Shown one piece after another: positions 1 through 64,000 of a DNA stretch of 64,000 nt. Numbering within the stretch: position 1 is the stretch's first letter; each line of letters begins with the position of its first letter. The DNA is from an uncultured Verrucomicrobiae bacterium (GTDB lineage: Bacteria > Verrucomicrobiota > Verrucomicrobiia > Limisphaerales > Palsa-1400): positions 128,001 to 192,000 of the forward strand of contig CAVXRD010000001.1 of the NCBI GenBank assembly GCA_963764165.1, read 5' to 3'. A model generated the notes under the pieces. It made no database searches. It saw nothing but the letters and a program-made list of their open reading frames with translations, and was not told where the DNA came from. The translations under genes and the position numbers were made by a program.

Positions 1-111
1 GGCTTCGTCATCGCTTGAATCGGCGATGGTTTTGAAAATAGAGGCATCCGCGGGCGCCGGTTTCGGCCCGCGAATGTAAGCAATGCGCCAGGGCGCGTAC
101 AACGGTTCCAT
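1..111 (-). CDS. HIT-family nucleotide hydrolase, N-terminus only (runs off window)
   Basis: Hand translation from ATG at 111: MEPLYAPWRIAYIRGPKPAPADASIFKTIADSSDDEA, resembling the LxAPWRxxYI N-terminus of bacterial HIT proteins. Not in the ORF track. Confidence 0.7.
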   Translation of the reverse strand, partial: MEPLYAPWRIAYIRGPKPAPADASIFKTIADSSDDEA

Positions 112-200
112 GATGAATGCGTAATTGCGTAATCGCGAATGATACTTCGGCCAATTCCACCGCAAACGCAAGGAGAATTGAGATTCGCGCGTCGGCAAGA

Positions 201-302
201 AAGGTAGCAACGCCTCGCCGAGGCGCCCGGGGACTCTCACAAGGCCGAACGCGCTCGAAAAATGCCACAGCCTCGGACGCCTCGGCGAGGCGTTGCTACC
301 TT
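201..302. repeat. REP-like inverted doublet (REPIN-like)
   Basis: Perfect 25-bp inverted repeat AAGGTAGCAACGCCTCGCCGAGGCG (201-225) / CGCCTCGGCGAGGCGTTGCTACCTT (278-302). GTAG tetranucleotide followed by an internal palindrome. Confidence 0.8.
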
Positions 303-402
303 GCCGGAAGTTTGACACATCCATGTTCCAAATTGCGGCGTTTCTTGTAATTGATTGGAAATCGGCCCGGAATTACCGTTCCATCATTATTGACACGGCA
401 TC

Positions 403-792
403 ATGAAACGGACCAGGCGCAGCAAACGCATCCGGTTGTATTTGATCGGCGGGCTTTCCCTTGGCGCGCTGGCGGGATGCTCGCCGGGTTCCGGGCCGCA
501 GCGCATCAGTTCGGAATGCGTCTACGCGAACAATTATTACCTGCCAGGGGCCGGTTACTATCACGCCCCGTTCGGCGCATGGTATCCTCATCCGTATAAT
601 TATCTGGACCCGCAAACGCATCTTTATTACTACGGCGGGCAATGGGGATCTGCGCCGTTTGTGAGCATTATCAATGTGTCTTCACCCACCGCCCAGATTG
701 CGCAAAACGTGGAGGCCGCGCGCACGGATATTCCGCGCGGCGGCTTCGGCTGCACGGGCGGGCACGGCGGCTACTTTCACACTTATAGCTGA
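403..792 (+). CDS. DUF1190/YgiB-like lipoprotein
   Basis: Lipobox LAGC, C-terminal RGGFG motif, directly upstream of a GspS-family gene as in ygiB-ygiC. Confidence 0.7.
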   Translation: MKRTRRSKRIRLYLIGGLSLGALAGCSPGSGPQRISSECVYANNYYLPGAGYYHAPFGAWYPHPYNYLDPQTHLYYYGGQWGSAPFVSIINVSSPTAQIAQNVEAARTDIPRGGFGCTGGHGGYFHTYS

Positions 793-795
793 CGC

Positions 796-2022
796 ATGCA
801 GCGCCACGTCATCGAGCCAAGGCCGGATTGGATCTCCAAAGTCGAAAGCATTGGCCTCACTTATCATTCGCACGACAACGGGCCATATTGGGACGAATCG
901 GCCTGCTACGAACTCACGGCTCGCGAAGTCGATGTCCTTGAGGCCGCCGCCAACACACTTCATTTTCTTTGCATCGATGCTGCCGAAGCGGTCATCAAAA
1001 ATGATTGGTGGGCGCGGCTGGGAATTCCGAAGGTGGCTGTCCCCGCCATTTTGCGCTCGTGGGAACGTGATGATTTCAGCCTCTACGGACGATTCGATTT
1101 AAGCTTCGACGGCACAAATCCACCGAAGCTGCTCGAATACAACGCCGATACACCGACTGCCCTCGTTGAAGCCTCAGTGGCACAGTGGTTCTGGCTGCAG
1201 GAAACACATCGCGGCGAGGATCAGTTCAATTCCCTTCACGAGCGCCTGATCGCCGCGTGGAAAAAATGGAGCGGCAAGACTATCCACTTCGCGAGCGTCA
1301 AGGAGCATGCCGAGGATGAAATGACGGTGCTCTATTTGCGTGACACCTGCGAGCAGGCGGGCATCCGCACCCGTCCGGTTTGGGTGGAAGACATTGGCTG
1401 GGACGCGGCTCGCCAACAATTTGTCGATCTCGATTTCGGGCCAATTCAGAACTGTTTCAAACTCTATCCCTGGGAATGGCTGTGGCGGGAGGATTTCGGC
1501 GTTCATCTGCTGGGCGATTCCGCAAAATGGATCGAGCCCGCGTGGAAAATGCTCGTTAGCAACAAGGGCCTTCTGCCGATTTTATGGGAACTTTTCCCAA
1601 ACCATCCAAATTTGCTTCCGGCTTATGAACTGGCGGAGCCGTTGCGGGGCCGCTACGTGCAAAAGCCAATTCTGAGCCGCGAAGGCAGCAACGTCACCTG
1701 GGTCGAAGGCGGCGCAATTGTCGAACAAACAGAAGGCGGATACGGACAGGAAGGATTCGTGTATCAAGCCGTCGCGGACACGCCGGAATTTGGCGGACAG
1801 CATCCGGTTTTCGGAGTTTGGGTGGTCGGACGTTTTTTGCCAAAACGTATCGCATCATCGGCCGTGCGGTGCTCGGGATTTCGGATTTTGACGCAACCTA
1901 TTACTGGAACGAATTTTATCTTGAGAGCGCTGGCGGCAAACCGGCGATCCTCGTCTTCGAGGAAGCCGAAACCGGGCCGTCGTGGAAGCTATTCATGCTG
2001 TTTGAACCCGAGCAGCCGATGA
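796..2022 (+). pseudogene. Glutathionylspermidine synthase family ATP-grasp ligase (YgiC-like), native C-terminus lost at about 1828
   Basis: Motifs YWDESACY, YGRFD, KLLEYNADTPT, FKLYPWEW, EPAWKMLVSNKG, KPILSREG. After GVWVV the family GxGIRED...SRFxPH tail is absent and replaced by out-of-frame sequence from the next gene. Confidence 0.75.
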
Positions 2023-2921
2023 CCGCGGAAGAGGCGGCGGCCAAAAGAGTGGACGACATCATTGAATTCGAGGGACGGAGCCTCCGCATTACGCGCGTCG
2101 ACCAATCGAAGGTCTATTACACAGAGGGAAGGACGCCCGAGGGCATATTGACCGGAAGAACCGCCTCATACTTCAACGCCGATGCAGGCGAACACGAACT
2201 CGTCGTAAGCTGGACGGGTGGCGAAGTTGAAATTTATTCGGGCAACACAACTTCGGCCATGATGGTTGCGTCCGCCTTCAGGCTTGAAGGGTTGAGCGCG
2301 CAACGATTTGTCTCCAGCAGCGGGCGGAGTTGGATTAGCGGGAAAATTTTGCGAATCGCCCTGACTTGCATTCTTGTGGCGGTCCTTATTTTCTCGTGCG
2401 TCGCCATCGGATCGCGGCCTCGAACCGCGCCGCCGTCTGAGGTTGTCGCAGCGCCCTCGTCTGATCTCAAAATCGGCCATGCCTGCACTGTCAATCAGAC
2501 GAGTTACAGAATTGTGGGCCGCCGCCTGGTTGAAATGGCGGAAACTGGCCGCCGCTGGCAGCGCCAGGAATTTGACTTGCAAGGGGCGGGCGACGAAATC
2601 GCCTTTCTCGCGCACGAAAAGGGCACGAACGGACCGGAGTGGATATTGTATCGCCAGACTGAAGCGCAAGAGGACCTGACGCCGGCCAAAGCTGCCGCCC
2701 TGCCTGCCGGCGCCGGGATCAAAATCGAAAACCAGACCGCCCATGTCCGGGAGCTTTTCCGCCGCACCGTCAAATCGGCAGATGGCGCGCCGTCCGAAAA
2801 TGCGGGCGACGTCACGTACGGCTTTGTCGCCAGCCTGGATTCAAACACCCCGATATTTGTGTGCTGGAACCAGACCAACGTCGGCTACTGGCAGGGCCGT
2901 CGAAACGCCGTCGTGAAATAG
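1818..2921 (+). CDS. DUF4178-domain membrane protein, probably missing its N-terminus
   Basis: Two repeats of YRIxGR...WxEFxL separated by a TM helix (ILRIALTCILVAVLIFSCVAI). Begins mid-domain with no convincing start codon or RBS. Confidence 0.6.
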   Translation: MGGRTFFAKTYRIIGRAVLGISDFDATYYWNEFYLESAGGKPAILVFEEAETGPSWKLFMLFEPEQPMTAEEAAAKRVDDIIEFEGRSLRITRVDQSKVYYTEGRTPEGILTGRTASYFNADAGEHELVVSWTGGEVEIYSGNTTSAMMVASAFRLEGLSAQRFVSSSGRSWISGKILRIALTCILVAVLIFSCVAIGSRPRTAPPSEVVAAPSSDLKIGHACTVNQTSYRIVGRRLVEMAETGRRWQRQEFDLQGAGDEIAFLAHEKGTNGPEWILYRQTEAQEDLTPAKAAALPAGAGIKIENQTAHVRELFRRTVKSADGAPSENAGDVTYGFVASLDSNTPIFVCWNQTNVGYWQGRRNAVVK

Positions 2922-3008
2922 CCTTGCCCCGGCCAATCCGGGCCGCCACGATTGTGTGGCAATTTCTGTGACGCCAACGTAGATTGGCCAAAACAAGTCG
3001 CCCCAATT

Positions 3009-4646
3009 ATGCGCGCATTCGTGAGAGCCTTTTTGCAAACGGCGAAATTTCTCGCCGTTCTATTATTCCTCTTTTGCACCGTCCGTCCGGCGCGCGCGCA
3101 AAGCAACCTGTGGGCGCTGGCCAAGGAGTTCTCGTCGGTGCATCGCTATTCCACGCTCTTCACCGCGCAGGACACGCTGCATTGCCTGGCGACCGACGCC
3201 GGCATCGACACAGCGATCGAATGGTGCAGGCAATCGGGCATCACGCACGTTTTCATCGAGGAGTTTCGCGATGGATATATTGCGGAACGGGCCACTTTGA
3301 CTCATGCGCGCGATCGTTTTCGCGATGCGGGCTTCGCCGTTTCCGGGTGTGTCACTACGACGATGATCGGCAAACCGTCCAGCGGCTGGGGGCCATCGGT
3401 GGCGTGTTACACGGACATGCCGACGCAGGCGCGATTGCAGGGAGTGTTTGAGTATGCGGCGAGCATGTTCGACGAGATTATTATTGACGATTTTTATTTC
3501 GAGGATTGCAAATGCGCCGCCTGCGACAGCGCCCGCCTGGCCAAGCGCGTCGTCATCGCGGATAAAACCTATCCGGTGCCGAGCGAAAGCTGGGAGGATT
3601 ATCATTGCTCTTTGATGGTGCATCTCTCGGAAGACCGCGTGCTGGGCGCGGCGCGCAAAGTGAATCCGAAGGTGAAGCTCATCATCAAATACCCGCAATG
3701 GTACGATATGTTCCAAGTGCGCGGCTACGACGTTGCCCGCGAGTCGGCGGACTTCGACAAAATCTGGGTCGGAACCGAGACGCGCGATTACACCAATGAA
3801 TTGCATTGGGGCGGCACGGTGCAATACGAAGGTTATTTTCTCATGCGCTGGCTCGGGACGGTGGGCGGCGAAAAAACGGGCGGCGGCTGGTTCGATTGGC
3901 TGGGCACGAGTCCGCCGTATTACATCGAGCAGGCGCGGCAGACCATCCTGGCGGGCGCGAAGGAATCGATGCTCTTCTGCTACGGCGGTTTGAACCCATC
4001 GGCGCACAGCGATTTGCCTGGCTCCATTCCATGGCCGACACCGACGGGCGCGGACGATACGACTGCTCTTCGCGCCAATCTGCCCGAACTTCTCGCCACT
4101 GCGCGCGAAGTTCAGAAGCGCCAGCCTTATGGCGTCGCCATCTACAAGCCCATGAGCAGCAGTGGCGGAACCGAGAACCGAGTTTTCGATTACCTCGGCA
4201 TGATGGGTCTGCCTCTGGTGCCGTGCCACGATTTTCCATCGAATGCTCCCGCCGCCATTTTCACAGTCCACACGTTTGACGACACAAACGCCGCAAACAA
4301 AATCAACGATTACATCAAAGCCGGCCACCAGGTCGTCCTCACGGACAACCTGGCGAAACTGCTCTCTCCGCGGCTCGCCCTTCCCGCACCCAATGTCCGC
4401 GTGACTGGGCTTCCGGAGTATCTGGATTATTTGCTGATGCAGCCGCAAGATCATTTGGACCAGTGGCGCGATTTTTTGTTGAAGGGTCTGAACGTCACCT
4501 TGAAAGCGCCGGACAAGGTCGCGCTGTATCTCTTCAAGCCCAACGGCTGGGTTATCGAAAATTTCAACAACGACGCCGTCACCGTCGAGTTCAATGGGCA
4601 ATCCATGAAAATCGCCGGGCGTGGCTGGGTTTGCCATTGGGAATAA
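3009..4646 (+). CDS. Secreted hypothetical protein, possibly glycoside-hydrolase-like TIM barrel
   Basis: Signal peptide ending ARA-Q. Motifs IIIDDFYFEDCKCAAC, KLIIKYPQWYD, WVGTETRD. Function not assignable. Confidence 0.5.
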   Translation: MRAFVRAFLQTAKFLAVLLFLFCTVRPARAQSNLWALAKEFSSVHRYSTLFTAQDTLHCLATDAGIDTAIEWCRQSGITHVFIEEFRDGYIAERATLTHARDRFRDAGFAVSGCVTTTMIGKPSSGWGPSVACYTDMPTQARLQGVFEYAASMFDEIIIDDFYFEDCKCAACDSARLAKRVVIADKTYPVPSESWEDYHCSLMVHLSEDRVLGAARKVNPKVKLIIKYPQWYDMFQVRGYDVARESADFDKIWVGTETRDYTNELHWGGTVQYEGYFLMRWLGTVGGEKTGGGWFDWLGTSPPYYIEQARQTILAGAKESMLFCYGGLNPSAHSDLPGSIPWPTPTGADDTTALRANLPELLATAREVQKRQPYGVAIYKPMSSSGGTENRVFDYLGMMGLPLVPCHDFPSNAPAAIFTVHTFDDTNAANKINDYIKAGHQVVLTDNLAKLLSPRLALPAPNVRVTGLPEYLDYLLMQPQDHLDQWRDFLLKGLNVTLKAPDKVALYLFKPNGWVIENFNNDAVTVEFNGQSMKIAGRGWVCHWE

Positions 4647-4654
4647 ATTTTTAT

Positions 4655-7600
4655 TTACAGCACTTCGGCGCGTGGTTCGCTGGCACGGACACCAAGATTT
4701 CCGTAACGGTGGTAATCGGTGCTGATGCTCTGTTCGTGCAAATACCACAACATCTCCAGCCTGCCTTCAGCGGAAACCGGGACGCGAATCACGCACCCGC
4801 CCGCCTCGGCGCCAGCGCGCACTATGATTTCGCCAATGCCATCGTCCGAAGCGTAGCGAACGCGGTCCGCCTGCCCTTCGCGAATGGCGATTGCCAGTTG
4901 CTCGTCCGATTCCTCGACGAACTCAATCGCCGCAGCCCATGTTTCCGTCACCTGCTCCAGCAACCGCACGGCTGACGACTTGGTATCCGGAGGCACGCTG
5001 ACCGTCACACGCGAACCCGCGACATGCGCGGCGCAGGCGCGGACGAAAATATCGAATGCGGTGTCATCAGGAGCGATGCGCACGCGAACATTCTCCAATG
5101 GAACGTAACGCCGCACGTTGTCCTGGCCGACGAGTCTAAAGTGGTCGTGCTCCTTGCCGAATTCTTCGCGCGCCGCCGTTTCACAGCTCAGAATCGCGGC
5201 AATTATTCGGTCGCTCTCGGCGTGCTTTGCCGCGCGCAATCCGTCATGGATTGCCCTCAGCGCGGGAGTCGACGGGGCACCGGGAATTTTTGCCGGGGGC
5301 ACATCGGTGAAGTTCATCAATTGCGCGACGTAATTCGGCCCGCCCGCCTTCATCCCCGCACCGAAACAGGATTTGCCCATTCCGCCGAATGGCTGGCGCA
5401 AAACAACGGCGCCAGTGGTGACGCGGTTGATATACAAATTGCCCGCGCGGATGTGGCGCTTCCAGTAATCCCATTCGCGCTCGTCCAGACTTTCGAGACC
5501 GCTGGTGAGCCCGAAGCCCGTTTGATTGACAATCGCCACCGCCTGGCGGAGATCTGAGAAACGCATCACCGCCAGCACCGGCCCGAAAAACTCCGTCAGG
5601 TGGGTGAAGCTGCCAGGGCGCGCGCCGTACTTGATGCCGGGAGTCCAAAGGCACGGATTTCCGTCAATCGGCTGCGGCATCAAAGCCCATTCTTCGCCCG
5701 GCTCCAGGACTTTAAGCGCAATCGCCAGATCACCGGCAGGCGGACGGATCAGCGGGCCCATTTTCGTATCCAGCTCCCACGCGGAGCCGACCTTCAAACT
5801 TTGCGCCGCCTCGCACAGCCCGCGGCGAAATTCGCGGTCTTCGTAAACTTCGTCCTGCAAGAGCAGCAGCGACGTCGCGGAGCATTTTTGCCCCGCATGG
5901 CTGAAGGCGGAATGCAAAATGTGTTTGACGGCTTGGTCGCGATCGGAGACGGCGGTCACGATGGTGGCGTTCTTGCCGCCGGTTTCGGCCAGGAGATGGA
6001 GACGAGGATTGTCGCGCAGCATTGCCAGCGCCGTTTCCGTTCCGCCTGTCAAAATAACGGTGGAAACTTTCGGATGGCTGACCAGCGTTTTCCCCTCGGT
6101 CGCCCCCGCGCAGGGCACGAATTGGAGAGTGTTCCTTGAGACGCCCGCATTCCAGAAGCATTGGCAGAATTGCCACGCGGTCAGCACAGTATCGGAGGCC
6201 GGTTTCAGTATGACGGTATTGCCCGCCGCCAGCGCCGCTGCAACGCCGCCGCACGGGATCGCGATGGGAAAATTCCATGGCGACACCACCACCACCACGC
6301 CTTTGCCGCTGGCTTTGAGCGTCGGCCGCTCCTGCCACCAACGCGCTGTATCGCGATAGAATTCCAGAAAATCGATGGCTTCGGAAACTTCCGGATCGGA
6401 TTCGGGCAGCGTTTTGCCGCCCTCTCCCAGGGCCGCGCCCATAAGATCGCCGCGACTCTCCCGCAGCTCTTGCGCAACGCGTCCTAAAATTTCCCATCGC
6501 TCGGCGGGCGCTTTTGCGCGCCATCCGTCCGGATCGGCATTGGCCACTTCGACAGCGCGGGCGATGTCCTCCGCGTTCGCCTGCCGGTATTTCGCCACCA
6601 CCACCCCGGCGCGCGACGGGTCAATCCGTGAACGCAGATCGCGACCGCGAAAAATTTCCTCCCCTGCGATAACCAGCGGAATTTCCGGGGCTTTGTCGCC
6701 GCAAAGCGGCTCCCACTTGTCAATGATTTGACGCGCCCATTCTCCATTGGCGCGAAGCGCGAAATCCGTGTCGGCCTCGTTTTCCAAATGCTGCCAGCCC
6801 CCGGCCACCGCGTTGATTTGGGCGGGCGGATTCTGGCGGTTTTGCGTCCGGCGCGGCGCGGCGCTTGTGTTCGGAATGGCGTCGAAGGCCGCGAGAAAGC
6901 CCTGTTCAAGCTTTTCCCATTCGGGCGTGCCAGCTTTGATTTTGAAAGCGTAGCGGAGGAAATTTTCCGGCCCCGTGTTCTCGTCGAGCCGCCGGATGAG
7001 ATAGCCGATGGCGTTGAGAAAATGCTCCTTTTTGCACGCGGGCGCGTAAAGAAGCAGGTTGCGCGACAATTCAAAAAGCGCGCGGCGCTGATGATTCGCC
7101 ATGCCCTCGAGCATTTCAAATTGGACGCGCTCAAAAGCATCGCGCTCGTGCGTCAAGACGAGTCCGTAGGCTAGGTCAAATAAATTGTGGGACGCAATGC
7201 CAACATATGCGGCCGCCAGATTCTCGGGCAGCAACAACTCATGCACCATGCGTTTGTAATTCGCGTCCGTCTCGATCTTCGTCCGATAAGGCGCTTGCGG
7301 CCATCCGTGCAGCGATGAGTCCACCCGTTCGCTTTCCATGTTCGCGCCCTTGACGAGCCGGATGGTGATCGGCGCCCCACCCGCCGCCACGCGCGCGCGG
7401 GCCCACTTCAGGATTTCCTGCATCGTGCCAAACGAATCGGGAATGTAAGCCTGCAGCGCGATGCCCGCGCGAACCTGCTTCAAACCCGGCCGTCCCAGGC
7501 AGCGCATGAAGGCTTCCGCCGTCAGATCCTTGTCGCGATACTCCTCCATGTCGAGGTAGACGAATTTGGAAACGACCGTGCCGTCTGAGCGGGTGAATCG

Positions 7601-8293
7601 CGCCCGCTCTGCTGTCAAGAACAATCTTTCCAGCCGGTCGCACAGAGTGGCGACCGTGTGCTCGCGAGAGAGCGCCGAGATTTGCGAGTAAACCGTCGAA
7701 ATCTTAATTGAGACAACTTCTGTTTCCGGCCATTGCAATCCGAGGAGGTATTGCTGCAAGCGGCGTTCGGCCTCGGGCTCGCTCAAAATGGTTTCGCCGA
7801 GAAAATTGACGTTCATGCGAACGCCTTCGCGCGTGCGCTCGGAAAGATGCTGCACGAGCAGTTCCTTTTCGCCGGGAAGGATGACATTCGCGGTCTCTTT
7901 CTGCATGTGCTCCTTGACCATCGGCAGCGCCACGCCCGGCATGAAATTGCCGAACGATTGAAAGCCCTTCATGAGCGTGCGATCCACCGGCCCGAAAAAC
8001 CTCGGCACACCCTGGACATCCAGAATGTGAATCAAATGCTCGACCGCGCGATGCGGATCGCTGGCGCGAAAAGCCTGGTCGGTCATCTGCGCGAGGGTCG
8101 CCTTGTCAGACGGCGTTTGCAGCATGCGGTCCAGCTCGGCCTGCTGGCGTTTTTCCGGAGCGGTTTGCAGAGCGGTAGCGCGCTCCTGCAAGTGGGTGGC
8201 CAAGTACAAAGCTTTCTGAACCGAAACGGGGTGTTTCGATTTCTTGTCCGGCACGAAGTCTGCGAACAACTGATCCAAAGGCAGGGCATTCAT
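4655..8293 (-). CDS. putA: Bifunctional proline dehydrogenase / P5C dehydrogenase
   Basis: PRODH motifs (LDMEEY, IRLVKGA, ASHN, YLIRRLDEN) and ALDH motifs (SPWNFP, AETGGKN, GQKCSA, EFFGP, QPFGG). Confidence 0.95.
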   Translation of the reverse strand: MNALPLDQLFADFVPDKKSKHPVSVQKALYLATHLQERATALQTAPEKRQQAELDRMLQTPSDKATLAQMTDQAFRASDPHRAVEHLIHILDVQGVPRFFGPVDRTLMKGFQSFGNFMPGVALPMVKEHMQKETANVILPGEKELLVQHLSERTREGVRMNVNFLGETILSEPEAERRLQQYLLGLQWPETEVVSIKISTVYSQISALSREHTVATLCDRLERLFLTAERARFTRSDGTVVSKFVYLDMEEYRDKDLTAEAFMRCLGRPGLKQVRAGIALQAYIPDSFGTMQEILKWARARVAAGGAPITIRLVKGANMESERVDSSLHGWPQAPYRTKIETDANYKRMVHELLLPENLAAAYVGIASHNLFDLAYGLVLTHERDAFERVQFEMLEGMANHQRRALFELSRNLLLYAPACKKEHFLNAIGYLIRRLDENTGPENFLRYAFKIKAGTPEWEKLEQGFLAAFDAIPNTSAAPRRTQNRQNPPAQINAVAGGWQHLENEADTDFALRANGEWARQIIDKWEPLCGDKAPEIPLVIAGEEIFRGRDLRSRIDPSRAGVVVAKYRQANAEDIARAVEVANADPDGWRAKAPAERWEILGRVAQELRESRGDLMGAALGEGGKTLPESDPEVSEAIDFLEFYRDTARWWQERPTLKASGKGVVVVVSPWNFPIAIPCGGVAAALAAGNTVILKPASDTVLTAWQFCQCFWNAGVSRNTLQFVPCAGATEGKTLVSHPKVSTVILTGGTETALAMLRDNPRLHLLAETGGKNATIVTAVSDRDQAVKHILHSAFSHAGQKCSATSLLLLQDEVYEDREFRRGLCEAAQSLKVGSAWELDTKMGPLIRPPAGDLAIALKVLEPGEEWALMPQPIDGNPCLWTPGIKYGARPGSFTHLTEFFGPVLAVMRFSDLRQAVAIVNQTGFGLTSGLESLDEREWDYWKRHIRAGNLYINRVTTGAVVLRQPFGGMGKSCFGAGMKAGGPNYVAQLMNFTDVPPAKIPGAPSTPALRAIHDGLRAAKHAESDRIIAAILSCETAAREEFGKEHDHFRLVGQDNVRRYVPLENVRVRIAPDDTAFDIFVRACAAHVAGSRVTVSVPPDTKSSAVRLLEQVTETWAAAIEFVEESDEQLAIAIREGQADRVRYASDDGIGEIIVRAGAEAGGCVIRVPVSAEGRLEMLWYLHEQSISTDYHRYGNLGVRASEPRAEVL

Positions 8294-8585
8294 AATTTCC
8301 TTCCAACCTTTTCGATGCCGCCGTTCGCCTCCAAGGTCAATGGCAAATGTATTGAATCTGGAACGACCGAACTCAGGAACGGAGGGTCAAATTCCAGCAA
8401 GTGCGAATCGGGTTTCTTGAATTGCGGTCTGCTTATAGGACCATTAAACCCAACCGAGAGGCCAATCGGCATATCCGCCTCTTGTCCGGTTCCCCGACGA
8501 TTTCGGTCGACTAGCAGTGGCCTTGGCCTGAGCGGATCAAAGTCGCTGTCACACGCATCGTCAATGGCCTGCCAAAGGGAAATGA

Positions 8586-8637
8586 CTCTCGCGCAGAGAA
8601 GATGAGCGTGCGGAGAAACAAAAGACAAATCCGCACT
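8586..8637 (+). repeat. Dispersed ~50-bp intergenic repeat, copy 1 (others at 12100-12144 and 14423-14473)
   Basis: Consensus GCAGAGAAGATGAGtGcGCaGAG..A.ACAAA.G.CAAATCCGCA is visible in three intergenic regions. Confidence 0.75.
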
Positions 8638-8730
8638 CTGGAAACACCGAGGAACCTCTTTTCCTGAGTTCGCTCATTCCAGATTATAAATCGCCCCCCT
8701 GAGTTTTCTTTTTTCCAAAATCTCGTATCT

Positions 8731-11256
8731 TTGGAGACTCGTTGCATGGAAGTCGCCGAGGCCATTGACCCGCCGAAGAAATCCACGCGGTCTTCCGCGA
8801 TGGAACAGTTGCTTCGCTGGTTTGCGAAGAATCGTTGGAAGCCTTTTCCGTTTCAGCGCCAGGCATGGGATGACTGCCTCGATGGAAAGAGCGGACTGAT
8901 CCATGCGCCAACCGGCACCGGCAAAACTTACGCAGTCGCCCTCCCGCCAATGATCGGCTGGCTGGCGAAGAATCCGGAACGCCCGGGGTGGCCCGAAACG
9001 GTTCCGTTGACGGTTCTCTGGATTACTCCGTTGCGAGCGCTGGCCAATGACACGGCGCAATCCATTTTGAAACCCATCACCGATCTCAGCTTGCCGTGGA
9101 CAGTTGAATTGCGGACGGGCGATACATCGGCGGCATTGCGAGCCAGACATCGCGAGCGTTTTCCAACCGTGTTTATCACCACGCCGGAAAGCCTTTCGCT
9201 GTTGCTTTCCTATGCGGACAGCTACGAGAAACTGGCCTCGCTGCAATTCATTATCGTTGACGAATGGCATGATCTTCTCGGGACGAAACGCGGCGTGCAG
9301 ACGGAGCTTTGCCTGGCTCGCTTGCGGCATTGGATGCCCCATCTTCGCACTTGGGGGCTTTCCGCGACGCTTGGCAACTTGGACCAGGCGTTGCGCGTGT
9401 TGACCGGCGATGCGGCGGCAAACGCTTCGCTCATTTCCGGCGATTTGAAAAAGAAGGTGGAAATCGAAGTCGTCATTCCAGAAAAGGTGGAGTCGTTTCC
9501 GTGGGCCGGGCATCTTGGCCTCGATCTCCTGCCGGAGGTTGTCAAACGCCTCGAGAAACATCCAACCACCCTGCTCTTCACCAACACGCGTTCGCAGACT
9601 GAAATCTGGTTTCAAGAATTGCGCAAGGCGCGGCCAGATTGGGAATCAGAAATTGGTGTCCATCACGGTTCGATAAGCCGCGATGCGCGTGAAAACGTGG
9701 AGGCGCGGTTGCGAGCGGGCACAATCCGCTGCGTCGTTTGCACGGCGAGCCTCGATCTCGGCGTCGATTTTTCGCCGGTGTCGCAAGTCATTCAAATCGG
9801 CGCGCCGAAAGGCGTCGCGCGCATGTTGCAACGGGCGGGCCGCAGCGGGCACCGGCCGGGCGCGGTCAGCAAAATTGTGTGCGTGCCAGCGCACGCCTTG
9901 GAATTGGTGGAATTCGCGGCCGTGCGCGAAGCCATCGCCGGCGGGGAATTGGAGGCGCGCCCGCCGTTGGAACATCCGCTGGACGTTCTCGCGCAGCATA
10001 TGGTGACGGTGGCGCTGGGCAGCGGTTTCATCGAGGCGGATTTTTTTGAGGAAGTGCGCAAGAGCCACGCTTATCGCGACCTCACGCGCGAGGAATGGCA
10101 ATGGTGCCTTGATTTCGTCGTGCGCGGCGGAGCGGCGTTGCGGGCCTATCCGCAATATGCGCGCGTCGTCGAGGAGAATGGAGTTTATGTGGTTCAGGAT
10201 TTGGAAATCGGCCGGCTGCATCGAATGTCCGTGGGCACCATCACCAGCGATAGCGCGATGGCGGTGCGCGTGATGCGCGGACCAATGCTCGGCACAATTG
10301 AGGAATCCTTTATCGGACGTCTCAAACCCGGCTCGAAATTCTCATTCGCAGGATTCACTTTGGAATTGGTGCGGGTGCGCGACATGACAGCGTATGTCCG
10401 CAAAGTAAGAAAATTGAGCGGCACCGTTCCGCAATGGATGGGAGGCAAAATGCCGCTCTCCACGCAATTAGCCGCTGTTGTTCGCCGCAAGCTGGCCGAA
10501 GCGCGATGCGGGAAGTTCACTGGCGCAGAAATGCGGGCCGCCGCTCCCATTCTAAAAATCCAAAACAAATGGTCGCGCCTTCCCAATCCAGACGAACTCC
10601 TCGTCGAGCGTTGGGAAATGAAGGGCGGCACTCATCATTTCATCTTCCCGTTTGCGGGGCGGCTCGTGCATGAAGGGCTGGCCGCGCTGGCGGCTTATCG
10701 CGTCTCGCAAATTCTCCCCGTCTCCATTGCGATGACGCTCAACGATTACGGCATTGGCCTTCTGTCCGGCTCAACCTTCAAATTAACCGATGACCAATGG
10801 CGGAAGGTCTTTCGTTCCGAAAATCTATTCGACGATCTGGCAGCCTGCTTGAACTCCGCCGAACTCGCCCGCCGCCAATTTCGCGAGGTCGCGCGAATCG
10901 CCGGTCTCATCTTTCAAGGCTACCCCGGGCAAAGCAAATCCGCGCGCCAGCTTCAAGCCTCCAGCGGTTTGTTCTATGATGTCTTTGTGCGTTACGATCC
11001 AAAAAATCTGCTGCTGCAACAAGCCCAGCGCGAAGTGTGGGAAAAACAATTGGAAACCAGCCGCCTCGCCGCGACCCTTCGCGACATCTGCGGAATGAAG
11101 CTGGTTTGCTGCGAGATTCCGCGCTTGAGCCCCCTTTCATTTCCGTTGTGGGCTTCGTTTGTCCAGGCCAACATCACTTCCGAGCAATGGTCCGAGCGCG
11201 TCAAGCGCATGGCGCTGCAACTCCAGAACGCCGCGGCTTCCGACCTCGCCAAATGA
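8731..11256 (+). CDS. Ligase-associated DNA damage response DEXH helicase (Lhr-core)
   Basis: APTGTGKT, DEWH, SAT, HHGS, SLDLGVDF, QRAGRSGH. Overlaps pdeM by ATGA. Confidence 0.92.
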   Translation: METRCMEVAEAIDPPKKSTRSSAMEQLLRWFAKNRWKPFPFQRQAWDDCLDGKSGLIHAPTGTGKTYAVALPPMIGWLAKNPERPGWPETVPLTVLWITPLRALANDTAQSILKPITDLSLPWTVELRTGDTSAALRARHRERFPTVFITTPESLSLLLSYADSYEKLASLQFIIVDEWHDLLGTKRGVQTELCLARLRHWMPHLRTWGLSATLGNLDQALRVLTGDAAANASLISGDLKKKVEIEVVIPEKVESFPWAGHLGLDLLPEVVKRLEKHPTTLLFTNTRSQTEIWFQELRKARPDWESEIGVHHGSISRDARENVEARLRAGTIRCVVCTASLDLGVDFSPVSQVIQIGAPKGVARMLQRAGRSGHRPGAVSKIVCVPAHALELVEFAAVREAIAGGELEARPPLEHPLDVLAQHMVTVALGSGFIEADFFEEVRKSHAYRDLTREEWQWCLDFVVRGGAALRAYPQYARVVEENGVYVVQDLEIGRLHRMSVGTITSDSAMAVRVMRGPMLGTIEESFIGRLKPGSKFSFAGFTLELVRVRDMTAYVRKVRKLSGTVPQWMGGKMPLSTQLAAVVRRKLAEARCGKFTGAEMRAAAPILKIQNKWSRLPNPDELLVERWEMKGGTHHFIFPFAGRLVHEGLAALAAYRVSQILPVSIAMTLNDYGIGLLSGSTFKLTDDQWRKVFRSENLFDDLAACLNSAELARRQFREVARIAGLIFQGYPGQSKSARQLQASSGLFYDVFVRYDPKNLLLQQAQREVWEKQLETSRLAATLRDICGMKLVCCEIPRLSPLSFPLWASFVQANITSEQWSERVKRMALQLQNAAASDLAK

Positions 11257-11924
11257 CGAGCATCGAAATTGATTGCGCCGGCGAAAAACTCCGCCTGCTT
11301 CCCGAGAAAGCGGTTCACTGGCCCGCCGCGGACACGCTTATCGTGGCCGACTTGCATTTCGGCAAACCCGCCGCCTTTCGCGCCTCGGGAATCGGAGTTC
11401 CAGAGGCAACCACTGCAACGGATTTGGAGCGACTGACAAAGCTTCTCCACGAGACAAAAGCAAGCCGCCTTGTCATCTGCGGCGACTTCACGCATGCCGC
11501 GAAAGGGATGCAGGCTGTGATGATGGGGGCGCTTGAAAAATGGCGCGGCGAGCATTCGCCAATCGAGATGATTCTCGTCGCTGGAAACCATGACCGGCGT
11601 TGCGATCCATTGCCGCAGCATTGGAATATTGTTGACGCTGGTCTGAGTTGGAATTGCAAACCGTTCGTGTTCACGCACGCACCCGGAAAAAGCAAATCCG
11701 GCTACGTCATTGCCGGGCACCTTCATCCCGCCATCGTGCTGTGGGAGAAGTTTGGCCCCTCCGTGCGCGCGCCGGCGTTTTGGTTCGGGGAGCGCGAGGC
11801 TGTTCTGCCCGCCTTCGGCAGCTTCACCGGCATGAGCCCGATTCGCCCTGAGCGCGGCGATCGCGTTTTCGCGGTGGGCAATGGTGAAATCATCCAGGTG
11901 TGCCCGGGGAGACGTAATTCTTGA
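11253..11924 (+). CDS. pdeM: Ligase-associated metallophosphoesterase/endonuclease PdeM
   Basis: ADLHFGK, GDFTH, GNHD, GHLHP, LPAFGSFTG. ATG at 11253 is coupled to the helicase stop. Confidence 0.9.
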   Translation: MTSIEIDCAGEKLRLLPEKAVHWPAADTLIVADLHFGKPAAFRASGIGVPEATTATDLERLTKLLHETKASRLVICGDFTHAAKGMQAVMMGALEKWRGEHSPIEMILVAGNHDRRCDPLPQHWNIVDAGLSWNCKPFVFTHAPGKSKSGYVIAGHLHPAIVLWEKFGPSVRAPAFWFGEREAVLPAFGSFTGMSPIRPERGDRVFAVGNGEIIQVCPGRRNS

Positions 11925-12275
11925 CACCCTGCTCTCGCGGCCCGGTGTGAGACAGAATTCTTCTTTAAGAATTAGATTGCGTCAGAATGTCCAGGCATTC
12001 AGCAGGCATGCGCGCGCTTCCGTGCGCGAGGGAAAATCTCCGGGCCGCCGAAGCGCCGTAGGCGCGGCACGTTTGTAGAAAACAATCCGAAAACATGCCC
12101 AGAGAACATGAGTGCGCAGAGGGATACAAAGGCAAATCCGCACTGATGAACCCGTATTCAGGGAAATGCCCAAAGGCGTAGCGCAGACTTCCAAGCCTGC
12201 TGGCCGCGACCTGCGACCGGCACCTTAGAATAGCCGATGCGAATCGCACCAATAGTGTGCCAAGCGGATTAAAAG

Positions 12276-12346
12276 AAAAACGTCGCGGAGAACCGCGCCG
12301 TTGGTGTGCATAGCCACCATATTACCCAGCATAGTGGCTAAGCAGC
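12276..12346. repeat. Diverged direct copy of the ahcY 3' UTR and terminator
   Basis: Ungapped 71-bp alignment to 14722-14792 with 11 mismatches counted by hand. Confidence 0.8.
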
Positions 12347-12466
12347 CCCCTTGGGGTAGGCGGTCTGGTTTGGGTTGCCGACTGCATCGTGCGCATGGCC
12401 GTTGCCGGGCGAATCCGGAATGGCAAGAAAATTGAACAACAAGCACCGTTTATTCACGCCAATCAA

Positions 12467-13069
12467 TCAAGTCGCGTCATTTGAAAGAACCCGGTGAATG
12501 TTCGGATAAAATTCCACTGGAAACCCTTCTATCAATGGCTTGCCGTCGTAATCATTGATATTGCCTGACGCGCCGTGCGCGATAAGAATTTCTGCCACCC
12601 GGGCATAGCGCCGTTCATCTTCGCCCCGTTCTATCTTATAGTCGGTAATATCCATCGCACCCAGTTGTCCAAGCGCGTCAGCCGGCACGGGAAATCCTGC
12701 GGCAACCATGATCTCGACAATGTCCGCCCTGCCGTGGAAAGTGGCCAGTTCAAGAGGGGAAGATGCGCCATATTTGAAATCGCTGTTTGCCCCATGCGAA
12801 ATGGCTTTGCGCGCAAGTTCGGCGTCTTCGCAAAAAATTGCGGCAATCAACTCGGCGTCACCACGCCGGGAAGTGTTTGCCCCCGCTTCTTCCAAAATCT
12901 GTGCTGCGTCGTGCAAGCCGCTGCGAAGCGCCACCATGAAAGCAGTCCATCCGTCTGTCTCCGCATCCTCCAACCCCGCTCCTTGAGCGATCAGCCGGCG
13001 AAGCTCAGCTAAATCGGTTGGATCCTGGGGTTGACGATTCGCCACCCATGACTCGCCCTTTGTTGCCAT
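12467..13069 (-). CDS. Ankyrin-repeat protein
   Basis: DGWTAFMVA...ILEEAGAN, SPLELATFHGRADIVEIMVAAG, EILIAHGA. Start is uncertain (13069 or 13123). Confidence 0.75.
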   Translation of the reverse strand: MATKGESWVANRQPQDPTDLAELRRLIAQGAGLEDAETDGWTAFMVALRSGLHDAAQILEEAGANTSRRGDAELIAAIFCEDAELARKAISHGANSDFKYGASSPLELATFHGRADIVEIMVAAGFPVPADALGQLGAMDITDYKIERGEDERRYARVAEILIAHGASGNINDYDGKPLIEGFPVEFYPNIHRVLSNDAT

Positions 13070-13113
13070 TGAATAGACTAGGTGCAAGATCTCATGCATA
13101 GCGTGGTGCGTCA

Positions 13114-13581
13114 TCATATCCATCTCAAATTTCGCCTCATTTTAAGCAATCCAACAAATAATCCGACCGAAACAGTAAGACAGACACAAAAAAGCCCCAA
13201 AAACAAAAAATACCCCAATGTGGACGTAACGGTTCCAGCATTCGCCCTATCGCGCAATACTTCGGCGTTGGGCCAAAACCACTCTCTAAATGCGCTAACA
13301 ATAACCGATGCAAAGCACGCTCCCGCTGACAAGATGCCAGATAAGCTGCCGAACCAAGCAAGCCGGCTCCGGAAGAAAAGAAAGATCGCCGAGACGAACC
13401 AAATGTAAACCAACCAAGTAAACACAACGCCATAAATCGGCATTGGTCCTGCAGGAGCGGGCGGAGGCGGAGCCGAGGTAACAAAACGCCAATTATCGGG
13501 CCAGATGGTCATCAAGAAGAACCATGCGGCCAAAATCAAATTACCGACACGCGTAGTCATATTGCGGATCGGAGTGAGCAT
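13114..13581 (-). CDS. Hypothetical membrane protein (about 4 TM)
   Basis: Several hydrophobic helices. No recognised family. Confidence 0.55.
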   Translation of the reverse strand: MLTPIRNMTTRVGNLILAAWFFLMTIWPDNWRFVTSAPPPPAPAGPMPIYGVVFTWLVYIWFVSAIFLFFRSRLAWFGSLSGILSAGACFASVIVSAFREWFWPNAEVLRDRANAGTVTSTLGYFLFLGLFCVCLTVSVGLFVGLLKMRRNLRWI

Positions 13582-13631
13582 ACGATGCCGAATTGTGATT
13601 ATGCAACTCCAGTCGCAGATGTTGGCACATT

Positions 13632-14219
13632 ATGGAAAACGCTCGATTTCCACCGCAAACCGGCCAGTCTGTCCGCATGGTTGCGAAGCCCAAACTCGTC
13701 CTCTGCCTCGGCCTGGTTTTGAGCGGTGGTTTGCTTGGCTGCTCCACAACAAATCAGCGTGATAACTGGCCCGTGTTCTATGATAGCGAGAAGGGGCCAA
13801 CCCAACTTTCAATTTCGCGCGAGGCACAATCCATCGATTTTTACACAAATGGAATCCCGGCTTGGAATTATGATTTGCCTGTCCCGGCGGCAAAAATCAA
13901 CTCGCCTGTGATGAAGGATTTAGGTGACGTGGGCGGATTGCGGGTCATCGAGGTGCGGCTTGCTTTGACAGACACGTATTATACCGACGCGGTGATGATT
14001 TTGGAGGAAGTCGATTCCGGGCGCTTTTTACCGGTTTATGTTCAGGACTACAACCGTCAAGTCCGCTGGCCAACCGCCAACAGCATTACCAAAGAAAAGA
14101 AGCAACTTACGGTCAATGCAGGCATGGAGTACGCAGGAACCGGCCATTTCCACAATCATTACAAAATTGCCATTATGCCGGACCGTAATCCGGCTGTCGC
14201 AAATGAAAACAGCCGGTAG
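13632..14219 (+). CDS. Hypothetical lipoprotein
   Basis: Hydrophobic stretch ending LLGC. The true start may be about 13677 (MVAKPK). Confidence 0.55.
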   Translation: MENARFPPQTGQSVRMVAKPKLVLCLGLVLSGGLLGCSTTNQRDNWPVFYDSEKGPTQLSISREAQSIDFYTNGIPAWNYDLPVPAAKINSPVMKDLGDVGGLRVIEVRLALTDTYYTDAVMILEEVDSGRFLPVYVQDYNRQVRWPTANSITKEKKQLTVNAGMEYAGTGHFHNHYKIAIMPDRNPAVANENSR

Positions 14220-14520
14220 CGGCTAATACCACGTAACAGTGTAATTGCAATATTAATTGACATTTCAGCATTGCCGCCCTATTTTTCCCTGTCGCCGTCA
14301 GGCGTGTTCTTTGACATTTTGCGTTCGTTTCAAGTGGCGAGGAACCTCTGCTCTGCGTCTCCGCGCGAGATTTCGTTTCATGCCACAATGGAACCAAACC
14401 GCGTTCACAGAGGGAAAGAGATCTCTCGCGCAGAGAAGATGAGTGCGCAGAGGGATACAAAGGCAAATCCGCATCCCACTGAAAATGGGGGGACTATCAA
14501 AACTGGGTGGGATTCCGAGT

Positions 14521-14594
14521 GAATATTTGGGCCGACACGCCGGTCTGCCCTACCAAATTGGGGTAGGGCGGTGCTGCGCCGCCGCCCCAATATT
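14521..14594. repeat. REP-like element (inverted copy at 46358-46431)
   Basis: AATATTTGGGC...CTGCCCTACCAAATTGGGGTAGGGCGGTGCTGCGCCGCCGCCCCAATATT. A related reverse-complement copy lies upstream of the RHS gene. Confidence 0.75.
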
Positions 14595-14721
14595 GCTGGA
14601 GCCTCACCCAATTTCAATTGCGCCCCTTAAATCGTGGTCAAGGCGTTGCACGCTATTGCACCCTATTGCACCCTTGGCTTTTTCGCGCCAAAAACCTCAT
14701 TGTGCCCCCACCAAGTTAAGC

Positions 14722-14748
14722 AAAAACGGCGCGGAAAACCGCGCCGTT
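14722..14748 (-). terminator. Intrinsic terminator after ahcY
   Basis: Minus strand AACGGCGCGG-TTTT-CCGCGCCGTT-TTT, 50 bp after the ahcY stop. Confidence 0.8.
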
Positions 14749-14797
14749 GATGTGCATAGTAACTATACTGCCCAGCATCGTGGCTGAGCCGCACCGC

Positions 14798-16270
14798 TTA
14801 ATAGCGATAATGGTCGGGCTTGTAGGGGCCTTCGGGCGAAACGCCGAGGTACTTGGCCTGTTTCGTGGTCAGCTTCGTGAGCTTGACGCCGATTTTTTCC
14901 AAGTGCAGGCGGGCCACTTCTTCGTCCAATTTCTTGGGCAGGCGGTAAACGTCCGGCTTGTAAGTTGCCTTGTTCGCCCACAGGTCAAGCTGGGCCAGCA
15001 CCTGGTTGGAGAACGAGTTCGACATCACGAAGCTCGGATGGCCGGTGGCGCAACCAAGGTTCACCAAACGTCCCTCGGCCAGCAAATAGATGCTGTTGCC
15101 TTTCGGGAAGGTGTATTTGTCCACCTGCGGTTTGATGTTCAGTTTCTTGACACCGGGAGCGGCGTTCAAGCGGTCGACTTGGATTTCGTTGTCGAAGTGG
15201 CCGATGTTGCAGACGATGGCCTGATCTTTCATCTTGGCCAAATGCTCAACCGTGATGACGTCGCAATTGCCGGTGCAGGTGACGTAAATGTCCGCCGTGC
15301 CGAGCGTGTCTTCGATGGGCGCGACTTCAAAACCTTCCATCGCCGCCTGCAAGGCGTTGATGGGATCGATTTCTGTGACAATCACGCGGGCGCCGAAACC
15401 GCGCAATGAGTGCGCCGAACCTTTGCCGACGTCGCCATAACCGCAGACGCAAGCGACTTTGCCGGCGACCATGACATCGGTCGCGCGCTTGATGCCGTCC
15501 GCCAGCGATTCGCGGCAGCCGTAAAGGTTGTCGAACTTCGATTTGGTGACAGAGTCGTTGACGTTGATGGCCGGGACAAGGAGCTTGCCGACTTCCTTCA
15601 TCTGGTAGAGGCGATGGACGCCGGTGGTCGTTTCTTCGCTGACGCCCTTCCAATCCTTCACCACGGTATGCCAGAACTTCGGTTGTTCCTTGGCCACGCG
15701 CTTGAGGAGGTTCTTGATGACGTCTTCTTCGTGCGAAGCGCTGGGCGTGTTGACCCAATTGTCGCCGTTTTCCAATTCATAACCCTTATGGATGAGCAAC
15801 GTGGCGTCGCCGCCGTCGTCAACGATCAATTCCGGGCCGAGGCCCTTCGGGAAAGCCAGCGCGCGGAAGGTGCAATCCCAATATTCTTCCAGCGATTCAC
15901 CCTTCCAGGCGAAGACCGGGATGCCAGCTTTGGCAATCGCCGCGGCGGCGTGGTCTTGCGTCGAGAAAATGTTGCAACTGGCCCAGCGCACATTGGCGCC
16001 GAGGGCCGCGAGGCTTTCAATCAGCACCGCCGTCTCGATGGTCATGTGCAGCGAACCGGTGATTCGGACGCCTTTCAGCGGCTTGCTGGCGGCGTATTTC
16101 CGGCGGATCGACATAAGGCCGGGCATCTCGTGCTCGGAAATGTCGATGGCTTTGCGGCCCCATTCAGCGAGGCTGATGTCGGCGACTTTGTAATCGGCGG
16201 TGGTTCCATTTTTAACCGCCGGCGCGGCCAGCGATTTTGCGCGGCGCGAAGGAGTAAGTTTTACAGGCAT
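14798..16270 (-). CDS. ahcY: Adenosylhomocysteinase
   Basis: [62 protein letters not shown]-terminal YRY. Confidence 0.98.
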
Positions 16271-16293
16271 AATATAGTTTTTAGTGGCGTTGG

Positions 16294-17472
16294 TTATTTG
16301 GCGGCTTTTTTCAAGGCAGCGGCCTTGTCCGTTTTTTCCCAGGTGATGCTGGCCAGATCGTCGATTTTGCCAAAATGGCCGTAATTGGTGGTCTTGGAAT
16401 AAATGGGGCGCAGCAAATTCAATTGCTTGATGATCGCGGCCGGCTTGAAGCTGAAGACCTGTTTGACTGCCTCCTCGATTTTCTCATCGCTGACGACGCC
16501 GGTGCCGAACGTATCGACACACACGGATACTGGGTCAGGATAGCCGATGGCGTAGGCGAATTGGATTTCCGCCCGCGTGGCCAATCCCGCCGCGACGATG
16601 TTCTTGGCGACGTAACGGCCCATGTAAGCCGCGCTGCGATCCACCTTGGACGGATCCTTGCCGCTGAACGCGCCGCCGCCATGCCGGCCCATGCCGCCGT
16701 AGCTGTCGACGATGATCTTGCGGCCGGTCAAACCGGTGTCACCCTGCGGGCCGCCGACGACGAAACGACCGGTCGGATTGATGAGGAACTGTGTTTTCTT
16801 GTCAAACAGTTCCGCTGGGAGAACCTTGTGAATGATTTCCTTGACGATGAAATCCACGATTTCCTTGTGCTTTACCTCCTCAGCGTGCTGCGTGGAGACG
16901 ACAACATTGACGATGCGGACGGGCTTTCCGTTTTCGTATTGCACCGAAACCTGCGTCTTGGAGTCCGGGCGGAGCCAGGCCACTTTGCCGGACTTGCGCA
17001 CGCGGGTTAATTCGCGACCGAGGCGATGGGCGAACATGACCGGCGCGGGCATCAATTCCGGCGTTTCATTGCAGGCGAAACCGAACATCAAACCCTGGTC
17101 ACCGGCGCCCTGCTCCGCCGTGTCCTTGCCTTCTGCCGCGCGGGCATCGACGCCCTGCGCGATATCCGGGCTCTGGCGCGTCAAAAGATTGGTGATGAAC
17201 ACCTTTTCCGCATGAAAAACGTCGTCATCATTGACGTAGCCGATCTCCGCAATGCATTCGCGGACGATGTCGTTGATGTTGACCTTGGCTTTGCTGGTAA
17301 TTTCTCCGCCGACCACCACCATGTTGCTCTTGGCATAGGTTTCGCAAGCCACGCGGCTGCGCGGATCCTGCTTCAGATATGCGTCCAGGACGGCATCAGA
17401 GATTGTGTCGCAGACTTTGTCCGGGTGGCCTTCCCCGACAGATTCGGATGAAAAAATGAAGTTCTTGTTCAT
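16294..17472 (-). CDS. metK: S-adenosylmethionine synthetase
   Basis: [26 protein letters not shown]. Confidence 0.98.
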
Positions 17473-17502
17473 GTTAAAAGTTGACAGATACTCGTATTAA
17501 CG

Positions 17503-17520
17503 TATCTTGATACGAAGATA
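17503..17520. promoter_or_regulatory. Candidate SahR/SamR-type operator
   Basis: Palindrome TATCTT-N6-AAGATA, overlapping a second dyad CGTATC-TT-GATACG, in the 85-bp divergent gap between metK and the regulator. Confidence 0.55.
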
Positions 17521-17557
17521 TATACAGTAAACCAAGCGACGGTCAAATTATATTTTC

Positions 17558-18487
17558 ATGTCCGGCACATTAAAAGCATTGCGCGCCCTTTCCGATCCCA
17601 CCCGACTCCGAATCGTGTCGCTTTTGGAGCGCTCTGAACTTTCCGTGAACGAGCTCCAAGAGATAACACATTTGGGGCAATCGCGCATCTCCACTCACTT
17701 GGGTTTATTGCAGGAATCAGGCTTGCTCGAATCACGCCGCGAGGGCAAGCGGACATTTTACCGCATCAAATCGCGCGCGGACCAAACCGCCAGTGAATTT
17801 GTCCAACTGGCCGTTCGCGGGGCAAAGGAGCTTCCCGAGCACGGCGCCGACGAATTAAATCTGAAACGCACCCTTATTCGCCGCACCGAGCAAGCGCAAG
17901 TCTACTTCAATCAAGTGGCGGGCCGGTTTGATCGCAGTTACGGCCCGGGCCGCTCATGGCAGGCGTTTGGGCAGCTCTTGTTGCGCGTGCTTCCCCCGCT
18001 CGTCATCGCCGACCTGGGTTCCGGCGAAGGGTTGCTCAGCGAACTCCTCGCCCGCCGGGCCAAGAAAGTCATCGCCGTCGACAACTCCGAAAAAATGGTC
18101 GCCTTCGGCGCGGAGAAGGCAAAGAAGAACAAGCTCAAGAACCTGGAATTTCGCCTCGGCGATTTGGAAAATCCGCCAATCCCACCCGACAGCGTCGACT
18201 TGGTCGTCCTCAGCCAGGCCCTGCACCACGCCGCCGTCCCGAAGACCGCGATGGCCAGCGCCCACAAAATCCTGCGCCCCGGCGGCCAGGTCATGATCTT
18301 GGACTTGCACCGCCACAACTTCGAGCAAGCCCATGAACTCTACGGCGACCGCTGGCTGGGATTCACCGAAACGGATTTGCATGGCTGGCTGGAAGAAGTC
18401 GGCTTCAAGCATGTGGAAGTTAGCATCGTCGCCAGAGAAGAAGACGAACCCCACTTTCAGACGCTCCTGGCCACCGGGGAGAAGTGA
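17558..18487 (+). CDS. ArsR-family regulator with C-terminal SAM-binding methyltransferase-like domain (SahR/SamR-like)
   Basis: ArsR HTH (ALSDPTRLRI...QSRISTHL...RREGK) plus DLGSGEG and LRPGG. Divergent from metK-ahcY. Confidence 0.88.
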   Translation: MSGTLKALRALSDPTRLRIVSLLERSELSVNELQEITHLGQSRISTHLGLLQESGLLESRREGKRTFYRIKSRADQTASEFVQLAVRGAKELPEHGADELNLKRTLIRRTEQAQVYFNQVAGRFDRSYGPGRSWQAFGQLLLRVLPPLVIADLGSGEGLLSELLARRAKKVIAVDNSEKMVAFGAEKAKKNKLKNLEFRLGDLENPPIPPDSVDLVVLSQALHHAAVPKTAMASAHKILRPGGQVMILDLHRHNFEQAHELYGDRWLGFTETDLHGWLEEVGFKHVEVSIVAREEDEPHFQTLLATGEK

Positions 18488-18543
18488 CTTCCTCGCCACA
18501 AATCGGTTTGCACCATGCGACCATTTCTGGCAGCTCTTCCAAC

Positions 18544-18748
18544 ATGACCATGGGCCGAGATAATGCGGGAAGTGGCTGAGTGGCCCTCGGATCGCCAGAA
18601 CGAATTGGCACCCTTCCTGTCGCATCTTCGACTTGAAAAAGACAGCGCTTGGCGGGCAGAAATGACGCGGCGCATTGACGACAAGAATCCCGCCAATTGG
18701 GTTTCCTTCCCAGAATGCAAGAAGGCTCTAACATCGCTCGGCTCCTGA
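18544..18748 (+). pseudogene. Orphan addiction-module antitoxin-like gene, probable +1 frameshift near the start
   Basis: Removing one G from ATGGGCC gives MTMAEIMREVAEWPSDRQNELA...AWRAEMTRRI, an antitoxin-like pattern. No toxin follows. Confidence 0.45.
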
Positions 18749-18764
18749 CCTGAAGCGGGGTGAA

Positions 18765-21700
18765 TTAGGGAGCGGAAAGGCGGAAGAATTGGGCTTGATT
18801 GGAAATGGACGCGGGCAATGTAACAGACGACGCTCCGTTTTGATTGACAACGGCGAGATTGACGGCGGACCACACAACAGGCGGGGTCAGGTTCGTTGTG
18901 GCGAAAAGCGAGAACGGCGAGGCGGAGGATGGCCATGAGAGGGTCAAGCTATTATTGGCCGCCGTGTAAACACCGGCGAGCGCAGGCAGCGGGATGGCGG
19001 CGCTGGCCTGATTGGAGGGCGGGCTTTCTCCGCTGGGGTCCGCGGCGGTCACGACGTAGTAATAGGTCGCCCCACTGGCGATGCTCGTGTCAACATAATT
19101 CGTGGCAGTAACCGCGGCAATGGTGGTGTAAGGTCCGCCGTTTGTTGCCGAGCGCTTGATGTTGTAGCTGGCGGCAGAGGAGGAAGCGGTCCAGCTCAAT
19201 GAAACTTGCGCGGTTCCGGACGCGGCGGTCAGGCCGGTGGGCGCGGGCGGAATCGTCACCTTGACTGAGACGTTGTCTAACCTAGCCGTGTTCGTCAGGG
19301 TATTGTTGTGAGCTGTCACCGCGAGGCCGAGAAGGACGTTTGAGGCCATCGGCACAGTCACGCTGCCGACTTGCTGCCATGTGCTGCCATCACTGGAGAC
19401 AGAGCCCGCAAAGGAGTTTCCGGTGCGCGCGAGCTTCACCCAATACGGCGCGGCGCCTGATCCGCTGACGCTGGTGCTGACTGCGCCGGTGACGGGCCGG
19501 TCGGACAACAGCGAGCCATTTTGGGCGCTGATGAGCATCGCCACGTTGATCGAGTCCTGGTTGAGCGATTCGCGTATCATCACTCCGGCTTTGGCCCATG
19601 GGTCGGTGATCTGCAAACTCGCCACGCGGCTGATAATGGTGCAATCGCCGGAGACGGCGCGATAAACATAGTGAAACGAATCGGCGGAATTCCATATATC
19701 CAAACCGGAGCCAGTCACTGTGTAGACGGCGTTGGCATAGCTGGCGCCTCCCGGCCAACCGACATCGCCGGCATCTCCGTCCCACTCAGCGGATACGCCG
19801 ACATCCTGATCCATCCAGGGCGCAGGAAGGGTGGTGGGTTGCGGGGTGGCATTGACTTCGCTGGAATTCGCGCTTTCTCCATTCCCATTAACCGCAGTGA
19901 CAACATAATAGCAAGTCATGCCATTGGAGAGACCCGTGTCAATATAACTCAACGCCACGCAGGAAGCGATGGTGGTGTAGGGGCCGCCGGTATTGGTCGC
20001 GCGCTTCACGTTGTAGCTGATCGCGCTCTCAGCGGCGACCCAATTCAACGATGTCTCCATGTTGCCGCCTGCCGCCTGAATTCCCGCTGTGAGCCCCGCC
20101 GGGATGGCCAATCCGGCTCCGATGACTTTTTCGCCGATGGGCGGCAAAGGCGGGCCGTTGACGGGCACGAACTCGATCCACCCCAAATCGCAGCCCGGCG
20201 AAATGACGTTGATTTGAAGGGTGGTCTTGCCCGAATTGGTCACGGTTATATTGTTGACAACGTAATTAGTGTAGACCGTGTAACTGCCGGTGTTGCCGAG
20301 GCTGACGACGCCTGAAATCACGTTGCTGTTGAGCATGACGGAGATTTGGCCGCCGGCGGCGCCGCCCGCATAGCGGATGTAGAGATTGTAAGTTCCCGGT
20401 GTGCATGCCACCGTGTGCCGCTCCCATTCGCCGGCGGCATTCCAGCCCACTTTCAGCAACGTTCCAGGATCGTCACACGAGGTTTCATCCACTCCGTCGC
20501 ACCGCCCGAAAAAGCCGTTGTTCCACGCGGTGCCAGCCGGACCATTATTGGCTTCGTCATCCGAGACTGTGTTGGAATAGGCGAGGTTGGTATCGCCCAT
20601 ATCGTAATCGACGGCGAAAATCTTGCCGGGAATGGTCACGCCGCTTTTGTAAGACAGCGCTGCCTGGCAAAAGCCCGCGCCAGAATTGGTGCTGGGACGC
20701 ATGAGGCTGTCCACAATTTCCGGATGCACCAGGCAATTGCGGAAATTAGCTGCCATGGCGAAACCCATCAGCCAGTTGTAAGCATTGGTGACGGAGGGTT
20801 TGGCCAGCGTATTACTGGAGGCCCAGTAAGCCATGAGCGTCTTCCAGCCCTGAGTCTCCGGGAATTGAGCGATCGTGTAGAATTCCCCGCACGCTTTGTA
20901 GGCCCAAAAACAGTGGCCTTGCTTGATGGTGGCCGTCTTGCCGTTGGAGGTGAGAGTGACTGGATTGTTGTAGGTCGTGCCGAGGATTCTATTGCACCAA
21001 TGCGTGGAATTGATGCCGAATTCCCCGCCCCAATCCGGGACGTTGGCTCCGACGGCGGTCGCCCGGTTTCCCGTGTCTAGAGGAAGGGGGCTGCCGTAAT
21101 CATGATCGGAAAAGTTCCAGTTGCCATCCGTCCAGCCTTCATTGACATCGTACAACGTGCTGGCATAAGCGTCTCCCTCGCAAAATAGCGTGTGATTGGC
21201 ATCCACTAGACGAATGGTGTGAATGAGATTGGAATACGTATTGCTCAAATACGGCGGCCCTACTTGATGATCGCTGACAGCCGTGTTGACGGGTTCATTG
21301 AGGAGGTCGTAACCGCCGATCCACGCATTGGTCGAGTAATGCGACGCGATGCGCGACCAGATATGCTCTGCCAGCGCGAGATTGGCGGCGTTGGCAAACA
21401 CGCTGGCGGTGTTGGTATTGAGCGTGCCGCCATAGTTGACGACTGCAAAGTTGTTCGGGCCTCCCGGGGCGCAGTGCATGTCCGGTATGACGTAAATGCC
21501 ATTGGTAGAACACCAGCCCACCAGGTTATCCAGGTGTTTGAAACCCGTGCTTATATCGAAACCGTTGCTGGGATAGTTATTGGCCCAGTTTGTGACCTGA
21601 AAAAACTCTTCGAAGGTATACGGCACGCGAACGCTGTTGAAGCCTTGTTGGTGCAAATAGACAACGTCGGCCGCGCTGATAAAGTTAGTCCAGTAAGCAT

Positions 21701-22064
21701 CCATGACTTCCGCCGTCAGGTTTGTGTCTCCGCCCAGCACATCCCGGATGGCGGCGACCAGCCCGTCGTAATAGTTAGCGATGTTGCCTGAGCCAGTGCC
21801 GGCGCTGGAGTAGGCAGGCAGGCTCACATTTCCCAGCATGTAATATTCCGGCCACAACCAGCACCCCAAGTTCACGCCGTTCAAAATGATTGGCTGATTG
21901 TTGATGTCCAGATTCGTAACACCAGAAGTGTGCAAATAACCGGCCCGCGCCAGCCCGGCCCAGAGCGCACAGAGGAGAACAAGGGCGCTGCGCAACGCGA
22001 AGCCTCGAGCGAGGTGCAGCGCCCTCTGCGCAATGGCCCTAAAATTTCCTTCGACCGGATTCAT
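18765..22064 (-). CDS. Secreted GH5 glycoside hydrolase with CBM6-like, FN3 and beta-sandwich modules
   Basis: GVNLGCWL, GFNSVRVP, DMHCAPG, DLLNEP (acid/base), GGEFG (nucleophile). Also IPGKIFAVDYD, two FN3 repeats, WAKAGVMIRE and a C-terminal LSWP...FFRL domain. Start at 22064 followed by a signal peptide. Confidence 0.85.
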   Translation of the reverse strand: MNPVEGNFRAIAQRALHLARGFALRSALVLLCALWAGLARAGYLHTSGVTNLDINNQPIILNGVNLGCWLWPEYYMLGNVSLPAYSSAGTGSGNIANYYDGLVAAIRDVLGGDTNLTAEVMDAYWTNFISAADVVYLHQQGFNSVRVPYTFEEFFQVTNWANNYPSNGFDISTGFKHLDNLVGWCSTNGIYVIPDMHCAPGGPNNFAVVNYGGTLNTNTASVFANAANLALAEHIWSRIASHYSTNAWIGGYDLLNEPVNTAVSDHQVGPPYLSNTYSNLIHTIRLVDANHTLFCEGDAYASTLYDVNEGWTDGNWNFSDHDYGSPLPLDTGNRATAVGANVPDWGGEFGINSTHWCNRILGTTYNNPVTLTSNGKTATIKQGHCFWAYKACGEFYTIAQFPETQGWKTLMAYWASSNTLAKPSVTNAYNWLMGFAMAANFRNCLVHPEIVDSLMRPSTNSGAGFCQAALSYKSGVTIPGKIFAVDYDMGDTNLAYSNTVSDDEANNGPAGTAWNNGFFGRCDGVDETSCDDPGTLLKVGWNAAGEWERHTVACTPGTYNLYIRYAGGAAGGQISVMLNSNVISGVVSLGNTGSYTVYTNYVVNNITVTNSGKTTLQINVISPGCDLGWIEFVPVNGPPLPPIGEKVIGAGLAIPAGLTAGIQAAGGNMETSLNWVAAESAISYNVKRATNTGGPYTTIASCVALSYIDTGLSNGMTCYYVVTAVNGNGESANSSEVNATPQPTTLPAPWMDQDVGVSAEWDGDAGDVGWPGGASYANAVYTVTGSGLDIWNSADSFHYVYRAVSGDCTIISRVASLQITDPWAKAGVMIRESLNQDSINVAMLISAQNGSLLSDRPVTGAVSTSVSGSGAAPYWVKLARTGNSFAGSVSSDGSTWQQVGSVTVPMASNVLLGLAVTAHNNTLTNTARLDNVSVKVTIPPAPTGLTAASGTAQVSLSWTASSSAASYNIKRSATNGGPYTTIAAVTATNYVDTSIASGATYYYVVTAADPSGESPPSNQASAAIPLPALAGVYTAANNSLTLSWPSSASPFSLFATTNLTPPVVWSAVNLAVVNQNGASSVTLPASISNQAQFFRLSAP

Positions 22065-22169
22065 TAACCTTCTTGCGGGTATTGCTTGATTGTGGCAGAC
22101 CAAGGCTCGCCAAGGCAACACCAACGTTGGCCATCTCGAAACTAAATTAAAATACCCATCACACAACCT

Positions 22170-24026
22170 ATGAAGTTGATTCTCCGCGGGTTGATGATTT
22201 CCACCCTCCTGTTTTGCAGCGCGGCCCGCGCGCTGGAACCTGCCAACCCGCAGGCCAACGCCAAAGCCAGGGCGATCCTCAACTATTTCCAGAGCCTCAG
22301 CGCTCGCCAGGAAAAGCGTTTGGTGTCCGGTCAATTTACAGATTTCGGCCGACCAGCCAGCCTGCGGCTCATGAATGAGATTCACGACCAGACCGGCCAG
22401 TGGCCAGCCCTTATGGGAGTCGATTACGCCGATTTCTCCACCGGCAGCCTGGCTTGCAAGGCTCCGAACCAAGCCGCCATCGAATATTGGAATCAGGGAG
22501 GCATGGTCACGATCAGCGCTCACCTTTTCAATCCAGCAAACCCCAAGGGCGGCGGATTGCGTGACAAGGGTGTTGACTTGGAAGCCTTGCTCGCACCCGG
22601 CACCGATACGCATACGCGGTGGATGCAGGAACTGGATCTCATCGCCGCCGGATTGCAGGAACTCAAGGATGCCGGTGTCGTGGTGTTGTGGAGGCCCTTC
22701 CACGAGATGAATGGCGATTGGTTCTGGTGGGGCGCAAAAGACCCGGCCAGTTTCATCAAAATCTGGCGGCACATGTTTGATTATTTCAGCAAGACGAAGG
22801 GGCTGGATAACCTGATCTGGGTCTACAGTCCGAACCACGGGAATAAAACCGCCGCCTATTATGCAGGTGACCCATACGTTGATCTTGTGGGCCTGGATGC
22901 TTACACGGATTTCGTGGACACGGAACACATCAAGGGCTACGCCGAACTGGCGAAGATGGAAAAGCCATTCGGCTTCACCGAATACGGCCCGCATGGCTCG
23001 CAAAACCCGCCGGGCGATTACGATTACCGGCGGTTTCTCGAAGGCGTGAAAAAGGACTTTCCCAAAGCTGTGTTTTTCATGAGTTGGAACTGGAAATGGA
23101 GCTTGGCCAAGAATAATAACGTCAAGGAGATGATGGCTGACCCTTGGATCGTCAATCGGAACGACCTTCCCACAGGACTAGCGGATATGCGCATACGCTT
23201 CCTGTCAAACAAACGAATTGTTTTTCTGGGCGACAGCATCACACAAGCCGGGCAATACGTGTCGTTCACCGACTATTACCTGGAACGATTGTTTCCCGAA
23301 ACGGATTTCGATGTCTACGGGCTGGGTCTCGCGAGCGAAACGCTTTCTGGTTTAAGCGAAAAGGGCCATGCTGGCGGGGCCTTCCCGCGTCCGTGCCTTT
23401 TCGAGCGGCTCGGACGCTTGCTGGAAAAGTTGAAGCCCGGAGTCGTATTCGCTTGTTATGGAATTAACGACGGCATCTACATGCCTCTGGACGACCAACG
23501 ATTCGCGTCCTTCAAGGGCGGCGTCCAGAAGCTTATCGCGCAATGCAAAGAGGCTGGGGTAAAAGCCATTTTCCTCATCACACCGCCGATCTTCGACGCC
23601 GCCGAGAAACCAGGGGAATTTAACTACGACAGCGTGATGACTGCCTACGCCGCCTGGAAGGTGACGTTGAAAGACCCGGGAGTTCATGTGATTGATCTGC
23701 ACACCGCGATGCGCAAGGCGCGTGACGCCAGGTCGGAAGCTTTTTCCAAAGACAGCATTCATCCAGGCGACGATGGCCACTTGCTGATGTCGAAAACGAT
23801 TCTGGGCGCATTTGGTATTCAAGTCCCCGATGAGCCGCTGGCCGCCATCCAGGACGACCCTCTCTTCAAGGAGGTGGATCTTTTGCGCAGGCAGCGCTCG
23901 ACGCACTGGCTGGAGCACATCGGCTACACGCGCGAAAAGACGGTGGCGCCCCAGCCGCTCGGAGATTCAGAGGCGGAGGAGCGAAAAATGCGGCTGGTAA
24001 TTGATGATCTGCGGCGGCGCCGATAA
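22170..24026 (+). CDS. GH26 (beta-mannanase-like) fused to SGNH/GDSL esterase
   Basis: Signal peptide. GH26 motifs WRPFHEMNGDWFWWG, VDLVGLDAY and FTEYG, then SGNH motifs FLGDSIT, GINDG and DSIHP. Confidence 0.88.
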   Translation: MKLILRGLMISTLLFCSAARALEPANPQANAKARAILNYFQSLSARQEKRLVSGQFTDFGRPASLRLMNEIHDQTGQWPALMGVDYADFSTGSLACKAPNQAAIEYWNQGGMVTISAHLFNPANPKGGGLRDKGVDLEALLAPGTDTHTRWMQELDLIAAGLQELKDAGVVVLWRPFHEMNGDWFWWGAKDPASFIKIWRHMFDYFSKTKGLDNLIWVYSPNHGNKTAAYYAGDPYVDLVGLDAYTDFVDTEHIKGYAELAKMEKPFGFTEYGPHGSQNPPGDYDYRRFLEGVKKDFPKAVFFMSWNWKWSLAKNNNVKEMMADPWIVNRNDLPTGLADMRIRFLSNKRIVFLGDSITQAGQYVSFTDYYLERLFPETDFDVYGLGLASETLSGLSEKGHAGGAFPRPCLFERLGRLLEKLKPGVVFACYGINDGIYMPLDDQRFASFKGGVQKLIAQCKEAGVKAIFLITPPIFDAAEKPGEFNYDSVMTAYAAWKVTLKDPGVHVIDLHTAMRKARDARSEAFSKDSIHPGDDGHLLMSKTILGAFGIQVPDEPLAAIQDDPLFKEVDLLRRQRSTHWLEHIGYTREKTVAPQPLGDSEAEERKMRLVIDDLRRRR

Positions 24027-24226
24027 GGTGTGCAGGACAAAATTCTTCATCAACAGAGTCGCTGGGAGTCCCGCCGCTGAATCAGCCCGTCCGAGGCGAG
24101 ATGCCTGCCATCATCAACATCTGGTGGCTTCAGGCTTCAGGCTTCAGCGAGGTGTGAGCGCTGCCAGAGGCGCAAATCCCGGTTTCAACGGTTTGTCATA
24201 GCGCCGCTTCAGCCGGTTATCTGCGC

Positions 24227-25102
24227 TCAGGCCTCTCGCACAATTCGTCCATTCTGGCTCAGCCGCCATTGGCCGAGCAGCGGCGGTCCCAGGAGGTCCA
24301 TTCCGTGCGCACGGTACAACTGAGCAAACTGATCGGCTGACAAAACCTCGTATATGTTTGGTTTGCCGTCGAACTTGCCAACCGCCCGGAAGAACTCCTC
24401 CATCTTGCCCGCCGGTTGGTACATGTTAATAATTTTGCCCGGCGTTTCGTTGATGCACGCCCAAACATGAGCCACTTTGCGCGGGAGGAAGACGGATTCG
24501 CCGGGGCCGGCTCGAAATTGCTTTTCACCCACCTGAAAATCAAACTCGCCGGCAAGCACATAGATCCATTCATCTTGCTCGGCGTGAAGATGGCGAGGCC
24601 CACCGCTCCTGCCGGTGATCTCGAATATACACGCCGCGCCCTCGGTGTCCTGCGCCGACACCTTGCAGTCGCTGGACGAATGGCCGTTGAGTTTGATGCG
24701 CTCGCCCGACCGGTCGTCTCCCGCGGCTACGCTGAACCCGGCAAACATTTCCTGGCTCTTCATTTTCTTCTTTCCTTTCAAGTGCTGGATGGTCTTGTCG
24801 ACGGTTTCAATCAGCCTTCGTGTCCGCGCCAGGTCCTTTTCCATTACCTTGCGATGCGATTGGAGGGCGGCGAGTTTTCCAAAATCGGCCCGGGCCAGAA
24901 TCCGTTGAATCTGCCTCAACTCAAAACCCAGCTCCCGATAAAAGAGGATTTGCTGCAAAACCAAAAGCTGCGGTTCTTCATAGAACCGATAGCCATTGGC
25001 GCCATAATAGGCGGGCTTGAGCAGGCCCGATTCATCGTAAAAATGAAGCGTGCGCACGCTCACCCTCGACATCGCGGCCACTTGTTTGACTGTATAAGCC
25101 AT
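24227..25102 (-). CDS. TipA-like MerR-family regulator with C-terminal cupin domain
   Basis: YTVKQVA...VRTLHFYDESGLLKP...NGYRFY...LQQILFYRELGF. Cupin motifs PRHLHAEQDEWIYVLAGE and GESVFLPRKVAH. Confidence 0.88.
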   Translation of the reverse strand: MAYTVKQVAAMSRVSVRTLHFYDESGLLKPAYYGANGYRFYEEPQLLVLQQILFYRELGFELRQIQRILARADFGKLAALQSHRKVMEKDLARTRRLIETVDKTIQHLKGKKKMKSQEMFAGFSVAAGDDRSGERIKLNGHSSSDCKVSAQDTEGAACIFEITGRSGGPRHLHAEQDEWIYVLAGEFDFQVGEKQFRAGPGESVFLPRKVAHVWACINETPGKIINMYQPAGKMEEFFRAVGKFDGKPNIYEVLSADQFAQLYRAHGMDLLGPPLLGQWRLSQNGRIVREA

Positions 25103-25144
25103 CGTTTTTCCGCCCAAGCCACACGACCCAGGCGCTTGTCCCGC

Positions 25145-25175
25145 ACTTTCGGGCCTAACGTAACGTGAGGGTCAA
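25145..25175 (-). promoter_or_regulatory. MerR-type promoter with 19-bp spacer and operator dyad
   Basis: Minus strand TTGACC-N19-GAAAGT. The dyad CCTCACGT-T-ACGTTAGG overlaps the spacer. Confidence 0.75.
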
Positions 25176-25544
25176 GGGATTTTTGTTGTTGTGCAAGAAT
25201 TCAGTCGCTCCAGCCGGTGCCGGCGAAATCAACCGGACGACATTCTTCAAGCAGATGGAAGCCCGGCTGGATTCCCAGCGGAAAACACATCCCGCCTGGA
25301 CGGCTGCGCGTCCAGAGGTGAATATGGAGCGATGGCGGGCCCCGGCGCAACGAGCTTTTTTTCGCGAAAAACCAAGGGTGCAATAGGGTGCAATAGCATG
25401 CAATGCCCCGAGCCCTCGCGGAACACATCCAAGGGCGGGTGGCATCTCCTGAAATGCGGGATCGGCCAAATGTCAAAGAACATGCCCTGGCGGCAACAGG
25501 GGGAAAATAAGGCCAAAAGTCAGTTTTGTCAATTACTATTGCAC

Positions 25545-26843
25545 TTACACTGTTCCGTGGTATTTAGAGAACTGGCGGTTCTCCGCGTCATATTGGTATT
25601 GCGTGACAATCGGCGTATTCGGAACGCCATTGACCGTCGCCAACGTCGTTTCGGAAGTCCGGTTGCCGTTGGCGTCGTAAGTGTAACTCGTGGTTGAGAC
25701 AGGCATCCCGCTGCCGGACGGCCATTGCTGGGTCATGGACGCGACTTCGCCGGAACTGTTCGGCTGCGGCCGGCCGCTGCCGGGATAATAGGTGTAGGAG
25801 GTCGTCACCGGATATGACACGCCTGGCGATTGCTGCGTCGAGCTGGCCACCAAGGCAATGGCGCTCACGATCTTCTGAAGATGGCTGTCCGCCGTCCAGG
25901 TGTAATTCAACGCCCCTTCCGGGCCGATTTTCGACGCCAACCGGTTGAGGCTGTCGTAGGTGTAACTCACCGTCCGCGCCGTCGTGCCGCCCCCCGTCGT
26001 CACAACGCTGCTCCTTTGGCCCCCGGGCTTGTAACTGTAAGTCTCAACCGTGTTGCTCTCTCCCGCGTTGATGGCGGGAAGGAGCCTCGTGGCCATTCTC
26101 CCCATCACGTCCTCCGTCGTGACGATGGTTTTGCCGCGGAAGTCCGTCACTGAGGTTTGCTGGACGTTGATGCTCGAATTGGTGGCCACCGGGACATCGG
26201 CGTAGGCGGTGATTTCAGCGGAGCCATCCGGCAATATGCGCCTGGTGCGGCGGCCCAGGGCGTCGTATTGGTATTGTGTGAGGTTGCCGTTGGCGTCGCT
26301 CTGCGAGAGTTGGTTGCCGCGCTCGTCGTAGGTGTATTCGTAGGTCAAGAGTCCCGAGTCTAAGAGGACGGAGGTCAATAATCCTCGGTAATCGTAGGTG
26401 TAAAACGTGTGAACTCCCGCCTCGTCGGTTGTCTCCACCTTGTTCCCCGATCCGTCGTAGGCAATGGCCGTCTGATGCCGCGTCCCGTCGGCCAGCACCG
26501 GATACGTCGTCAACACCAGCCGGTTAGCCGTGTCATATAAATAATCCGTTTCGTGGCCATTGGCATCGATCATCGAAATCTGGTTGCCGTTGGGGTCGTA
26601 AAAATACTGCGTCGAGTTCGTGCCGCCGGTGGGCGCGATGGTTTGATTGATGCTCGACAAGCTCACCGTGTAATTGGTGTAAACCAGCACGTTGGTGCGG
26701 CGTCCGGCGGCATCATAACTGTATTGCGTGACGTTGCCATTGGCGGCCATGGAATATCGCACACGGCCGGCCAGATCATAGACCGTCCGCGTGAAGGAGA
26801 CAAGCGTTCCCGCGCCCGTGTTGGTCATTCCGTAAATGGTGTC
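25545..26843 (-). pseudogene. Orphan RHS core fragment, rearranged duplicate of the main RHS gene, no toxin tip
   Basis: 26101-26843 aligns to 32339-33090 and 25574-25853 aligns to 33447-33726. Confidence 0.8.
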
Positions 26844-26899
26844 TCGATCCTGTCAAAATATGTAAATATGCTGGTCTGACCCCTTTTGTGCGACATATG

Positions 26900-27412
26900 C
26901 TACATATAACTCGTGTAGCCCGTTTGGAACAAATGTCGATTATTCAGGATATAATCCGAAAGGTGCATTGCGATTGTTTTCGGTACCTTGCAAAAGGCCT
27001 CATCCAAGTTAGCCATACGCTTCTCCTTATACGCCTCTGTGAATGCCTCCCATGAATTGCCGGAATCAATCTTCTCCCCACGGTAGTCGTGGCGCAGATA
27101 TTGGTCAAATGCTTCCTCAAAAAGCAGGACAAATGGCTGAGCCGCAATTAAGCGAAGATCCTCAAGGGTCTCCTTACTAAGCGTTTCGCCGCTATTCCAG
27201 AAAAACTGATGGTATCCGCCGTTGTTAACCTCGTTTTGTAATCGAAAGCCTGTATAAACGGCCCGCCAGTGCTGGGGAAGACGCAGAATATACTCGGTAC
27301 GCCCATCCCCTTTGAGATCCTCGATATGCGCTAGCACTGCTTGCCACGCCGTATACGCAGGATTCTCTCCATTGATTTGCTGCTCGGTTAAAATTAACGG
27401 TTTTCGTTTCAA
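26900..27412 (-). CDS. DUF4375/DMP19-like protein, putative immunity protein for the AHH toxin
   Basis: EVNNGGYHQFFWNS...LRLIAA motif, immediately downstream of the toxin stop. TTG start at 27412 is inferred. Confidence 0.75.
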   Translation of the reverse strand: MKRKPLILTEQQINGENPAYTAWQAVLAHIEDLKGDGRTEYILRLPQHWRAVYTGFRLQNEVNNGGYHQFFWNSGETLSKETLEDLRLIAAQPFVLLFEEAFDQYLRHDYRGEKIDSGNSWEAFTEAYKEKRMANLDEAFCKVPKTIAMHLSDYILNNRHLFQTGYTSYM

Positions 27413-27417
27413 TTTGA

Positions 27418-29646
27418 TTAATGCGGGTACGCTCCAGCCTTGAGCTCTTGTCCAATCACAAGAAGCCTGGCCCGGACGGTGCCTGGCAAAGCTCCCTCCA
27501 ACTCGTGGCATAGAGTTTCGTAATAGAGATCTGTATGCAAGCCGTCGTGTGCCGATGAATCCAGAAAAGCCCCATTAGCAGCATCGTCGAGGTCAATTTG
27601 CTCCCTCAGCAAAATCGCCCGAGCCCTGGTGGCGCGCACATCATTACGCGCAACAATATGATGGGCGTCAGTGCCTGGCGGCCTGGGTTCACCCACGGCT
27701 TCGAGGTTACCGGCGAGATCCCTGGCACAAGCGTTATGCGTAAGAATATTATCATCACCGACAAAGTAAGTATGTGTGTCCTTAACCTCAAAGTTAAATA
27801 CGACATTTGATGACAATTCGATCGTCATCGACGATAGCTCTAAATTGTTACCATCCAATGTCTTTAAGACGTCTCCAGAACACAGATTGGCTGCCTCTCG
27901 CCATCCCGACCCATTTACCCAAAATCGGTGTTGCGGCGTTGTTTCCAAGAGGTTTGTGCCGAAACGAAGGATGGCAAGCTCACCTACAGAACGACGGAAT
28001 AATCTCCGCACTGGCTCCACAATAATTTCACCCTTTTCTACGTCCCATGACCATACACTGTCCCCAATTCTTACATCTTCTATCTTTTTGTAGCCGTCCA
28101 CTTCCATAATTAATGTTCCGGAGACAAAACAGTTATTCGCAGTTCCGTTTTCCGATATCTCACCATATTTCATTCCAGCAGTGGCCCCGTAAATGCTCGC
28201 AAAAATCAAGACGGCACTCGCTTCCCTTTGCTCAAGTGTTGCATTTGGATCCAAGAGAGTCGGTCCGTAACTCAATCCGCTGTATACCGCTCCCCCGACT
28301 CCCAAGCCTACGCCAACGGCCGGAATGTAGCCGGCAAGCGGACCTAAAACCGCTCCGAGAGCCGCCCCCTCAAAGACCGACCTTGCAGTTATCGCTCTTC
28401 CCTCTGCCACATTGGCAACAGCGCTGCTAAGTCCTCCAATCGTGGCTCCAATTCCCATGGAGATCATCAAGTCTCCCATATCGTGCCCGCTCGGGTCGAT
28501 GTGATTGGCCGGATTTGCTTCGCAATATAGATATTTATGAAGGGACAGAGGATCGGTTTGGTCGCCATCATAAGTATCTATTGTCCAAAACCGCCCCAAT
28601 TTTGGGTCATAATAGCGGGCGCGGAGGTAGTATTGCTGCAAGTCCGGGTCCCATTGCTGACCGGTGTAGCGGTAGTTGCTTGTCGTGCTGTTGGTGCTGT
28701 TGAGCAGGTTGCCGTAGCCGTCGTAGTCGAAGCTGGCTGCGACGGTGTTGCCGTCCAGCAGCATGCGCGTGCTGCCTTGGCCATCGGAGGCGAAATACAG
28801 GATGTCGTCGCCGTCGGTGCATTGGCTGATGAGCGACAGGCCGTAGGCGTAGGATATGGATGTCCCGTTGTACGGCGAGAGGGATGTCCATTCCACCAGC
28901 ACTTGCGGGTAGCCGGTTGGGTTTTGATCATCCACCAAATATGTGGTCGTGATGCCGCCCACGGTCTTGCTGATGCGGTTGCCGTCGGTGTCATAGGTAA
29001 TCTGGATGTTGGTTCCGCGGGAGATCAGGCGGTTCTCGGCGTCGTACTTGGCGCCGTCGGGCACGCCATTGGTTGTCACCGAGTTGCCGTTGAGGTCGTA
29101 ATTGGGGTTCGCATTGTTCGCCCAGCCGTCTGAGTCAATCTGGTCTCGGTGGTCGAAGACGAATGCCTGATTGGTCAGGTTGTCGTACGGCGTGAAACCA
29201 AAACTGACGGTTCGGTTTGTCCGGTTGCCCACCGGGTCGTAAGCGTAGGTCTGGCTGCCGTCGTTGGTGCCAGTATTGCTGTAGTACGTCTCCGAGGTCA
29301 GGCGGCTGACGCGCGGAAGGTTTCCGCCGTCGTAGCCGTATATGATCTGGCGAACGACACTGGTGCCCAATGATTCGGTCACATTTGTCCGCGCGCCGGT
29401 GGCGTTGAGGCCGTAGGCGTAGGTTTGCAGTTGCGTTCCGGCGTTGTTGGTCAGGGCCACCTGCAACAAACGATTCTGCGGGTTGTAGCTGTAGGTGTGC
29501 GACATACCGCCGGGATAAACGCACTTGGCCTCGTTCCCCACCGCGTCATACGTGTAACTGGTCACGTTCGGCGAAGAAATCGTGCTGTTGGTCACGAACG
29601 CCAAGCGGCCAAAATTATTGTAGCCGTATATATTTCTCAAGGCCAA
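27418..29646 (-). CDS. Orphan RHS-CT module: RHS core end, pretoxin HINT domain and AHH (HNH-fold) nuclease
   Basis: YYLRARYYDPKLGRF, DPSGH; HINT from CFVSGTLI to VFNFEV..THTYFVG...THN; AHHIV...NGAFL...HDGLH. No native N-terminus. Confidence 0.88.
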   Translation of the reverse strand: MALRNIYGYNNFGRLAFVTNSTISSPNVTSYTYDAVGNEAKCVYPGGMSHTYSYNPQNRLLQVALTNNAGTQLQTYAYGLNATGARTNVTESLGTSVVRQIIYGYDGGNLPRVSRLTSETYYSNTGTNDGSQTYAYDPVGNRTNRTVSFGFTPYDNLTNQAFVFDHRDQIDSDGWANNANPNYDLNGNSVTTNGVPDGAKYDAENRLISRGTNIQITYDTDGNRISKTVGGITTTYLVDDQNPTGYPQVLVEWTSLSPYNGTSISYAYGLSLISQCTDGDDILYFASDGQGSTRMLLDGNTVAASFDYDGYGNLLNSTNSTTSNYRYTGQQWDPDLQQYYLRARYYDPKLGRFWTIDTYDGDQTDPLSLHKYLYCEANPANHIDPSGHDMGDLMISMGIGATIGGLSSAVANVAEGRAITARSVFEGAALGAVLGPLAGYIPAVGVGLGVGGAVYSGLSYGPTLLDPNATLEQREASAVLIFASIYGATAGMKYGEISENGTANNCFVSGTLIMEVDGYKKIEDVRIGDSVWSWDVEKGEIIVEPVRRLFRRSVGELAILRFGTNLLETTPQHRFWVNGSGWREAANLCSGDVLKTLDGNNLELSSMTIELSSNVVFNFEVKDTHTYFVGDDNILTHNACARDLAGNLEAVGEPRPPGTDAHHIVARNDVRATRARAILLREQIDLDDAANGAFLDSSAHDGLHTDLYYETLCHELEGALPGTVRARLLVIGQELKAGAYPH

Positions 29647-30253
29647 GCTTATTCACGGTTTCGGCCTTCCACGCTTCTAGTTGAGCCAGTGCCGTTTCTG
29701 GATTTTGCAAAAGCTTGCCTTCGATCAATTGCGTTCTTTGTAGCAACTCGGCAATCCACGGAGTGTCTGATTGTTCAAATCTTTGCTTAAATTCAGCCAA
29801 TACTTCCAGACCAGCGGCATAATCACCGTTTCTAACCAACGTATAGGCGAAGGCCTCCAGAGTGTGTGGATTTACGCGCTGTCTGTCAAACTCGACAGAC
29901 GCCTTCAGATACCTTAGAACTCCTTCCCGTGTGAGAACATTATTGAGAAACGGGATTGCCTCACTACGAATGACCGCGTTTAAGTCTGCTAGTAAATTCG
30001 GATTATCCAGACGCCAATTCAGAGCGTTCCCAATGCGATTCCCGTAATTGAAGTAAATATAATCTGTTGGAACATAGAGGGGAAGGAAAAAAACATGCAA
30101 ATGAAAGTAATTGGCGTCGGAGGTGTTTTCAAAATATAATGTGCGCAGAAAATCGTCCGCAGGCGACATAAGGATCATTTTTTTCTCCGATATGAAGCCG
30201 GGTAAATCAGGCAACAGCGCTTTTGCAATTTTTTGAGCTTGTTTCGTTGTCAT
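29615..30253 (-). CDS. Putative immunity protein for the main RHS toxin
   Basis: ATGA overlap with the toxin stop, visibly lower GC, 212 aa. Family not recognised. Confidence 0.7.
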   Translation of the reverse strand: MTTKQAQKIAKALLPDLPGFISEKKMILMSPADDFLRTLYFENTSDANYFHLHVFFLPLYVPTDYIYFNYGNRIGNALNWRLDNPNLLADLNAVIRSEAIPFLNNVLTREGVLRYLKASVEFDRQRVNPHTLEAFAYTLVRNGDYAAGLEVLAEFKQRFEQSDTPWIAELLQRTQLIEGKLLQNPETALAQLEAWKAETVNKLGLEKYIRLQ

Positions 30254-33200
30254 GGTCTAATTTCTTCAATCGGTATGTTTTGATAACCTTCCGGTAAATG
30301 CTTTCGGATTTGTTGGATTCGAGCGGCTTTAAGTTTAGCACTTCCTGTTTTCAAATCCCACACTGCTTGAGGTTGCAATTTGTCGCCCTTAACCACATCC
30401 AAGCGTACGGAACCGGGTGTGCCATAAGGGACTTCTTTTCCGTTAAGATATGACACCTCCGAATTCAGTCCCATCGCTTTTACTTCTTTTGCAAATGCCG
30501 TATGTGCCTTTGTGCCAAAACCCGGCATGCCCTCCGTTAGTCCAAACTCCTCTTCAACAGTTTTCGCCGCACGCCCAGCGGCTCCCATTAAATTTGCGGC
30601 AGTTGATTCCGTCAAGGCGAATTCCTGCGCACCTTGAACCGTATTCGCGCCATTTACTTCCAGACTCACGGCCTCCCCGCTGACATTAGCCCCAAACAAC
30701 AGGTCACCAGCCACGTCGACTGTCGCGCCAATCCCGTAACCCAATGCGAGTCCATTGGCAACGTCCAGAAGATAGCCGCCCAGTATCGCGTTTTCAGTCA
30801 GCCTGTTTTGAACGCCGATAAGCGTTGCCTGAAGCGCATTTCCGGCAGCTAATACTGCTCCATTGTACATTCCATCCAGGCCCGCAGCGATAGTGGTGCT
30901 CATCATCAAGCCACCAAGATCGCCATCATGCCCTGATGGGTCCCTCATGTTCACCGGATCCGCTTCGCAGTACAAGTATTTATGAAGCGACAACGGGTCT
31001 TCCTGATTCCCGTCATAACTATCGCTCGTAATGAAGCGGCCAAGGTTGGGCGCGTAATATCGCGGCCCAAGACTGTACATTTCAAGATATGGATCATAGA
31101 ACTCGCAGTCATACAGGTAGAAGTTTTGATCCGACCCTGTTTGATACAGCAGGTTTCCATAACCATCATAGTCATAGGTGTCCTGTACGCTTCCCGAGCC
31201 ATCTAAAAGCAGCCGCACGCTCCCTTGCCCGTCAAATCCCGTGTAACGAACGGGCGAATTGCTCCAGTTTTGGCTAATCAAGCTCAAGCCCCACACGTAA
31301 CTAACGGTGGCCGACATGGCTTCGGGCCAGTACTGCGCCACCACCTGCGGATACCCGCTCGGACTCATTTCATCCACAAGGTAAAGATTGATGCCGTAGG
31401 ATTCATTGACCCGGTTGCCAGAGTGATCATACTCCAACACATCGTCCCCTTGGTCGGTGATCAGCCGGTTCTGCGCGTCGTAATAATTTCCCGAAGCCGA
31501 GCTGGGCAGGGCCAGCGTGTTGCCGTTGGCGTCGTAGTTTGTGTTCGCATTGTTCGGAATATTATCGCTGTCAATCAAATCACGATGGTCGTAAGCATTC
31601 GTTTGCCCGGCCACCGGGGAACCGGCCCAAGTCCGGCGCGTCAAGCGGTTTCCCGCTGGGTCGTACGTATTTGTCACCGCCCCGATGAAACTTCCTGACG
31701 TCCCGTAAAACGCCTCGGACGTCAACCGGCTCACGCGGGCTAGGCCGGAGCCGTCATAACCCCACGCCACCTGGCCCAATGAGCCGTGGCCGCCGGATTC
31801 GACCACATTGGTCCGGCTCCCCACCATGCTCAACCCGTAAGCAAAGCTCTGCACCAGCACCCCACTACCATTGGTCAAGGCCAGCCACGTCAGACGGTTT
31901 TGCGCGTTGTAACTACAGCTATGCTGCACGCCGTTGGGATACGCGAATCCCGCGAGATTTCCGACATTATCGTAACGATATGTGGCAGCATTGGTGGCCA
32001 GATAATTGCTGACGCTGGACAGACGCCCCAAAAAGTCATAGCCGTAGCCCACGCTTACATCCGGCGGACCGCCGGATATGGCCACCACGCCCGGACTGTA
32101 AGCCTGCATGGTCTGCACCTGATTATTGGGTGTGTAGGTATATTGAAGAGCGCCTTCGGGACAGGTCTTGACGATCAGCCGGCCCACATTGTCATAAACA
32201 TAATCCTCCTCTCGGAGAAGGCTTCCGCTGTTCGTAATCCAGACGTGGCTTAATTGGCCGCCAGGCAGATATGCATATGTTTCCGTTGTGGTTGTTTCCC
32301 CAAGGTTAATCGGCGGCAGAACCTTGGTAGCTATCCGCCCCACCACGTCTTCGGTCGTGACGATGGTTTTGCCGCGGAAATCCGTCACCGAAGTTTGTTG
32401 CACTTTGATACTCGAACCGTTGGTCAGAGGGACGTCGGCGTAGGCGGTGATTTCGGCGGAGCCGTCGGGCAGGATGCGCATGGTGCGTCGGCCCAGGGCG
32501 TCGTATTGGTATTGTGTGAGGTTGCCGTTGGCGTCGCTCTGCGAGAGTTGGTTGCCGCGCTCGTCGTAGGTGTACTGGTAGGTCAGTTGACCGGAAGAAG
32601 CTGTGTCCAGGATGACTGAGGTCAGCAATCCACGGTAATCGTAGGTGTAGGCTGTCTTAACTCCCGCCTCGTCTGTCGTCCCAATTTTGTTCCCGGCCCC
32701 GTCATACGCAATGGCCGTCTGATGGCGCGTCCCGTCGGCCAGCACCGGATACGTCGTCAACACCAGCCGGTTGGCCGTGTCATATAAATAATCTGTTTCG
32801 TGGCCGTTGGCGTCAATCATCGCGATCTGGTTGCCATTGGGGTCGTAAAAATACTGCGTCGAGTTCGTGCCGCCGGTGGGCGCGATGGTTTGATTAATGC
32901 TTGACAGGTTCACCGTGTAATTGGTGTAAACCAGCACGTTGGTGCGGCGTCCGGCGGCATCATAACTGTATTGCGTGACGTTGCCATTGGCGGCCATGGA
33001 ATATCGCACACGACCGGCCAGATCATAGACCGTCCGCGTGAAGGAGACAAGCGTTCCCGCGCTCGTGTTGGTCATTCCGTAAATGGTGTCCGCTCCCGAG
33101 CGGGTGATGAGAGCGGTGTTCGTCTGCCTGGTCAGCGACACACCCGAAAGCCGCTCCACACAAACCACCCGCCCTGCTCCGTCGTAGACATTCAAGCTCG

Positions 33201-36200
33201 CGGCATTGGTGGTCGCGCCGCCCGTGCCAGGCACGGACCGATCCTGCGTGTAGAGAACATGATTCAACTCGTCATACGTCATCCGCGAAACCGTCCCGTC
33301 CGGATACGCCGTTTCGATCAAATTCCCCGCCGCGTCGTAGGTGTTGGTGGTGGAGCGATTGTCCACGTCCGTCGTGATGTAGGGATGCCCGGCGTGGTCA
33401 TAAATCGTCGTGCTGATGCGGCCAATCGCATCAATTGTGGCCACCAGGCGATTCTCCGCGTCATATTGGTATTGCGTCACGATGGGCGTGTTTGGAACGC
33501 CATTGACGGTCGCCGTCGTGGTCTCGGAAGTCCGGTTGCCGTTGGCGTCGTAAGTGTAACTGGTCGTCGAGACAGGCATTCCACTGCCAGACGGCCATTG
33601 CTGCGTCATCGACGCGACTTCGCCCGAGCTGTTCGGCTGCGGCTGGCCGCTGCCGGGATAATATGCATAGGAGGTCGTCACCGGATATGACACGCCTGGC
33701 GATTGCTGCGTCGAGCTGGCCACCAACCCGCCCGCCGCCACGCCGTTAATTCCCATGATGGCCGGCGCGTAAGTCATCGACGATTGCGAGCCGGTCGGGT
33801 CTTGCGATTGCAGCAGATTGCCACTGGACGGATCGTAAACATTGGTCGTGCCGTTGCCATTGGCGTCCGTCGACAACGTCGGCTGACCCATCACGTTCAA
33901 CTGCACCGACGTCGAATTTCCCAGCGCATCCGACTGGCTGATGGGCCGGTTCAACGAATCGTATTGGGTCTTCTGCGAATTGCCGTAGCTATCGGTCTGC
34001 GCGGTCACATTGCCATTGTTGTCATAAGTATAGGTCGTGCCCGTGTAACCCAGATCGCTGATCGGCTGCAACACACTGCCGACAGCGCCGGACGGAGCGT
34101 AATTCACCGTCACCGTCTGGTTCGACCCGCTGACCATGCGCGACACCGTTTGCACTGTGGTTGTTGGGTTGTAAGTGTAAATGGACGTGTGCAGGAAGGC
34201 ATCAAACTGATTCGAGAGCGAACCATCGCCAGCGGCAGAATACAGATTGCTGGTCACCAAGATTCCACGCCCGTCGAACACCTGCGTGAGCCGATTCGTG
34301 TTCACGTCATTGTTCGAATCATATCCGTAAGTCGTCCGCTCGAAACCGCCCGTGGCGTAATTGGTGACCTTGTCCACCTCCATCAAAAGGCCATTGGTCG
34401 GATTCGCGCCCTGCACCAAATAACGCACCACCCAATTGGTGGCATACGCCCCACTATGCATCCCCGCCGACGCATCGACGCTATCGGAGACGTTGATCCA
34501 CGTCTCCGGCGGGCTGGTGTTGGTAATTGTGGTATAACTGAATTGAATCACCCGCCCATTGGAGTGCTGCATGGCCGTCAGCCGGTTGAGGTTGTCATAG
34601 CCATAACTGAGTGAATTGCCATTCGCGTCCGTAATCTGTTTCAGCAGCCACACCCCCGAAGGCTGAATGAACTGATAGGTTGTATTGGCTGCGGTGGTGT
34701 AGACAAAGGTATCAGGGCTAAACTGAGTTGTCTGGTTGTCAGGGTCTCCAGTTAAAAAGAATGTGTTATGGCCCCAAGTATTCAAATCGTCTGAATAGCC
34801 CAAGCTCGCCGTCCCCTGCATTGCCTCGGTGCACGTCAAAGTGCCCTCATTCGGGATGCACGGCTGAAAGGACAGTGACAGGCCCGACCCCTGAGGGTCA
34901 TCGGCCGGCGCCAAAGTCGGCGAAAAGTAAGCAGAAGCGCCGCCGGGAAGCGTAAGAGTGACCAGATGGCTTGTTGTCTCCGCAGCGTAGGCGACTCCAG
35001 AATAGTCGAAACCAGCTTCGATCCACCCATTAGCCAGATTTCCATTGGCGACTTGGACGGAGGCGACACTCCAACTAGGCGTCCAGCCAATCCCTAGATT
35101 ACCCGGGCTATTGGTAATCTGGCTCGTGTAAGAACGGGAAATCGACAAGGGCAATCCCGGCGCGGGCAATTGCAGATCGGTCGCTGAGGTTTGATACATC
35201 GTCAGCGGCGGTTGAACGAGCATTGTCATGGTGCAGGTGGCAGATGTGAACGTCGCGCCGTTTTGGTAGTCTCCAAGCAGCGCCACGGTCGGCGAAACCG
35301 GAAGAGTCACCGCCTGCGCCGTCACCGCATGCGTTCCACCCGGCACATTGAACCACGTCATTTGCGCCACCGGCCCCGGCGCGGAGCCAATCGCGTTCGG
35401 CCCGTCATAGAACGTCACCATCGCCCCGGCCCCGTTGGTCGTTTGCACCGACGCCGTCAGCGTCAAATTCGTGGGCCCCACATTCGTAATGGAACCGTTC
35501 GTAGCCGGCACAACATACGTGCCCACAGTCAATACGATTGGATTAGCATCCGGAGCGCTGAATATGTTTGAGTACAGCACCGAAGCCGAGGAAACCCCGC
35601 TGATCTGCCCCTGCTGGTTGACATCCACCAAATCAAACCAAAACACCGTATTGTCAACCGTGTTGCTCGGGACTGGAAACGAGAAGGCCGTGCCCGGTCC
35701 CGAATAAATGAGATAATCCGGCGGCAGCGACCAGGAAAGCCGGTAGCTCGCCGCCCCGCTGACCGGCGACCACGAAAGCAGAATGTTCGACGACCCGCAC
35801 GCGGCCGTGAAATTCTGCGGCGGCATGCTCGCCAGCGTGGCCGAGGCCACGATGGCAATCGGCGCGGAATCCACCGTTGTGCCAAAAGGCGTCGCGGCCT
35901 CGACCACATAATAATTGGTCACGCCATTTTGAACCGGCGAACAGATGAACGACGTTCCGTAAGTGTTTCCCAGCGCCGTGTAAGGCCCCCCCGCCGAGGG
36001 CCCGCTCTTGATGAAATAGCTGGCCGCGCCGATCCCATTCCATTGCAGCGAGACATAACCGTTCCCCGGTGTTCCGATGGCCGTCAGGATGCCCGTCGCC
36101 GAAGGCGTGACGTTGGTGGCCACCGCCCTGAAACAGTTGAAATTGCTGTCGAAGGCCGTGACCCGGTAGGCGTAGGTCACGCCATTTACAACATCATAAT

Positions 36201-39200
36201 CATAGTAGGCCAGGCCGTATCCTGTGCCGCTTAGCACCTGGTAGGAAGCATCCGTATTGGTCTGGAATTTCCTCTCCACAAAACACTGATACTGCGGAGG
36301 GTTGCCCAGCGACTCCCAATGCAGGTAGACCAGGCTGTCGAAACCAGTCGCGGCGAGCGTGAAGTTGGTTGAAATGTTGGTTGACAAACCAAGCGTGTTT
36401 GAGGGCGTGGCCGAGGCAAATGCAGGCTTGCCCAGCACGTAATCAAAATAACTCCAATTTGTGTTCGCATTCGTCACTTCGTAGAGCACCTCCGGCGTCA
36501 CCTGATAATTGTAAGTCGTGTCATTGCTCAGCCCCAGATGCCAAAACCTGGTGTCATTGAGATTGGTGGCGACGAACGCGAAGTTAGTAGATCCATTCGT
36601 GTTAAATCCAACGTTGTAAGACGTCGCATTCGAGACCGCCTGCCACTCCAAATACACCTGTTCATTGCCCGCCACGGCAACCACCTTAAGCGGCGCCCCG
36701 ATGTTACTGAGGTCGGCGCACTCTGATATCGGCCCGACAATGGTTGAATAGATCCCAGGCTCACCATTCGACACGGCGCAAACCCTGAACCAATAGATAT
36801 ATTCAGGTATCAATCCCACGTCGTTGGTCATATTGTAAGTATAAGTATCGGTTGAGATGTTGCTCAGGCTCGATGCGGAGTAGAATACAGGCCAGGGAAA
36901 CGATGACGCTGTAGGCGCTTGCTTATTTTGATCGTCTTGACGGCAGACATATGTTTCAATATCAAACCCGTCCAGCCCGCTCGTCGCGTCAAACTGCCAC
37001 GTTAATTCGATTTCACCGTTCTGCGGGACCCAGTTGGTCAAGATGATGGGGGCTGGAACGCAGGTTGAGGGGTCCAGCGCAATAGGGCCATTGGTGATGG
37101 ACGGCGGGCCAAAACCCGCGCCATTTCCAGCCACGACATAATAGTAGTAGTTAACGCCGCCCTCCGCCGATATATCAAGATTCGACTCAACCGTTGTTTC
37201 ATTAATGATGGAGTACGGGCCGCTAAGGCTGGTGCTTCGGCAAACCTGATACACCGTCGCGCCGTCTACAGCATACCAAACCAGGTGGATGTCCTGGCAC
37301 TGCGAATCAATGCCATAATTCGTCGACCCGTATAAATAGGAAGAGCTCCATATCACGTTGGTCGGCGGCGGATAAGGCGTCGCCGAGGCTTGGTCAGACT
37401 GCGGCGTTTCACTGCCCGCATACATTGCTGAAACAGTGTAATAATAAGTCGTCCCATTGCTTAGCCCGACATCGAGGAACGAGTTGCTCGTTGAGGTTCC
37501 AACGACTCCGTACGTCCCTCCGTTCGTCAATGAGCGATAAACATTGTAATAAGCCGCTCCTGGAAACGAGGCCCAATTGAGCTGAATTTCCGTGCTCAAT
37601 GGCGTCGCCACCAACTGCCTTGGCCGATCCGTAACGACGGACCCGCACGCAAAGACCGACTGCCATCCAATCCAAACGTTGGTTGCAAACTCAATATTGG
37701 GATTCAAGATTGGTTGAGCCGACTGGTAGTCAGGATAATTATAATCGAAACCATTTTGGTCGAACTCGAGATCACCCCATTCCCATACGTTGCCGGATGA
37801 GTCCAGGGCGACGCACGAATCCCACGCCACATCGATTTTGATGATGTTTGACAATCCGTAAACCTGGACGGGATTCGTATACACGCCGCTGGAAGCATCA
37901 TAGCCTTGGGCCGCAAGCCCCCACTGCCAGACAGTTCCATCTGACATCAGGGCCAGCGAGTATAGCCCGCCTGCGCCGATCGAGACAACGTTGGTTGGGA
38001 GCCCAGGTGCTTGTTGAGGAACATTGGTGAATCCGCAATCGAGAGGAGGCCCGAAAATGCAGCCATTGAGCAAAGCCAGCCGCGGCACAAATCCAAATTC
38101 CCACACCGTTCCATTAGATCTAAGGGCCATGTAGTGCGAGGCCGAAGCCGACACTTGTATTACTGGGGAGCCCGTGTCAAAGTCCGTCACCCTGGTCGGA
38201 ACTTCATCCGGCCCTCCGAAAAGGGTGAAAAACCCCGCATTTACGACATTATAGTCGTCTAGATCTGTATCGAGCGACTGCATTTCTCCCCAGCACCAGA
38301 CGGAGCCATCGACACCCAGGGCCAAGGCTGACATAGCCTTGTCTGAAGCGACCTCAGCCACCGAGATTTGTTCCCCTTGCGCGTTCGTGATTCCAGTAAT
38401 GGGGTTTGCCTTAAAGGTGCCCACTCCTTGGAATGTATTATTGCCTTCCCACTCGTCAAGCTCTCTCCCAATCTCTCCAAACTGGAGGTCGCCCCAGCTC
38501 CAAATTGTTCTATTTGTGCCCACAGCCCTGATGGCGTAGATCGCGAGATAGCCCAGCGAGACGTCAACAGTGTTTGTCCAAGGCGCCAGCACGCCGGTGT
38601 CATTCGACATTTCCACGAGAATTGGGGTGGTAAAGTAGGGCAGAAGCTCGTTGGTTCCCACGCCCTCGCCGAAGATTCCGTAAGCGGCGGTCATGGATCC
38701 CCACATAAGGAGATTTCCGGCTTCGTTCACCGCAGCTCCCCCATCAAACGGATCGTGGCTAAATGCCTTTAGATTCGTCAACCCGATGGATTGGACAGGA
38801 GTTGACACCGAAAGCGGATTTGTCCATGGCCACGCCTTGGATGGCAGGTCTGGGGTGGGAATCGGCAAGGAAGCGAAGTTCCCATCCGCCAGACTGCCCC
38901 ACTTGTTATTTCCCCACCCTAGCATAACCGTGGGTGGCAGCGGGATGATCGGCACCGGCACTTGATTTGTAGACAGCATGGCGCCGTCCGAAACGCGGAC
39001 GAAAAAGGCGGGAACGGCTATGCCTTGGTGGCTGATCCCGGGCGTCCATGCCATCGTGCTTTGGCTGTTAAACGTGCAATTGGGTTTTGAGGCGGTCGGT
39101 GGCGCAAACGGCGTTCCGTTGATGACCAGGGTGCCATTTGTCACCGTTTCAATTTCAAAATAGAATGGCCAGCCGTTCGGATCCCGCGCGTCGGACTTGT

Positions 39201-42200
39201 TCGTCACAGCCGCAAACGACACGCCGTAGGCCCCTCCTCCAATAGAACTGCACCAAACATTCGATACGCTGGAAATCGTCGGCGGCAACGCGGCATTCGT
39301 CACTAACAGAACAACCGACGAGCTGGTGACGCTGGTGTAACCATTGGCAATGATCACCGAGTACGTTCCTGAATCGTTGGTGTGAACCTGGAGCAGCGTC
39401 AGCACATTGCTTTCGCCGCCGATGACGCTGCCCACGCCGCTGACCAGATTGCCATAGCCCGCCTTCGACCATTGATAGGTAACGCCGCAAGACCCATTTT
39501 GAGCCACAGCAAAGACTGCGTTGCCACCAGAGGCCATGGTCAGGTTGGTCGGCTGTCGGAAGATCGAAATCGTGGTTGGGTCTGAGATGGTGATGGCAGC
39601 GGTCAAACTCGTGACCGCGCCATAACTGTTCGTGACAATTACGGTGAAAGAATTCGTCCCAACGTTCGTGCAAGCCGCAGTGTAGTTGGATTGTGTGGCC
39701 CCCGCGATATTGGTGCCGCTCAATTGCCATTGATAAGCGAGTGGGAGTGAGCCGTCCACGGCGACAGATAGCGTCACCGGCGTTCCAAGACACGTTCCTT
39801 GGGTTTCCGGCTGCGACACAATGACCGGCGGCGTGCTGGCCGGAGCGATGATTTGGACAAGAACGTTCGTGCTGCTGTTTCCACCGCAACTGTCGGAGAC
39901 TTCCACCGAGTAAAGTCCGGTGTTCGCGTATTCGGCGTTTGATATCGTATAACTGCTGGCGGTTGCTCCGCTGATGGAGCTGCCGTTGAATGACCACTGA
40001 TATCCAAGCGTTCCCATCGCTCCCGGTGCCGCGGCGCTCAGCGTGACAGTGCTGCTCAAATTCGTCGTCACCGGTCCGGGACTGACATAAAGATTGGTCG
40101 GCAGGGCGCTGACGCTCACGACTGCGGAGGCCGAATCTGATCCATACGCATTTGTAACAATGACCTTGTAAGTCTGCGTTGCGCTCGTCGCTGAGACGGC
40201 GCCTATGCTCAGCGCCCAATTTGTTGAAACGGTGTTGGTTATTGGCGCGTCGTTCAGATACCACTGGTAATGGAATGTTGAAGCCCCGCCCGCCACCACT
40301 TGCAGCGTAAGAAATTCTCCTTCGCAGACAGTCCGGTTTGTCGGCGGAACGACAATGAAAGGTGACTGATTGTAGCAGTCAGGAACGGACAGTGTCGCAA
40401 TGGAGCTGGTCACGGTGCCATTTGTATTCGAGACAACTACCGAATAGTAGTTGGTGCTTGGGTAAAAGCTCGTTATCGATATCGAGTCATTGGTAGCGCT
40501 GGAAATCGCGAATCCGTTGGACATCCATTGAAACGAGATAGGCTTGCATCCTGATACATCCACCCAGAGATTAACCTCCTTGCCTGGACAAATCGTCTGG
40601 CTGACCGGTTGCGTTTTAATGACTGGCGACCACACGTTGGTTGGCCCAAGGTTGGTGTTGACATCGACTTGAATTGGGGATGAAATCTCAGCTCCCACAG
40701 CGTTCCAAATCACACAGTCGTAGGTACCTGCGTTCGTGACATTTGCTGTGGGAATTAAACAGCCCGCAATGTTCGCAAACGTGCATTTCTGCGCACACGG
40801 GTCGAATGAGGTTCTCGCCGGCCACCCGTTAATATAACCATTGGCGTTTGGAATTGGTTGACCGTTGAACCGCCATTGGTAGATGATCGGGAAGTAGTTT
40901 GGCGCCACTGGCAGGCCGAAAGGCTCAACCCACCGAAGAAAGGGGTAAAGCCAGAGATCGGGCGCATCTTGCCACCAGGTTGGATCGTAATTCCACCAAA
41001 GGCCCAGAGCATCCAAAGAGCGCGGGAGGACATCCAAGGTCAAAATCAAAGGAGAACCTTCATCGACATTTGTGGAACTGGGCTGCCACTTGACCAACGG
41101 CGGTGATTCCACCCAACTAACCCCGAATTCACCCTCGACATACTGCAATGGATAGTTGCAGAGCGCCCAAATTGTCGGAGGGTGAGGTATGATATAATCA
41201 GCCCCCGGACACCACTGAAGTGCCGATGGATCAATGATTGGATATGCGTAATAGGTATAGGCCTCGATCCCCGTCTGGACTGTCATTGGGGGGCTGATAT
41301 TGGTTCCGCAGGAGCCGATAATTTCCAGCTGAATTGTTCCCGCCTTGCCAATATACGCGCTCGGGTCAAGATATGAGTTAGTGGCTCCCGGGATGGGGCT
41401 GGCGTTGGCCAGCCATTGGTAGGTGACGTTGGGGGAATTGGTTGCCGCAACCATATCCCCTGGGATCAAAGCTGCTCCAACGTCAAGATCGTACGGCACG
41501 CCTTCCAGATAGTTAAATTGCCCTTCGACGGTTCCTGATCCGACCCAGTTTATGATGTTCCACGCATTTGGAAACTCGGCCAGTTCGGTATCTGGCATGC
41601 CATAGGGCAATGAATCTGAAGAGTTTGAGAGCACTCCCCAGTAAACAAATTGCGCGTCCTGCATGGCCATCAGGAGATTTGTCGTGCACGTGACGGTTTG
41701 GTAGCCATTGCTCGCCACCAAGGCGTAATTTCCCAGATCGGTTGACTGAAAATTGGAAATCGTGAGGGTGGCTGAATTTGCCCCGCTTATCTGCGTGTTG
41801 TCCGTCAGATTGACGCCGTTAAGCTGCCATTGAAGACTTAGCGGCTCAATCCCATTGACCGTAGATCTGAGAGTGACGGTGGCCCAGGTGCAGATGCTCG
41901 TTGGGGTTGCCGCGATTGTGGGCGTCAAGTCGATTGGACAATTATATGTCGTCAGCTCATCAAGCTGGCCGCGCATTTGGTTCGTGCCGGTGTGATCGCT
42001 GCCAATGCTGAATCCGTAGAGCTCGCGCTGCGCAATCGTGGGGTAATTGGTCACTCCCGGACCAATTTGCGCCACAGTTCCATCCAAAATTAAGGACGTT
42101 TGATCCGGGCCGTAATTGAGCGTCACTTGATGCCACGCATTCGACGTCCAATTTGTGATGGACACGGCGATGTTGGTCGTAGCAACCAAATTGGAACTGG

Positions 42201-45200
42201 TCGCGAAATAAAGCCATGAACCGGCCGAATCCACAAAAAGCGACCACCAGCCATTGGTTGAACTGGCATCGCCCAATTGCAGAAGTGTTCCGTGCGCTCC
42301 CCCGGGGCCGGAACCACCGTTCCAATCCGGCGCGAACCAGAAATTTACCGCCCCGTTAATGCAGTTGATGTTCAGGGTGCCGTTTGCTTGGGCGTATGGA
42401 TAACTCAGATTGGCGGAAATATTGGTATCGACCTTAAGAGCGTTAGTCCAAGGACTGGCAGGATTCTGGAGGCCGTAGCTCGCCAAAGGCTGCTGGCCGG
42501 GGCTTCCGACCCAAGGGCCGCCCGCATTTCCCTCGTTGAAGCTCCAATAGCCGAGGAGCAACGCATTTGTATTCGAACAGTTTTGCTCCACATCACCGTC
42601 TTCAAACACACTGATGATGTTGGTGATCGCCGATGTTCCCGATTGGCAGACGACGGTGAAGATTCCGGGCTGCGCGAGCGAAATATACGTGATATTGGTC
42701 AGCTGCCCGTCTAGCGACCACACCGCAGGCAAGCCGCTTGCGGGCAGATTCGGCGACGATTTGGCGACAATTTCCAAATTGCTGGAAGAAACGGGAATGG
42801 AATATGTCAGCAACGTAGCATTGCTGGAAGTGAACGGGTAGTTCGTCGGCGGCGCCAGCGAGGCAACTTCCACAACGGTGAGGCTGGCATTGGAGCTGGT
42901 GGCTGTTCCAGCCACATTTGTAACGCAGACCGAATAAGTTCCCGAGTTGGCCAGCTGCGCGTTTGCGACGGTGTAAGAACTCGAAGTGGCAGTGGATATA
43001 TTGGTTCCGTTGAGCATCCACTGATAGGATAGCGGAGTGCTCCCGGCTGATGGTGCGCTGAAGATGACAGTTGCCCCGAGGCCCACGACCTCGCTGGCGG
43101 GCTGCGCCACTAAATAGGGAGGACCGACCGGCAAACCGTTTGTTCCAAGAGCAGGATAGTGAAACCCGATGCTGACAGCGTTTGTTCCGTCAATCGTGTT
43201 GTTTGTCATCACGGTGAAATAAGACAACTCGGCCGCGGAAGCTGACTGGCTCCCGGCATTTATCAGTGTCAAATTTGTCGGTGAAAATATGCTTGGATAA
43301 TAGTAAGGTCCGAACGCTCCGCTCTGAAACGCAGGGCTGCTACTCAGAATGACAGCGTTGTTTTCAGGGGGCACAACACCGTAGTTTGTGGTGACGTAGG
43401 CGTTGTTGCTGCACACGTCCATCGGTTTCTGCGTGCCGCTGCCCTGGGCAAACGCTGTTTGGTCAAGCAGGTTGTCGCGCACCGAGAATATGCCGGAGTT
43501 ACGGTGGGTGATCGTCAGGGAACCATTCCAAAATAAATTATTCTCCGCCGTAATCGGGATATTCGAACCGAGGTCGCTTAACGTGACCGCCGCGCGTTGG
43601 AAAAGGCAGTTCGTCAACGCGGCAGGCATGAATTTTAGGTTCACAGTTGCGTTGAAAACCTGGCAGTTTTGGAGAACGACAGGCATCGCAGCATCTTCCG
43701 GATAGACTGCCCCGTCCAACGAGAGGGTCGAGAATTCCGTGAATGAAAATGCCGCCGAGGAGGAATCCGTCTGCACAGGCGTGATCAAATTTCCCTGCCA
43801 CGCAACGGTCGGCCAGCACCAGTTCGTATTGGATTGCTCCTGCACCGTGTTATATTTCACGAATAAAGCTGGGCTGGTCGCGTTGCCCTCGAAATTGAGA
43901 ATTCCGTTTGCATAAAGCCAAAACCCGTATTCAAGTCCGAACGCCGCAACGGCTGTCCCTGGGAGCACAGTTACGGTGGCGTTTGAGATCGCGGCGTTCA
44001 CCGCCCAATCCAAGGGCGGGTAATGATATCCAAGGTCAAGCTGGTTCCCGATGTTTCTCGGCACTACGGGGCCAAGGTTGGTGGTATTCGTGATCCAAGA
44101 TTGATTGAAAACCAACGGCGGATAGGTGGTCAAAGACTCCAAATCGGCAAGCACCGCAGCATTGATGTTTGTCGTACCCGCATTCTGATTTGTGCTGCCG
44201 TTCGCTAGATAATAGCCGCCAGCCCCTACGGTCTGATAAAAGCCCGTGTTAGTCGAATTCACGACGCTGCTGCTGAACGCGATTCCAGAAGTATTGGAAA
44301 CCCCTGTGAAGATGCAATTCGTTGCAAAACAGATATTGCTGGACCCGGTCATGAACGTCGAAATCTGATCCGCCGTCACGTTTACCGCATTGAGGGAAGC
44401 AAAGTTTGAGCCGACGCTATTGATGTAAAAGGCGGTGGTGCATTGGGCAAAAAGCACGTTATAGGCGTCGATAGGAAATCCCGACGCTGATCCGGTATAC
44501 GATAGATAAGGAACTAAAAACGCGCTCGAACAATCAAAAAATTGGCAGTCCCATATCTGGATGGGAGTCGAGCTGAACCACGAAATAACGCCCATAATGG
44601 CGTCGGCGGAGTACGAAAAGCGCAGATATTTGAAGACAAGGGCATTTGTCCCCGGATTATTGAAGCAGATGTATGCTGCCGCGCACGTATTTGGAGTCCC
44701 GGTGCTGCCGCTGATGGTCGATCCGGCAGTGTTGTCATTCATGGAAGTGAAGACCGCCGGGCGATACGCCGCTGTTTGGCATACGATGTTCGAAATCAAG
44801 ATTTCAGCGCCTGAATTATTCGTGTATTTGACTACGGCCCCGCCTTCCACTGTTAGCGTGCCCGAAACATTGACTGTACCCGTCACGAAATAGGTAGAAT
44901 CGCCCTGGAGCGTGAGATTGTTCGTGCTGCTCAGGAGATTATAGTCCACCACCAAGCCGGATTGATTTTTCTTCATTCCGGCGAACAGCATCGAATTTGT
45001 TTCGCTCTCAATCTGTCTAGACCATTTCTTGGGGACGTCCAAGAATGCAAGGCGGCGAACCGAACCACGCCCAGGATCAAGATTCGAGGCGTGAGGGAGA
45101 TTCTGAAGCTGATTGGAAATCGCCTCGAAAGGTATGGATTCAATCAAAAAGGTCCTGCCATTCACCTGAACCCATCTTTTTCTCACGCTTCCGGCGGGCA

Positions 45201-46005
45201 CCGGCGCATCCGCCCCATTGAGATAAAGCGCCTCTCCCACTCCCATCTTCATCTCACCGAAGTCCAGCACTTGGTCGTCGACTGTGCTGCCATTGGTGAT
45301 CGAGCTTGCCTGAGGTTCAGCGGAATTGAAAAACTCGGTATAGATCTGCAAAATTGACCCGGCGTCAGACAGGCCGTAACTCGCGGGACCGGCTGGCGCT
45401 TGCCGCAGCACAATGTCCTGGCTCAGTCCGGCCTTCGTGTAGGTGTACCAAATATCCGCATTCAGATTGCTGAAAGCTCCGGAGTATAACACCTGATTTG
45501 TCGCCACAATGGTGCCAGTGCAATTTTTCAGTGTTGCAATCATGGCATTGGATCCAGTCGAAGTATCGTACCAGGCAAGGCCCACCACCGAGCTTGAAAG
45601 CTGCTTTCCATCTGGCGTCGCAACCACAACCGCGCCGCCCGGCGCATTCGCGTTAAGAGCCCAGGTGACTTTATGCCGACCCTGGACCGCTTGCGCTCCG
45701 CCTGGAACGGCGTCAACTTCCTCAACGGAGTCAGCGTATTGCCCATTCGTGAGGTAGCAAAGTCCGGTTGCGATTTCCGTGTAGGATTGAATATTGGTTG
45801 TTACCGTTCCAATGGAATTTGTCTGCAACTGCAAGCGCTGCCAAAGCCGCGAATGAGGAGTCCGCCCGGTGATGGCGTAGTCGCTTGGAGTTGATGTGGC
45901 GGTCGAGTTTGTGGTTTGAACTTGAGCCAGGACGCGGCCTGGGCCAAGGACAACTCCAGTTAAAGCTATTAGGAACAATCGGCGGGCTAAAGGGGGAAAA
46001 TTCAT
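30250..46005 (-). CDS. Giant secreted RHS/YD polymorphic toxin (Ig, LamG, RCC1-like, FN3 and RHS regions) with PD-(D/E)XK-type nuclease tip
   Basis: Signal peptide MNFPPL...VLAQ. Ig repeats (LSYQW...SGTYSV), LamG (WHQVTL...LDELTTY), RCC1-like (ALxSxGTVWxWG), FN3 and YD repeats, then RYYAPNLGRF and DPSGH. Tip GTKAH...EVSY...RLDVV...DLKTG. Confidence 0.9.
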   Translation of the reverse strand: MNFPPLARRLFLIALTGVVLGPGRVLAQVQTTNSTATSTPSDYAITGRTPHSRLWQRLQLQTNSIGTVTTNIQSYTEIATGLCYLTNGQYADSVEEVDAVPGGAQAVQGRHKVTWALNANAPGGAVVVATPDGKQLSSSVVGLAWYDTSTGSNAMIATLKNCTGTIVATNQVLYSGAFSNLNADIWYTYTKAGLSQDIVLRQAPAGPASYGLSDAGSILQIYTEFFNSAEPQASSITNGSTVDDQVLDFGEMKMGVGEALYLNGADAPVPAGSVRKRWVQVNGRTFLIESIPFEAISNQLQNLPHASNLDPGRGSVRRLAFLDVPKKWSRQIESETNSMLFAGMKKNQSGLVVDYNLLSSTNNLTLQGDSTYFVTGTVNVSGTLTVEGGAVVKYTNNSGAEILISNIVCQTAAYRPAVFTSMNDNTAGSTISGSTGTPNTCAAAYICFNNPGTNALVFKYLRFSYSADAIMGVISWFSSTPIQIWDCQFFDCSSAFLVPYLSYTGSASGFPIDAYNVLFAQCTTAFYINSVGSNFASLNAVNVTADQISTFMTGSSNICFATNCIFTGVSNTSGIAFSSSVVNSTNTGFYQTVGAGGYYLANGSTNQNAGTTNINAAVLADLESLTTYPPLVFNQSWITNTTNLGPVVPRNIGNQLDLGYHYPPLDWAVNAAISNATVTVLPGTAVAAFGLEYGFWLYANGILNFEGNATSPALFVKYNTVQEQSNTNWCWPTVAWQGNLITPVQTDSSSAAFSFTEFSTLSLDGAVYPEDAAMPVVLQNCQVFNATVNLKFMPAALTNCLFQRAAVTLSDLGSNIPITAENNLFWNGSLTITHRNSGIFSVRDNLLDQTAFAQGSGTQKPMDVCSNNAYVTTNYGVVPPENNAVILSSSPAFQSGAFGPYYYPSIFSPTNLTLINAGSQSASAAELSYFTVMTNNTIDGTNAVSIGFHYPALGTNGLPVGPPYLVAQPASEVVGLGATVIFSAPSAGSTPLSYQWMLNGTNISTATSSSYTVANAQLANSGTYSVCVTNVAGTATSSNASLTVVEVASLAPPTNYPFTSSNATLLTYSIPVSSSNLEIVAKSSPNLPASGLPAVWSLDGQLTNITYISLAQPGIFTVVCQSGTSAITNIISVFEDGDVEQNCSNTNALLLGYWSFNEGNAGGPWVGSPGQQPLASYGLQNPASPWTNALKVDTNISANLSYPYAQANGTLNINCINGAVNFWFAPDWNGGSGPGGAHGTLLQLGDASSTNGWWSLFVDSAGSWLYFATSSNLVATTNIAVSITNWTSNAWHQVTLNYGPDQTSLILDGTVAQIGPGVTNYPTIAQRELYGFSIGSDHTGTNQMRGQLDELTTYNCPIDLTPTIAATPTSICTWATVTLRSTVNGIEPLSLQWQLNGVNLTDNTQISGANSATLTISNFQSTDLGNYALVASNGYQTVTCTTNLLMAMQDAQFVYWGVLSNSSDSLPYGMPDTELAEFPNAWNIINWVGSGTVEGQFNYLEGVPYDLDVGAALIPGDMVAATNSPNVTYQWLANASPIPGATNSYLDPSAYIGKAGTIQLEIIGSCGTNISPPMTVQTGIEAYTYYAYPIIDPSALQWCPGADYIIPHPPTIWALCNYPLQYVEGEFGVSWVESPPLVKWQPSSTNVDEGSPLILTLDVLPRSLDALGLWWNYDPTWWQDAPDLWLYPFLRWVEPFGLPVAPNYFPIIYQWRFNGQPIPNANGYINGWPARTSFDPCAQKCTFANIAGCLIPTANVTNAGTYDCVIWNAVGAEISSPIQVDVNTNLGPTNVWSPVIKTQPVSQTICPGKEVNLWVDVSGCKPISFQWMSNGFAISSATNDSISITSFYPSTNYYSVVVSNTNGTVTSSIATLSVPDCYNQSPFIVVPPTNRTVCEGEFLTLQVVAGGASTFHYQWYLNDAPITNTVSTNWALSIGAVSATSATQTYKVIVTNAYGSDSASAVVSVSALPTNLYVSPGPVTTNLSSTVTLSAAAPGAMGTLGYQWSFNGSSISGATASSYTISNAEYANTGLYSVEVSDSCGGNSSTNVLVQIIAPASTPPVIVSQPETQGTCLGTPVTLSVAVDGSLPLAYQWQLSGTNIAGATQSNYTAACTNVGTNSFTVIVTNSYGAVTSLTAAITISDPTTISIFRQPTNLTMASGGNAVFAVAQNGSCGVTYQWSKAGYGNLVSGVGSVIGGESNVLTLLQVHTNDSGTYSVIIANGYTSVTSSSVVLLVTNAALPPTISSVSNVWCSSIGGGAYGVSFAAVTNKSDARDPNGWPFYFEIETVTNGTLVINGTPFAPPTASKPNCTFNSQSTMAWTPGISHQGIAVPAFFVRVSDGAMLSTNQVPVPIIPLPPTVMLGWGNNKWGSLADGNFASLPIPTPDLPSKAWPWTNPLSVSTPVQSIGLTNLKAFSHDPFDGGAAVNEAGNLLMWGSMTAAYGIFGEGVGTNELLPYFTTPILVEMSNDTGVLAPWTNTVDVSLGYLAIYAIRAVGTNRTIWSWGDLQFGEIGRELDEWEGNNTFQGVGTFKANPITGITNAQGEQISVAEVASDKAMSALALGVDGSVWCWGEMQSLDTDLDDYNVVNAGFFTLFGGPDEVPTRVTDFDTGSPVIQVSASASHYMALRSNGTVWEFGFVPRLALLNGCIFGPPLDCGFTNVPQQAPGLPTNVVSIGAGGLYSLALMSDGTVWQWGLAAQGYDASSGVYTNPVQVYGLSNIIKIDVAWDSCVALDSSGNVWEWGDLEFDQNGFDYNYPDYQSAQPILNPNIEFATNVWIGWQSVFACGSVVTDRPRQLVATPLSTEIQLNWASFPGAAYYNVYRSLTNGGTYGVVGTSTSNSFLDVGLSNGTTYYYTVSAMYAGSETPQSDQASATPYPPPTNVIWSSSYLYGSTNYGIDSQCQDIHLVWYAVDGATVYQVCRSTSLSGPYSIINETTVESNLDISAEGGVNYYYYVVAGNGAGFGPPSITNGPIALDPSTCVPAPIILTNWVPQNGEIELTWQFDATSGLDGFDIETYVCRQDDQNKQAPTASSFPWPVFYSASSLSNISTDTYTYNMTNDVGLIPEYIYWFRVCAVSNGEPGIYSTIVGPISECADLSNIGAPLKVVAVAGNEQVYLEWQAVSNATSYNVGFNTNGSTNFAFVATNLNDTRFWHLGLSNDTTYNYQVTPEVLYEVTNANTNWSYFDYVLGKPAFASATPSNTLGLSTNISTNFTLAATGFDSLVYLHWESLGNPPQYQCFVERKFQTNTDASYQVLSGTGYGLAYYDYDVVNGVTYAYRVTAFDSNFNCFRAVATNVTPSATGILTAIGTPGNGYVSLQWNGIGAASYFIKSGPSAGGPYTALGNTYGTSFICSPVQNGVTNYYVVEAATPFGTTVDSAPIAIVASATLASMPPQNFTAACGSSNILLSWSPVSGAASYRLSWSLPPDYLIYSGPGTAFSFPVPSNTVDNTVFWFDLVDVNQQGQISGVSSASVLYSNIFSAPDANPIVLTVGTYVVPATNGSITNVGPTNLTLTASVQTTNGAGAMVTFYDGPNAIGSAPGPVAQMTWFNVPGGTHAVTAQAVTLPVSPTVALLGDYQNGATFTSATCTMTMLVQPPLTMYQTSATDLQLPAPGLPLSISRSYTSQITNSPGNLGIGWTPSWSVASVQVANGNLANGWIEAGFDYSGVAYAAETTSHLVTLTLPGGASAYFSPTLAPADDPQGSGLSLSFQPCIPNEGTLTCTEAMQGTASLGYSDDLNTWGHNTFFLTGDPDNQTTQFSPDTFVYTTAANTTYQFIQPSGVWLLKQITDANGNSLSYGYDNLNRLTAMQHSNGRVIQFSYTTITNTSPPETWINVSDSVDASAGMHSGAYATNWVVRYLVQGANPTNGLLMEVDKVTNYATGGFERTTYGYDSNNDVNTNRLTQVFDGRGILVTSNLYSAAGDGSLSNQFDAFLHTSIYTYNPTTTVQTVSRMVSGSNQTVTVNYAPSGAVGSVLQPISDLGYTGTTYTYDNNGNVTAQTDSYGNSQKTQYDSLNRPISQSDALGNSTSVQLNVMGQPTLSTDANGNGTTNVYDPSSGNLLQSQDPTGSQSSMTYAPAIMGINGVAAGGLVASSTQQSPGVSYPVTTSYAYYPGSGQPQPNSSGEVASMTQQWPSGSGMPVSTTSYTYDANGNRTSETTTATVNGVPNTPIVTQYQYDAENRLVATIDAIGRISTTIYDHAGHPYITTDVDNRSTTNTYDAAGNLIETAYPDGTVSRMTYDELNHVLYTQDRSVPGTGGATTNAASLNVYDGAGRVVCVERLSGVSLTRQTNTALITRSGADTIYGMTNTSAGTLVSFTRTVYDLAGRVRYSMAANGNVTQYSYDAAGRRTNVLVYTNYTVNLSSINQTIAPTGGTNSTQYFYDPNGNQIAMIDANGHETDYLYDTANRLVLTTYPVLADGTRHQTAIAYDGAGNKIGTTDEAGVKTAYTYDYRGLLTSVILDTASSGQLTYQYTYDERGNQLSQSDANGNLTQYQYDALGRRTMRILPDGSAEITAYADVPLTNGSSIKVQQTSVTDFRGKTIVTTEDVVGRIATKVLPPINLGETTTTETYAYLPGGQLSHVWITNSGSLLREEDYVYDNVGRLIVKTCPEGALQYTYTPNNQVQTMQAYSPGVVAISGGPPDVSVGYGYDFLGRLSSVSNYLATNAATYRYDNVGNLAGFAYPNGVQHSCSYNAQNRLTWLALTNGSGVLVQSFAYGLSMVGSRTNVVESGGHGSLGQVAWGYDGSGLARVSRLTSEAFYGTSGSFIGAVTNTYDPAGNRLTRRTWAGSPVAGQTNAYDHRDLIDSDNIPNNANTNYDANGNTLALPSSASGNYYDAQNRLITDQGDDVLEYDHSGNRVNESYGINLYLVDEMSPSGYPQVVAQYWPEAMSATVSYVWGLSLISQNWSNSPVRYTGFDGQGSVRLLLDGSGSVQDTYDYDGYGNLLYQTGSDQNFYLYDCEFYDPYLEMYSLGPRYYAPNLGRFITSDSYDGNQEDPLSLHKYLYCEADPVNMRDPSGHDGDLGGLMMSTTIAAGLDGMYNGAVLAAGNALQATLIGVQNRLTENAILGGYLLDVANGLALGYGIGATVDVAGDLLFGANVSGEAVSLEVNGANTVQGAQEFALTESTAANLMGAAGRAAKTVEEEFGLTEGMPGFGTKAHTAFAKEVKAMGLNSEVSYLNGKEVPYGTPGSVRLDVVKGDKLQPQAVWDLKTGSAKLKAARIQQIRKHLPEGYQNIPIEEIRP

Positions 46006-46754
46006 GGAGTGTTGCCTGCCGTGTCTTGCGGGGGAGCGCGGCAATGAAATTGGTTGTTGAATATTGAAATTGCGAGCCTGACAAACCCTTGCTACATCGC
46101 GAGCGATAGCAGACCCAATAACATTTCTCGGGAAGAGAGTTTCTACAGATCAATTGAGAACGTCAATCTATTTTTGAAGATAATTCAAAGAAAATGGATC
46201 CAATTGTCACTTACTGTCGACTTCTATCGATGCGGAGAACAGTAGATAGCCAAATTGTAGCTTATCGTCTGCTATTCGCCGGGCCTCGATTCCTCAAAAA
46301 TAGATTGACGCCCCAATCGCCAGGTGTGATGAAAAAAGGTGAAGCTCTCAATAATATAATATTGAGGCGGCGGCGCAGCACCGCCCTACCGCAATTTGGC
46401 AGGGCGGACCTGTGCGTCCGCCCAAATATTCGTGTGGAATATCACGGTCAATCGCATCTAATCGCCCTTGCGTGCGATTTTTTGCTGGCAGTCAACAAAT
46501 TGTTTTGATAGAAAAGCAAGCCACGCCGGGAAACGACGCAGGAACGGGTACTTCTTTGGCGCGATGAAAGTGATCTGATGCAATTTCGAAACGAGCATCT
46601 TGGGGACGAAAAAGTGAAAGGCCGCAAGCTGTGACGGGGCGGAGCTTTGCCGAATTTTTTCCTTGGCGCCACGGGCCAGGAATTACTTCGTCCGTTTGGC
46701 CCAAGCCAAATCGCGCTCCAGCGTCAACAACGTGCAAGTGTTGTGCAGTTTAAG

Positions 46755-47015
46755 CTAACCTATTCGGATTTGCCGCTCGTATTCTTCATGAGGCCCGATC
46801 CAAAACCATTTTGCCGCGCCACCTTCTACGATGGCAAGGGCTCGATAATTGTCTGTAACGCGCGCAGACCAGAATCCTCCAACTTTTTTAAAATGAAGCG
46901 AAGGATGCTGCGGGTTTTGAAGCCACAACCTGAAGGCCCTTCGCGCCGCACGTTGGATTTCTGGCGGCAGTTGCGCGAATCGGTTACGAAAGCTTTTTGT
47001 GGTCGAGGAACGCAT
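46755..47015 (-). CDS. RelE/ParE-superfamily toxin
   Basis: 86 aa: LPPEIQRAARRAFRLWLQNPQHPSLHFKKV..WSARV..NYRAL...WFWIGPHEEY. Confidence 0.82.
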   Translation of the reverse strand: MRSSTTKSFRNRFAQLPPEIQRAARRAFRLWLQNPQHPSLHFKKVGGFWSARVTDNYRALAIVEGGAAKWFWIGPHEEYERQIRIG

Positions 47016-47214
47016 CAAGCGGTGCCTCCGACTCGCCCGGCTCCTCTTTCTGAAGACGCTCGTAAAACTCGCGCAGCCTGCCAGACCCCGCATCGTGCTC
47101 GATTTGGCGATCCCATTCGTCCGCATGGCGCTCGCGCAGATGCCGAACGAGTTCGAAAAACTGCTCGCGCGGCAACCCTTCGATTTGCCTCTCTATTTCC
47201 TGCAACGTCGTCAC
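46984..47214 (-). CDS. Putative cognate antitoxin
   Basis: Small acidic protein (EIERQIEGLP...WDRQIEHDAGSGRL) upstream of and overlapping the toxin. GTG start. Confidence 0.75.
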   Translation of the reverse strand: MTTLQEIERQIEGLPREQFFELVRHLRERHADEWDRQIEHDAGSGRLREFYERLQKEEPGESEAPLDAFLDHKKLS

Positions 47215-47255
47215 ACATACAGATTATCTTAACCAAGCTTGGTCATCAAGCCCAA

Positions 47256-47360
47256 GCTTCAACGGAGCCGCGCTCGCTTGAGCGCGGAATGTATTGGTTT
47301 TCACTCGTTTTAACATGCAACGAGCCAGCTTCAACGGGACCGCCTTCGACGGACGATTTG
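47256..47360 (-). CRISPR. Single-spacer mini-array (crRNA-like regulatory RNA), inverted relative to the main array
   Basis: Minus strand: degenerate repeat ending CCGTTGAAGC (47360-47328), 36-nt spacer (47327-47292), then a near-canonical repeat CATTCCGCGCTCAAGCGAGCGCGGCTCCGTTGAAGC (47291-47256, 33/36 identity). Confidence 0.88.
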
Positions 47361-47370
47361 TTGGAGACGA

Positions 47371-47399
47371 TTGACAGTTCAAGAATTATTGCTTAACAT
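47371..47399 (+). promoter_or_regulatory. sigma70-type promoter of the cas operon
   Basis: TTGACA-N17-TAACAT, 80 bp upstream of the csb1 ATG. Confidence 0.8.
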
Positions 47400-47406
47400 G
47401 CAACTA

Positions 47407-47435
47407 GACATAACACGAATATCTTAAATTGTCAA
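47407..47435 (-). promoter_or_regulatory. Opposing promoter facing the mini-array and TA genes
   Basis: Minus strand TTGACA-N17-TATGTC with an extended TGn. The -10 box is imperfect. Confidence 0.55.
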
Positions 47436-47479
47436 ACTCAGCGGAACAATCGCCGCAGAAACCAGAAACAGAACATATT

Positions 47480-48691
47480 ATGAATGAAGAACCAAAACCA
47501 AAAGTCCTCAGTCTGGACCTCTTAAAATCAGCCGTGAGCGGAAGTGCCGCCGCATTTCGTTCCCGCACCCGTCTACAACCTGCTGGGGGTGAAGGAGACA
47601 AAGTATTTCCGCCAACTTATGCCGGAGCGGTCTACGCCAAGGAGGAGCGGCAAATCAACGGCGCAAAGGTTCCATGCGTGCTGCTTGATTCTGTCCAAGC
47701 GCAAGCGAACCGCTTGGAAGAGGCGCTGCAACGGGCATTGGATGCGGGGACGCTCAAGAACATCCCGGTGTTGAATGTGGATTTTACCGGCCTTGGTCTC
47801 TTGGATGAAATTGGACGAGTGAGCACCCTTGAAGCGCCACATCGAATCGCTGATGCGATCCTTCGTGACAGCCTTTATGAGGGGCAGCCGTTTCGGAAGA
47901 GCACACTCGGGAAGTCATTAGATCAAGCTAGCCTGCAAAACGCTACTCCGCTTTATAAACTCTGCCCGACGGCGTTGATTTTCGGCATATGGGATTCGAC
48001 AGGTCCAAAAGGTGGACTCGGCGCGAAATTTCAGCGGGCTCTCGTATCGGAAATCATCGGCGTGAATGCCGAGATCGGTGTAAAAACAAGTAGCCGAATT
48101 GATCCGCTTGGCATGCGCGCGGCGGCAATGGTGGTCAAGAAGCCAGACGGCAGCTACGAACTTGCGAGCGACAAGGCAAAGGATGCTGTTTCACCGTCAG
48201 GAGTAAACCACGGCAACATTCCACCCGACATCACTAAGCCAGGAGGGGCCGGTGGAGCAACCTTGGACTACGCCGAACAAACGGTTGTCCTGTCCCTGCC
48301 CGCGCTGCGTAAGTTGCGTTTTCCTGTAGATGGTACAACAATCCCCGAGCGGGACGCGGCGGGGCGGACCGTACTTGCAGCATTGGCTCTGACGGCGGCC
48401 ACGCTGGCGGCGGAGAGCGGATTCGATCTCCGTTCCCGATGTCTGCTCTGGCCGACTGAGGCGATGAAGTGGGAATTGCTGGAGACGCCAGGGAAGACTC
48501 CCACCGAGTTCACCGTCACAGCAAAAGAAGCTATCAAGCTTTTGGAGGAAGCGGTTGTGGCGGCGGAAAAGCTCGGCTTGGTATGGCAAAAAGAGCCGGT
48601 GAAGTTAATTCCCTCTCCGAATCTGGTTGCCCTGCTCAAGCGGTCGCAGGACATTTCTGCCAAGTCGCCAGCGGGCGCATCGGCAGAATAA
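47480..48691 (+). CDS. csb1: Type I-G Cas7 (Csb1)
   Basis: LQPAGGEGDKVFPPTY, LLDSVQAQANRLE, APHRIADAILRDS, FGIWDSTG, SSRIDPLG, DLRSRCLL. Confidence 0.93.
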   Translation: MNEEPKPKVLSLDLLKSAVSGSAAAFRSRTRLQPAGGEGDKVFPPTYAGAVYAKEERQINGAKVPCVLLDSVQAQANRLEEALQRALDAGTLKNIPVLNVDFTGLGLLDEIGRVSTLEAPHRIADAILRDSLYEGQPFRKSTLGKSLDQASLQNATPLYKLCPTALIFGIWDSTGPKGGLGAKFQRALVSEIIGVNAEIGVKTSSRIDPLGMRAAAMVVKKPDGSYELASDKAKDAVSPSGVNHGNIPPDITKPGGAGGATLDYAEQTVVLSLPALRKLRFPVDGTTIPERDAAGRTVLAALALTAATLAAESGFDLRSRCLLWPTEAMKWELLETPGKTPTEFTVTAKEAIKLLEEAVVAAEKLGLVWQKEPVKLIPSPNLVALLKRSQDISAKSPAGASAE

Positions 48692-48706
48692 ACCGAAGGC
48701 ATCACC

Positions 48707-50374
48707 ATGTTTACCCTCGGAATTGATTTCATCACCGGTGTCGCGGTGATGACGGATGCGGCCAGTCGGGAAAAGGCCGAGTGGCCACCGCATCCAGCCC
48801 GCGTTTTCATGGCACTGGTCGCGGCGCACCACGAATCAAAGCCACTGCCAGAAGATGGCCACGATGCAGAAGCGGCATGGGTTCACGAGCGCGCGGCTCT
48901 GGAATGGCTGGAACGCCAAGGCGCTCCGCAAATGAGTTGGCCGGAAGCTTCACCGCGCGACGTGGTAAAAGTCTATGTTCCGGTGAACGACGCAGGAGTT
49001 CCGCAAAATGCCGCCCGAGTGAAAGAATCTGAAATGCGAGCCGCGCTCGGCGTAATGCCCGATCAACGTAGTCGCCAGGAGCGGACATTTCCCGCGGTGC
49101 ATATCAACGGCGAAGGTCCGAATCGACATGTCTATTTTTATTGGCAAAACGCAACGCCTCCGACGGAGATTGTAGCTGCGTTCACCGGACTCACGCGGAA
49201 GGTGACCCGCATCGGACATTCTTCGTCACTCGCGCTAGTTTGGGTTTCCGAGATTGATGACGCACCTTCGCCTTCTTACAAACCAAATGCGAACGCGACT
49301 AAGACACGCCAAGGCGTGCCGCTTCGGATTCCTGTGCCGGGCTTCTTGGCAGAGCTCGACCGATGCTTCAACGCGGGTGAGATCGACGACTTCTTCGACC
49401 TTTCGGCAGCAATTTTAACTAAAACCGGCGCCGCAAAAGATCAAGCGAAAACAGCGTTTGAAGACCGTTTCGCGACGGCTTGGAGTAGGAACGTCAGCGC
49501 TCCGGTGCGACTGCGTCCTTCGCCGGGACGGACGGCGCATTACTCACGCGTGGACGAAGGGAAACCTCTCGTTGTTCTGTCGAGTTTCGATTCCGAACTC
49601 CTGGTGCTGACGAAGCAGGAAGGACCGGTGCTAGGCTTGGAATCCACTGCGGCCCTCACGGCTGCGTTGCGGGGATATTTATTGCAAGCGGGCGAAGACA
49701 AGCCAGAGTGGTTCACGGGCCACAGCGCGCCGGGGTTGCCCTCGACTGGCGGGCACATAGCGCTTCTCCCGCTCGCTTTTGTGGGAGCGGAGCATGCCGA
49801 TGGTCACATCTTGGGATTGGCCGTAGCCTTCCCTCGCGCGATTCCCGCGGCGGATCGGGCGGCTTGTTTGCGCGGGCGGCTGTTTGGCTCATCCGGTGAT
49901 GACCTCGAACCGGAACTTCAGATGGGTAACCTCGGGACGTGGACGCTGCGACGCGAAGAACGCAGTCTGCCGCCGCTGGCTCTGCGGTCGGCGACGTGGT
50001 GCGAGCCGTCTTCCGTCTGGGCGAGTGTCACGCCCGTTGTTCTCGACCGGCACCCGAAGCACGATCAGCAAACCGAGCGAGCGCAGTGGCGCGACGAAGT
50101 CGTCGCGAGCGTCGCCCAAAGTTGCGTGCGGCAGGGTCTGCCGAAACCGGAATTGATTGATGTGGACAAAACCTCGTGGCACCGGGGCGCGCCCCGCTCC
50201 CGACCTGGCCCCAGCGGGATGCCGTGGCTGCCCGGCAAGAAAGGCACCCCCCCCCGCCAGCAGGTGCATGTGCTCATCCAGTTTCCCTGCGAAGTGCAAG
50301 GTCCGCTCCTTCTCGGCGCGGGACGCTTCCGTGGCTACGGCCTCTGCAAACCGCTCGGCTCCTTGTTCAAATGA
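48707..50374 (+). CDS. csb2: Type I-G Cas5-Cas6 fusion (Csb2)
   Basis: EWPPHPARVFMALVA, YVPVND, IGHSSS, WASVTP, and the Gly-rich Cas6 loop GPLLLGAGRFRGYGLC. Confidence 0.93.
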   Translation: MFTLGIDFITGVAVMTDAASREKAEWPPHPARVFMALVAAHHESKPLPEDGHDAEAAWVHERAALEWLERQGAPQMSWPEASPRDVVKVYVPVNDAGVPQNAARVKESEMRAALGVMPDQRSRQERTFPAVHINGEGPNRHVYFYWQNATPPTEIVAAFTGLTRKVTRIGHSSSLALVWVSEIDDAPSPSYKPNANATKTRQGVPLRIPVPGFLAELDRCFNAGEIDDFFDLSAAILTKTGAAKDQAKTAFEDRFATAWSRNVSAPVRLRPSPGRTAHYSRVDEGKPLVVLSSFDSELLVLTKQEGPVLGLESTAALTAALRGYLLQAGEDKPEWFTGHSAPGLPSTGGHIALLPLAFVGAEHADGHILGLAVAFPRAIPAADRAACLRGRLFGSSGDDLEPELQMGNLGTWTLRREERSLPPLALRSATWCEPSSVWASVTPVVLDRHPKHDQQTERAQWRDEVVASVAQSCVRQGLPKPELIDVDKTSWHRGAPRSRPGPSGMPWLPGKKGTPPRQQVHVLIQFPCEVQGPLLLGAGRFRGYGLCKPLGSLFK

Positions 50375-53300
50375 ATCCGCCATTCCTGACCGCCGACGAT
50401 TTCTCAGCGTTCTTCCGCGAGCTTTGGGGATCGGACTGCGACCCTTTCCCGTGGCAGCGTGAATTTGCCCGCCGCCTCTGTGCAGGGAAAGTGCCCGACT
50501 ACGTGGCTGTTCCAACGGGGAGTGGCAAAACGGCGTGCCTCGACGCCGCCGTCTTCGCCCTCGCGACGCAAGCCGCTTTGCCAATGGCTGAACGCACGCA
50601 AGGCCGGCGCATTTTCTTCATCGTCAATCGCCGAGTCATCGTGGACGAGGCTTACGACCGCGCAGGAAAGCTCTGCAAAAAACTTGGGGACGCCGCTTCC
50701 GAATCCGTGGCTGGGCGCGTGGCCGCAGCGTTGTGCAAGCTTTCCGGGGAAGTCGAGGCGGTCCCGCTAGCGCGTGCGCAGCTTCGTGGGGGAATTTATC
50801 GCGATCGGAGTTGGGCCAACTCGCTCCTCCAGCCGATGATTATTTGCAGCACAGTAGATCAGGCAGGGTCGCGACTGCTCTTTCGCGGCTACGGTGTCAG
50901 TCCCCAAGCCCGGCCAATCCACGCAGCTCTCGTCGCGCAGGACAGCTTGCTGATCATTGATGAAGCGCACATCAGCCGCCCCTTCATCCAGACGTTGGAA
51001 TGGGTGAAGCGTTATCGTCTTCACCAACCAGCGGGGTGTGAGACTGTGCAGCTTCCTTTTCAGCTTATTCAGATGACGGCGACCCCTCCGGCTGACACGC
51101 GTAACGACCAAAAAATCACGCTTACGCCCCAGGATCATGAGCATCCTGTTTTGAAACCGCGCCTGCGGGCTGTGAAGCCTGCGCACCTCATTGTAGAGCC
51201 GAAGGCGAAAGGAAAAGCTCGCGAGGAACAAATGGCGAAGCGGCTTGTGGAGGAAACCAAAAAGATTCTCGCCGAGGATCACCCTCGATCCATCGCCATC
51301 ATGGTCAATCGTGTGGCGACCGCGCGTTCCGTCACGGCAAAATTGGAAAACGAACACAAGGGACGCGTGACGCTTTTGATCGGACGACTGCGCCCACTGG
51401 ATCGGGAAGCAACAACGAAAGACATTCAGGAACGCCTCAAAACTGGAGCCACCGCCAGAACCACCGAGGACGGCCCGAGCATTGTGGTCTCGACGCAATG
51501 TCTGGAGGTCGGAGCCGATTTGGATTTCGACACTCTTGTGACCGAAGCCGCCAGCCTTGATGCGCTCCGCCAGCGCTTCGGGCGTCTTAATCGGGGCGGG
51601 CGCGACATCACGGCCCGCGCGGTAATTGTCCTGCCGGGTGATCAGGATTTGCCCGTGGACAAACTTAACGAGGCCGCACCGTGCGATCCGATCTACGCCA
51701 ACGCCATCCCTCGAACGTGGCGTTGGCTGAGTGGTCTGGCGCAAGATGGCGACGGCGTAGTCGATTTTGGCATCAACGCGATGGGTGCTGCCGTCGATGC
51801 TCTCCGCGCGTCCGGCAGCGAAGAAGCACTCGTGGCGATGTGCTCACCGACCAGCGATGCTCCGGTTCTCCTCCCGGCTTATCTGGACTGTTGGGTGCAA
51901 ACGAATCCCGCACCCGCCGCTGATCCCGACGTCGCGCTATTCCTCCACGGCGCGCAGCGCGAGATGGCAGACGTGCAAGTTTGTTGGCGCGGCGACCTGC
52001 CCGAGGCGGAGAACGAAGACGAGTGGGCGGACATCCTCAGCCTTTGCCCACCGACCACGGCGGAGTGTCTGCCGGTGCCGCTGCCTATCTTCCGGGATTG
52101 GCTAGGCTCGCGTGGCAAGTTCGAGGACTCCTCTGGTGATGTCGCCGAAATCCAGGAACTGCTCGCCAAGAAAAAGGAGGAGGAAGAGCGCGGCATTCCG
52201 GCCCTCGTCTGGCGCGGTCCTGATGACTGCTTCTTCGCACATCGTGCTGCCGGTCTTCGCCCCGGCGACACCATCATTCTCCGCGTTCAGGGTGGCGGAT
52301 GGCAGGCACTCGGACACCTGCCCGGTGTTCCTGCCGATCCGCAGACCACGCCTCAAGGATCACTCCCTCCTGAGGAAGTTTGTCGTGTCGATTTTGCCGA
52401 AAGAGCCACCGCGTCGACCCGGCGACGCGCGATTCTTCGTATCCACCCGGCTCTGTGGCAGACGTCGGAAGCCGGACCCGCAGCGGCAGCCCTGAGGGAC
52501 ATGGCGCTCGATCCCGAAAAAGATTGGCGCATCCCAGAAATCAAAGATCTGCTATCCCGGCTTTTGACCGACGAAAACCCCGGCCGGTCTCTCACCGCCG
52601 AGCAACGGGAAGTGATCCAGCATCTTGCCAAGAAAAGCGTTCGCGTCTACGCAGAGCCATATCCCGGCAACAAAGGGTTCGCCCTGGTTGCTCGCGACCT
52701 ATTGCCGCACGGTGATGCCGACGAAACCAGTGACACCGACGCCGACGCGCTCCTCGAAGCCTCCCAACCCCAGGAACTGTGCGACCACACAAAGGATGTT
52801 CTCGACTGCCTCGAAAGCTCCCTCGCCTTATTGCCACTTGCGGCGTGGCGCGAAGCGCTGATCGCTGCTGCTGCGGTGCATGATTGGGGGAAAGTCGATC
52901 CGCGTTTCCAAGCAATGCTGCGCGGCACCACTCCTTTCGCCGCTATGGCCAGTGGGATCTTCCTCGCGAAGTCCGGTTCCATCGCTTCGTCCGCCGCAGC
53001 CCGCCGCGCGGCGAGGCAGCGGGCCGCACTGCCGGACGGCTTCCGCCACGAGATGTTGTCCCTCCTCATGGCGGAAAACTCCATCGGAACAACCGCGCTG
53101 CCCGCGCCCCCCATGCTCCACGCGCTCACCCTGCATCTCATCGTTACCCACCACGGCTACGCGCGCCCCTTTGCCTCGCTGGTGGACGACGACACTCCGC
53201 CCGAAGTGAGCCTGCCCATGAAAGGCGAGACCATCGCCGTCACCGGAGCCGAGCGCATCGAACATCCCGCTCACGCGCTGGACTCCGGGCTGGCTGAACG

Positions 53301-53415
53301 CTTCTGGCAAATGAACCGACACTACGGCTGGTGGGGCGTCGCCCTCCTCGAAGCAGTTCTCCGTCTCGCCGATCAATCCGCCAGTGCCAACCCGCGAGCA
53401 ATCACGAAACCATGA
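50371..53415 (+). CDS. cas3: Type I-G Cas3, helicase with C-terminal HD nuclease
   Basis: PFPWQ, PTGSGKT, DEAH, EVGADLD, QRFGRLNR. C-terminal HDWGK, FRHE, THHG and LRLAD. Confidence 0.95.
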   Translation: MNPPFLTADDFSAFFRELWGSDCDPFPWQREFARRLCAGKVPDYVAVPTGSGKTACLDAAVFALATQAALPMAERTQGRRIFFIVNRRVIVDEAYDRAGKLCKKLGDAASESVAGRVAAALCKLSGEVEAVPLARAQLRGGIYRDRSWANSLLQPMIICSTVDQAGSRLLFRGYGVSPQARPIHAALVAQDSLLIIDEAHISRPFIQTLEWVKRYRLHQPAGCETVQLPFQLIQMTATPPADTRNDQKITLTPQDHEHPVLKPRLRAVKPAHLIVEPKAKGKAREEQMAKRLVEETKKILAEDHPRSIAIMVNRVATARSVTAKLENEHKGRVTLLIGRLRPLDREATTKDIQERLKTGATARTTEDGPSIVVSTQCLEVGADLDFDTLVTEAASLDALRQRFGRLNRGGRDITARAVIVLPGDQDLPVDKLNEAAPCDPIYANAIPRTWRWLSGLAQDGDGVVDFGINAMGAAVDALRASGSEEALVAMCSPTSDAPVLLPAYLDCWVQTNPAPAADPDVALFLHGAQREMADVQVCWRGDLPEAENEDEWADILSLCPPTTAECLPVPLPIFRDWLGSRGKFEDSSGDVAEIQELLAKKKEEEERGIPALVWRGPDDCFFAHRAAGLRPGDTIILRVQGGGWQALGHLPGVPADPQTTPQGSLPPEEVCRVDFAERATASTRRRAILRIHPALWQTSEAGPAAAALRDMALDPEKDWRIPEIKDLLSRLLTDENPGRSLTAEQREVIQHLAKKSVRVYAEPYPGNKGFALVARDLLPHGDADETSDTDADALLEASQPQELCDHTKDVLDCLESSLALLPLAAWREALIAAAAVHDWGKVDPRFQAMLRGTTPFAAMASGIFLAKSGSIASSAAARRAARQRAALPDGFRHEMLSLLMAENSIGTTALPAPPMLHALTLHLIVTHHGYARPFASLVDDDTPPEVSLPMKGETIAVTGAERIEHPAHALDSGLAERFWQMNRHYGWWGVALLEAVLRLADQSASANPRAITKP

Positions 53416-54341
53416 TGACTTCATCCAACGAATTAACCCTCCCGGCATTGCAAGGTTCGAGCTTGCTCGGATTCTTGGCCTCACTGGGTGCTTTCCGCAC
53501 GATCGCCATGCTGCCGGAAGCGAGCGATGTCCGGATGCGATGGGTTGCCGGAGGAGGCTCGTATTGCCCCGTGCTGCGGTTGCCCTCGCCAGCAACGCCC
53601 GAGGTGATCGTCGAAAAACTGCATGCCGCATTGCGCGGTCTCGCTGGCCACTACGTCATCACCGTGGACAAGGACTTGAAGATTCCTCGCGGCGTCTTTC
53701 GCAAACTCGCCGCCAATGCAGCCGAAGACTTTCTAACCCACACCGACCCGATGGCCGCGAGCATGGTCGCGGCATTTGGCTGCGACGCAGTGGGAAACGA
53801 AGACGGCACAATCGAAGACACCGCGTTTCGGACGATGAGTGGCGCAGGCCATCAACACTTCCTGGAATTCATGAACGTGTTGGCGAAGGAAACGACGGTG
53901 GAGCAACTGCGTGAAGCGCTCTTCGGCCCGTGGCGCTACCGAGACTCTAGCCCTACCATGCGGTGGGATACGGAGGATGACCGCCGCTACGCCCTGCGAT
54001 GGGATGAGCCATCGAAAGACCCCGTCCGCACCGTGCGCGGGGCAAACCTCTTAGCCATCGCCGCGCTACCTTTTTTTCCGGTTGTCCCCACTTCCAGCAG
54101 CACGGTGGCAACTACTGGCTTCAACGGTCGAGGAAGCCGTGATACTTTCGTCACATGGCCAGTCTGGACGGGCTGGCTAGCGCTGGATGCTGTTCGCTCG
54201 CTCTTAGGGTTGAAAGAACTTCAGGAGCCGAACGAAACTTCTATAAAGTCTCTTGAAATGTATGGCGTAGTTGCAACCTATCGAAGCCAACGAATTACTC
54301 TTGGAAAATATAGGAATTTTACCCCGGCGACCTCCATGTGA
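53412..54341 (+). CDS. Type I-G short large subunit Cas8g (Csb3/Cas8u2-like)
   Basis: LGFLASLG, MRWD..DDRRYALR..EP, GANLLAIAALPFFP, WPVW. Coupled to the cas3 stop. Confidence 0.8.
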   Translation: MMTSSNELTLPALQGSSLLGFLASLGAFRTIAMLPEASDVRMRWVAGGGSYCPVLRLPSPATPEVIVEKLHAALRGLAGHYVITVDKDLKIPRGVFRKLAANAAEDFLTHTDPMAASMVAAFGCDAVGNEDGTIEDTAFRTMSGAGHQHFLEFMNVLAKETTVEQLREALFGPWRYRDSSPTMRWDTEDDRRYALRWDEPSKDPVRTVRGANLLAIAALPFFPVVPTSSSTVATTGFNGRGSRDTFVTWPVWTGWLALDAVRSLLGLKELQEPNETSIKSLEMYGVVATYRSQRITLGKYRNFTPATSM

Positions 54342-54435
54342 ACGCTCATTCGGTACTCAACTACAACCGATCAAAAACATTAATGTCCAAGACCCATCAG
54401 CTTAGTCCGAAAATCGTTTAACCAACCCATGATTT

Positions 54436-54525
54436 ATGAAACCCAATCTCGACAAAATTGATGATGCCGTGCTGGCGTTGCTTCGCTTGAGAAGCTTCGC
54501 CGAGGGCAACGTAAGCAAAAGGTAG
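54436..54525 (+). pseudogene. Truncated remnant resembling a DUF6429-family N-terminus
   Basis: MKPNLDKIDDAVLALLRL followed by an early stop at 29 aa. Confidence 0.45.
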
Positions 54526-55181
54526 TATGCCGCTCGAACCATTTGATCTCATTTGCCCGGAAATCGCCCGCAATGAACAGGCGGCTTGTGTCGTCGCCGC
54601 TGGGACGTCCGGTGAGCCGTCCGGCGAAAGTCTGCCTGGCGCTGAACCGGACTCCTCGGCGAGGCGTCCCTGCTTCTCGGCGAAAACCAACATGAATTAT
54701 CGGAATCTGCGGGAGGGGGCTCCGTCGCGGCGTTTTCATCCCGGAAACGCCGGGTCGGGGGACCCGGCCTGCATTTCGGAATCGAGCGCCCCGTTGCGCC
54801 TTCGCGTCAAAAACCCCTTTTCGCAATATTTCCCCGAAAATCGCGCCGAAAACACTCTGGTAGGTTTTCTGTCCAGCCTCAGCCGTGGCAAAATGCGTTC
54901 ATGAATGGAACTCACCTCATAAATAGGGATGGGGCGCGGGGCGAGAGATTTGCCCGAACGACAAGGCAGCCCGCAACGCGGACACCGCATATTTGTGCTG
55001 GCTCGAGGAGGGAGAATATCCACCGCGTCTTCGACCGATTGGCAACGCGGTCATCCCGGCAAAGAGCCGCCACCCACAGGGCCGCCACAGACCAGGCCCT
55101 CCGGCGTCGCTGCTCCTCAGTTGCAGGTCCGTTTGCGTTTTCAGCCGGATGAATCGTTGCACCCTATTGCACCTACCGATT

Positions 55182-57458
55182 ATGAACGAGCCTGATGCCT
55201 CCAAAACAGACGCGCTTTCCGGCGAAAACCAGCACGAATCATCCAAATATGCAGGCCGGGTGCCCTCACCCGGCGGGCCGGATGCCCTATCTTGCGAAAA
55301 CCAACGCTCGCTAACACCGCCGGCTTCCACTGATCGCGAGCGATTGGGCTATTCTACGAGTGATGCGGGCGGACGCTTGGGCGAGGTTCCCCTACCTTCA
55401 AAAGATCGCGAACGTTTGCCGGATTCTACAAGTGAAGCAAAGCCGGTAAAAATCGTGCTGCGGGTCGAGGCGGTTGAATCGCGGCTGGCCAAGGCCACGC
55501 CACCGCCGGTTGAACCTTCGCCAATTCACACGCCGGATGCCCTGCCCTCCCCGGCCCGGCCGGAAGCGGAGCCGCAGCCAATTCCGGCGCGGATGCTCAA
55601 TGAATTCGTGTATTGCCAGCGCCTTTTCTATTACGAATTCGTCGAGGGGGTGTTCGTCGAAAGCGCGGATACAGTGCGCGGGGCGGCCATTCACCAGCGC
55701 GTCGATTCCGGCAATGGGGCGCTGCCCAAAGCCAAACGCAAGGCGCAAGCCGACAAGGCGAAGGATGGCGAAGAACCCCCGGCCAATGCCGCTGGCTCCG
55801 CGCCACAGGAAGCGGAGGCGCAGAGCGCGGACTTGTCCGCCGCAGCCTTGGCAAAGGCGGAACCTGAAACCATTCATTCGCGCTCGGTGCAAATGGGTTC
55901 AGAACGGCTGGGAGTTGTCGCGAAGATGGACCTCGTTGAGTCCAAAACAGGGAAGGACGATCTTTTCACCGCCTTGGAAGTCTGCCCCGTTGACTACAAA
56001 GCGGGCGCGCCCAAAGAAGGAGAAGAAGCCAATGAATTGTGGGACACCGACAAGATTCAGCTCGGATTGCAGGCGCTCATTCTGCGAGACAACGGCTATG
56101 TTTGCTCCGAGGGCATCATCTATTACCGCGCCACCAAGCAGCGCGTCCGGCTTCCCATCACGGCGGAACTCGAAAATTGGATTCTTCAACAGATTGCCGA
56201 AGCCCGCCGGGTTGCCGTTGGGCCGATTCCGCAGCCGCTCGTCCATTCGCCGAAATGCGCGCGATGTTCGCTCGCCCCGGTCTGCCTCCCGGACGAAACT
56301 CGGATGCTTTCGGAATCGGCGCTCGTCCCGGGTCTCCTGAGCGGTGAGTTTGTCAAAGGGTCGAACGGCGATGCCGCGAATGCAGAATCGCCGCGCCGCC
56401 TGATGGCCGCCCGCGACGACACCCGGCCCCTGTATCTCAACAGCCAGGGATTTCGCGTCGGGTGCAAGGATGAAGTGTTGCAGGTCAAAGAAAAGGACCG
56501 CCTCGTCGAGGAAGTGAGAATGCGCGACCTGTCCCACGTCGCTCTATTTGGAAACATCCAAATTTCTACGCAAGCCATTCAATCGCTGTGCGAGCAGGAA
56601 ATCCCGGTCACCTACTTTTCCATGGGCGGCTGGTTTTATGGCATCACGCGCGGCCACTCGTTGAAGAATGTCTTCCTGCGGATGGAGCAATTCCGCGTGG
56701 CGAAGGATCCGGCGGCGTGCCTCGCCCTGGCCCGGCAATTTGTGCATGGAAAAATCCGCAATCATCGCACGCTGCTCATGCGCAATCATTTGGAACCTCC
56801 CGAGCCTATCATCCTCAAGCTCAAAAGGGCCGCAGAGGACGCGCTGGTTGCCGAGTCCCTTGAGCAGCTTCTCGGCATCGAGGGAGCGGCCGCGAGCCAG
56901 TATTTCCAACAATTCAGCGGCATGGTCAAGGTTGAGGATGATTTGCCTGGATTCGAAACGACGCCCAAGGAAAAGCAGCTCGCGTTTAGTTTTAACTTCA
57001 GCAATCGCAACCGGCGTCCACCCGCCGACCCTGTCAACGCCATGCTTTCGCTGGCCTACAGCATGTTGAGCAAGGATTGCACGCTCGCGGCGCTCGCGGT
57101 TGGATTCGATCCATATATCGGCTTTTACCATCAGCCGCGATTCGGACGTCCCGCCTTGGGATTGGATTTGATGGAGGAAATGCGGCCGCTGGTGGCGGAA
57201 TCCACGGTGTTGAGCTGCATCAACAACCGAGTCATCACCGAGAAGGATTTTGTGCGCGCGGGCCAAGCCGTGAATCTTTCCGCGCCCGGGCGCAAGCGCT
57301 TTTTCCAGATGTATGAGCAGCGCATGAGTTCCCTGATCACGCATCCGCTGTTCGATTACAAGGTGAGCTACCGCCGGGCGCTCGAATTGCAAGCGCGACT
57401 GCTGGCAAAAGTGCTCACTGGAGAAATCAAGGAATACATTCCATTATTGACGAGGTAA
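55182..57458 (+). CDS. cas1: Cas4-Cas1 fusion
   Basis: Cas4: LNEFVYCQR, DYKAG, QLGLQ, CARCSLAPVC. Cas1: GIEGAAA..YF, RNRRPPADPVNAMLS, GFYH, DLMEE.RP. Start uncertain because of a low-complexity N-terminal extension. Confidence 0.93.
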   Translation: MNEPDASKTDALSGENQHESSKYAGRVPSPGGPDALSCENQRSLTPPASTDRERLGYSTSDAGGRLGEVPLPSKDRERLPDSTSEAKPVKIVLRVEAVESRLAKATPPPVEPSPIHTPDALPSPARPEAEPQPIPARMLNEFVYCQRLFYYEFVEGVFVESADTVRGAAIHQRVDSGNGALPKAKRKAQADKAKDGEEPPANAAGSAPQEAEAQSADLSAAALAKAEPETIHSRSVQMGSERLGVVAKMDLVESKTGKDDLFTALEVCPVDYKAGAPKEGEEANELWDTDKIQLGLQALILRDNGYVCSEGIIYYRATKQRVRLPITAELENWILQQIAEARRVAVGPIPQPLVHSPKCARCSLAPVCLPDETRMLSESALVPGLLSGEFVKGSNGDAANAESPRRLMAARDDTRPLYLNSQGFRVGCKDEVLQVKEKDRLVEEVRMRDLSHVALFGNIQISTQAIQSLCEQEIPVTYFSMGGWFYGITRGHSLKNVFLRMEQFRVAKDPAACLALARQFVHGKIRNHRTLLMRNHLEPPEPIILKLKRAAEDALVAESLEQLLGIEGAAASQYFQQFSGMVKVEDDLPGFETTPKEKQLAFSFNFSNRNRRPPADPVNAMLSLAYSMLSKDCTLAALAVGFDPYIGFYHQPRFGRPALGLDLMEEMRPLVAESTVLSCINNRVITEKDFVRAGQAVNLSAPGRKRFFQMYEQRMSSLITHPLFDYKVSYRRALELQARLLAKVLTGEIKEYIPLLTR

Positions 57459-57461
57459 TCC

Positions 57462-57752
57462 ATGCGCACGACCTACCTGGTTTGCTACGATGTCGCCGAT
57501 GCCAAACGACTGCGGCACGCGTTCAAGACATGCCGCAACTTCGGCGACCACTTGCAATTCTCGGTGTTCGAGTGCGATCTCAATCCGTCGGAGAAGATTG
57601 AAATGGAAACGCAACTCGCGCAAATCATCAATCATGATGAAGACCAGGTGCTCTTCATCTCGCTTGGGCCGTCTGAAGGCCGGGGAGACCGCGTGATTAC
57701 GGCGTTAGGCTTGCCCTACACGAAATTGGACGCGCCGTGTTATGTGGTCTGA
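57462..57752 (+). CDS. cas2: Cas2
   Basis: YLVCYDVADAKRL...HLQFSVFEC. Confidence 0.96.
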   Translation: MRTTYLVCYDVADAKRLRHAFKTCRNFGDHLQFSVFECDLNPSEKIEMETQLAQIINHDEDQVLFISLGPSEGRGDRVITALGLPYTKLDAPCYVV

Positions 57753-57956
57753 CGTTCTGGGCTCTTTGACATTTTGACCTCGCGAGCGGCAGGGTGGTGC
57801 GGCAGCCCCCGTTGCCGCTCGCATGCCACAACCATTTGAATACCAAGCTCTACCGATGACACCATCGACCAGCAGAACAGAAAAGGAACGAAAGGGATAC
57901 AGGCAATCGCAAGAATCCTCTTGCGGGCCTGCCCCGGAACGAGTTACGCTTCGGGA
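57753..57956 (+). promoter_or_regulatory. CRISPR leader
   Basis: Non-coding 204 bp between cas2 and repeat 1. Contains a 10-bp inverted repeat GCGAGCGGCA (57782-57791) / TGCCGCTCGC (57813-57822). Confidence 0.8.
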
Positions 57957-60900
57957 CATTCCACGCTCACGCGAGCGTGGCTCCGTTGAAGCCACGCAAG
58001 AAGGACCCAAGCCGTTATCGTTAAAGGCCATTCCACGCTCACGCGAGCGTGGCTCCGTTGAAGCTTATCGCGCAAATTCGCAAGAATCGTCTTGACGCTG
58101 CATTCCACGCTCACGCGAGCGTGGCTCCGTTGAAGCTACCGAATTGATTTGAAACAGGATTCGGCACACGCCCATTCCACGCTCACGCGAGCGTGGCTCC
58201 GTTGAAGCAATCCGCTTGACTTTCCTGTGGCTTTTTTCGACGAACATTCCACGCTCACGCGAGCGTGGCTCCGTTGAAGCGAGTTCGGCGACACGCTCCG
58301 CAAGGTTCCCAACGGTGACATTCCACGCTCACGCGAGCGTGGCTCCGTTGAAGCTCGTAATTCGGCACAAACACCCCCTGCCTTGATCCCATTCCACGCT
58401 CACGCGAGCGTGGCTCCGTTGAAGCCGGACGAAGGGCTATAGCGAGACGGAAATTCTCAACATTCCACGCTCACGCGAGCGTGGCTCCGTTGAAGCCCAA
58501 CTGGCAGTGGGTGAGCCATCATTATTTTTGGGCATTCCACGCTCACGCGAGCGTGGCTCCGTTGAAGCTTCATTGCATCAATTGTTTTGTTGACTCCCCG
58601 GAATCATTCCACGCTCACGCGAGCGTGGCTCCGTTGAAGCACCTCAAGCCATGTGTGCTTGCGCGTGACCGTGCAACATTCCACGCTCACGCGAGCGTGG
58701 CTCCGTTGAAGCTCGGCTGGAAATTTGGAGTAACTGTAAAGCTCCCCGGCATTCCACGCTCACGCGAGCGTGGCTCCGTTGAAGCGGGACTGGCAATGGC
58801 AATGCCCGGGCTGCAAGACACGCATTCCACGCTCACGCGAGCGTGGCTCCGTTGAAGCTGCCAGGTTATTTGAAAAATACCGTTCCTCTGATTGCATTCC
58901 ACGCTCACGCGAGCGTGGCTCCGTTGAAGCGATTTGCTGTTGTTCGAGATAGACCAGGCGCGGGCGCCATTCCACGCTCACGCGAGCGTGGCTCCGTTGA
59001 AGCCATCACCATTTATAGCGGGGGCGCGGGTTACAGCACATTCCACGCTCACGCGAGCGTGGCTCCGTTGAAGCGCATCAAGGATTTGACGATCCGTCGA
59101 ATGGAGGGCGCATTCCACGCTCACGCGAGCGTGGCTCCGTTGAAGCAATTTAATCGCGCAGCGGACAAGCACGACCGACGCGGCCATTCCACGCTCACGC
59201 GAGCGTGGCTCCGTTGAAGCCAGGATTCACAAAATATGAACCCACCTCGCAAATTCCATTCCACGCTCACGCGAGCGTGGCTCCGTTGAAGCCGTTGCTC
59301 CAAGCGGCGGGGCAGGCTCTGGTGGAGGTCCATTCCACGCTCACGCGAGCGTGGCTCCGTTGAAGCCCGCTGGGAGTTGAGTTTCAGCAATACAAGCCGG
59401 AACATTCCACGCTCACGCGAGCGTGGCTCCGTTGAAGCTTCGTCATGGAGTTTTTGCAGCGTTTTTTGCGCGGGCATTCCACGCTCACGCGAGCGTGGCT
59501 CCGTTGAAGCCTACGGCGGAAAGAGCGGCAACAAAAAGAAACGCCGCATTCCACGCTCACGCGAGCGTGGCTCCGTTGAAGCAGGATTCCGGCGCATTGA
59601 TTCATTGGGCCAATCGGCTCATTCCACGCTCACGCGAGCGTGGCTCCGTTGAAGCTCAGCACGAGCGCGCACCGCGCCGATTGCTCCTCCGCATTCCACG
59701 CTCACGCGAGCGTGGCTCCGTTGAAGCCGCAATTTTCGACCGGTCAAAAACCACGCGGCGGTGCATTCCACGCTCACGCGAGCGTGGCTCCGTTGAAGCC
59801 CTCCAAAGTAGGGGAATGGGGATTTGAGAGTGTCACATTCCACGCTCACGCGAGCGTGGCTCCGTTGAAGCAGCCCCAGCGACGATTTTTTTGTACTCGG
59901 TCTGCAACCATTCCACGCTCACGCGAGCGTGGCTCCGTTGAAGCTGCATCCGCAATGACCTATCTGCCGCGCATGGCTTGTCATTCCACGCTCACGCGAG
60001 CGTGGCTCCGTTGAAGCCCAATGTTGCCAGTTCCTGAATTCTGAATTGCGCCCCATTCCACGCTCACGCGAGCGTGGCTCCGTTGAAGCTAGGAAATTGG
60101 CTAACCATTCATCGTGCCCCGGTGAATCATTCCACGCTCACGCGAGCGTGGCTCCGTTGAAGCCGGCGCGTCGAAGGGCGGAATTGACGGATTCGAGAAG
60201 CATTCCACGCTCACGCGAGCGTGGCTCCGTTGAAGCTTGTCTGCGTGGCTTGCTCATACTTACCTATGGGCTTCATTCCACGCTCACGCGAGCGTGGCTC
60301 CGTTGAAGCTTGAGTGGTGCAGCCTCGCGGAAAGCGAGGGGGCAATCATTCCACGCTCACGCGAGCGTGGCTCCGTTGAAGCCGCTAGTGGCGGATTTCA
60401 TGGCGATGACATTGAGCGTCCATTCCACGCTCACGCGAGCGTGGCTCCGTTGAAGCACATAATCGGGGAAGGATTTCATTCGGAAAGAAGGTCCATTCCA
60501 CGCTCACGCGAGCGTGGCTCCGTTGAAGCTGATATTGTGTCATTTGAGTAATTACCTTCCAATTTCATTCCACGCTCACGCGAGCGTGGCTCCGTTGAAG
60601 CAACAACAAGCGGAAAAGGGCAAGATTTCGCGCATTACATTCCACGCTCACGCGAGCGTGGCTCCGTTGAAGCGCTTCGAGATCGCGCGCGTTGGCGATG
60701 CCCTTCAATCATTCCACGCTCACGCGAGCGTGGCTCCGTTGAAGCCACGTCGTCTGGCTCCAACAATGCGCCCTCCATTCGACATTCCACGCTCACGCGA
60801 GCGTGGCTCCGTTGAAGCTTCAATAGCTTCAATTGTGGGAACGAGGCTAGATTCCATTCCACGCTCACGCGAGCGTGGCTCCGTTGAAGCGCGAAGAACT

Positions 60901-63900
60901 TAAGAATCTCTTGGCTGGAAAACGCTCCATTCCACGCTCACGCGAGCGTGGCTCCGTTGAAGCCTCCAAGGAAAGCAGTCACTCATTGGTGTTGCCCGTC
61001 ATTCCACGCTCACGCGAGCGTGGCTCCGTTGAAGCCTGTACGTGGGGCAGCGCACGCACGCGAACCCGTACCATTCCACGCTCACGCGAGCGTGGCTCCG
61101 TTGAAGCTGATCGCGTGATTATTGCGTCAACAATCATTTTTTGCATTCCACGCTCACGCGAGCGTGGCTCCGTTGAAGCGAGACTACCAGCTCCGTCCAA
61201 TGCACTGATGGCACCCATTCCACGCTCACGCGAGCGTGGCTCCGTTGAAGCAAAAAGGACGGCGAAATTTGGTATCTCAAAAACTCAGCATTCCACGCTC
61301 ACGCGAGCGTGGCTCCGTTGAAGCGACGCTCGCGTGATTCTCACCAATTGGGGGACGTGCGCATTCCACGCTCACGCGAGCGTGGCTCCGTTGAAGCGTC
61401 ATCGACGTAACAAATACTTTGTTCTGCACGTCCATTCCACGCTCACGCGAGCGTGGCTCCGTTGAAGCATTTCCTCTCGACTCGCCATCGGTTCATGGTT
61501 TGGAACATTCCACGCTCACGCGAGCGTGGCTCCGTTGAAGCTGCTCAGTTGGCGGCCGAATGCGGCATGACGATGACCATTCCACGCTCACGCGAGCGTG
61601 GCTCCGTTGAAGCATTGTACCGTGGTAAACGTCTGGTTTCTGCATCTTACATTCCACGCTCACGCGAGCGTGGCTCCGTTGAAGCTCTAATTTTCTTGGG
61701 AGGAACACAAATTCCCTTCGTCATTCCACGCTCACGCGAGCGTGGCTCCGTTGAAGCATGTTGGATTACGCAAAGATATTCGTGAAGATATTCATTCCAC
61801 GCTCACGCGAGCGTGGCTCCGTTGAAGCCTCCTGCGCTTTAGCCATTGCAATGAACTTGCTGGCCCATTCCACGCTCACGCGAGCGTGGCTCCGTTGAAG
61901 CGTCCGGGTCAATCCGATGCGGGACGATGGCGAGCGCATTCCACGCTCACGCGAGCGTGGCTCCGTTGAAGCAAAAAGTCGAGGGAGAACCTAAGTTTAT
62001 AATGCCCACATTCCACGCTCACGCGAGCGTGGCTCCGTTGAAGCCGAATGAGTCAAGAGACATTTTTTAACCCTTCGTAAACATTCCACGCTCACGCGAG
62101 CGTGGCTCCGTTGAAGCGACAGACAATTTCACGACGACGGGCAGCAATTCGACATTCCACGCTCACGCGAGCGTGGCTCCGTTGAAGCTTGGCCCAGGAG
62201 CGAAAGCGAAAGAATCCCCCCCCCCATTCCACGCTCACGCGAGCGTGGCTCCGTTGAAGCCATTGATGCGCCGGAATTGGTCATGGGTTTCAGCCTCATT
62301 CCACGCTCACGCGAGCGTGGCTCCGTTGAAGCGAGCAGCGCGGGCTTCGACCCGCATCCGGGAATCACTCATTCCACGCTCACGCGAGCGTGGCTCCGTT
62401 GAAGCATATCGTGTTGACAGCGAATCGGTCGCTCACGCCGTGCATTCCACGCTCACGCGAGCGTGGCTCCGTTGAAGCATCGTTTTCTCAGCCTCGGCGA
62501 GCTTCGCGTTGGTGCATTCCACGCTCACGCGAGCGTGGCTCCGTTGAAGCATTTCCGGCGAGATCAAGCGCATAGTTACCAAGCCATCATTCCACGCTCA
62601 CGCGAGCGTGGCTCCGTTGAAGCCTGATTTTCTGTGCCTACTCCCCTCCCGCGCTGCATCATTCCACGCTCACGCGAGCGTGGCTCCGTTGAAGCCCGGA
62701 TTTCTCGGCGTGCTGAAAGGTGATGCTGAAACATTCCACGCTCACGCGAGCGTGGCTCCGTTGAAGCCGTAAGAATGGAAAGAGTCAAGAAGTGAATCAA
62801 CGCCCATTCCACGCTCACGCGAGCGTGGCTCCGTTGAAGCGCGCGGCGCAGCCCCTCTCCAAGGGATGTTCCATCCACATTCCACGCTCACGCGAGCGTG
62901 GCTCCGTTGAAGCCATCACCATTTATAGCGGGGGCGCGGGTTACAGCACATTCCACGCTCACGCGAGCGTGGCTCCGTTGAAGCATTGCGATGACGTTGA
63001 GTGTCTGCAAATTCTCCGCTCATTCCACGCTCACGCGAGCGTGGCTCCGTTGAAGCGTCCCGCACGAAGTAGTGATGGGCGGCGCGCGCGCTCATTCCAC
63101 GCTCACGCGAGCGTGGCTCCGTTGAAGCTTCATGGCCGCTCCTTGAAGTCCCTTTTCGCCCGCCCATTCCACGCTCACGCGAGCGTGGCTCCGTTGAAGC
63201 CGCGCTGGCAGGATTGCTAACGGGAGAAACAAGCGCCATTCCACGCTCACGCGAGCGTGGCTCCGTTGAAGCGATGTATTGATGGATTTTGAAGGCCAGA
63301 TGAGTCTGGCATTCCACGCTCACGCGAGCGTGGCTCCGTTGAAGCGCAGGCCCTGTCACAACAAATCCTCCGACATGGGACCATTCCACGCTCACGCGAG
63401 CGTGGCTCCGTTGAAGCGCATGTTTGTTGAGCGTGGCTGGATATTCCATTCCGACATTCCACGCTCACGCGAGCGTGGCTCCGTTGAAGCTCTTTTGTTT
63501 TTCTCCGGCTTCATGCCTTTGATGGACATTCCACGCTCACGCGAGCGTGGCTCCGTTGAAGCCTCGTTGCATTGCTCTTCACCGTTCTCATATCGCTCAT
63601 TCCACGCTCACGCGAGCGTGGCTCCGTTGAAGCCCCATTGCGAGGTTGTGCTGTTGTAAATCAGGTGTAACATTCCACGCTCACGCGAGCGTGGCTCCGT
63701 TGAAGCGTTTAACATTATTTGAAGGGTCAAAATACCCCTATAATCATTCCACGCTCACGCGAGCGTGGCTCCGTTGAAGCCACGCATCTGGCGACGTGGC
63801 GTGAAAGCTCAAGTGGCATTCCACGCTCACGCGAGCGTGGCTCCGTTGAAGCTGCCGAATTACGAGAATAATCCATTCCTATCGGCGGCACATTCCACGC

Positions 63901-64000
63901 TCACGCGAGCGTGGCTCCGTTGAAGCCATGTGAACACCTAGCGCATGGATTGTTTCCAGGGCCATTCCACGCTCACGCGAGCGTGGCTCCGTTGAAGCAA
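57957..64000 (+). CRISPR. Type I-G CRISPR array, 84 repeats and 83 full spacers by hand count, continues past the window
   Basis: 36-bp repeat CATTCCACGCTCACGCGAGCGTGGCTCCGTTGAAGC with an 8-bp stem and 3' GTTGAAGC handle, no variants noticed. Spacers are about 35-38 bp. Confidence 0.99.

Follow-up and report, generated by a model that had tools for sequence, protein, structure and literature searches.

A CreR-like mini-array beside a type I-G CRISPR-Cas operon of Verrucomicrobiota and a toxin-antitoxin pair with a predicted promoter of its own

Genes and features of the locus

The window is a stretch of 64,000 nucleotides from an uncultured Verrucomicrobiae bacterium. The CRISPR-Cas operon to the right of the guide target is of type I-G, with the order csb1, csb2, cas3g, cas8g-type, cas4/1, cas2 and array. 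On the opposite strand, reading away from csb1, are a two-repeat mini-array and a predicted toxin-antitoxin (TA) pair, together with stubs of two further genes (Table 1). Directly beyond the TA region is an ORF of 5264 amino acids (30250-46044, minus strand) with Ig-like and RHS/YD-like repeats recognised by eye and a distinct C-terminal end. A REP-like palindromic element of about 75 bp, with dozens of copies genome-wide, is found at 46356-46431. A search of Rfam with positions 46050-47500 gave two matches only, both at chance level.

Table 1 Positions in the window of the features discussed
Feature	Position	Strand	Description
Non-coding stretch	46474..46625		Homologous to DNA behind UPF0175 in L059, L078 and L101; 75-77% over about 150 nt
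UPF0175 3' stub	46683..46721	-	LERDLAWAKRTK, then stop; 11/12 residues shared with L059; 90% over 42 nt to L078
Predicted toxin, 86 aa	46755..47015	-	PF24732 ParE_like; RelE/YoeB/YafQ fold
Predicted antitoxin, 76 aa	46984..47214	-	GTG start; no named family; 32-nt overlap with toxin
Predicted leaderless TA promoter	47215..47249	-	TTGATG 47249-47244, 17 nt, TAATCT 47226-47221, 6 nt, GTG
R2	47256..47291	-	92% identity to main-array repeat
Guide spacer, 36 nt	47292..47327	-	From sequence
R1, degenerate repeat	47328..47352	-	5-bp hairpin 47352-47340, 4 nt, 8-nt handle 47335-47328; centroid fold
DUF3368 PIN 5' stub	47354..47380	-	ELSIVSNKS, relatives EMSIVSNTS; start codon lost
Predicted cas promoter	47371..47399	+	TTGACA-N17-TAACAT; -10 inside guide target; called by consensus scan
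Guide target	47393..47413	-	PAM TTA 47413-47411; protospacer 47410-47393
Predicted leftward promoter	47407..47435	-	TTGACA 47435-47430, 17-nt spacer, TG 47415-47414, TATGTC 47412-47407
csb1/cas7g, first operon gene	47480..48691	+	Pfam; NCBIfam TIGR02570, TIGR02165, TIGR02621, NF049934 across operon

According to the available text of the report on the type I-G system of T. sulfidiphilus, its PAM is TTN, every sixth base of the guide duplex is flipped, and Csb2 cleavage, 4 nt 3' of the hairpin, leaves an 8-nt handle (10.1101/2022.08.08.503147). Both R2 and the shortened R1 fit this cutting rule, and the cut in R2 is predicted between 47264 and 47263. Since the hairpin of R1 has been kept 4 nt from its handle, the arrangement suggests that the guide is still selected. 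The degenerate repeat-spacer-repeat unit outside the array, with its 8-nt handle intact, is of the CreR type. The first 18 nt of the guide spacer are identical in five related loci (L077, L078, L079, L101 and L127), and the handle-plus-seed pattern gave no matches in viral contigs. Between R2 (47291-47256) and the antitoxin GTG are 41 bp, as given in the first-pass annotation. These were considered as a second guide and rejected, the one site matching at 13 of 15 positions, on contig C3, being taken as chance.

The guide target and the predicted divergent promoters

The guide (47327-47292) pairs with the protospacer (47410-47393) at 16 of the first 18 positions, with mismatches at positions 3 and 6, and the pairing stops after position 18. 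No other site in the genome (7.0 Mb) combines a TTN PAM with matches at 13 or more of the 15 positions scored. A partial match of this kind, at the cas promoter, with a TTA PAM and too short for a full R-loop, is also characteristic of CreR. The mismatch at position 3 of the seed (47408 in the window) is common to L077, L078, L098 and L101, and possibly tunes repression. The degenerate first repeat of the array is itself overlapped by the guide target in L031, L069, L070 and loci almost identical to them.

The first-pass annotation had described a leftward promoter with a second TTGACA, 17 bp from a TATGTC that overlaps the PAM and seed; its coordinates, spacing and overlap were exact. The TG upstream makes the leftward -10 an extended -10, which covers the PAM and protospacer positions 1-4. 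It agrees with the consensus at three of six positions, with the final T missing, and the promoter was therefore missed by the consensus scan, which near the target called only the plus-strand cas promoter. TTGACA and TGTTATG are unchanged across the window, L077, L078 and L101, with a spacer of 16 in the three relatives. With both of its elements retained in these relatives, whose guide is the same, the predicted promoter is more than a chance match. A leftward TTGAC within 70 nt of the target was found in 17 of 27 target-bearing loci, compared with 20 of 169 segments inside csb1, a contrast overstated by the use of coding sequence as background.

As the -10 elements of both promoters, cas and leftward, fall within the guide target, a single R-loop is likely to damp cas and the guide itself. 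An earlier claim had been that a single R-loop silences cas, the guide and the TA pair together; silencing of the first two is likely, and the part concerning the TA pair was not upheld, as the pair has its own predicted promoter. According to the proposed mechanism, guide-loaded Cascade would bind 47413-47393 without full pairing and damp both promoters, so that both cas and the guide would be under feedback control. On the PAM side the leftward -35 is 20-25 nt outside the target, and in several relatives the leftward TTGAC is 22-59 nt past the target start, which would fit Cascade repressing the cas promoter only, with the leftward promoter escaping or the array being read from another start. 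This is very unlikely, since the PAM and seed lie on the leftward -10 itself, and since CreA of Haloarcula hispanica represses the divergent toxin and cas promoters from one site, as shown in the part of the report available (10.1101/2023.03.10.532045).

No terminator-like sites were found between the leftward promoter and the TA genes. Read-through is thus plausible, and may be large, yet it would carry both TA genes. The proposed leftward transcript reaching into the TA pair, with Csb2 cutting at 47264/47263, is plausible as well.

The toxin-antitoxin pair and its predicted promoter

The toxin had been called RelE/ParE-like, which both its domain match and its fold confirmed. Its model (pLDDT 93.9) had YoeB, RelE and YafQ as top structural matches with a TM of about 0.7, and among the matches listed its identity to RelE-family chains was 9-22%; a PDB sequence search with the toxin profile gave no meaningful match. 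Residues K43, R52, R58, H76 and Y79 are invariant among 25 homologues, and the conserved residues would point to an mRNA nuclease over a gyrase poison. The antitoxin was given no family by Pfam, NCBIfam or Atlas, the nearest named Atlas clusters (0.76) being leads only. The two small genes overlap, antitoxin first, and a toxin match adjoins 24 of 27 antitoxin homologues. The paired layout, the RelE/ParE fold and the conserved basic and aromatic residues place the pair in the type II TA/RelE superfamily.

The predicted antitoxin-toxin complex scored 0.77, the best control 0.01. The mark used is reached by 116 of 157 solved pairs and by 2 of 215 mismatched pairs; complexes of the RelE family have been solved before. 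At least 91% of the contacts agreed between runs, and the pLDDT of the partner was at least 81. The model sets W34 and D38 of the antitoxin on R58, H76 and Y79 of the toxin, and supports binding of the two proteins. Additional members of the same TA family, two of their toxins having in-frame stops, and a UPF0175-DUF3368 pair in the usual order on C3 are found in this genome (G000, at C1:328128, C2:2879917, C3:759444 and C4:310469; L180).

Within the 41 bp in front of the antitoxin, the predicted leaderless promoter agrees with the consensus at 7 of 12 positions, and the consensus scan did not call it. The same cassette follows R2 in L075, with the two hexamers and the 16 nt next to the start codon unchanged and a different spacer. 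A strict pattern (TTG-N3-N16-19-TAnnnT-N5-8-start) was sought across homologues. A search of the phylum for the antitoxin gave matches in 29 of 401 genomes, with 29 loci besides that of the window, 27 of them with a usable start (L152 and L162 were dropped). None of the 27 has csb1 within 1.5 kb, and L157 is 0.45 kb from a cas3. The pattern was present in 13 of these 27 copies (mean 0.2 and maximum 3 in 1000 shuffles, 0.3% with shifted anchors), in six of eight closer copies without cas genes nearby (two of them identical) and in six of seven csb1-linked copies; the promoter of L102 does not fit it, and the baseline was 1.4% of 570 crudely chosen genome starts. The guide matches the TA promoter at 6 of 15 positions in the window and at 6-7 of 15 across all five loci tested. 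Transcription of the TA pair thus likely starts mainly at its own leaderless promoter, unmatched by the guide. The first-pass annotation had itself named a promoter inside 47215-47255 as speaking against Cascade control of the pair, and the comparative evidence indicates that one is present there.

A perfect 12-bp palindrome (47243-47232) lies within the spacer of the TA promoter; it was considered as a TA operator and rejected, being not conserved in L075. In six other loci (L028, L037, L060, L082, L087 and L114), upstream of csb1, the spacer between -35 and -10 of the promoter of a cargo antitoxin is made up of a CRISPR repeat's 3' half, with the handle ending exactly 12 nt before the start codon. 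These could be repeat-bounded exchangeable cassettes or insulators cut by Csb2.

Of the 124 related loci, 6 have a member of the TA family at most 3 kb from csb1; among whole genomes, 29 of 401 have any match. Its presence near csb1 is far above the genome-wide rate, which may reflect either selection for coupling or a cassette hotspot. An array followed by the TA pair is also found in L075, L102 and L211. In the closest relatives the targeted promoter would serve a DUF3368 PIN gene. Among the 100 closest genomes csb1 matched in only seven, and the layout of the window was seen in none within 1.5 kb, either by eye or by TA match.

These observations bear on whether loss of Cascade could harm the cell by opening the leftward promoter, so that toxin exceeds antitoxin and the cell arrests. 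Toxin excess could come about if read-through occluded the leaderless promoter, or if the antitoxin were poorly translated and the toxin made from its own GGAGG. The toxin has such a site and the antitoxin has none; there is no terminator; the layout of array and TA pair recurs in the three loci named; and the TA pair would have displaced the cassette close behind a guide that had lost its toxin. However, among the seven csb1-linked copies GGAGG occurs at this spacing only in the window, and Shine-Dalgarno motifs are near background in the genome (5.8% versus 4.3%, with a crude gene set), and a switch in the translation ratio was rejected on these two grounds. Moreover, the start of the toxin overlaps the antitoxin, which favours coupling, and the pair's own promoter is untargeted by the guide. 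Arrest through toxin excess is hence unlikely. As the pair is complete and antitoxin-first, its de-repression would not kill.

PIN-type relatives, probable descent of the locus and known systems

The survey covered 124 csb1 loci, 48 from genomes and 76 from metagenomes. Besides the window, 48 had a minus-strand repeat-like match, and 38 mini-array loci remained after nine near-duplicates, one weak match and one lone repeat were dropped. Of the 38, 28 carry a target with a flanking PAM in the stretch from csb1 to the array (p < 0.01, 200 shuffles). The order csb1, target, divergent DUF3368 PIN gene, mini-array and UPF0175, the last with a predicted promoter of its own, was found in 16 of all 124 loci. 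Removal of two duplicates leaves 14 such loci, of which one has only a PIN stub and two have broken PIN frames; two further csb1 loci end at the contig edge after PIN. The mini-array occupies a gap of 156-184 nt between PIN and UPF0175. A target between csb1 and the PIN start was present in 12 of 15 PIN loci, and in L087 with its first array (13/15 positions); none was found there in L055 and L133. The leaderless promoter pattern precedes UPF0175 in 8 of 12. In L018 a 3' stub of PIN stands before the array (2833-2949) and UPF0175 is intact behind it, an independent loss of PIN.

Searching the phylum with one PIN yielded 30 loci, with matches in 32 of 401 genomes. The usual order, UPF0175 and then PIN, was found in 22 of the loci, six had no detected UPF0175 and two were inverted; both of the latter adjoin csb1 with an array, and one repeats L027. 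The CRISPR-linked PINs retain the D/N, E and D motif residues of ordinary DUF3368 copies. In the relatives, by comparison of layouts, the usual pair is inverted and split, with only the predicted toxin gene behind the targeted promoter.

The window has remnants of this layout. Nine PIN codons remain and adjoin R1; the start codon is altered and about 510 bp are missing; the opposite strand of the stub still bears the cas -35. To L078, the identity is 76% over 93 nt in the promoter region, PIN stub included, 89% over 93 nt in the array and 77% over about 150 nt past the UPF0175 stub. The RelE-fold cassette between R2 and the UPF0175 stub is 80% identical to L075 over 202 nt, including R2 and the promoter. 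The homology of the non-coding stretch behind the UPF0175 stub places the window in the same chromosomal context as L059, L078 and L101; this stretch was also matched in G018 and G011, and Rfam gave no match for it. A quick csb1 tree, built from 71 of 117 rows (46 that were short or below 60% identity were left out) and with many forks open, put the window in a clade of six rows with 98% support. Four of its five partners are PIN-type (L077, L059, L078 and L079), and the fifth, L061, has too little flank. The place of L101 in the tree is unreliable because its protein is partial. We infer that the locus of the window descends from the order PIN, mini-array, UPF0175 that is kept in its closest relatives.

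In the ancestor, a targeted promoter would have led into PIN and the mini-array, with UPF0175 behind the array on a separate promoter. PIN would then have been deleted, with five shared nucleotides as the likely site, and a self-contained TA cassette with its own promoter would have taken the place of the UPF0175 cassette. The deletion took most of R1, the seed has a mismatch at position 3 and the leftward -10 is weak, and the guide circuit might be a decaying relic of the PIN loss, its RNA poorly processed or bound and nothing repressed. That seems quite unlikely, as an intact handle still follows the 5-bp hairpin of R1 at the correct spacing, the intact PIN loci L077, L078 and L098 have the position-3 mismatch too, and targets are kept by many arrays without PIN.

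The reading preferred here, at a probability of roughly 0.7, is that Cascade would damp cas and the guide through one site, the TA pair running independently from its own start and stabilising the locus. Loss of Cascade would raise cas, the guide and some read-through RNA, but antitoxin would arrive along with toxin. The weak leftward -10, the 7-of-12 consensus match of the TA promoter, the lack of a terminator, the recurrence of the TA pair behind an array and near csb1, the seed mismatch at position 3 and the open forks of the quick tree weigh against it. The first-pass annotation had taken the TA pair to be an addiction or abortive-infection backup released on loss of Cascade. This was not supported, since the pair is antitoxin-first, its predicted promoter is untargeted and the PIN gene that stands behind the targeted promoter in the closest relatives has been deleted here; stabilisation of the locus by the pair as ordinary addiction cargo is more likely.

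On its predicted features the window is a CreR-like locus, not a CreTA one. It resembles the regulatory mini-arrays, in the available parts of their descriptions, in its degenerate two-repeat array opposite cas and its PAM-flanked partial match to the cas promoter (10.1101/2023.03.10.532045; 10.1101/2023.03.03.530964). It differs in the reach of the target, which includes the predicted promoter of the guide, and in the stubs of a lost toxin. In the same parts of these reports no I-G case is tested, while creA-like elements are mentioned for I-U (10.1101/2023.03.10.532045). In CreTA of H. hispanica and in CrePA, as far as the available texts describe them, one target lies between divergent toxin and cas promoters (10.1101/2023.03.10.532045; 10.1101/2024.01.05.574328). 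In the window no toxin stands alone after the targeted promoter: the predicted promoter of its TA pair is not the guide target, and the antitoxin precedes and overlaps the toxin. The PIN-type relatives do have a PAM-flanked target between cas and the toxin start, with PIN in the toxin's place, and differ from CreTA and CrePA in adding a protein antitoxin on a separate promoter and in the toxin being a PIN protein. They are, as read from their sequences, a new CreTA variant in type I-G.

For type I-D, the accessible part of one report describes TA cargo targeted by mini-arrays, with targets in the cargo promoters and gene-shuffling hotspots, and already proposes such control with addiction and abortive infection (10.1101/2023.03.03.530964). 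The present loci are of type I-G, and in the relatives the array separates the two genes of an inverted pair, leaving the toxin gene alone behind the target. CRISIS, from the text available, has the order target, gene, repeat unit, as in the PIN-type relatives, but it is of type I-C, inside the cas operon, with multi-domain defence genes (10.1101/2024.12.27.630466). In the window the gene of this order is deleted, and the TA pair is behind the array rather than between target and array. Protein toxins and supervised systems in other subtypes are described in sources likewise available in part (10.1101/2024.01.05.574328; 10.1101/2024.12.27.630466; PMC12737573; 10.1101/2024.10.29.618823). COG2886/UPF0175 and COG2405/DUF3368 are a predicted or putative TA pair whose usual order, in the available portions, is antitoxin first and adjacent; the relatives have the same families and motif residues (PMC2701414, PMC5499597, PMC6929052). 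With the RelE/YoeB/YafQ type II systems the pair in the window shares the fold, the antitoxin-first overlap and the predicted complex; its antitoxin is of no named family and its toxin is distant in sequence from the chains listed. The literature search, with thin coverage of subscription papers and preprint supplements, gave no account of a DUF3368/UPF0175 pair whose two genes flank a guide array. For type I-C, a MazF toxin countered by an RNA as well as a protein antitoxin has reportedly been described. This case was found neither in the literature search nor in PMC12724246; if real, it makes the split layout less new.

A wider proposal, given somewhat less than an even chance, is that a two-lock guard is widespread in type I-G systems of Verrucomicrobiota, with the TA pair inverted and split around the guide array. 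Cascade would shut the PIN promoter, and antitoxin made at a constant level from a separate promoter would set a threshold, which anti-CRISPR or cas loss would overshoot, leading to arrest. The cassettes would be exchangeable and repeat-bounded, and the window a toxin-deleted escape with a swapped-in pair.

The comparison tells apart two look-alikes: a guide may simply have a TA pair downstream of it, or it may have a toxin under its control. The relatives, which would extend guide-based guarding to type I-G, suggest that an ordinary protein TA pair can be brought under CRISPR control through gene reordering alone, and they offer a set of named loci that can be cloned for tests of the DUF3368/UPF0175 pair, which is uncharacterised. 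The window would represent a predicted way out of addiction, the toxin having been deleted and the autoregulatory guide kept, and such a deletion would be a concrete route from a CreTA-like to a CreR-like locus.

Follow-up and report, generated by a model that had tools for sequence, protein, structure and literature searches.

The region upstream of csb1 in the analysed window, by which we mean the whole 64,000-nt stretch of DNA, carries a degenerate two-repeat CRISPR mini-array on the minus strand, whose spacer matches a site at the predicted cas promoter. We consider it probable that this element is a CreR-type guide that steers the type I-G Cascade-Cas3 complex to two overlapping predicted promoters and thereby represses both the cas operon and its own transcript without cutting. 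The match is real, and the element is very likely regulatory, judged from the sequence comparisons described below. The principle is already known from CreA/CreR, and examples for I-U have been noted bioinformatically, and within the accessible literature we found no experimental test for I-G and no report of the split PIN/UPF0175 layout that occurs in relatives.

The cas locus itself is a complete type I-G system on the plus strand, comprising all six cas genes, which appear intact, and a CRISPR array (Table 1). Spacer 32 of this array matches a prophage region of the same genome (G000:C4:327232-327268, locus L175; a Mu-like region with Gam-like, methyltransferase and terminase genes) at 36/37 positions, with a mismatch at position 4 and a TTT PAM. 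This case is consistent with TTN and with the direction in which the array is read, and the native PAM, as far as one protospacer can tell, did not depart from TTN, a departure that would have spoken against the original prediction. A self-targeting spacer with a seed mismatch suggests escape or a prophage anti-CRISPR. Beside the locus lies a minus-strand ORF of 5264 aa (30250-46044), in which Ig-like/fibronectin-like repeats and a YD/RHS-type C-terminal region were recognised by eye.

Table 1. Features of the type I-G locus and its upstream region, in window coordinates; minus-strand elements of the mini-array, target and opposing promoter are given in reading direction.
Feature	Position	Strand	Remarks
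ParE-like toxin gene	46755-47015	minus	PF24732
Antitoxin-like ORF, 76 aa	46984-47214	minus	no Pfam match
Weak candidate promoter TTGATG-N17-TAATCT	47221-47249	minus	6 nt before GTG start
R2, second repeat	47291-47256	minus	33/36 vs main-array repeat
Guide spacer, 36 nt	47327-47292	minus	positions 1-18 match promoter target
R1, degenerate first repeat	47363-47328	minus	21/36 vs main-array repeat
Decayed 5' end of DUF3368/COG2405 PIN gene	47350-47380	minus	~9 codons, start codon lost
Predicted cas promoter TTGACA-N17-TAACAT	47371-47399	plus	-10 within target
Target (protospacer)	47410-47393	minus	16/18 match to guide
PAM TTA	47413-47411	minus	5' of target
Predicted opposing promoter TTGACA-N17-TATGTC	47435-47407	minus	extended TG; -10 overlaps PAM and seed
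csb1/cas7g	47480-48691	plus	
csb2/cas56g	48707-50374	plus	
cas3g (helicase, C-terminal HD)	50371-53415	plus	
cas8g	53412-54341	plus	
cas4-cas1 fusion	55182-57458	plus	start approximate
cas2	57462-57752	plus	
Main CRISPR array	57957-64000	plus	92 identical 36-nt repeats, runs beyond window end

The inverted mini-array that had been proposed for this region was borne out, with an R1 of 21/36 identity, a 36-nt spacer and an R2 of 33/36. It shows both repeat features of CreR, as R1 keeps the 5' handle and R2 the hairpin, with one spacer in between. In R1 the 8-nt handle GTTGAAGC is intact (47335-47328, minus) and preceded by the 4-nt linker and a weak 5-bp hairpin in the canonical place, and its 5' part is formed by the PIN-gene remnant. 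R2 has retained the 8-bp hairpin with one A-U pair changed to G-C and one change in the loop, and outside the main array it is the sole repeat copy at up to 10 mismatches. The length of the guide falls within the range of the main-array spacers (35-38 nt), and its first 19 nt are common to the relatives L085 and L107. That the guide is a copy of a main-array spacer was rejected, the best of 91 spacers agreeing at only 16/36 positions, as was the sequence 3' of R2 as a second guide, for which no target scored above the null. A search of 46300-47700 against Rfam returned two matches only, both at chance level. Folding predictions were less favourable: R1 folds weakly (z -0.87), its predicted best fold sequesters the handle instead of forming the canonical hairpin, and within the spacer, pairing is predicted between the guide seed (approximately positions 3-9) and positions 19-25. 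A similar stretch complementary to the seed is kept in the guides of L085 and L107.

The description of the guide-target match in the original prediction proved exact: 16/18 positions pair, with mismatches at positions 3 and 6, a 5'-TTA and no match continuing after position 18 (2/18 over positions 19-36). The PAM-proximal partial complementarity and the cognate PAM expected of CreR are thus both present, the latter as TTA here and as TTN across the family. The guide 18-mer has its best match in the 7.0-Mb genome at this target, at a distance of 83 nt. At up to 4 mismatches a single other TTN-flanked site was found, and two sites with 3 mismatches lack TTN. This second match (C1:1330924; TTA PAM, 8-nt seed, 4/18 mismatches) lies inside a coding gene and was rejected as chance.

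That the target covers the -10 box of a TTGACA-N17-TAACAT promoter upstream of csb1 likewise holds, as a statement about a predicted promoter. The candidate matches the consensus at 10/12 positions and is the sole plus-strand promoter-like site in 46300-47700, where the scan returned 2 sites over both strands compared with 0.7 ± 0.8 in shuffled sequences. The original prediction had overlooked a second, opposing promoter, as well as the PIN toxin-gene remnant and the antitoxin-like/ParE-like pair behind the mini-array. The boxes of this opposing promoter (TTGACA at 47435-47430 and TATGTC at 47412-47407) were missed by the stricter scan, the -10 lacking the final T, with a non-consensus last base; counterparts occur in L085, L107 and L083. 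It is predicted to transcribe the mini-array itself. The target as a whole is near-identical to the targets of L083 and L085.

To place the element in its family, 140 csb1 loci were gathered, 121 of which cover the start of csb1 together with 250 nt or more of upstream sequence; after removal of the other 19 and of 14 near-duplicates, 107 distinct loci remained. The closest named relatives belong to the Verrucomicrobiota. A strict two-repeat mini-array was found at 20/107 loci, giving 21 guides, all opposite to the csb1 strand. Without any PAM filter, the best local match was flanked by TTN for 18 of the 21 guides, compared with 6.6% of 1849 cross-locus best hits, and when all 18 positions were weighted equally TTN was still found at 16/21 best matches. 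Empirical p-values, calculated against the 88-89 other loci and overstated by the relatedness of the loci, fell below 0.03 for 14/21 guides. The p of 0.034 for the window guide is explained by its recurrence in L085 and L107; its score of 13 compares with a null maximum of 9 over the first 50 loci. No convincing target was found for 3/21 guides, namely those of L024 and L082 and one guide of L066. At L066 three repeats and two spacers lie upstream of csb1, and of these spacers the second alone matches a local target next to TTN.

Among the 16 guides with TTN under equal weighting, positions 6, 12 and 18 match in 14/48 cases compared with 218/240 elsewhere, and positions 1, 2, 4, 5, 7 and 13 match in 16/16. 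Position 3 is matched in 11/16 and mismatched in 5/16 of these guides, which eases the concern that the position-3 mismatch could abolish binding. The 21 guides fall into 18 mostly unrelated sequence clusters, each matching its own csb1 upstream region, and guide and target therefore co-vary. The search upstream of csb1 homologues suggested in the original prediction has thus yielded co-varying guide-target pairs, with a TTN PAM and the six-base periodicity of Cas7. When the 87 remaining loci were scanned under relaxed conditions, for the handle only and without a separate null, 18 matches were obtained, 18/18 with TTN, so that strict and relaxed searches together place a TTN-flanked guide at 36/107 loci. 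Overlap of the targets with promoter-like sites was modestly enriched (12/18 compared with a shuffle mean of 7.7 and maximum of 13), and sites on both strands overlapped the target in 5/18 cases (shuffle mean 1.3, maximum 7). Directly upstream of csb1 in L017, L018, L023, L025, L026 and L045, all without a mini-array, truncated 5' cas3-like helicase fragments were noted by eye.

A DUF3368/COG2405 PIN gene separates target and mini-array at 12/20 strict loci, and a UPF0175 gene follows R2 there, giving the order PIN-[mini-array]-UPF0175. In these relatives the PIN toxin-like gene stands directly under the targeted promoter, the arrangement expected of CreTA and CrePA. COG2405 (DUF3368) PIN and UPF0175 proteins have been described as a putative type II toxin-antitoxin pair (PMC5499597), and the same two families flank the mini-array here; in the family the order is toxin first and split, in contrast to the antitoxin-first order of the two unlinked copies of this genome. 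A promoter-like site directly 3' of R2 passes the scan in 3/21 cases. An alignment of 9 PIN proteins showed two invariant Glu residues and a conserved third acidic site. The first catalytic Asp is replaced by Asn in 4/9, including the closest ones from L085 and L107, whereas L022, L027 and L058 retain it, and toxicity is putative. In a quick, unrooted Csb1 tree of 87 rows the PIN-bearing loci are scattered, and the window falls into a supported clade with the PIN-bearing L065, L083, L085 and L088. In L019, L038, L069, L075, L077, L082, L114 and L125 the guide is followed, on its own strand, by a ~164-aa ORF that has no Pfam match and looks kinase-like by eye, a possible alternative cargo.

The window locus has no toxin gene directly under the targeted promoter, only the ~9 decayed PIN codons, which lie between target and R1 and run into R1. 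This remnant is identical to the start of the PIN gene in L085/L107 at 23/30 positions, with two synonymous third-position differences, and the target-guide interval is ~510 bp shorter than in these two loci. The PIN toxin-like gene thus appears to have been deleted from the window genome; the direction of loss follows from the remnant, as the Csb1 tree alone does not give it. The UPF0175 gene is absent as well, and the ParE-like pair occupies its place. The ancestral element likely silenced, in addition, a PIN toxin-like gene that stood between promoter and mini-array and had its UPF0175 antitoxin on the far side of the mini-array; the window element resembles an orphaned CreA that has become a CreR. 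Judged by gene order it is not a member of the CreTA/CrePA type in this genome, and many relatives have that layout. An RNA toxin may be encoded in the 60-nt gap of the window locus.

The guide-target distance of only 83 nt and the shortness of an 18-nt match might suggest chance, or promoter DNA duplicated locally without any role for Cascade, but we regard this as very improbable. Duplication would neither spare positions 6, 12 and 18 (14/48 compared with 218/240) nor impose TTN, and it would not begin exactly at the handle in 36/107 loci; at the level of the family it is refuted. The pairing pattern is instead the one expected if selection acted on Cas7-bound pairing. Somewhat better placed, though still improbable, is the view of a vestigial element, in which loss of the PIN gene by deletion also damaged R1 so that the mature guide is no longer made. 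The deletion junction within the 5' half of R1, the weak R1 hairpin and the predicted self-pairing of the seed fit this view; a weak R1 is, however, the norm in the family (hairpin of at most 6 bp in 15/21 guides) and has been described for CreR (10.1101/2023.03.10.532045), and no damage is seen in handle, linker, R2 hairpin or target, the target being near-identical to those of L083 and L085.

Control of a toxin could also be the main function. The guide would then silence the opposing promoter, loss of Cascade would cause read-through that raises expression of the antitoxin/ParE-like operon, as in a CreA-like guard, and repression of cas would be secondary. PAM and seed do lie on the opposing -10, and in L081 this gene pair follows another guide. 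Genes of toxin-antitoxin families occur upstream of csb1 in 16/19 mini-array loci compared with 6/66 others (those with at least 1200 nt upstream), a comparison biased by queries drawn from mini-array loci. We nevertheless consider toxin control as the main function unlikely. The pair forms a complete antitoxin-first operon with its own candidate promoter conserved with L081, where the -10 block is identical, even if this promoter is weak and under the scan threshold. Similar antitoxin/ParE-like pairs exist elsewhere in the genome, where homologues of the 76-aa antitoxin-like ORF precede ParE-like genes, and the pair is also present at L108 and L120, neither of which has a strict mini-array, although L108 has a relaxed guide. 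A perfect 12-bp palindrome (47232-47243) within the candidate promoter of the pair is a possible operator and is not conserved in L081.

Returning to the preferred reading of a CreR-type guide acting on both promoters, the opposing promoter would start a minus-strand RNA near 47400, and Csb2 would cut R1 and R2 to release a 72-nt RNA (47335-47264). The R-loop formed by the loaded complex would extend over ~18 bp and stop there, too short to license degradation, and the bound complex would block RNA polymerase in both directions, resulting in negative feedback on the cas genes and the guide. Competition from the 91 array crRNAs or an anti-CRISPR would relieve this block; such relief has been shown for CreR in I-B, I-E and V-A (10.1101/2023.03.10.532045). 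For characterised I-G, Csb2 is reported to bind the hairpin and not the handle, to cut 4 nt below the hairpin and to leave an 8-nt handle, and the complex to use a TTN PAM with every sixth base flipped out (10.1101/2022.08.08.503147), in agreement with the PAM and the unpaired sixth base assumed in the original prediction. In the same study stable binding to linear dsDNA required Cas3, which nicked the displaced strand of a full target near R-loop position 8. Csb1, Csb2 and Cas8g alone, as in the reporter suggested with the original prediction, may consequently not suffice for repression. The idea of a regulatory guide gains support from the family, where unrelated guides find their match upstream of csb1 at their own locus, with TTN and periodicity, but autorepression of cas would be only part of the circuit, since the opposing promoter is overlapped too and in relatives is predicted to drive the PIN toxin-like gene and the guide. 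The weak points of the scheme, as we see them, are the sparing of an 18-bp partial target by Cas3, the self-pairing of the seed and the 5' cut in R1, which is doubtful because Csb2 binds the hairpin and that of R1 is poor.

Compared with known systems, the element resembles CreR (10.1101/2023.03.10.532045) in its degenerate two-repeat mini-array with R1 handle and R2 3' hairpin, in the partial PAM-flanked match at a cas promoter, here a predicted one, and in controlling no toxin. Unlike there, where the experiments presented cover I-B, I-E and V-A, the system is I-G, in which stable DNA binding needs Cas3, and the guide is apparently transcribed from one of the promoters that it targets. The same paper lists creA-like elements for I-U found by manual search (Fig. 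S7) and describes Haloarcula hispanica CreTA (I-B), a comparable case in which one guide, through a single target, represses the divergent promoters of toxin and cas8 on either side of it. The toxin of that system is an RNA, in contrast to the PIN protein gene and retained protein antitoxin of the present family, where the mini-array separates toxin and antitoxin genes; the window locus has apparently lost its toxin gene. CrePA (I-F, 10.1101/2024.01.05.574328) is similar in placing a protein toxin under a crRNA-like guide, as a proposed anti-anti-CRISPR guard, but its CreP is a phage-derived division inhibitor. Mini-arrays that target the promoters of cas or of toxin-antitoxin cargo were described by Shmakov et al. 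(PMC10120712), who report loss of cargo with the mini-array kept for I-D and name toxin-antitoxin enrichment for I-B, I-E, I-F1 and I-D. I-G mini-arrays appear in Table 1 only of that paper, at 4% of 235 loci, compared with a TTN-flanked guide at 36/107 loci of the csb1 set here. The main texts of the CrePA, CRISIS, Cracr and Racr papers mention neither I-G nor I-U, that of CrePA also no VapC, and the accessible text of an I-G engineering paper (PMC10482374) contains no repression experiment. In the main texts of openly available articles we found no report of guide-mediated repression in I-G and no DUF3368/UPF0175 pair split by a mini-array.

A distinct type of unit was noticed on viral contigs, which carry 'inside-out' I-G repeat units (e.g. 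L176, L188, L204, L205, L210, L227, L229 and L231; also L142, L147, L157, L168 and L170) with the order right arm, 4 nt, handle, spacer-sized loop and left arm. Handle and spacer are enclosed by a stem of 10-30 bp, formed by the two arms and differing in sequence from element to element; a normal hairpin and a second handle are absent. Such units were found at 23/41 distinct single-repeat loci, where the search pattern itself forced 4 bp (14/66 loci were arrays), and stems of at least 8 bp without the forced partner occurred in 12/31 cases compared with 5/300 control windows. They are possibly a circularly permuted crRNA mimic or an I-G RNA anti-CRISPR. No targets were found for them, nor a counterpart in the accessible text of the Racr paper or in the literature search. 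When scored against the upstream regions of the 107 loci, viral repeat-like units did not reach the level of host guides (best 10; one 13 in another scan).

If the preferred reading holds, RNA-guided autoregulation of Cas would extend to type I-G, whose nuclease belongs to the DNA-binding complex, and how a Cas3-loaded complex binds an 18-bp target uncut would become a testable question. The 36 natural guide-target pairs provide rules for such binding (TTN; strict pairing at positions 1, 2, 4, 5 and 7, tolerance at position 3) and a basis from which I-G CRISPRi could be developed. More tentatively, and as a possibility that we do not yet favour, verrucomicrobial I-G loci may have captured a type II toxin-antitoxin pair that was split by the mini-array, such that a Cas3-containing complex would silence a bidirectional promoter, with cas on one side and PIN toxin and guide on the other, the antitoxin would be expressed separately, and the present genome would record the transition from CreA to CreR by deletion of the toxin gene. 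An anti-CRISPR would then at once release new Cascade, more guide and excess toxin. If true, CRISPR control would have rewired a protein toxin-antitoxin pair in this family, and the window locus would show a guard element becoming a plain autoregulator.
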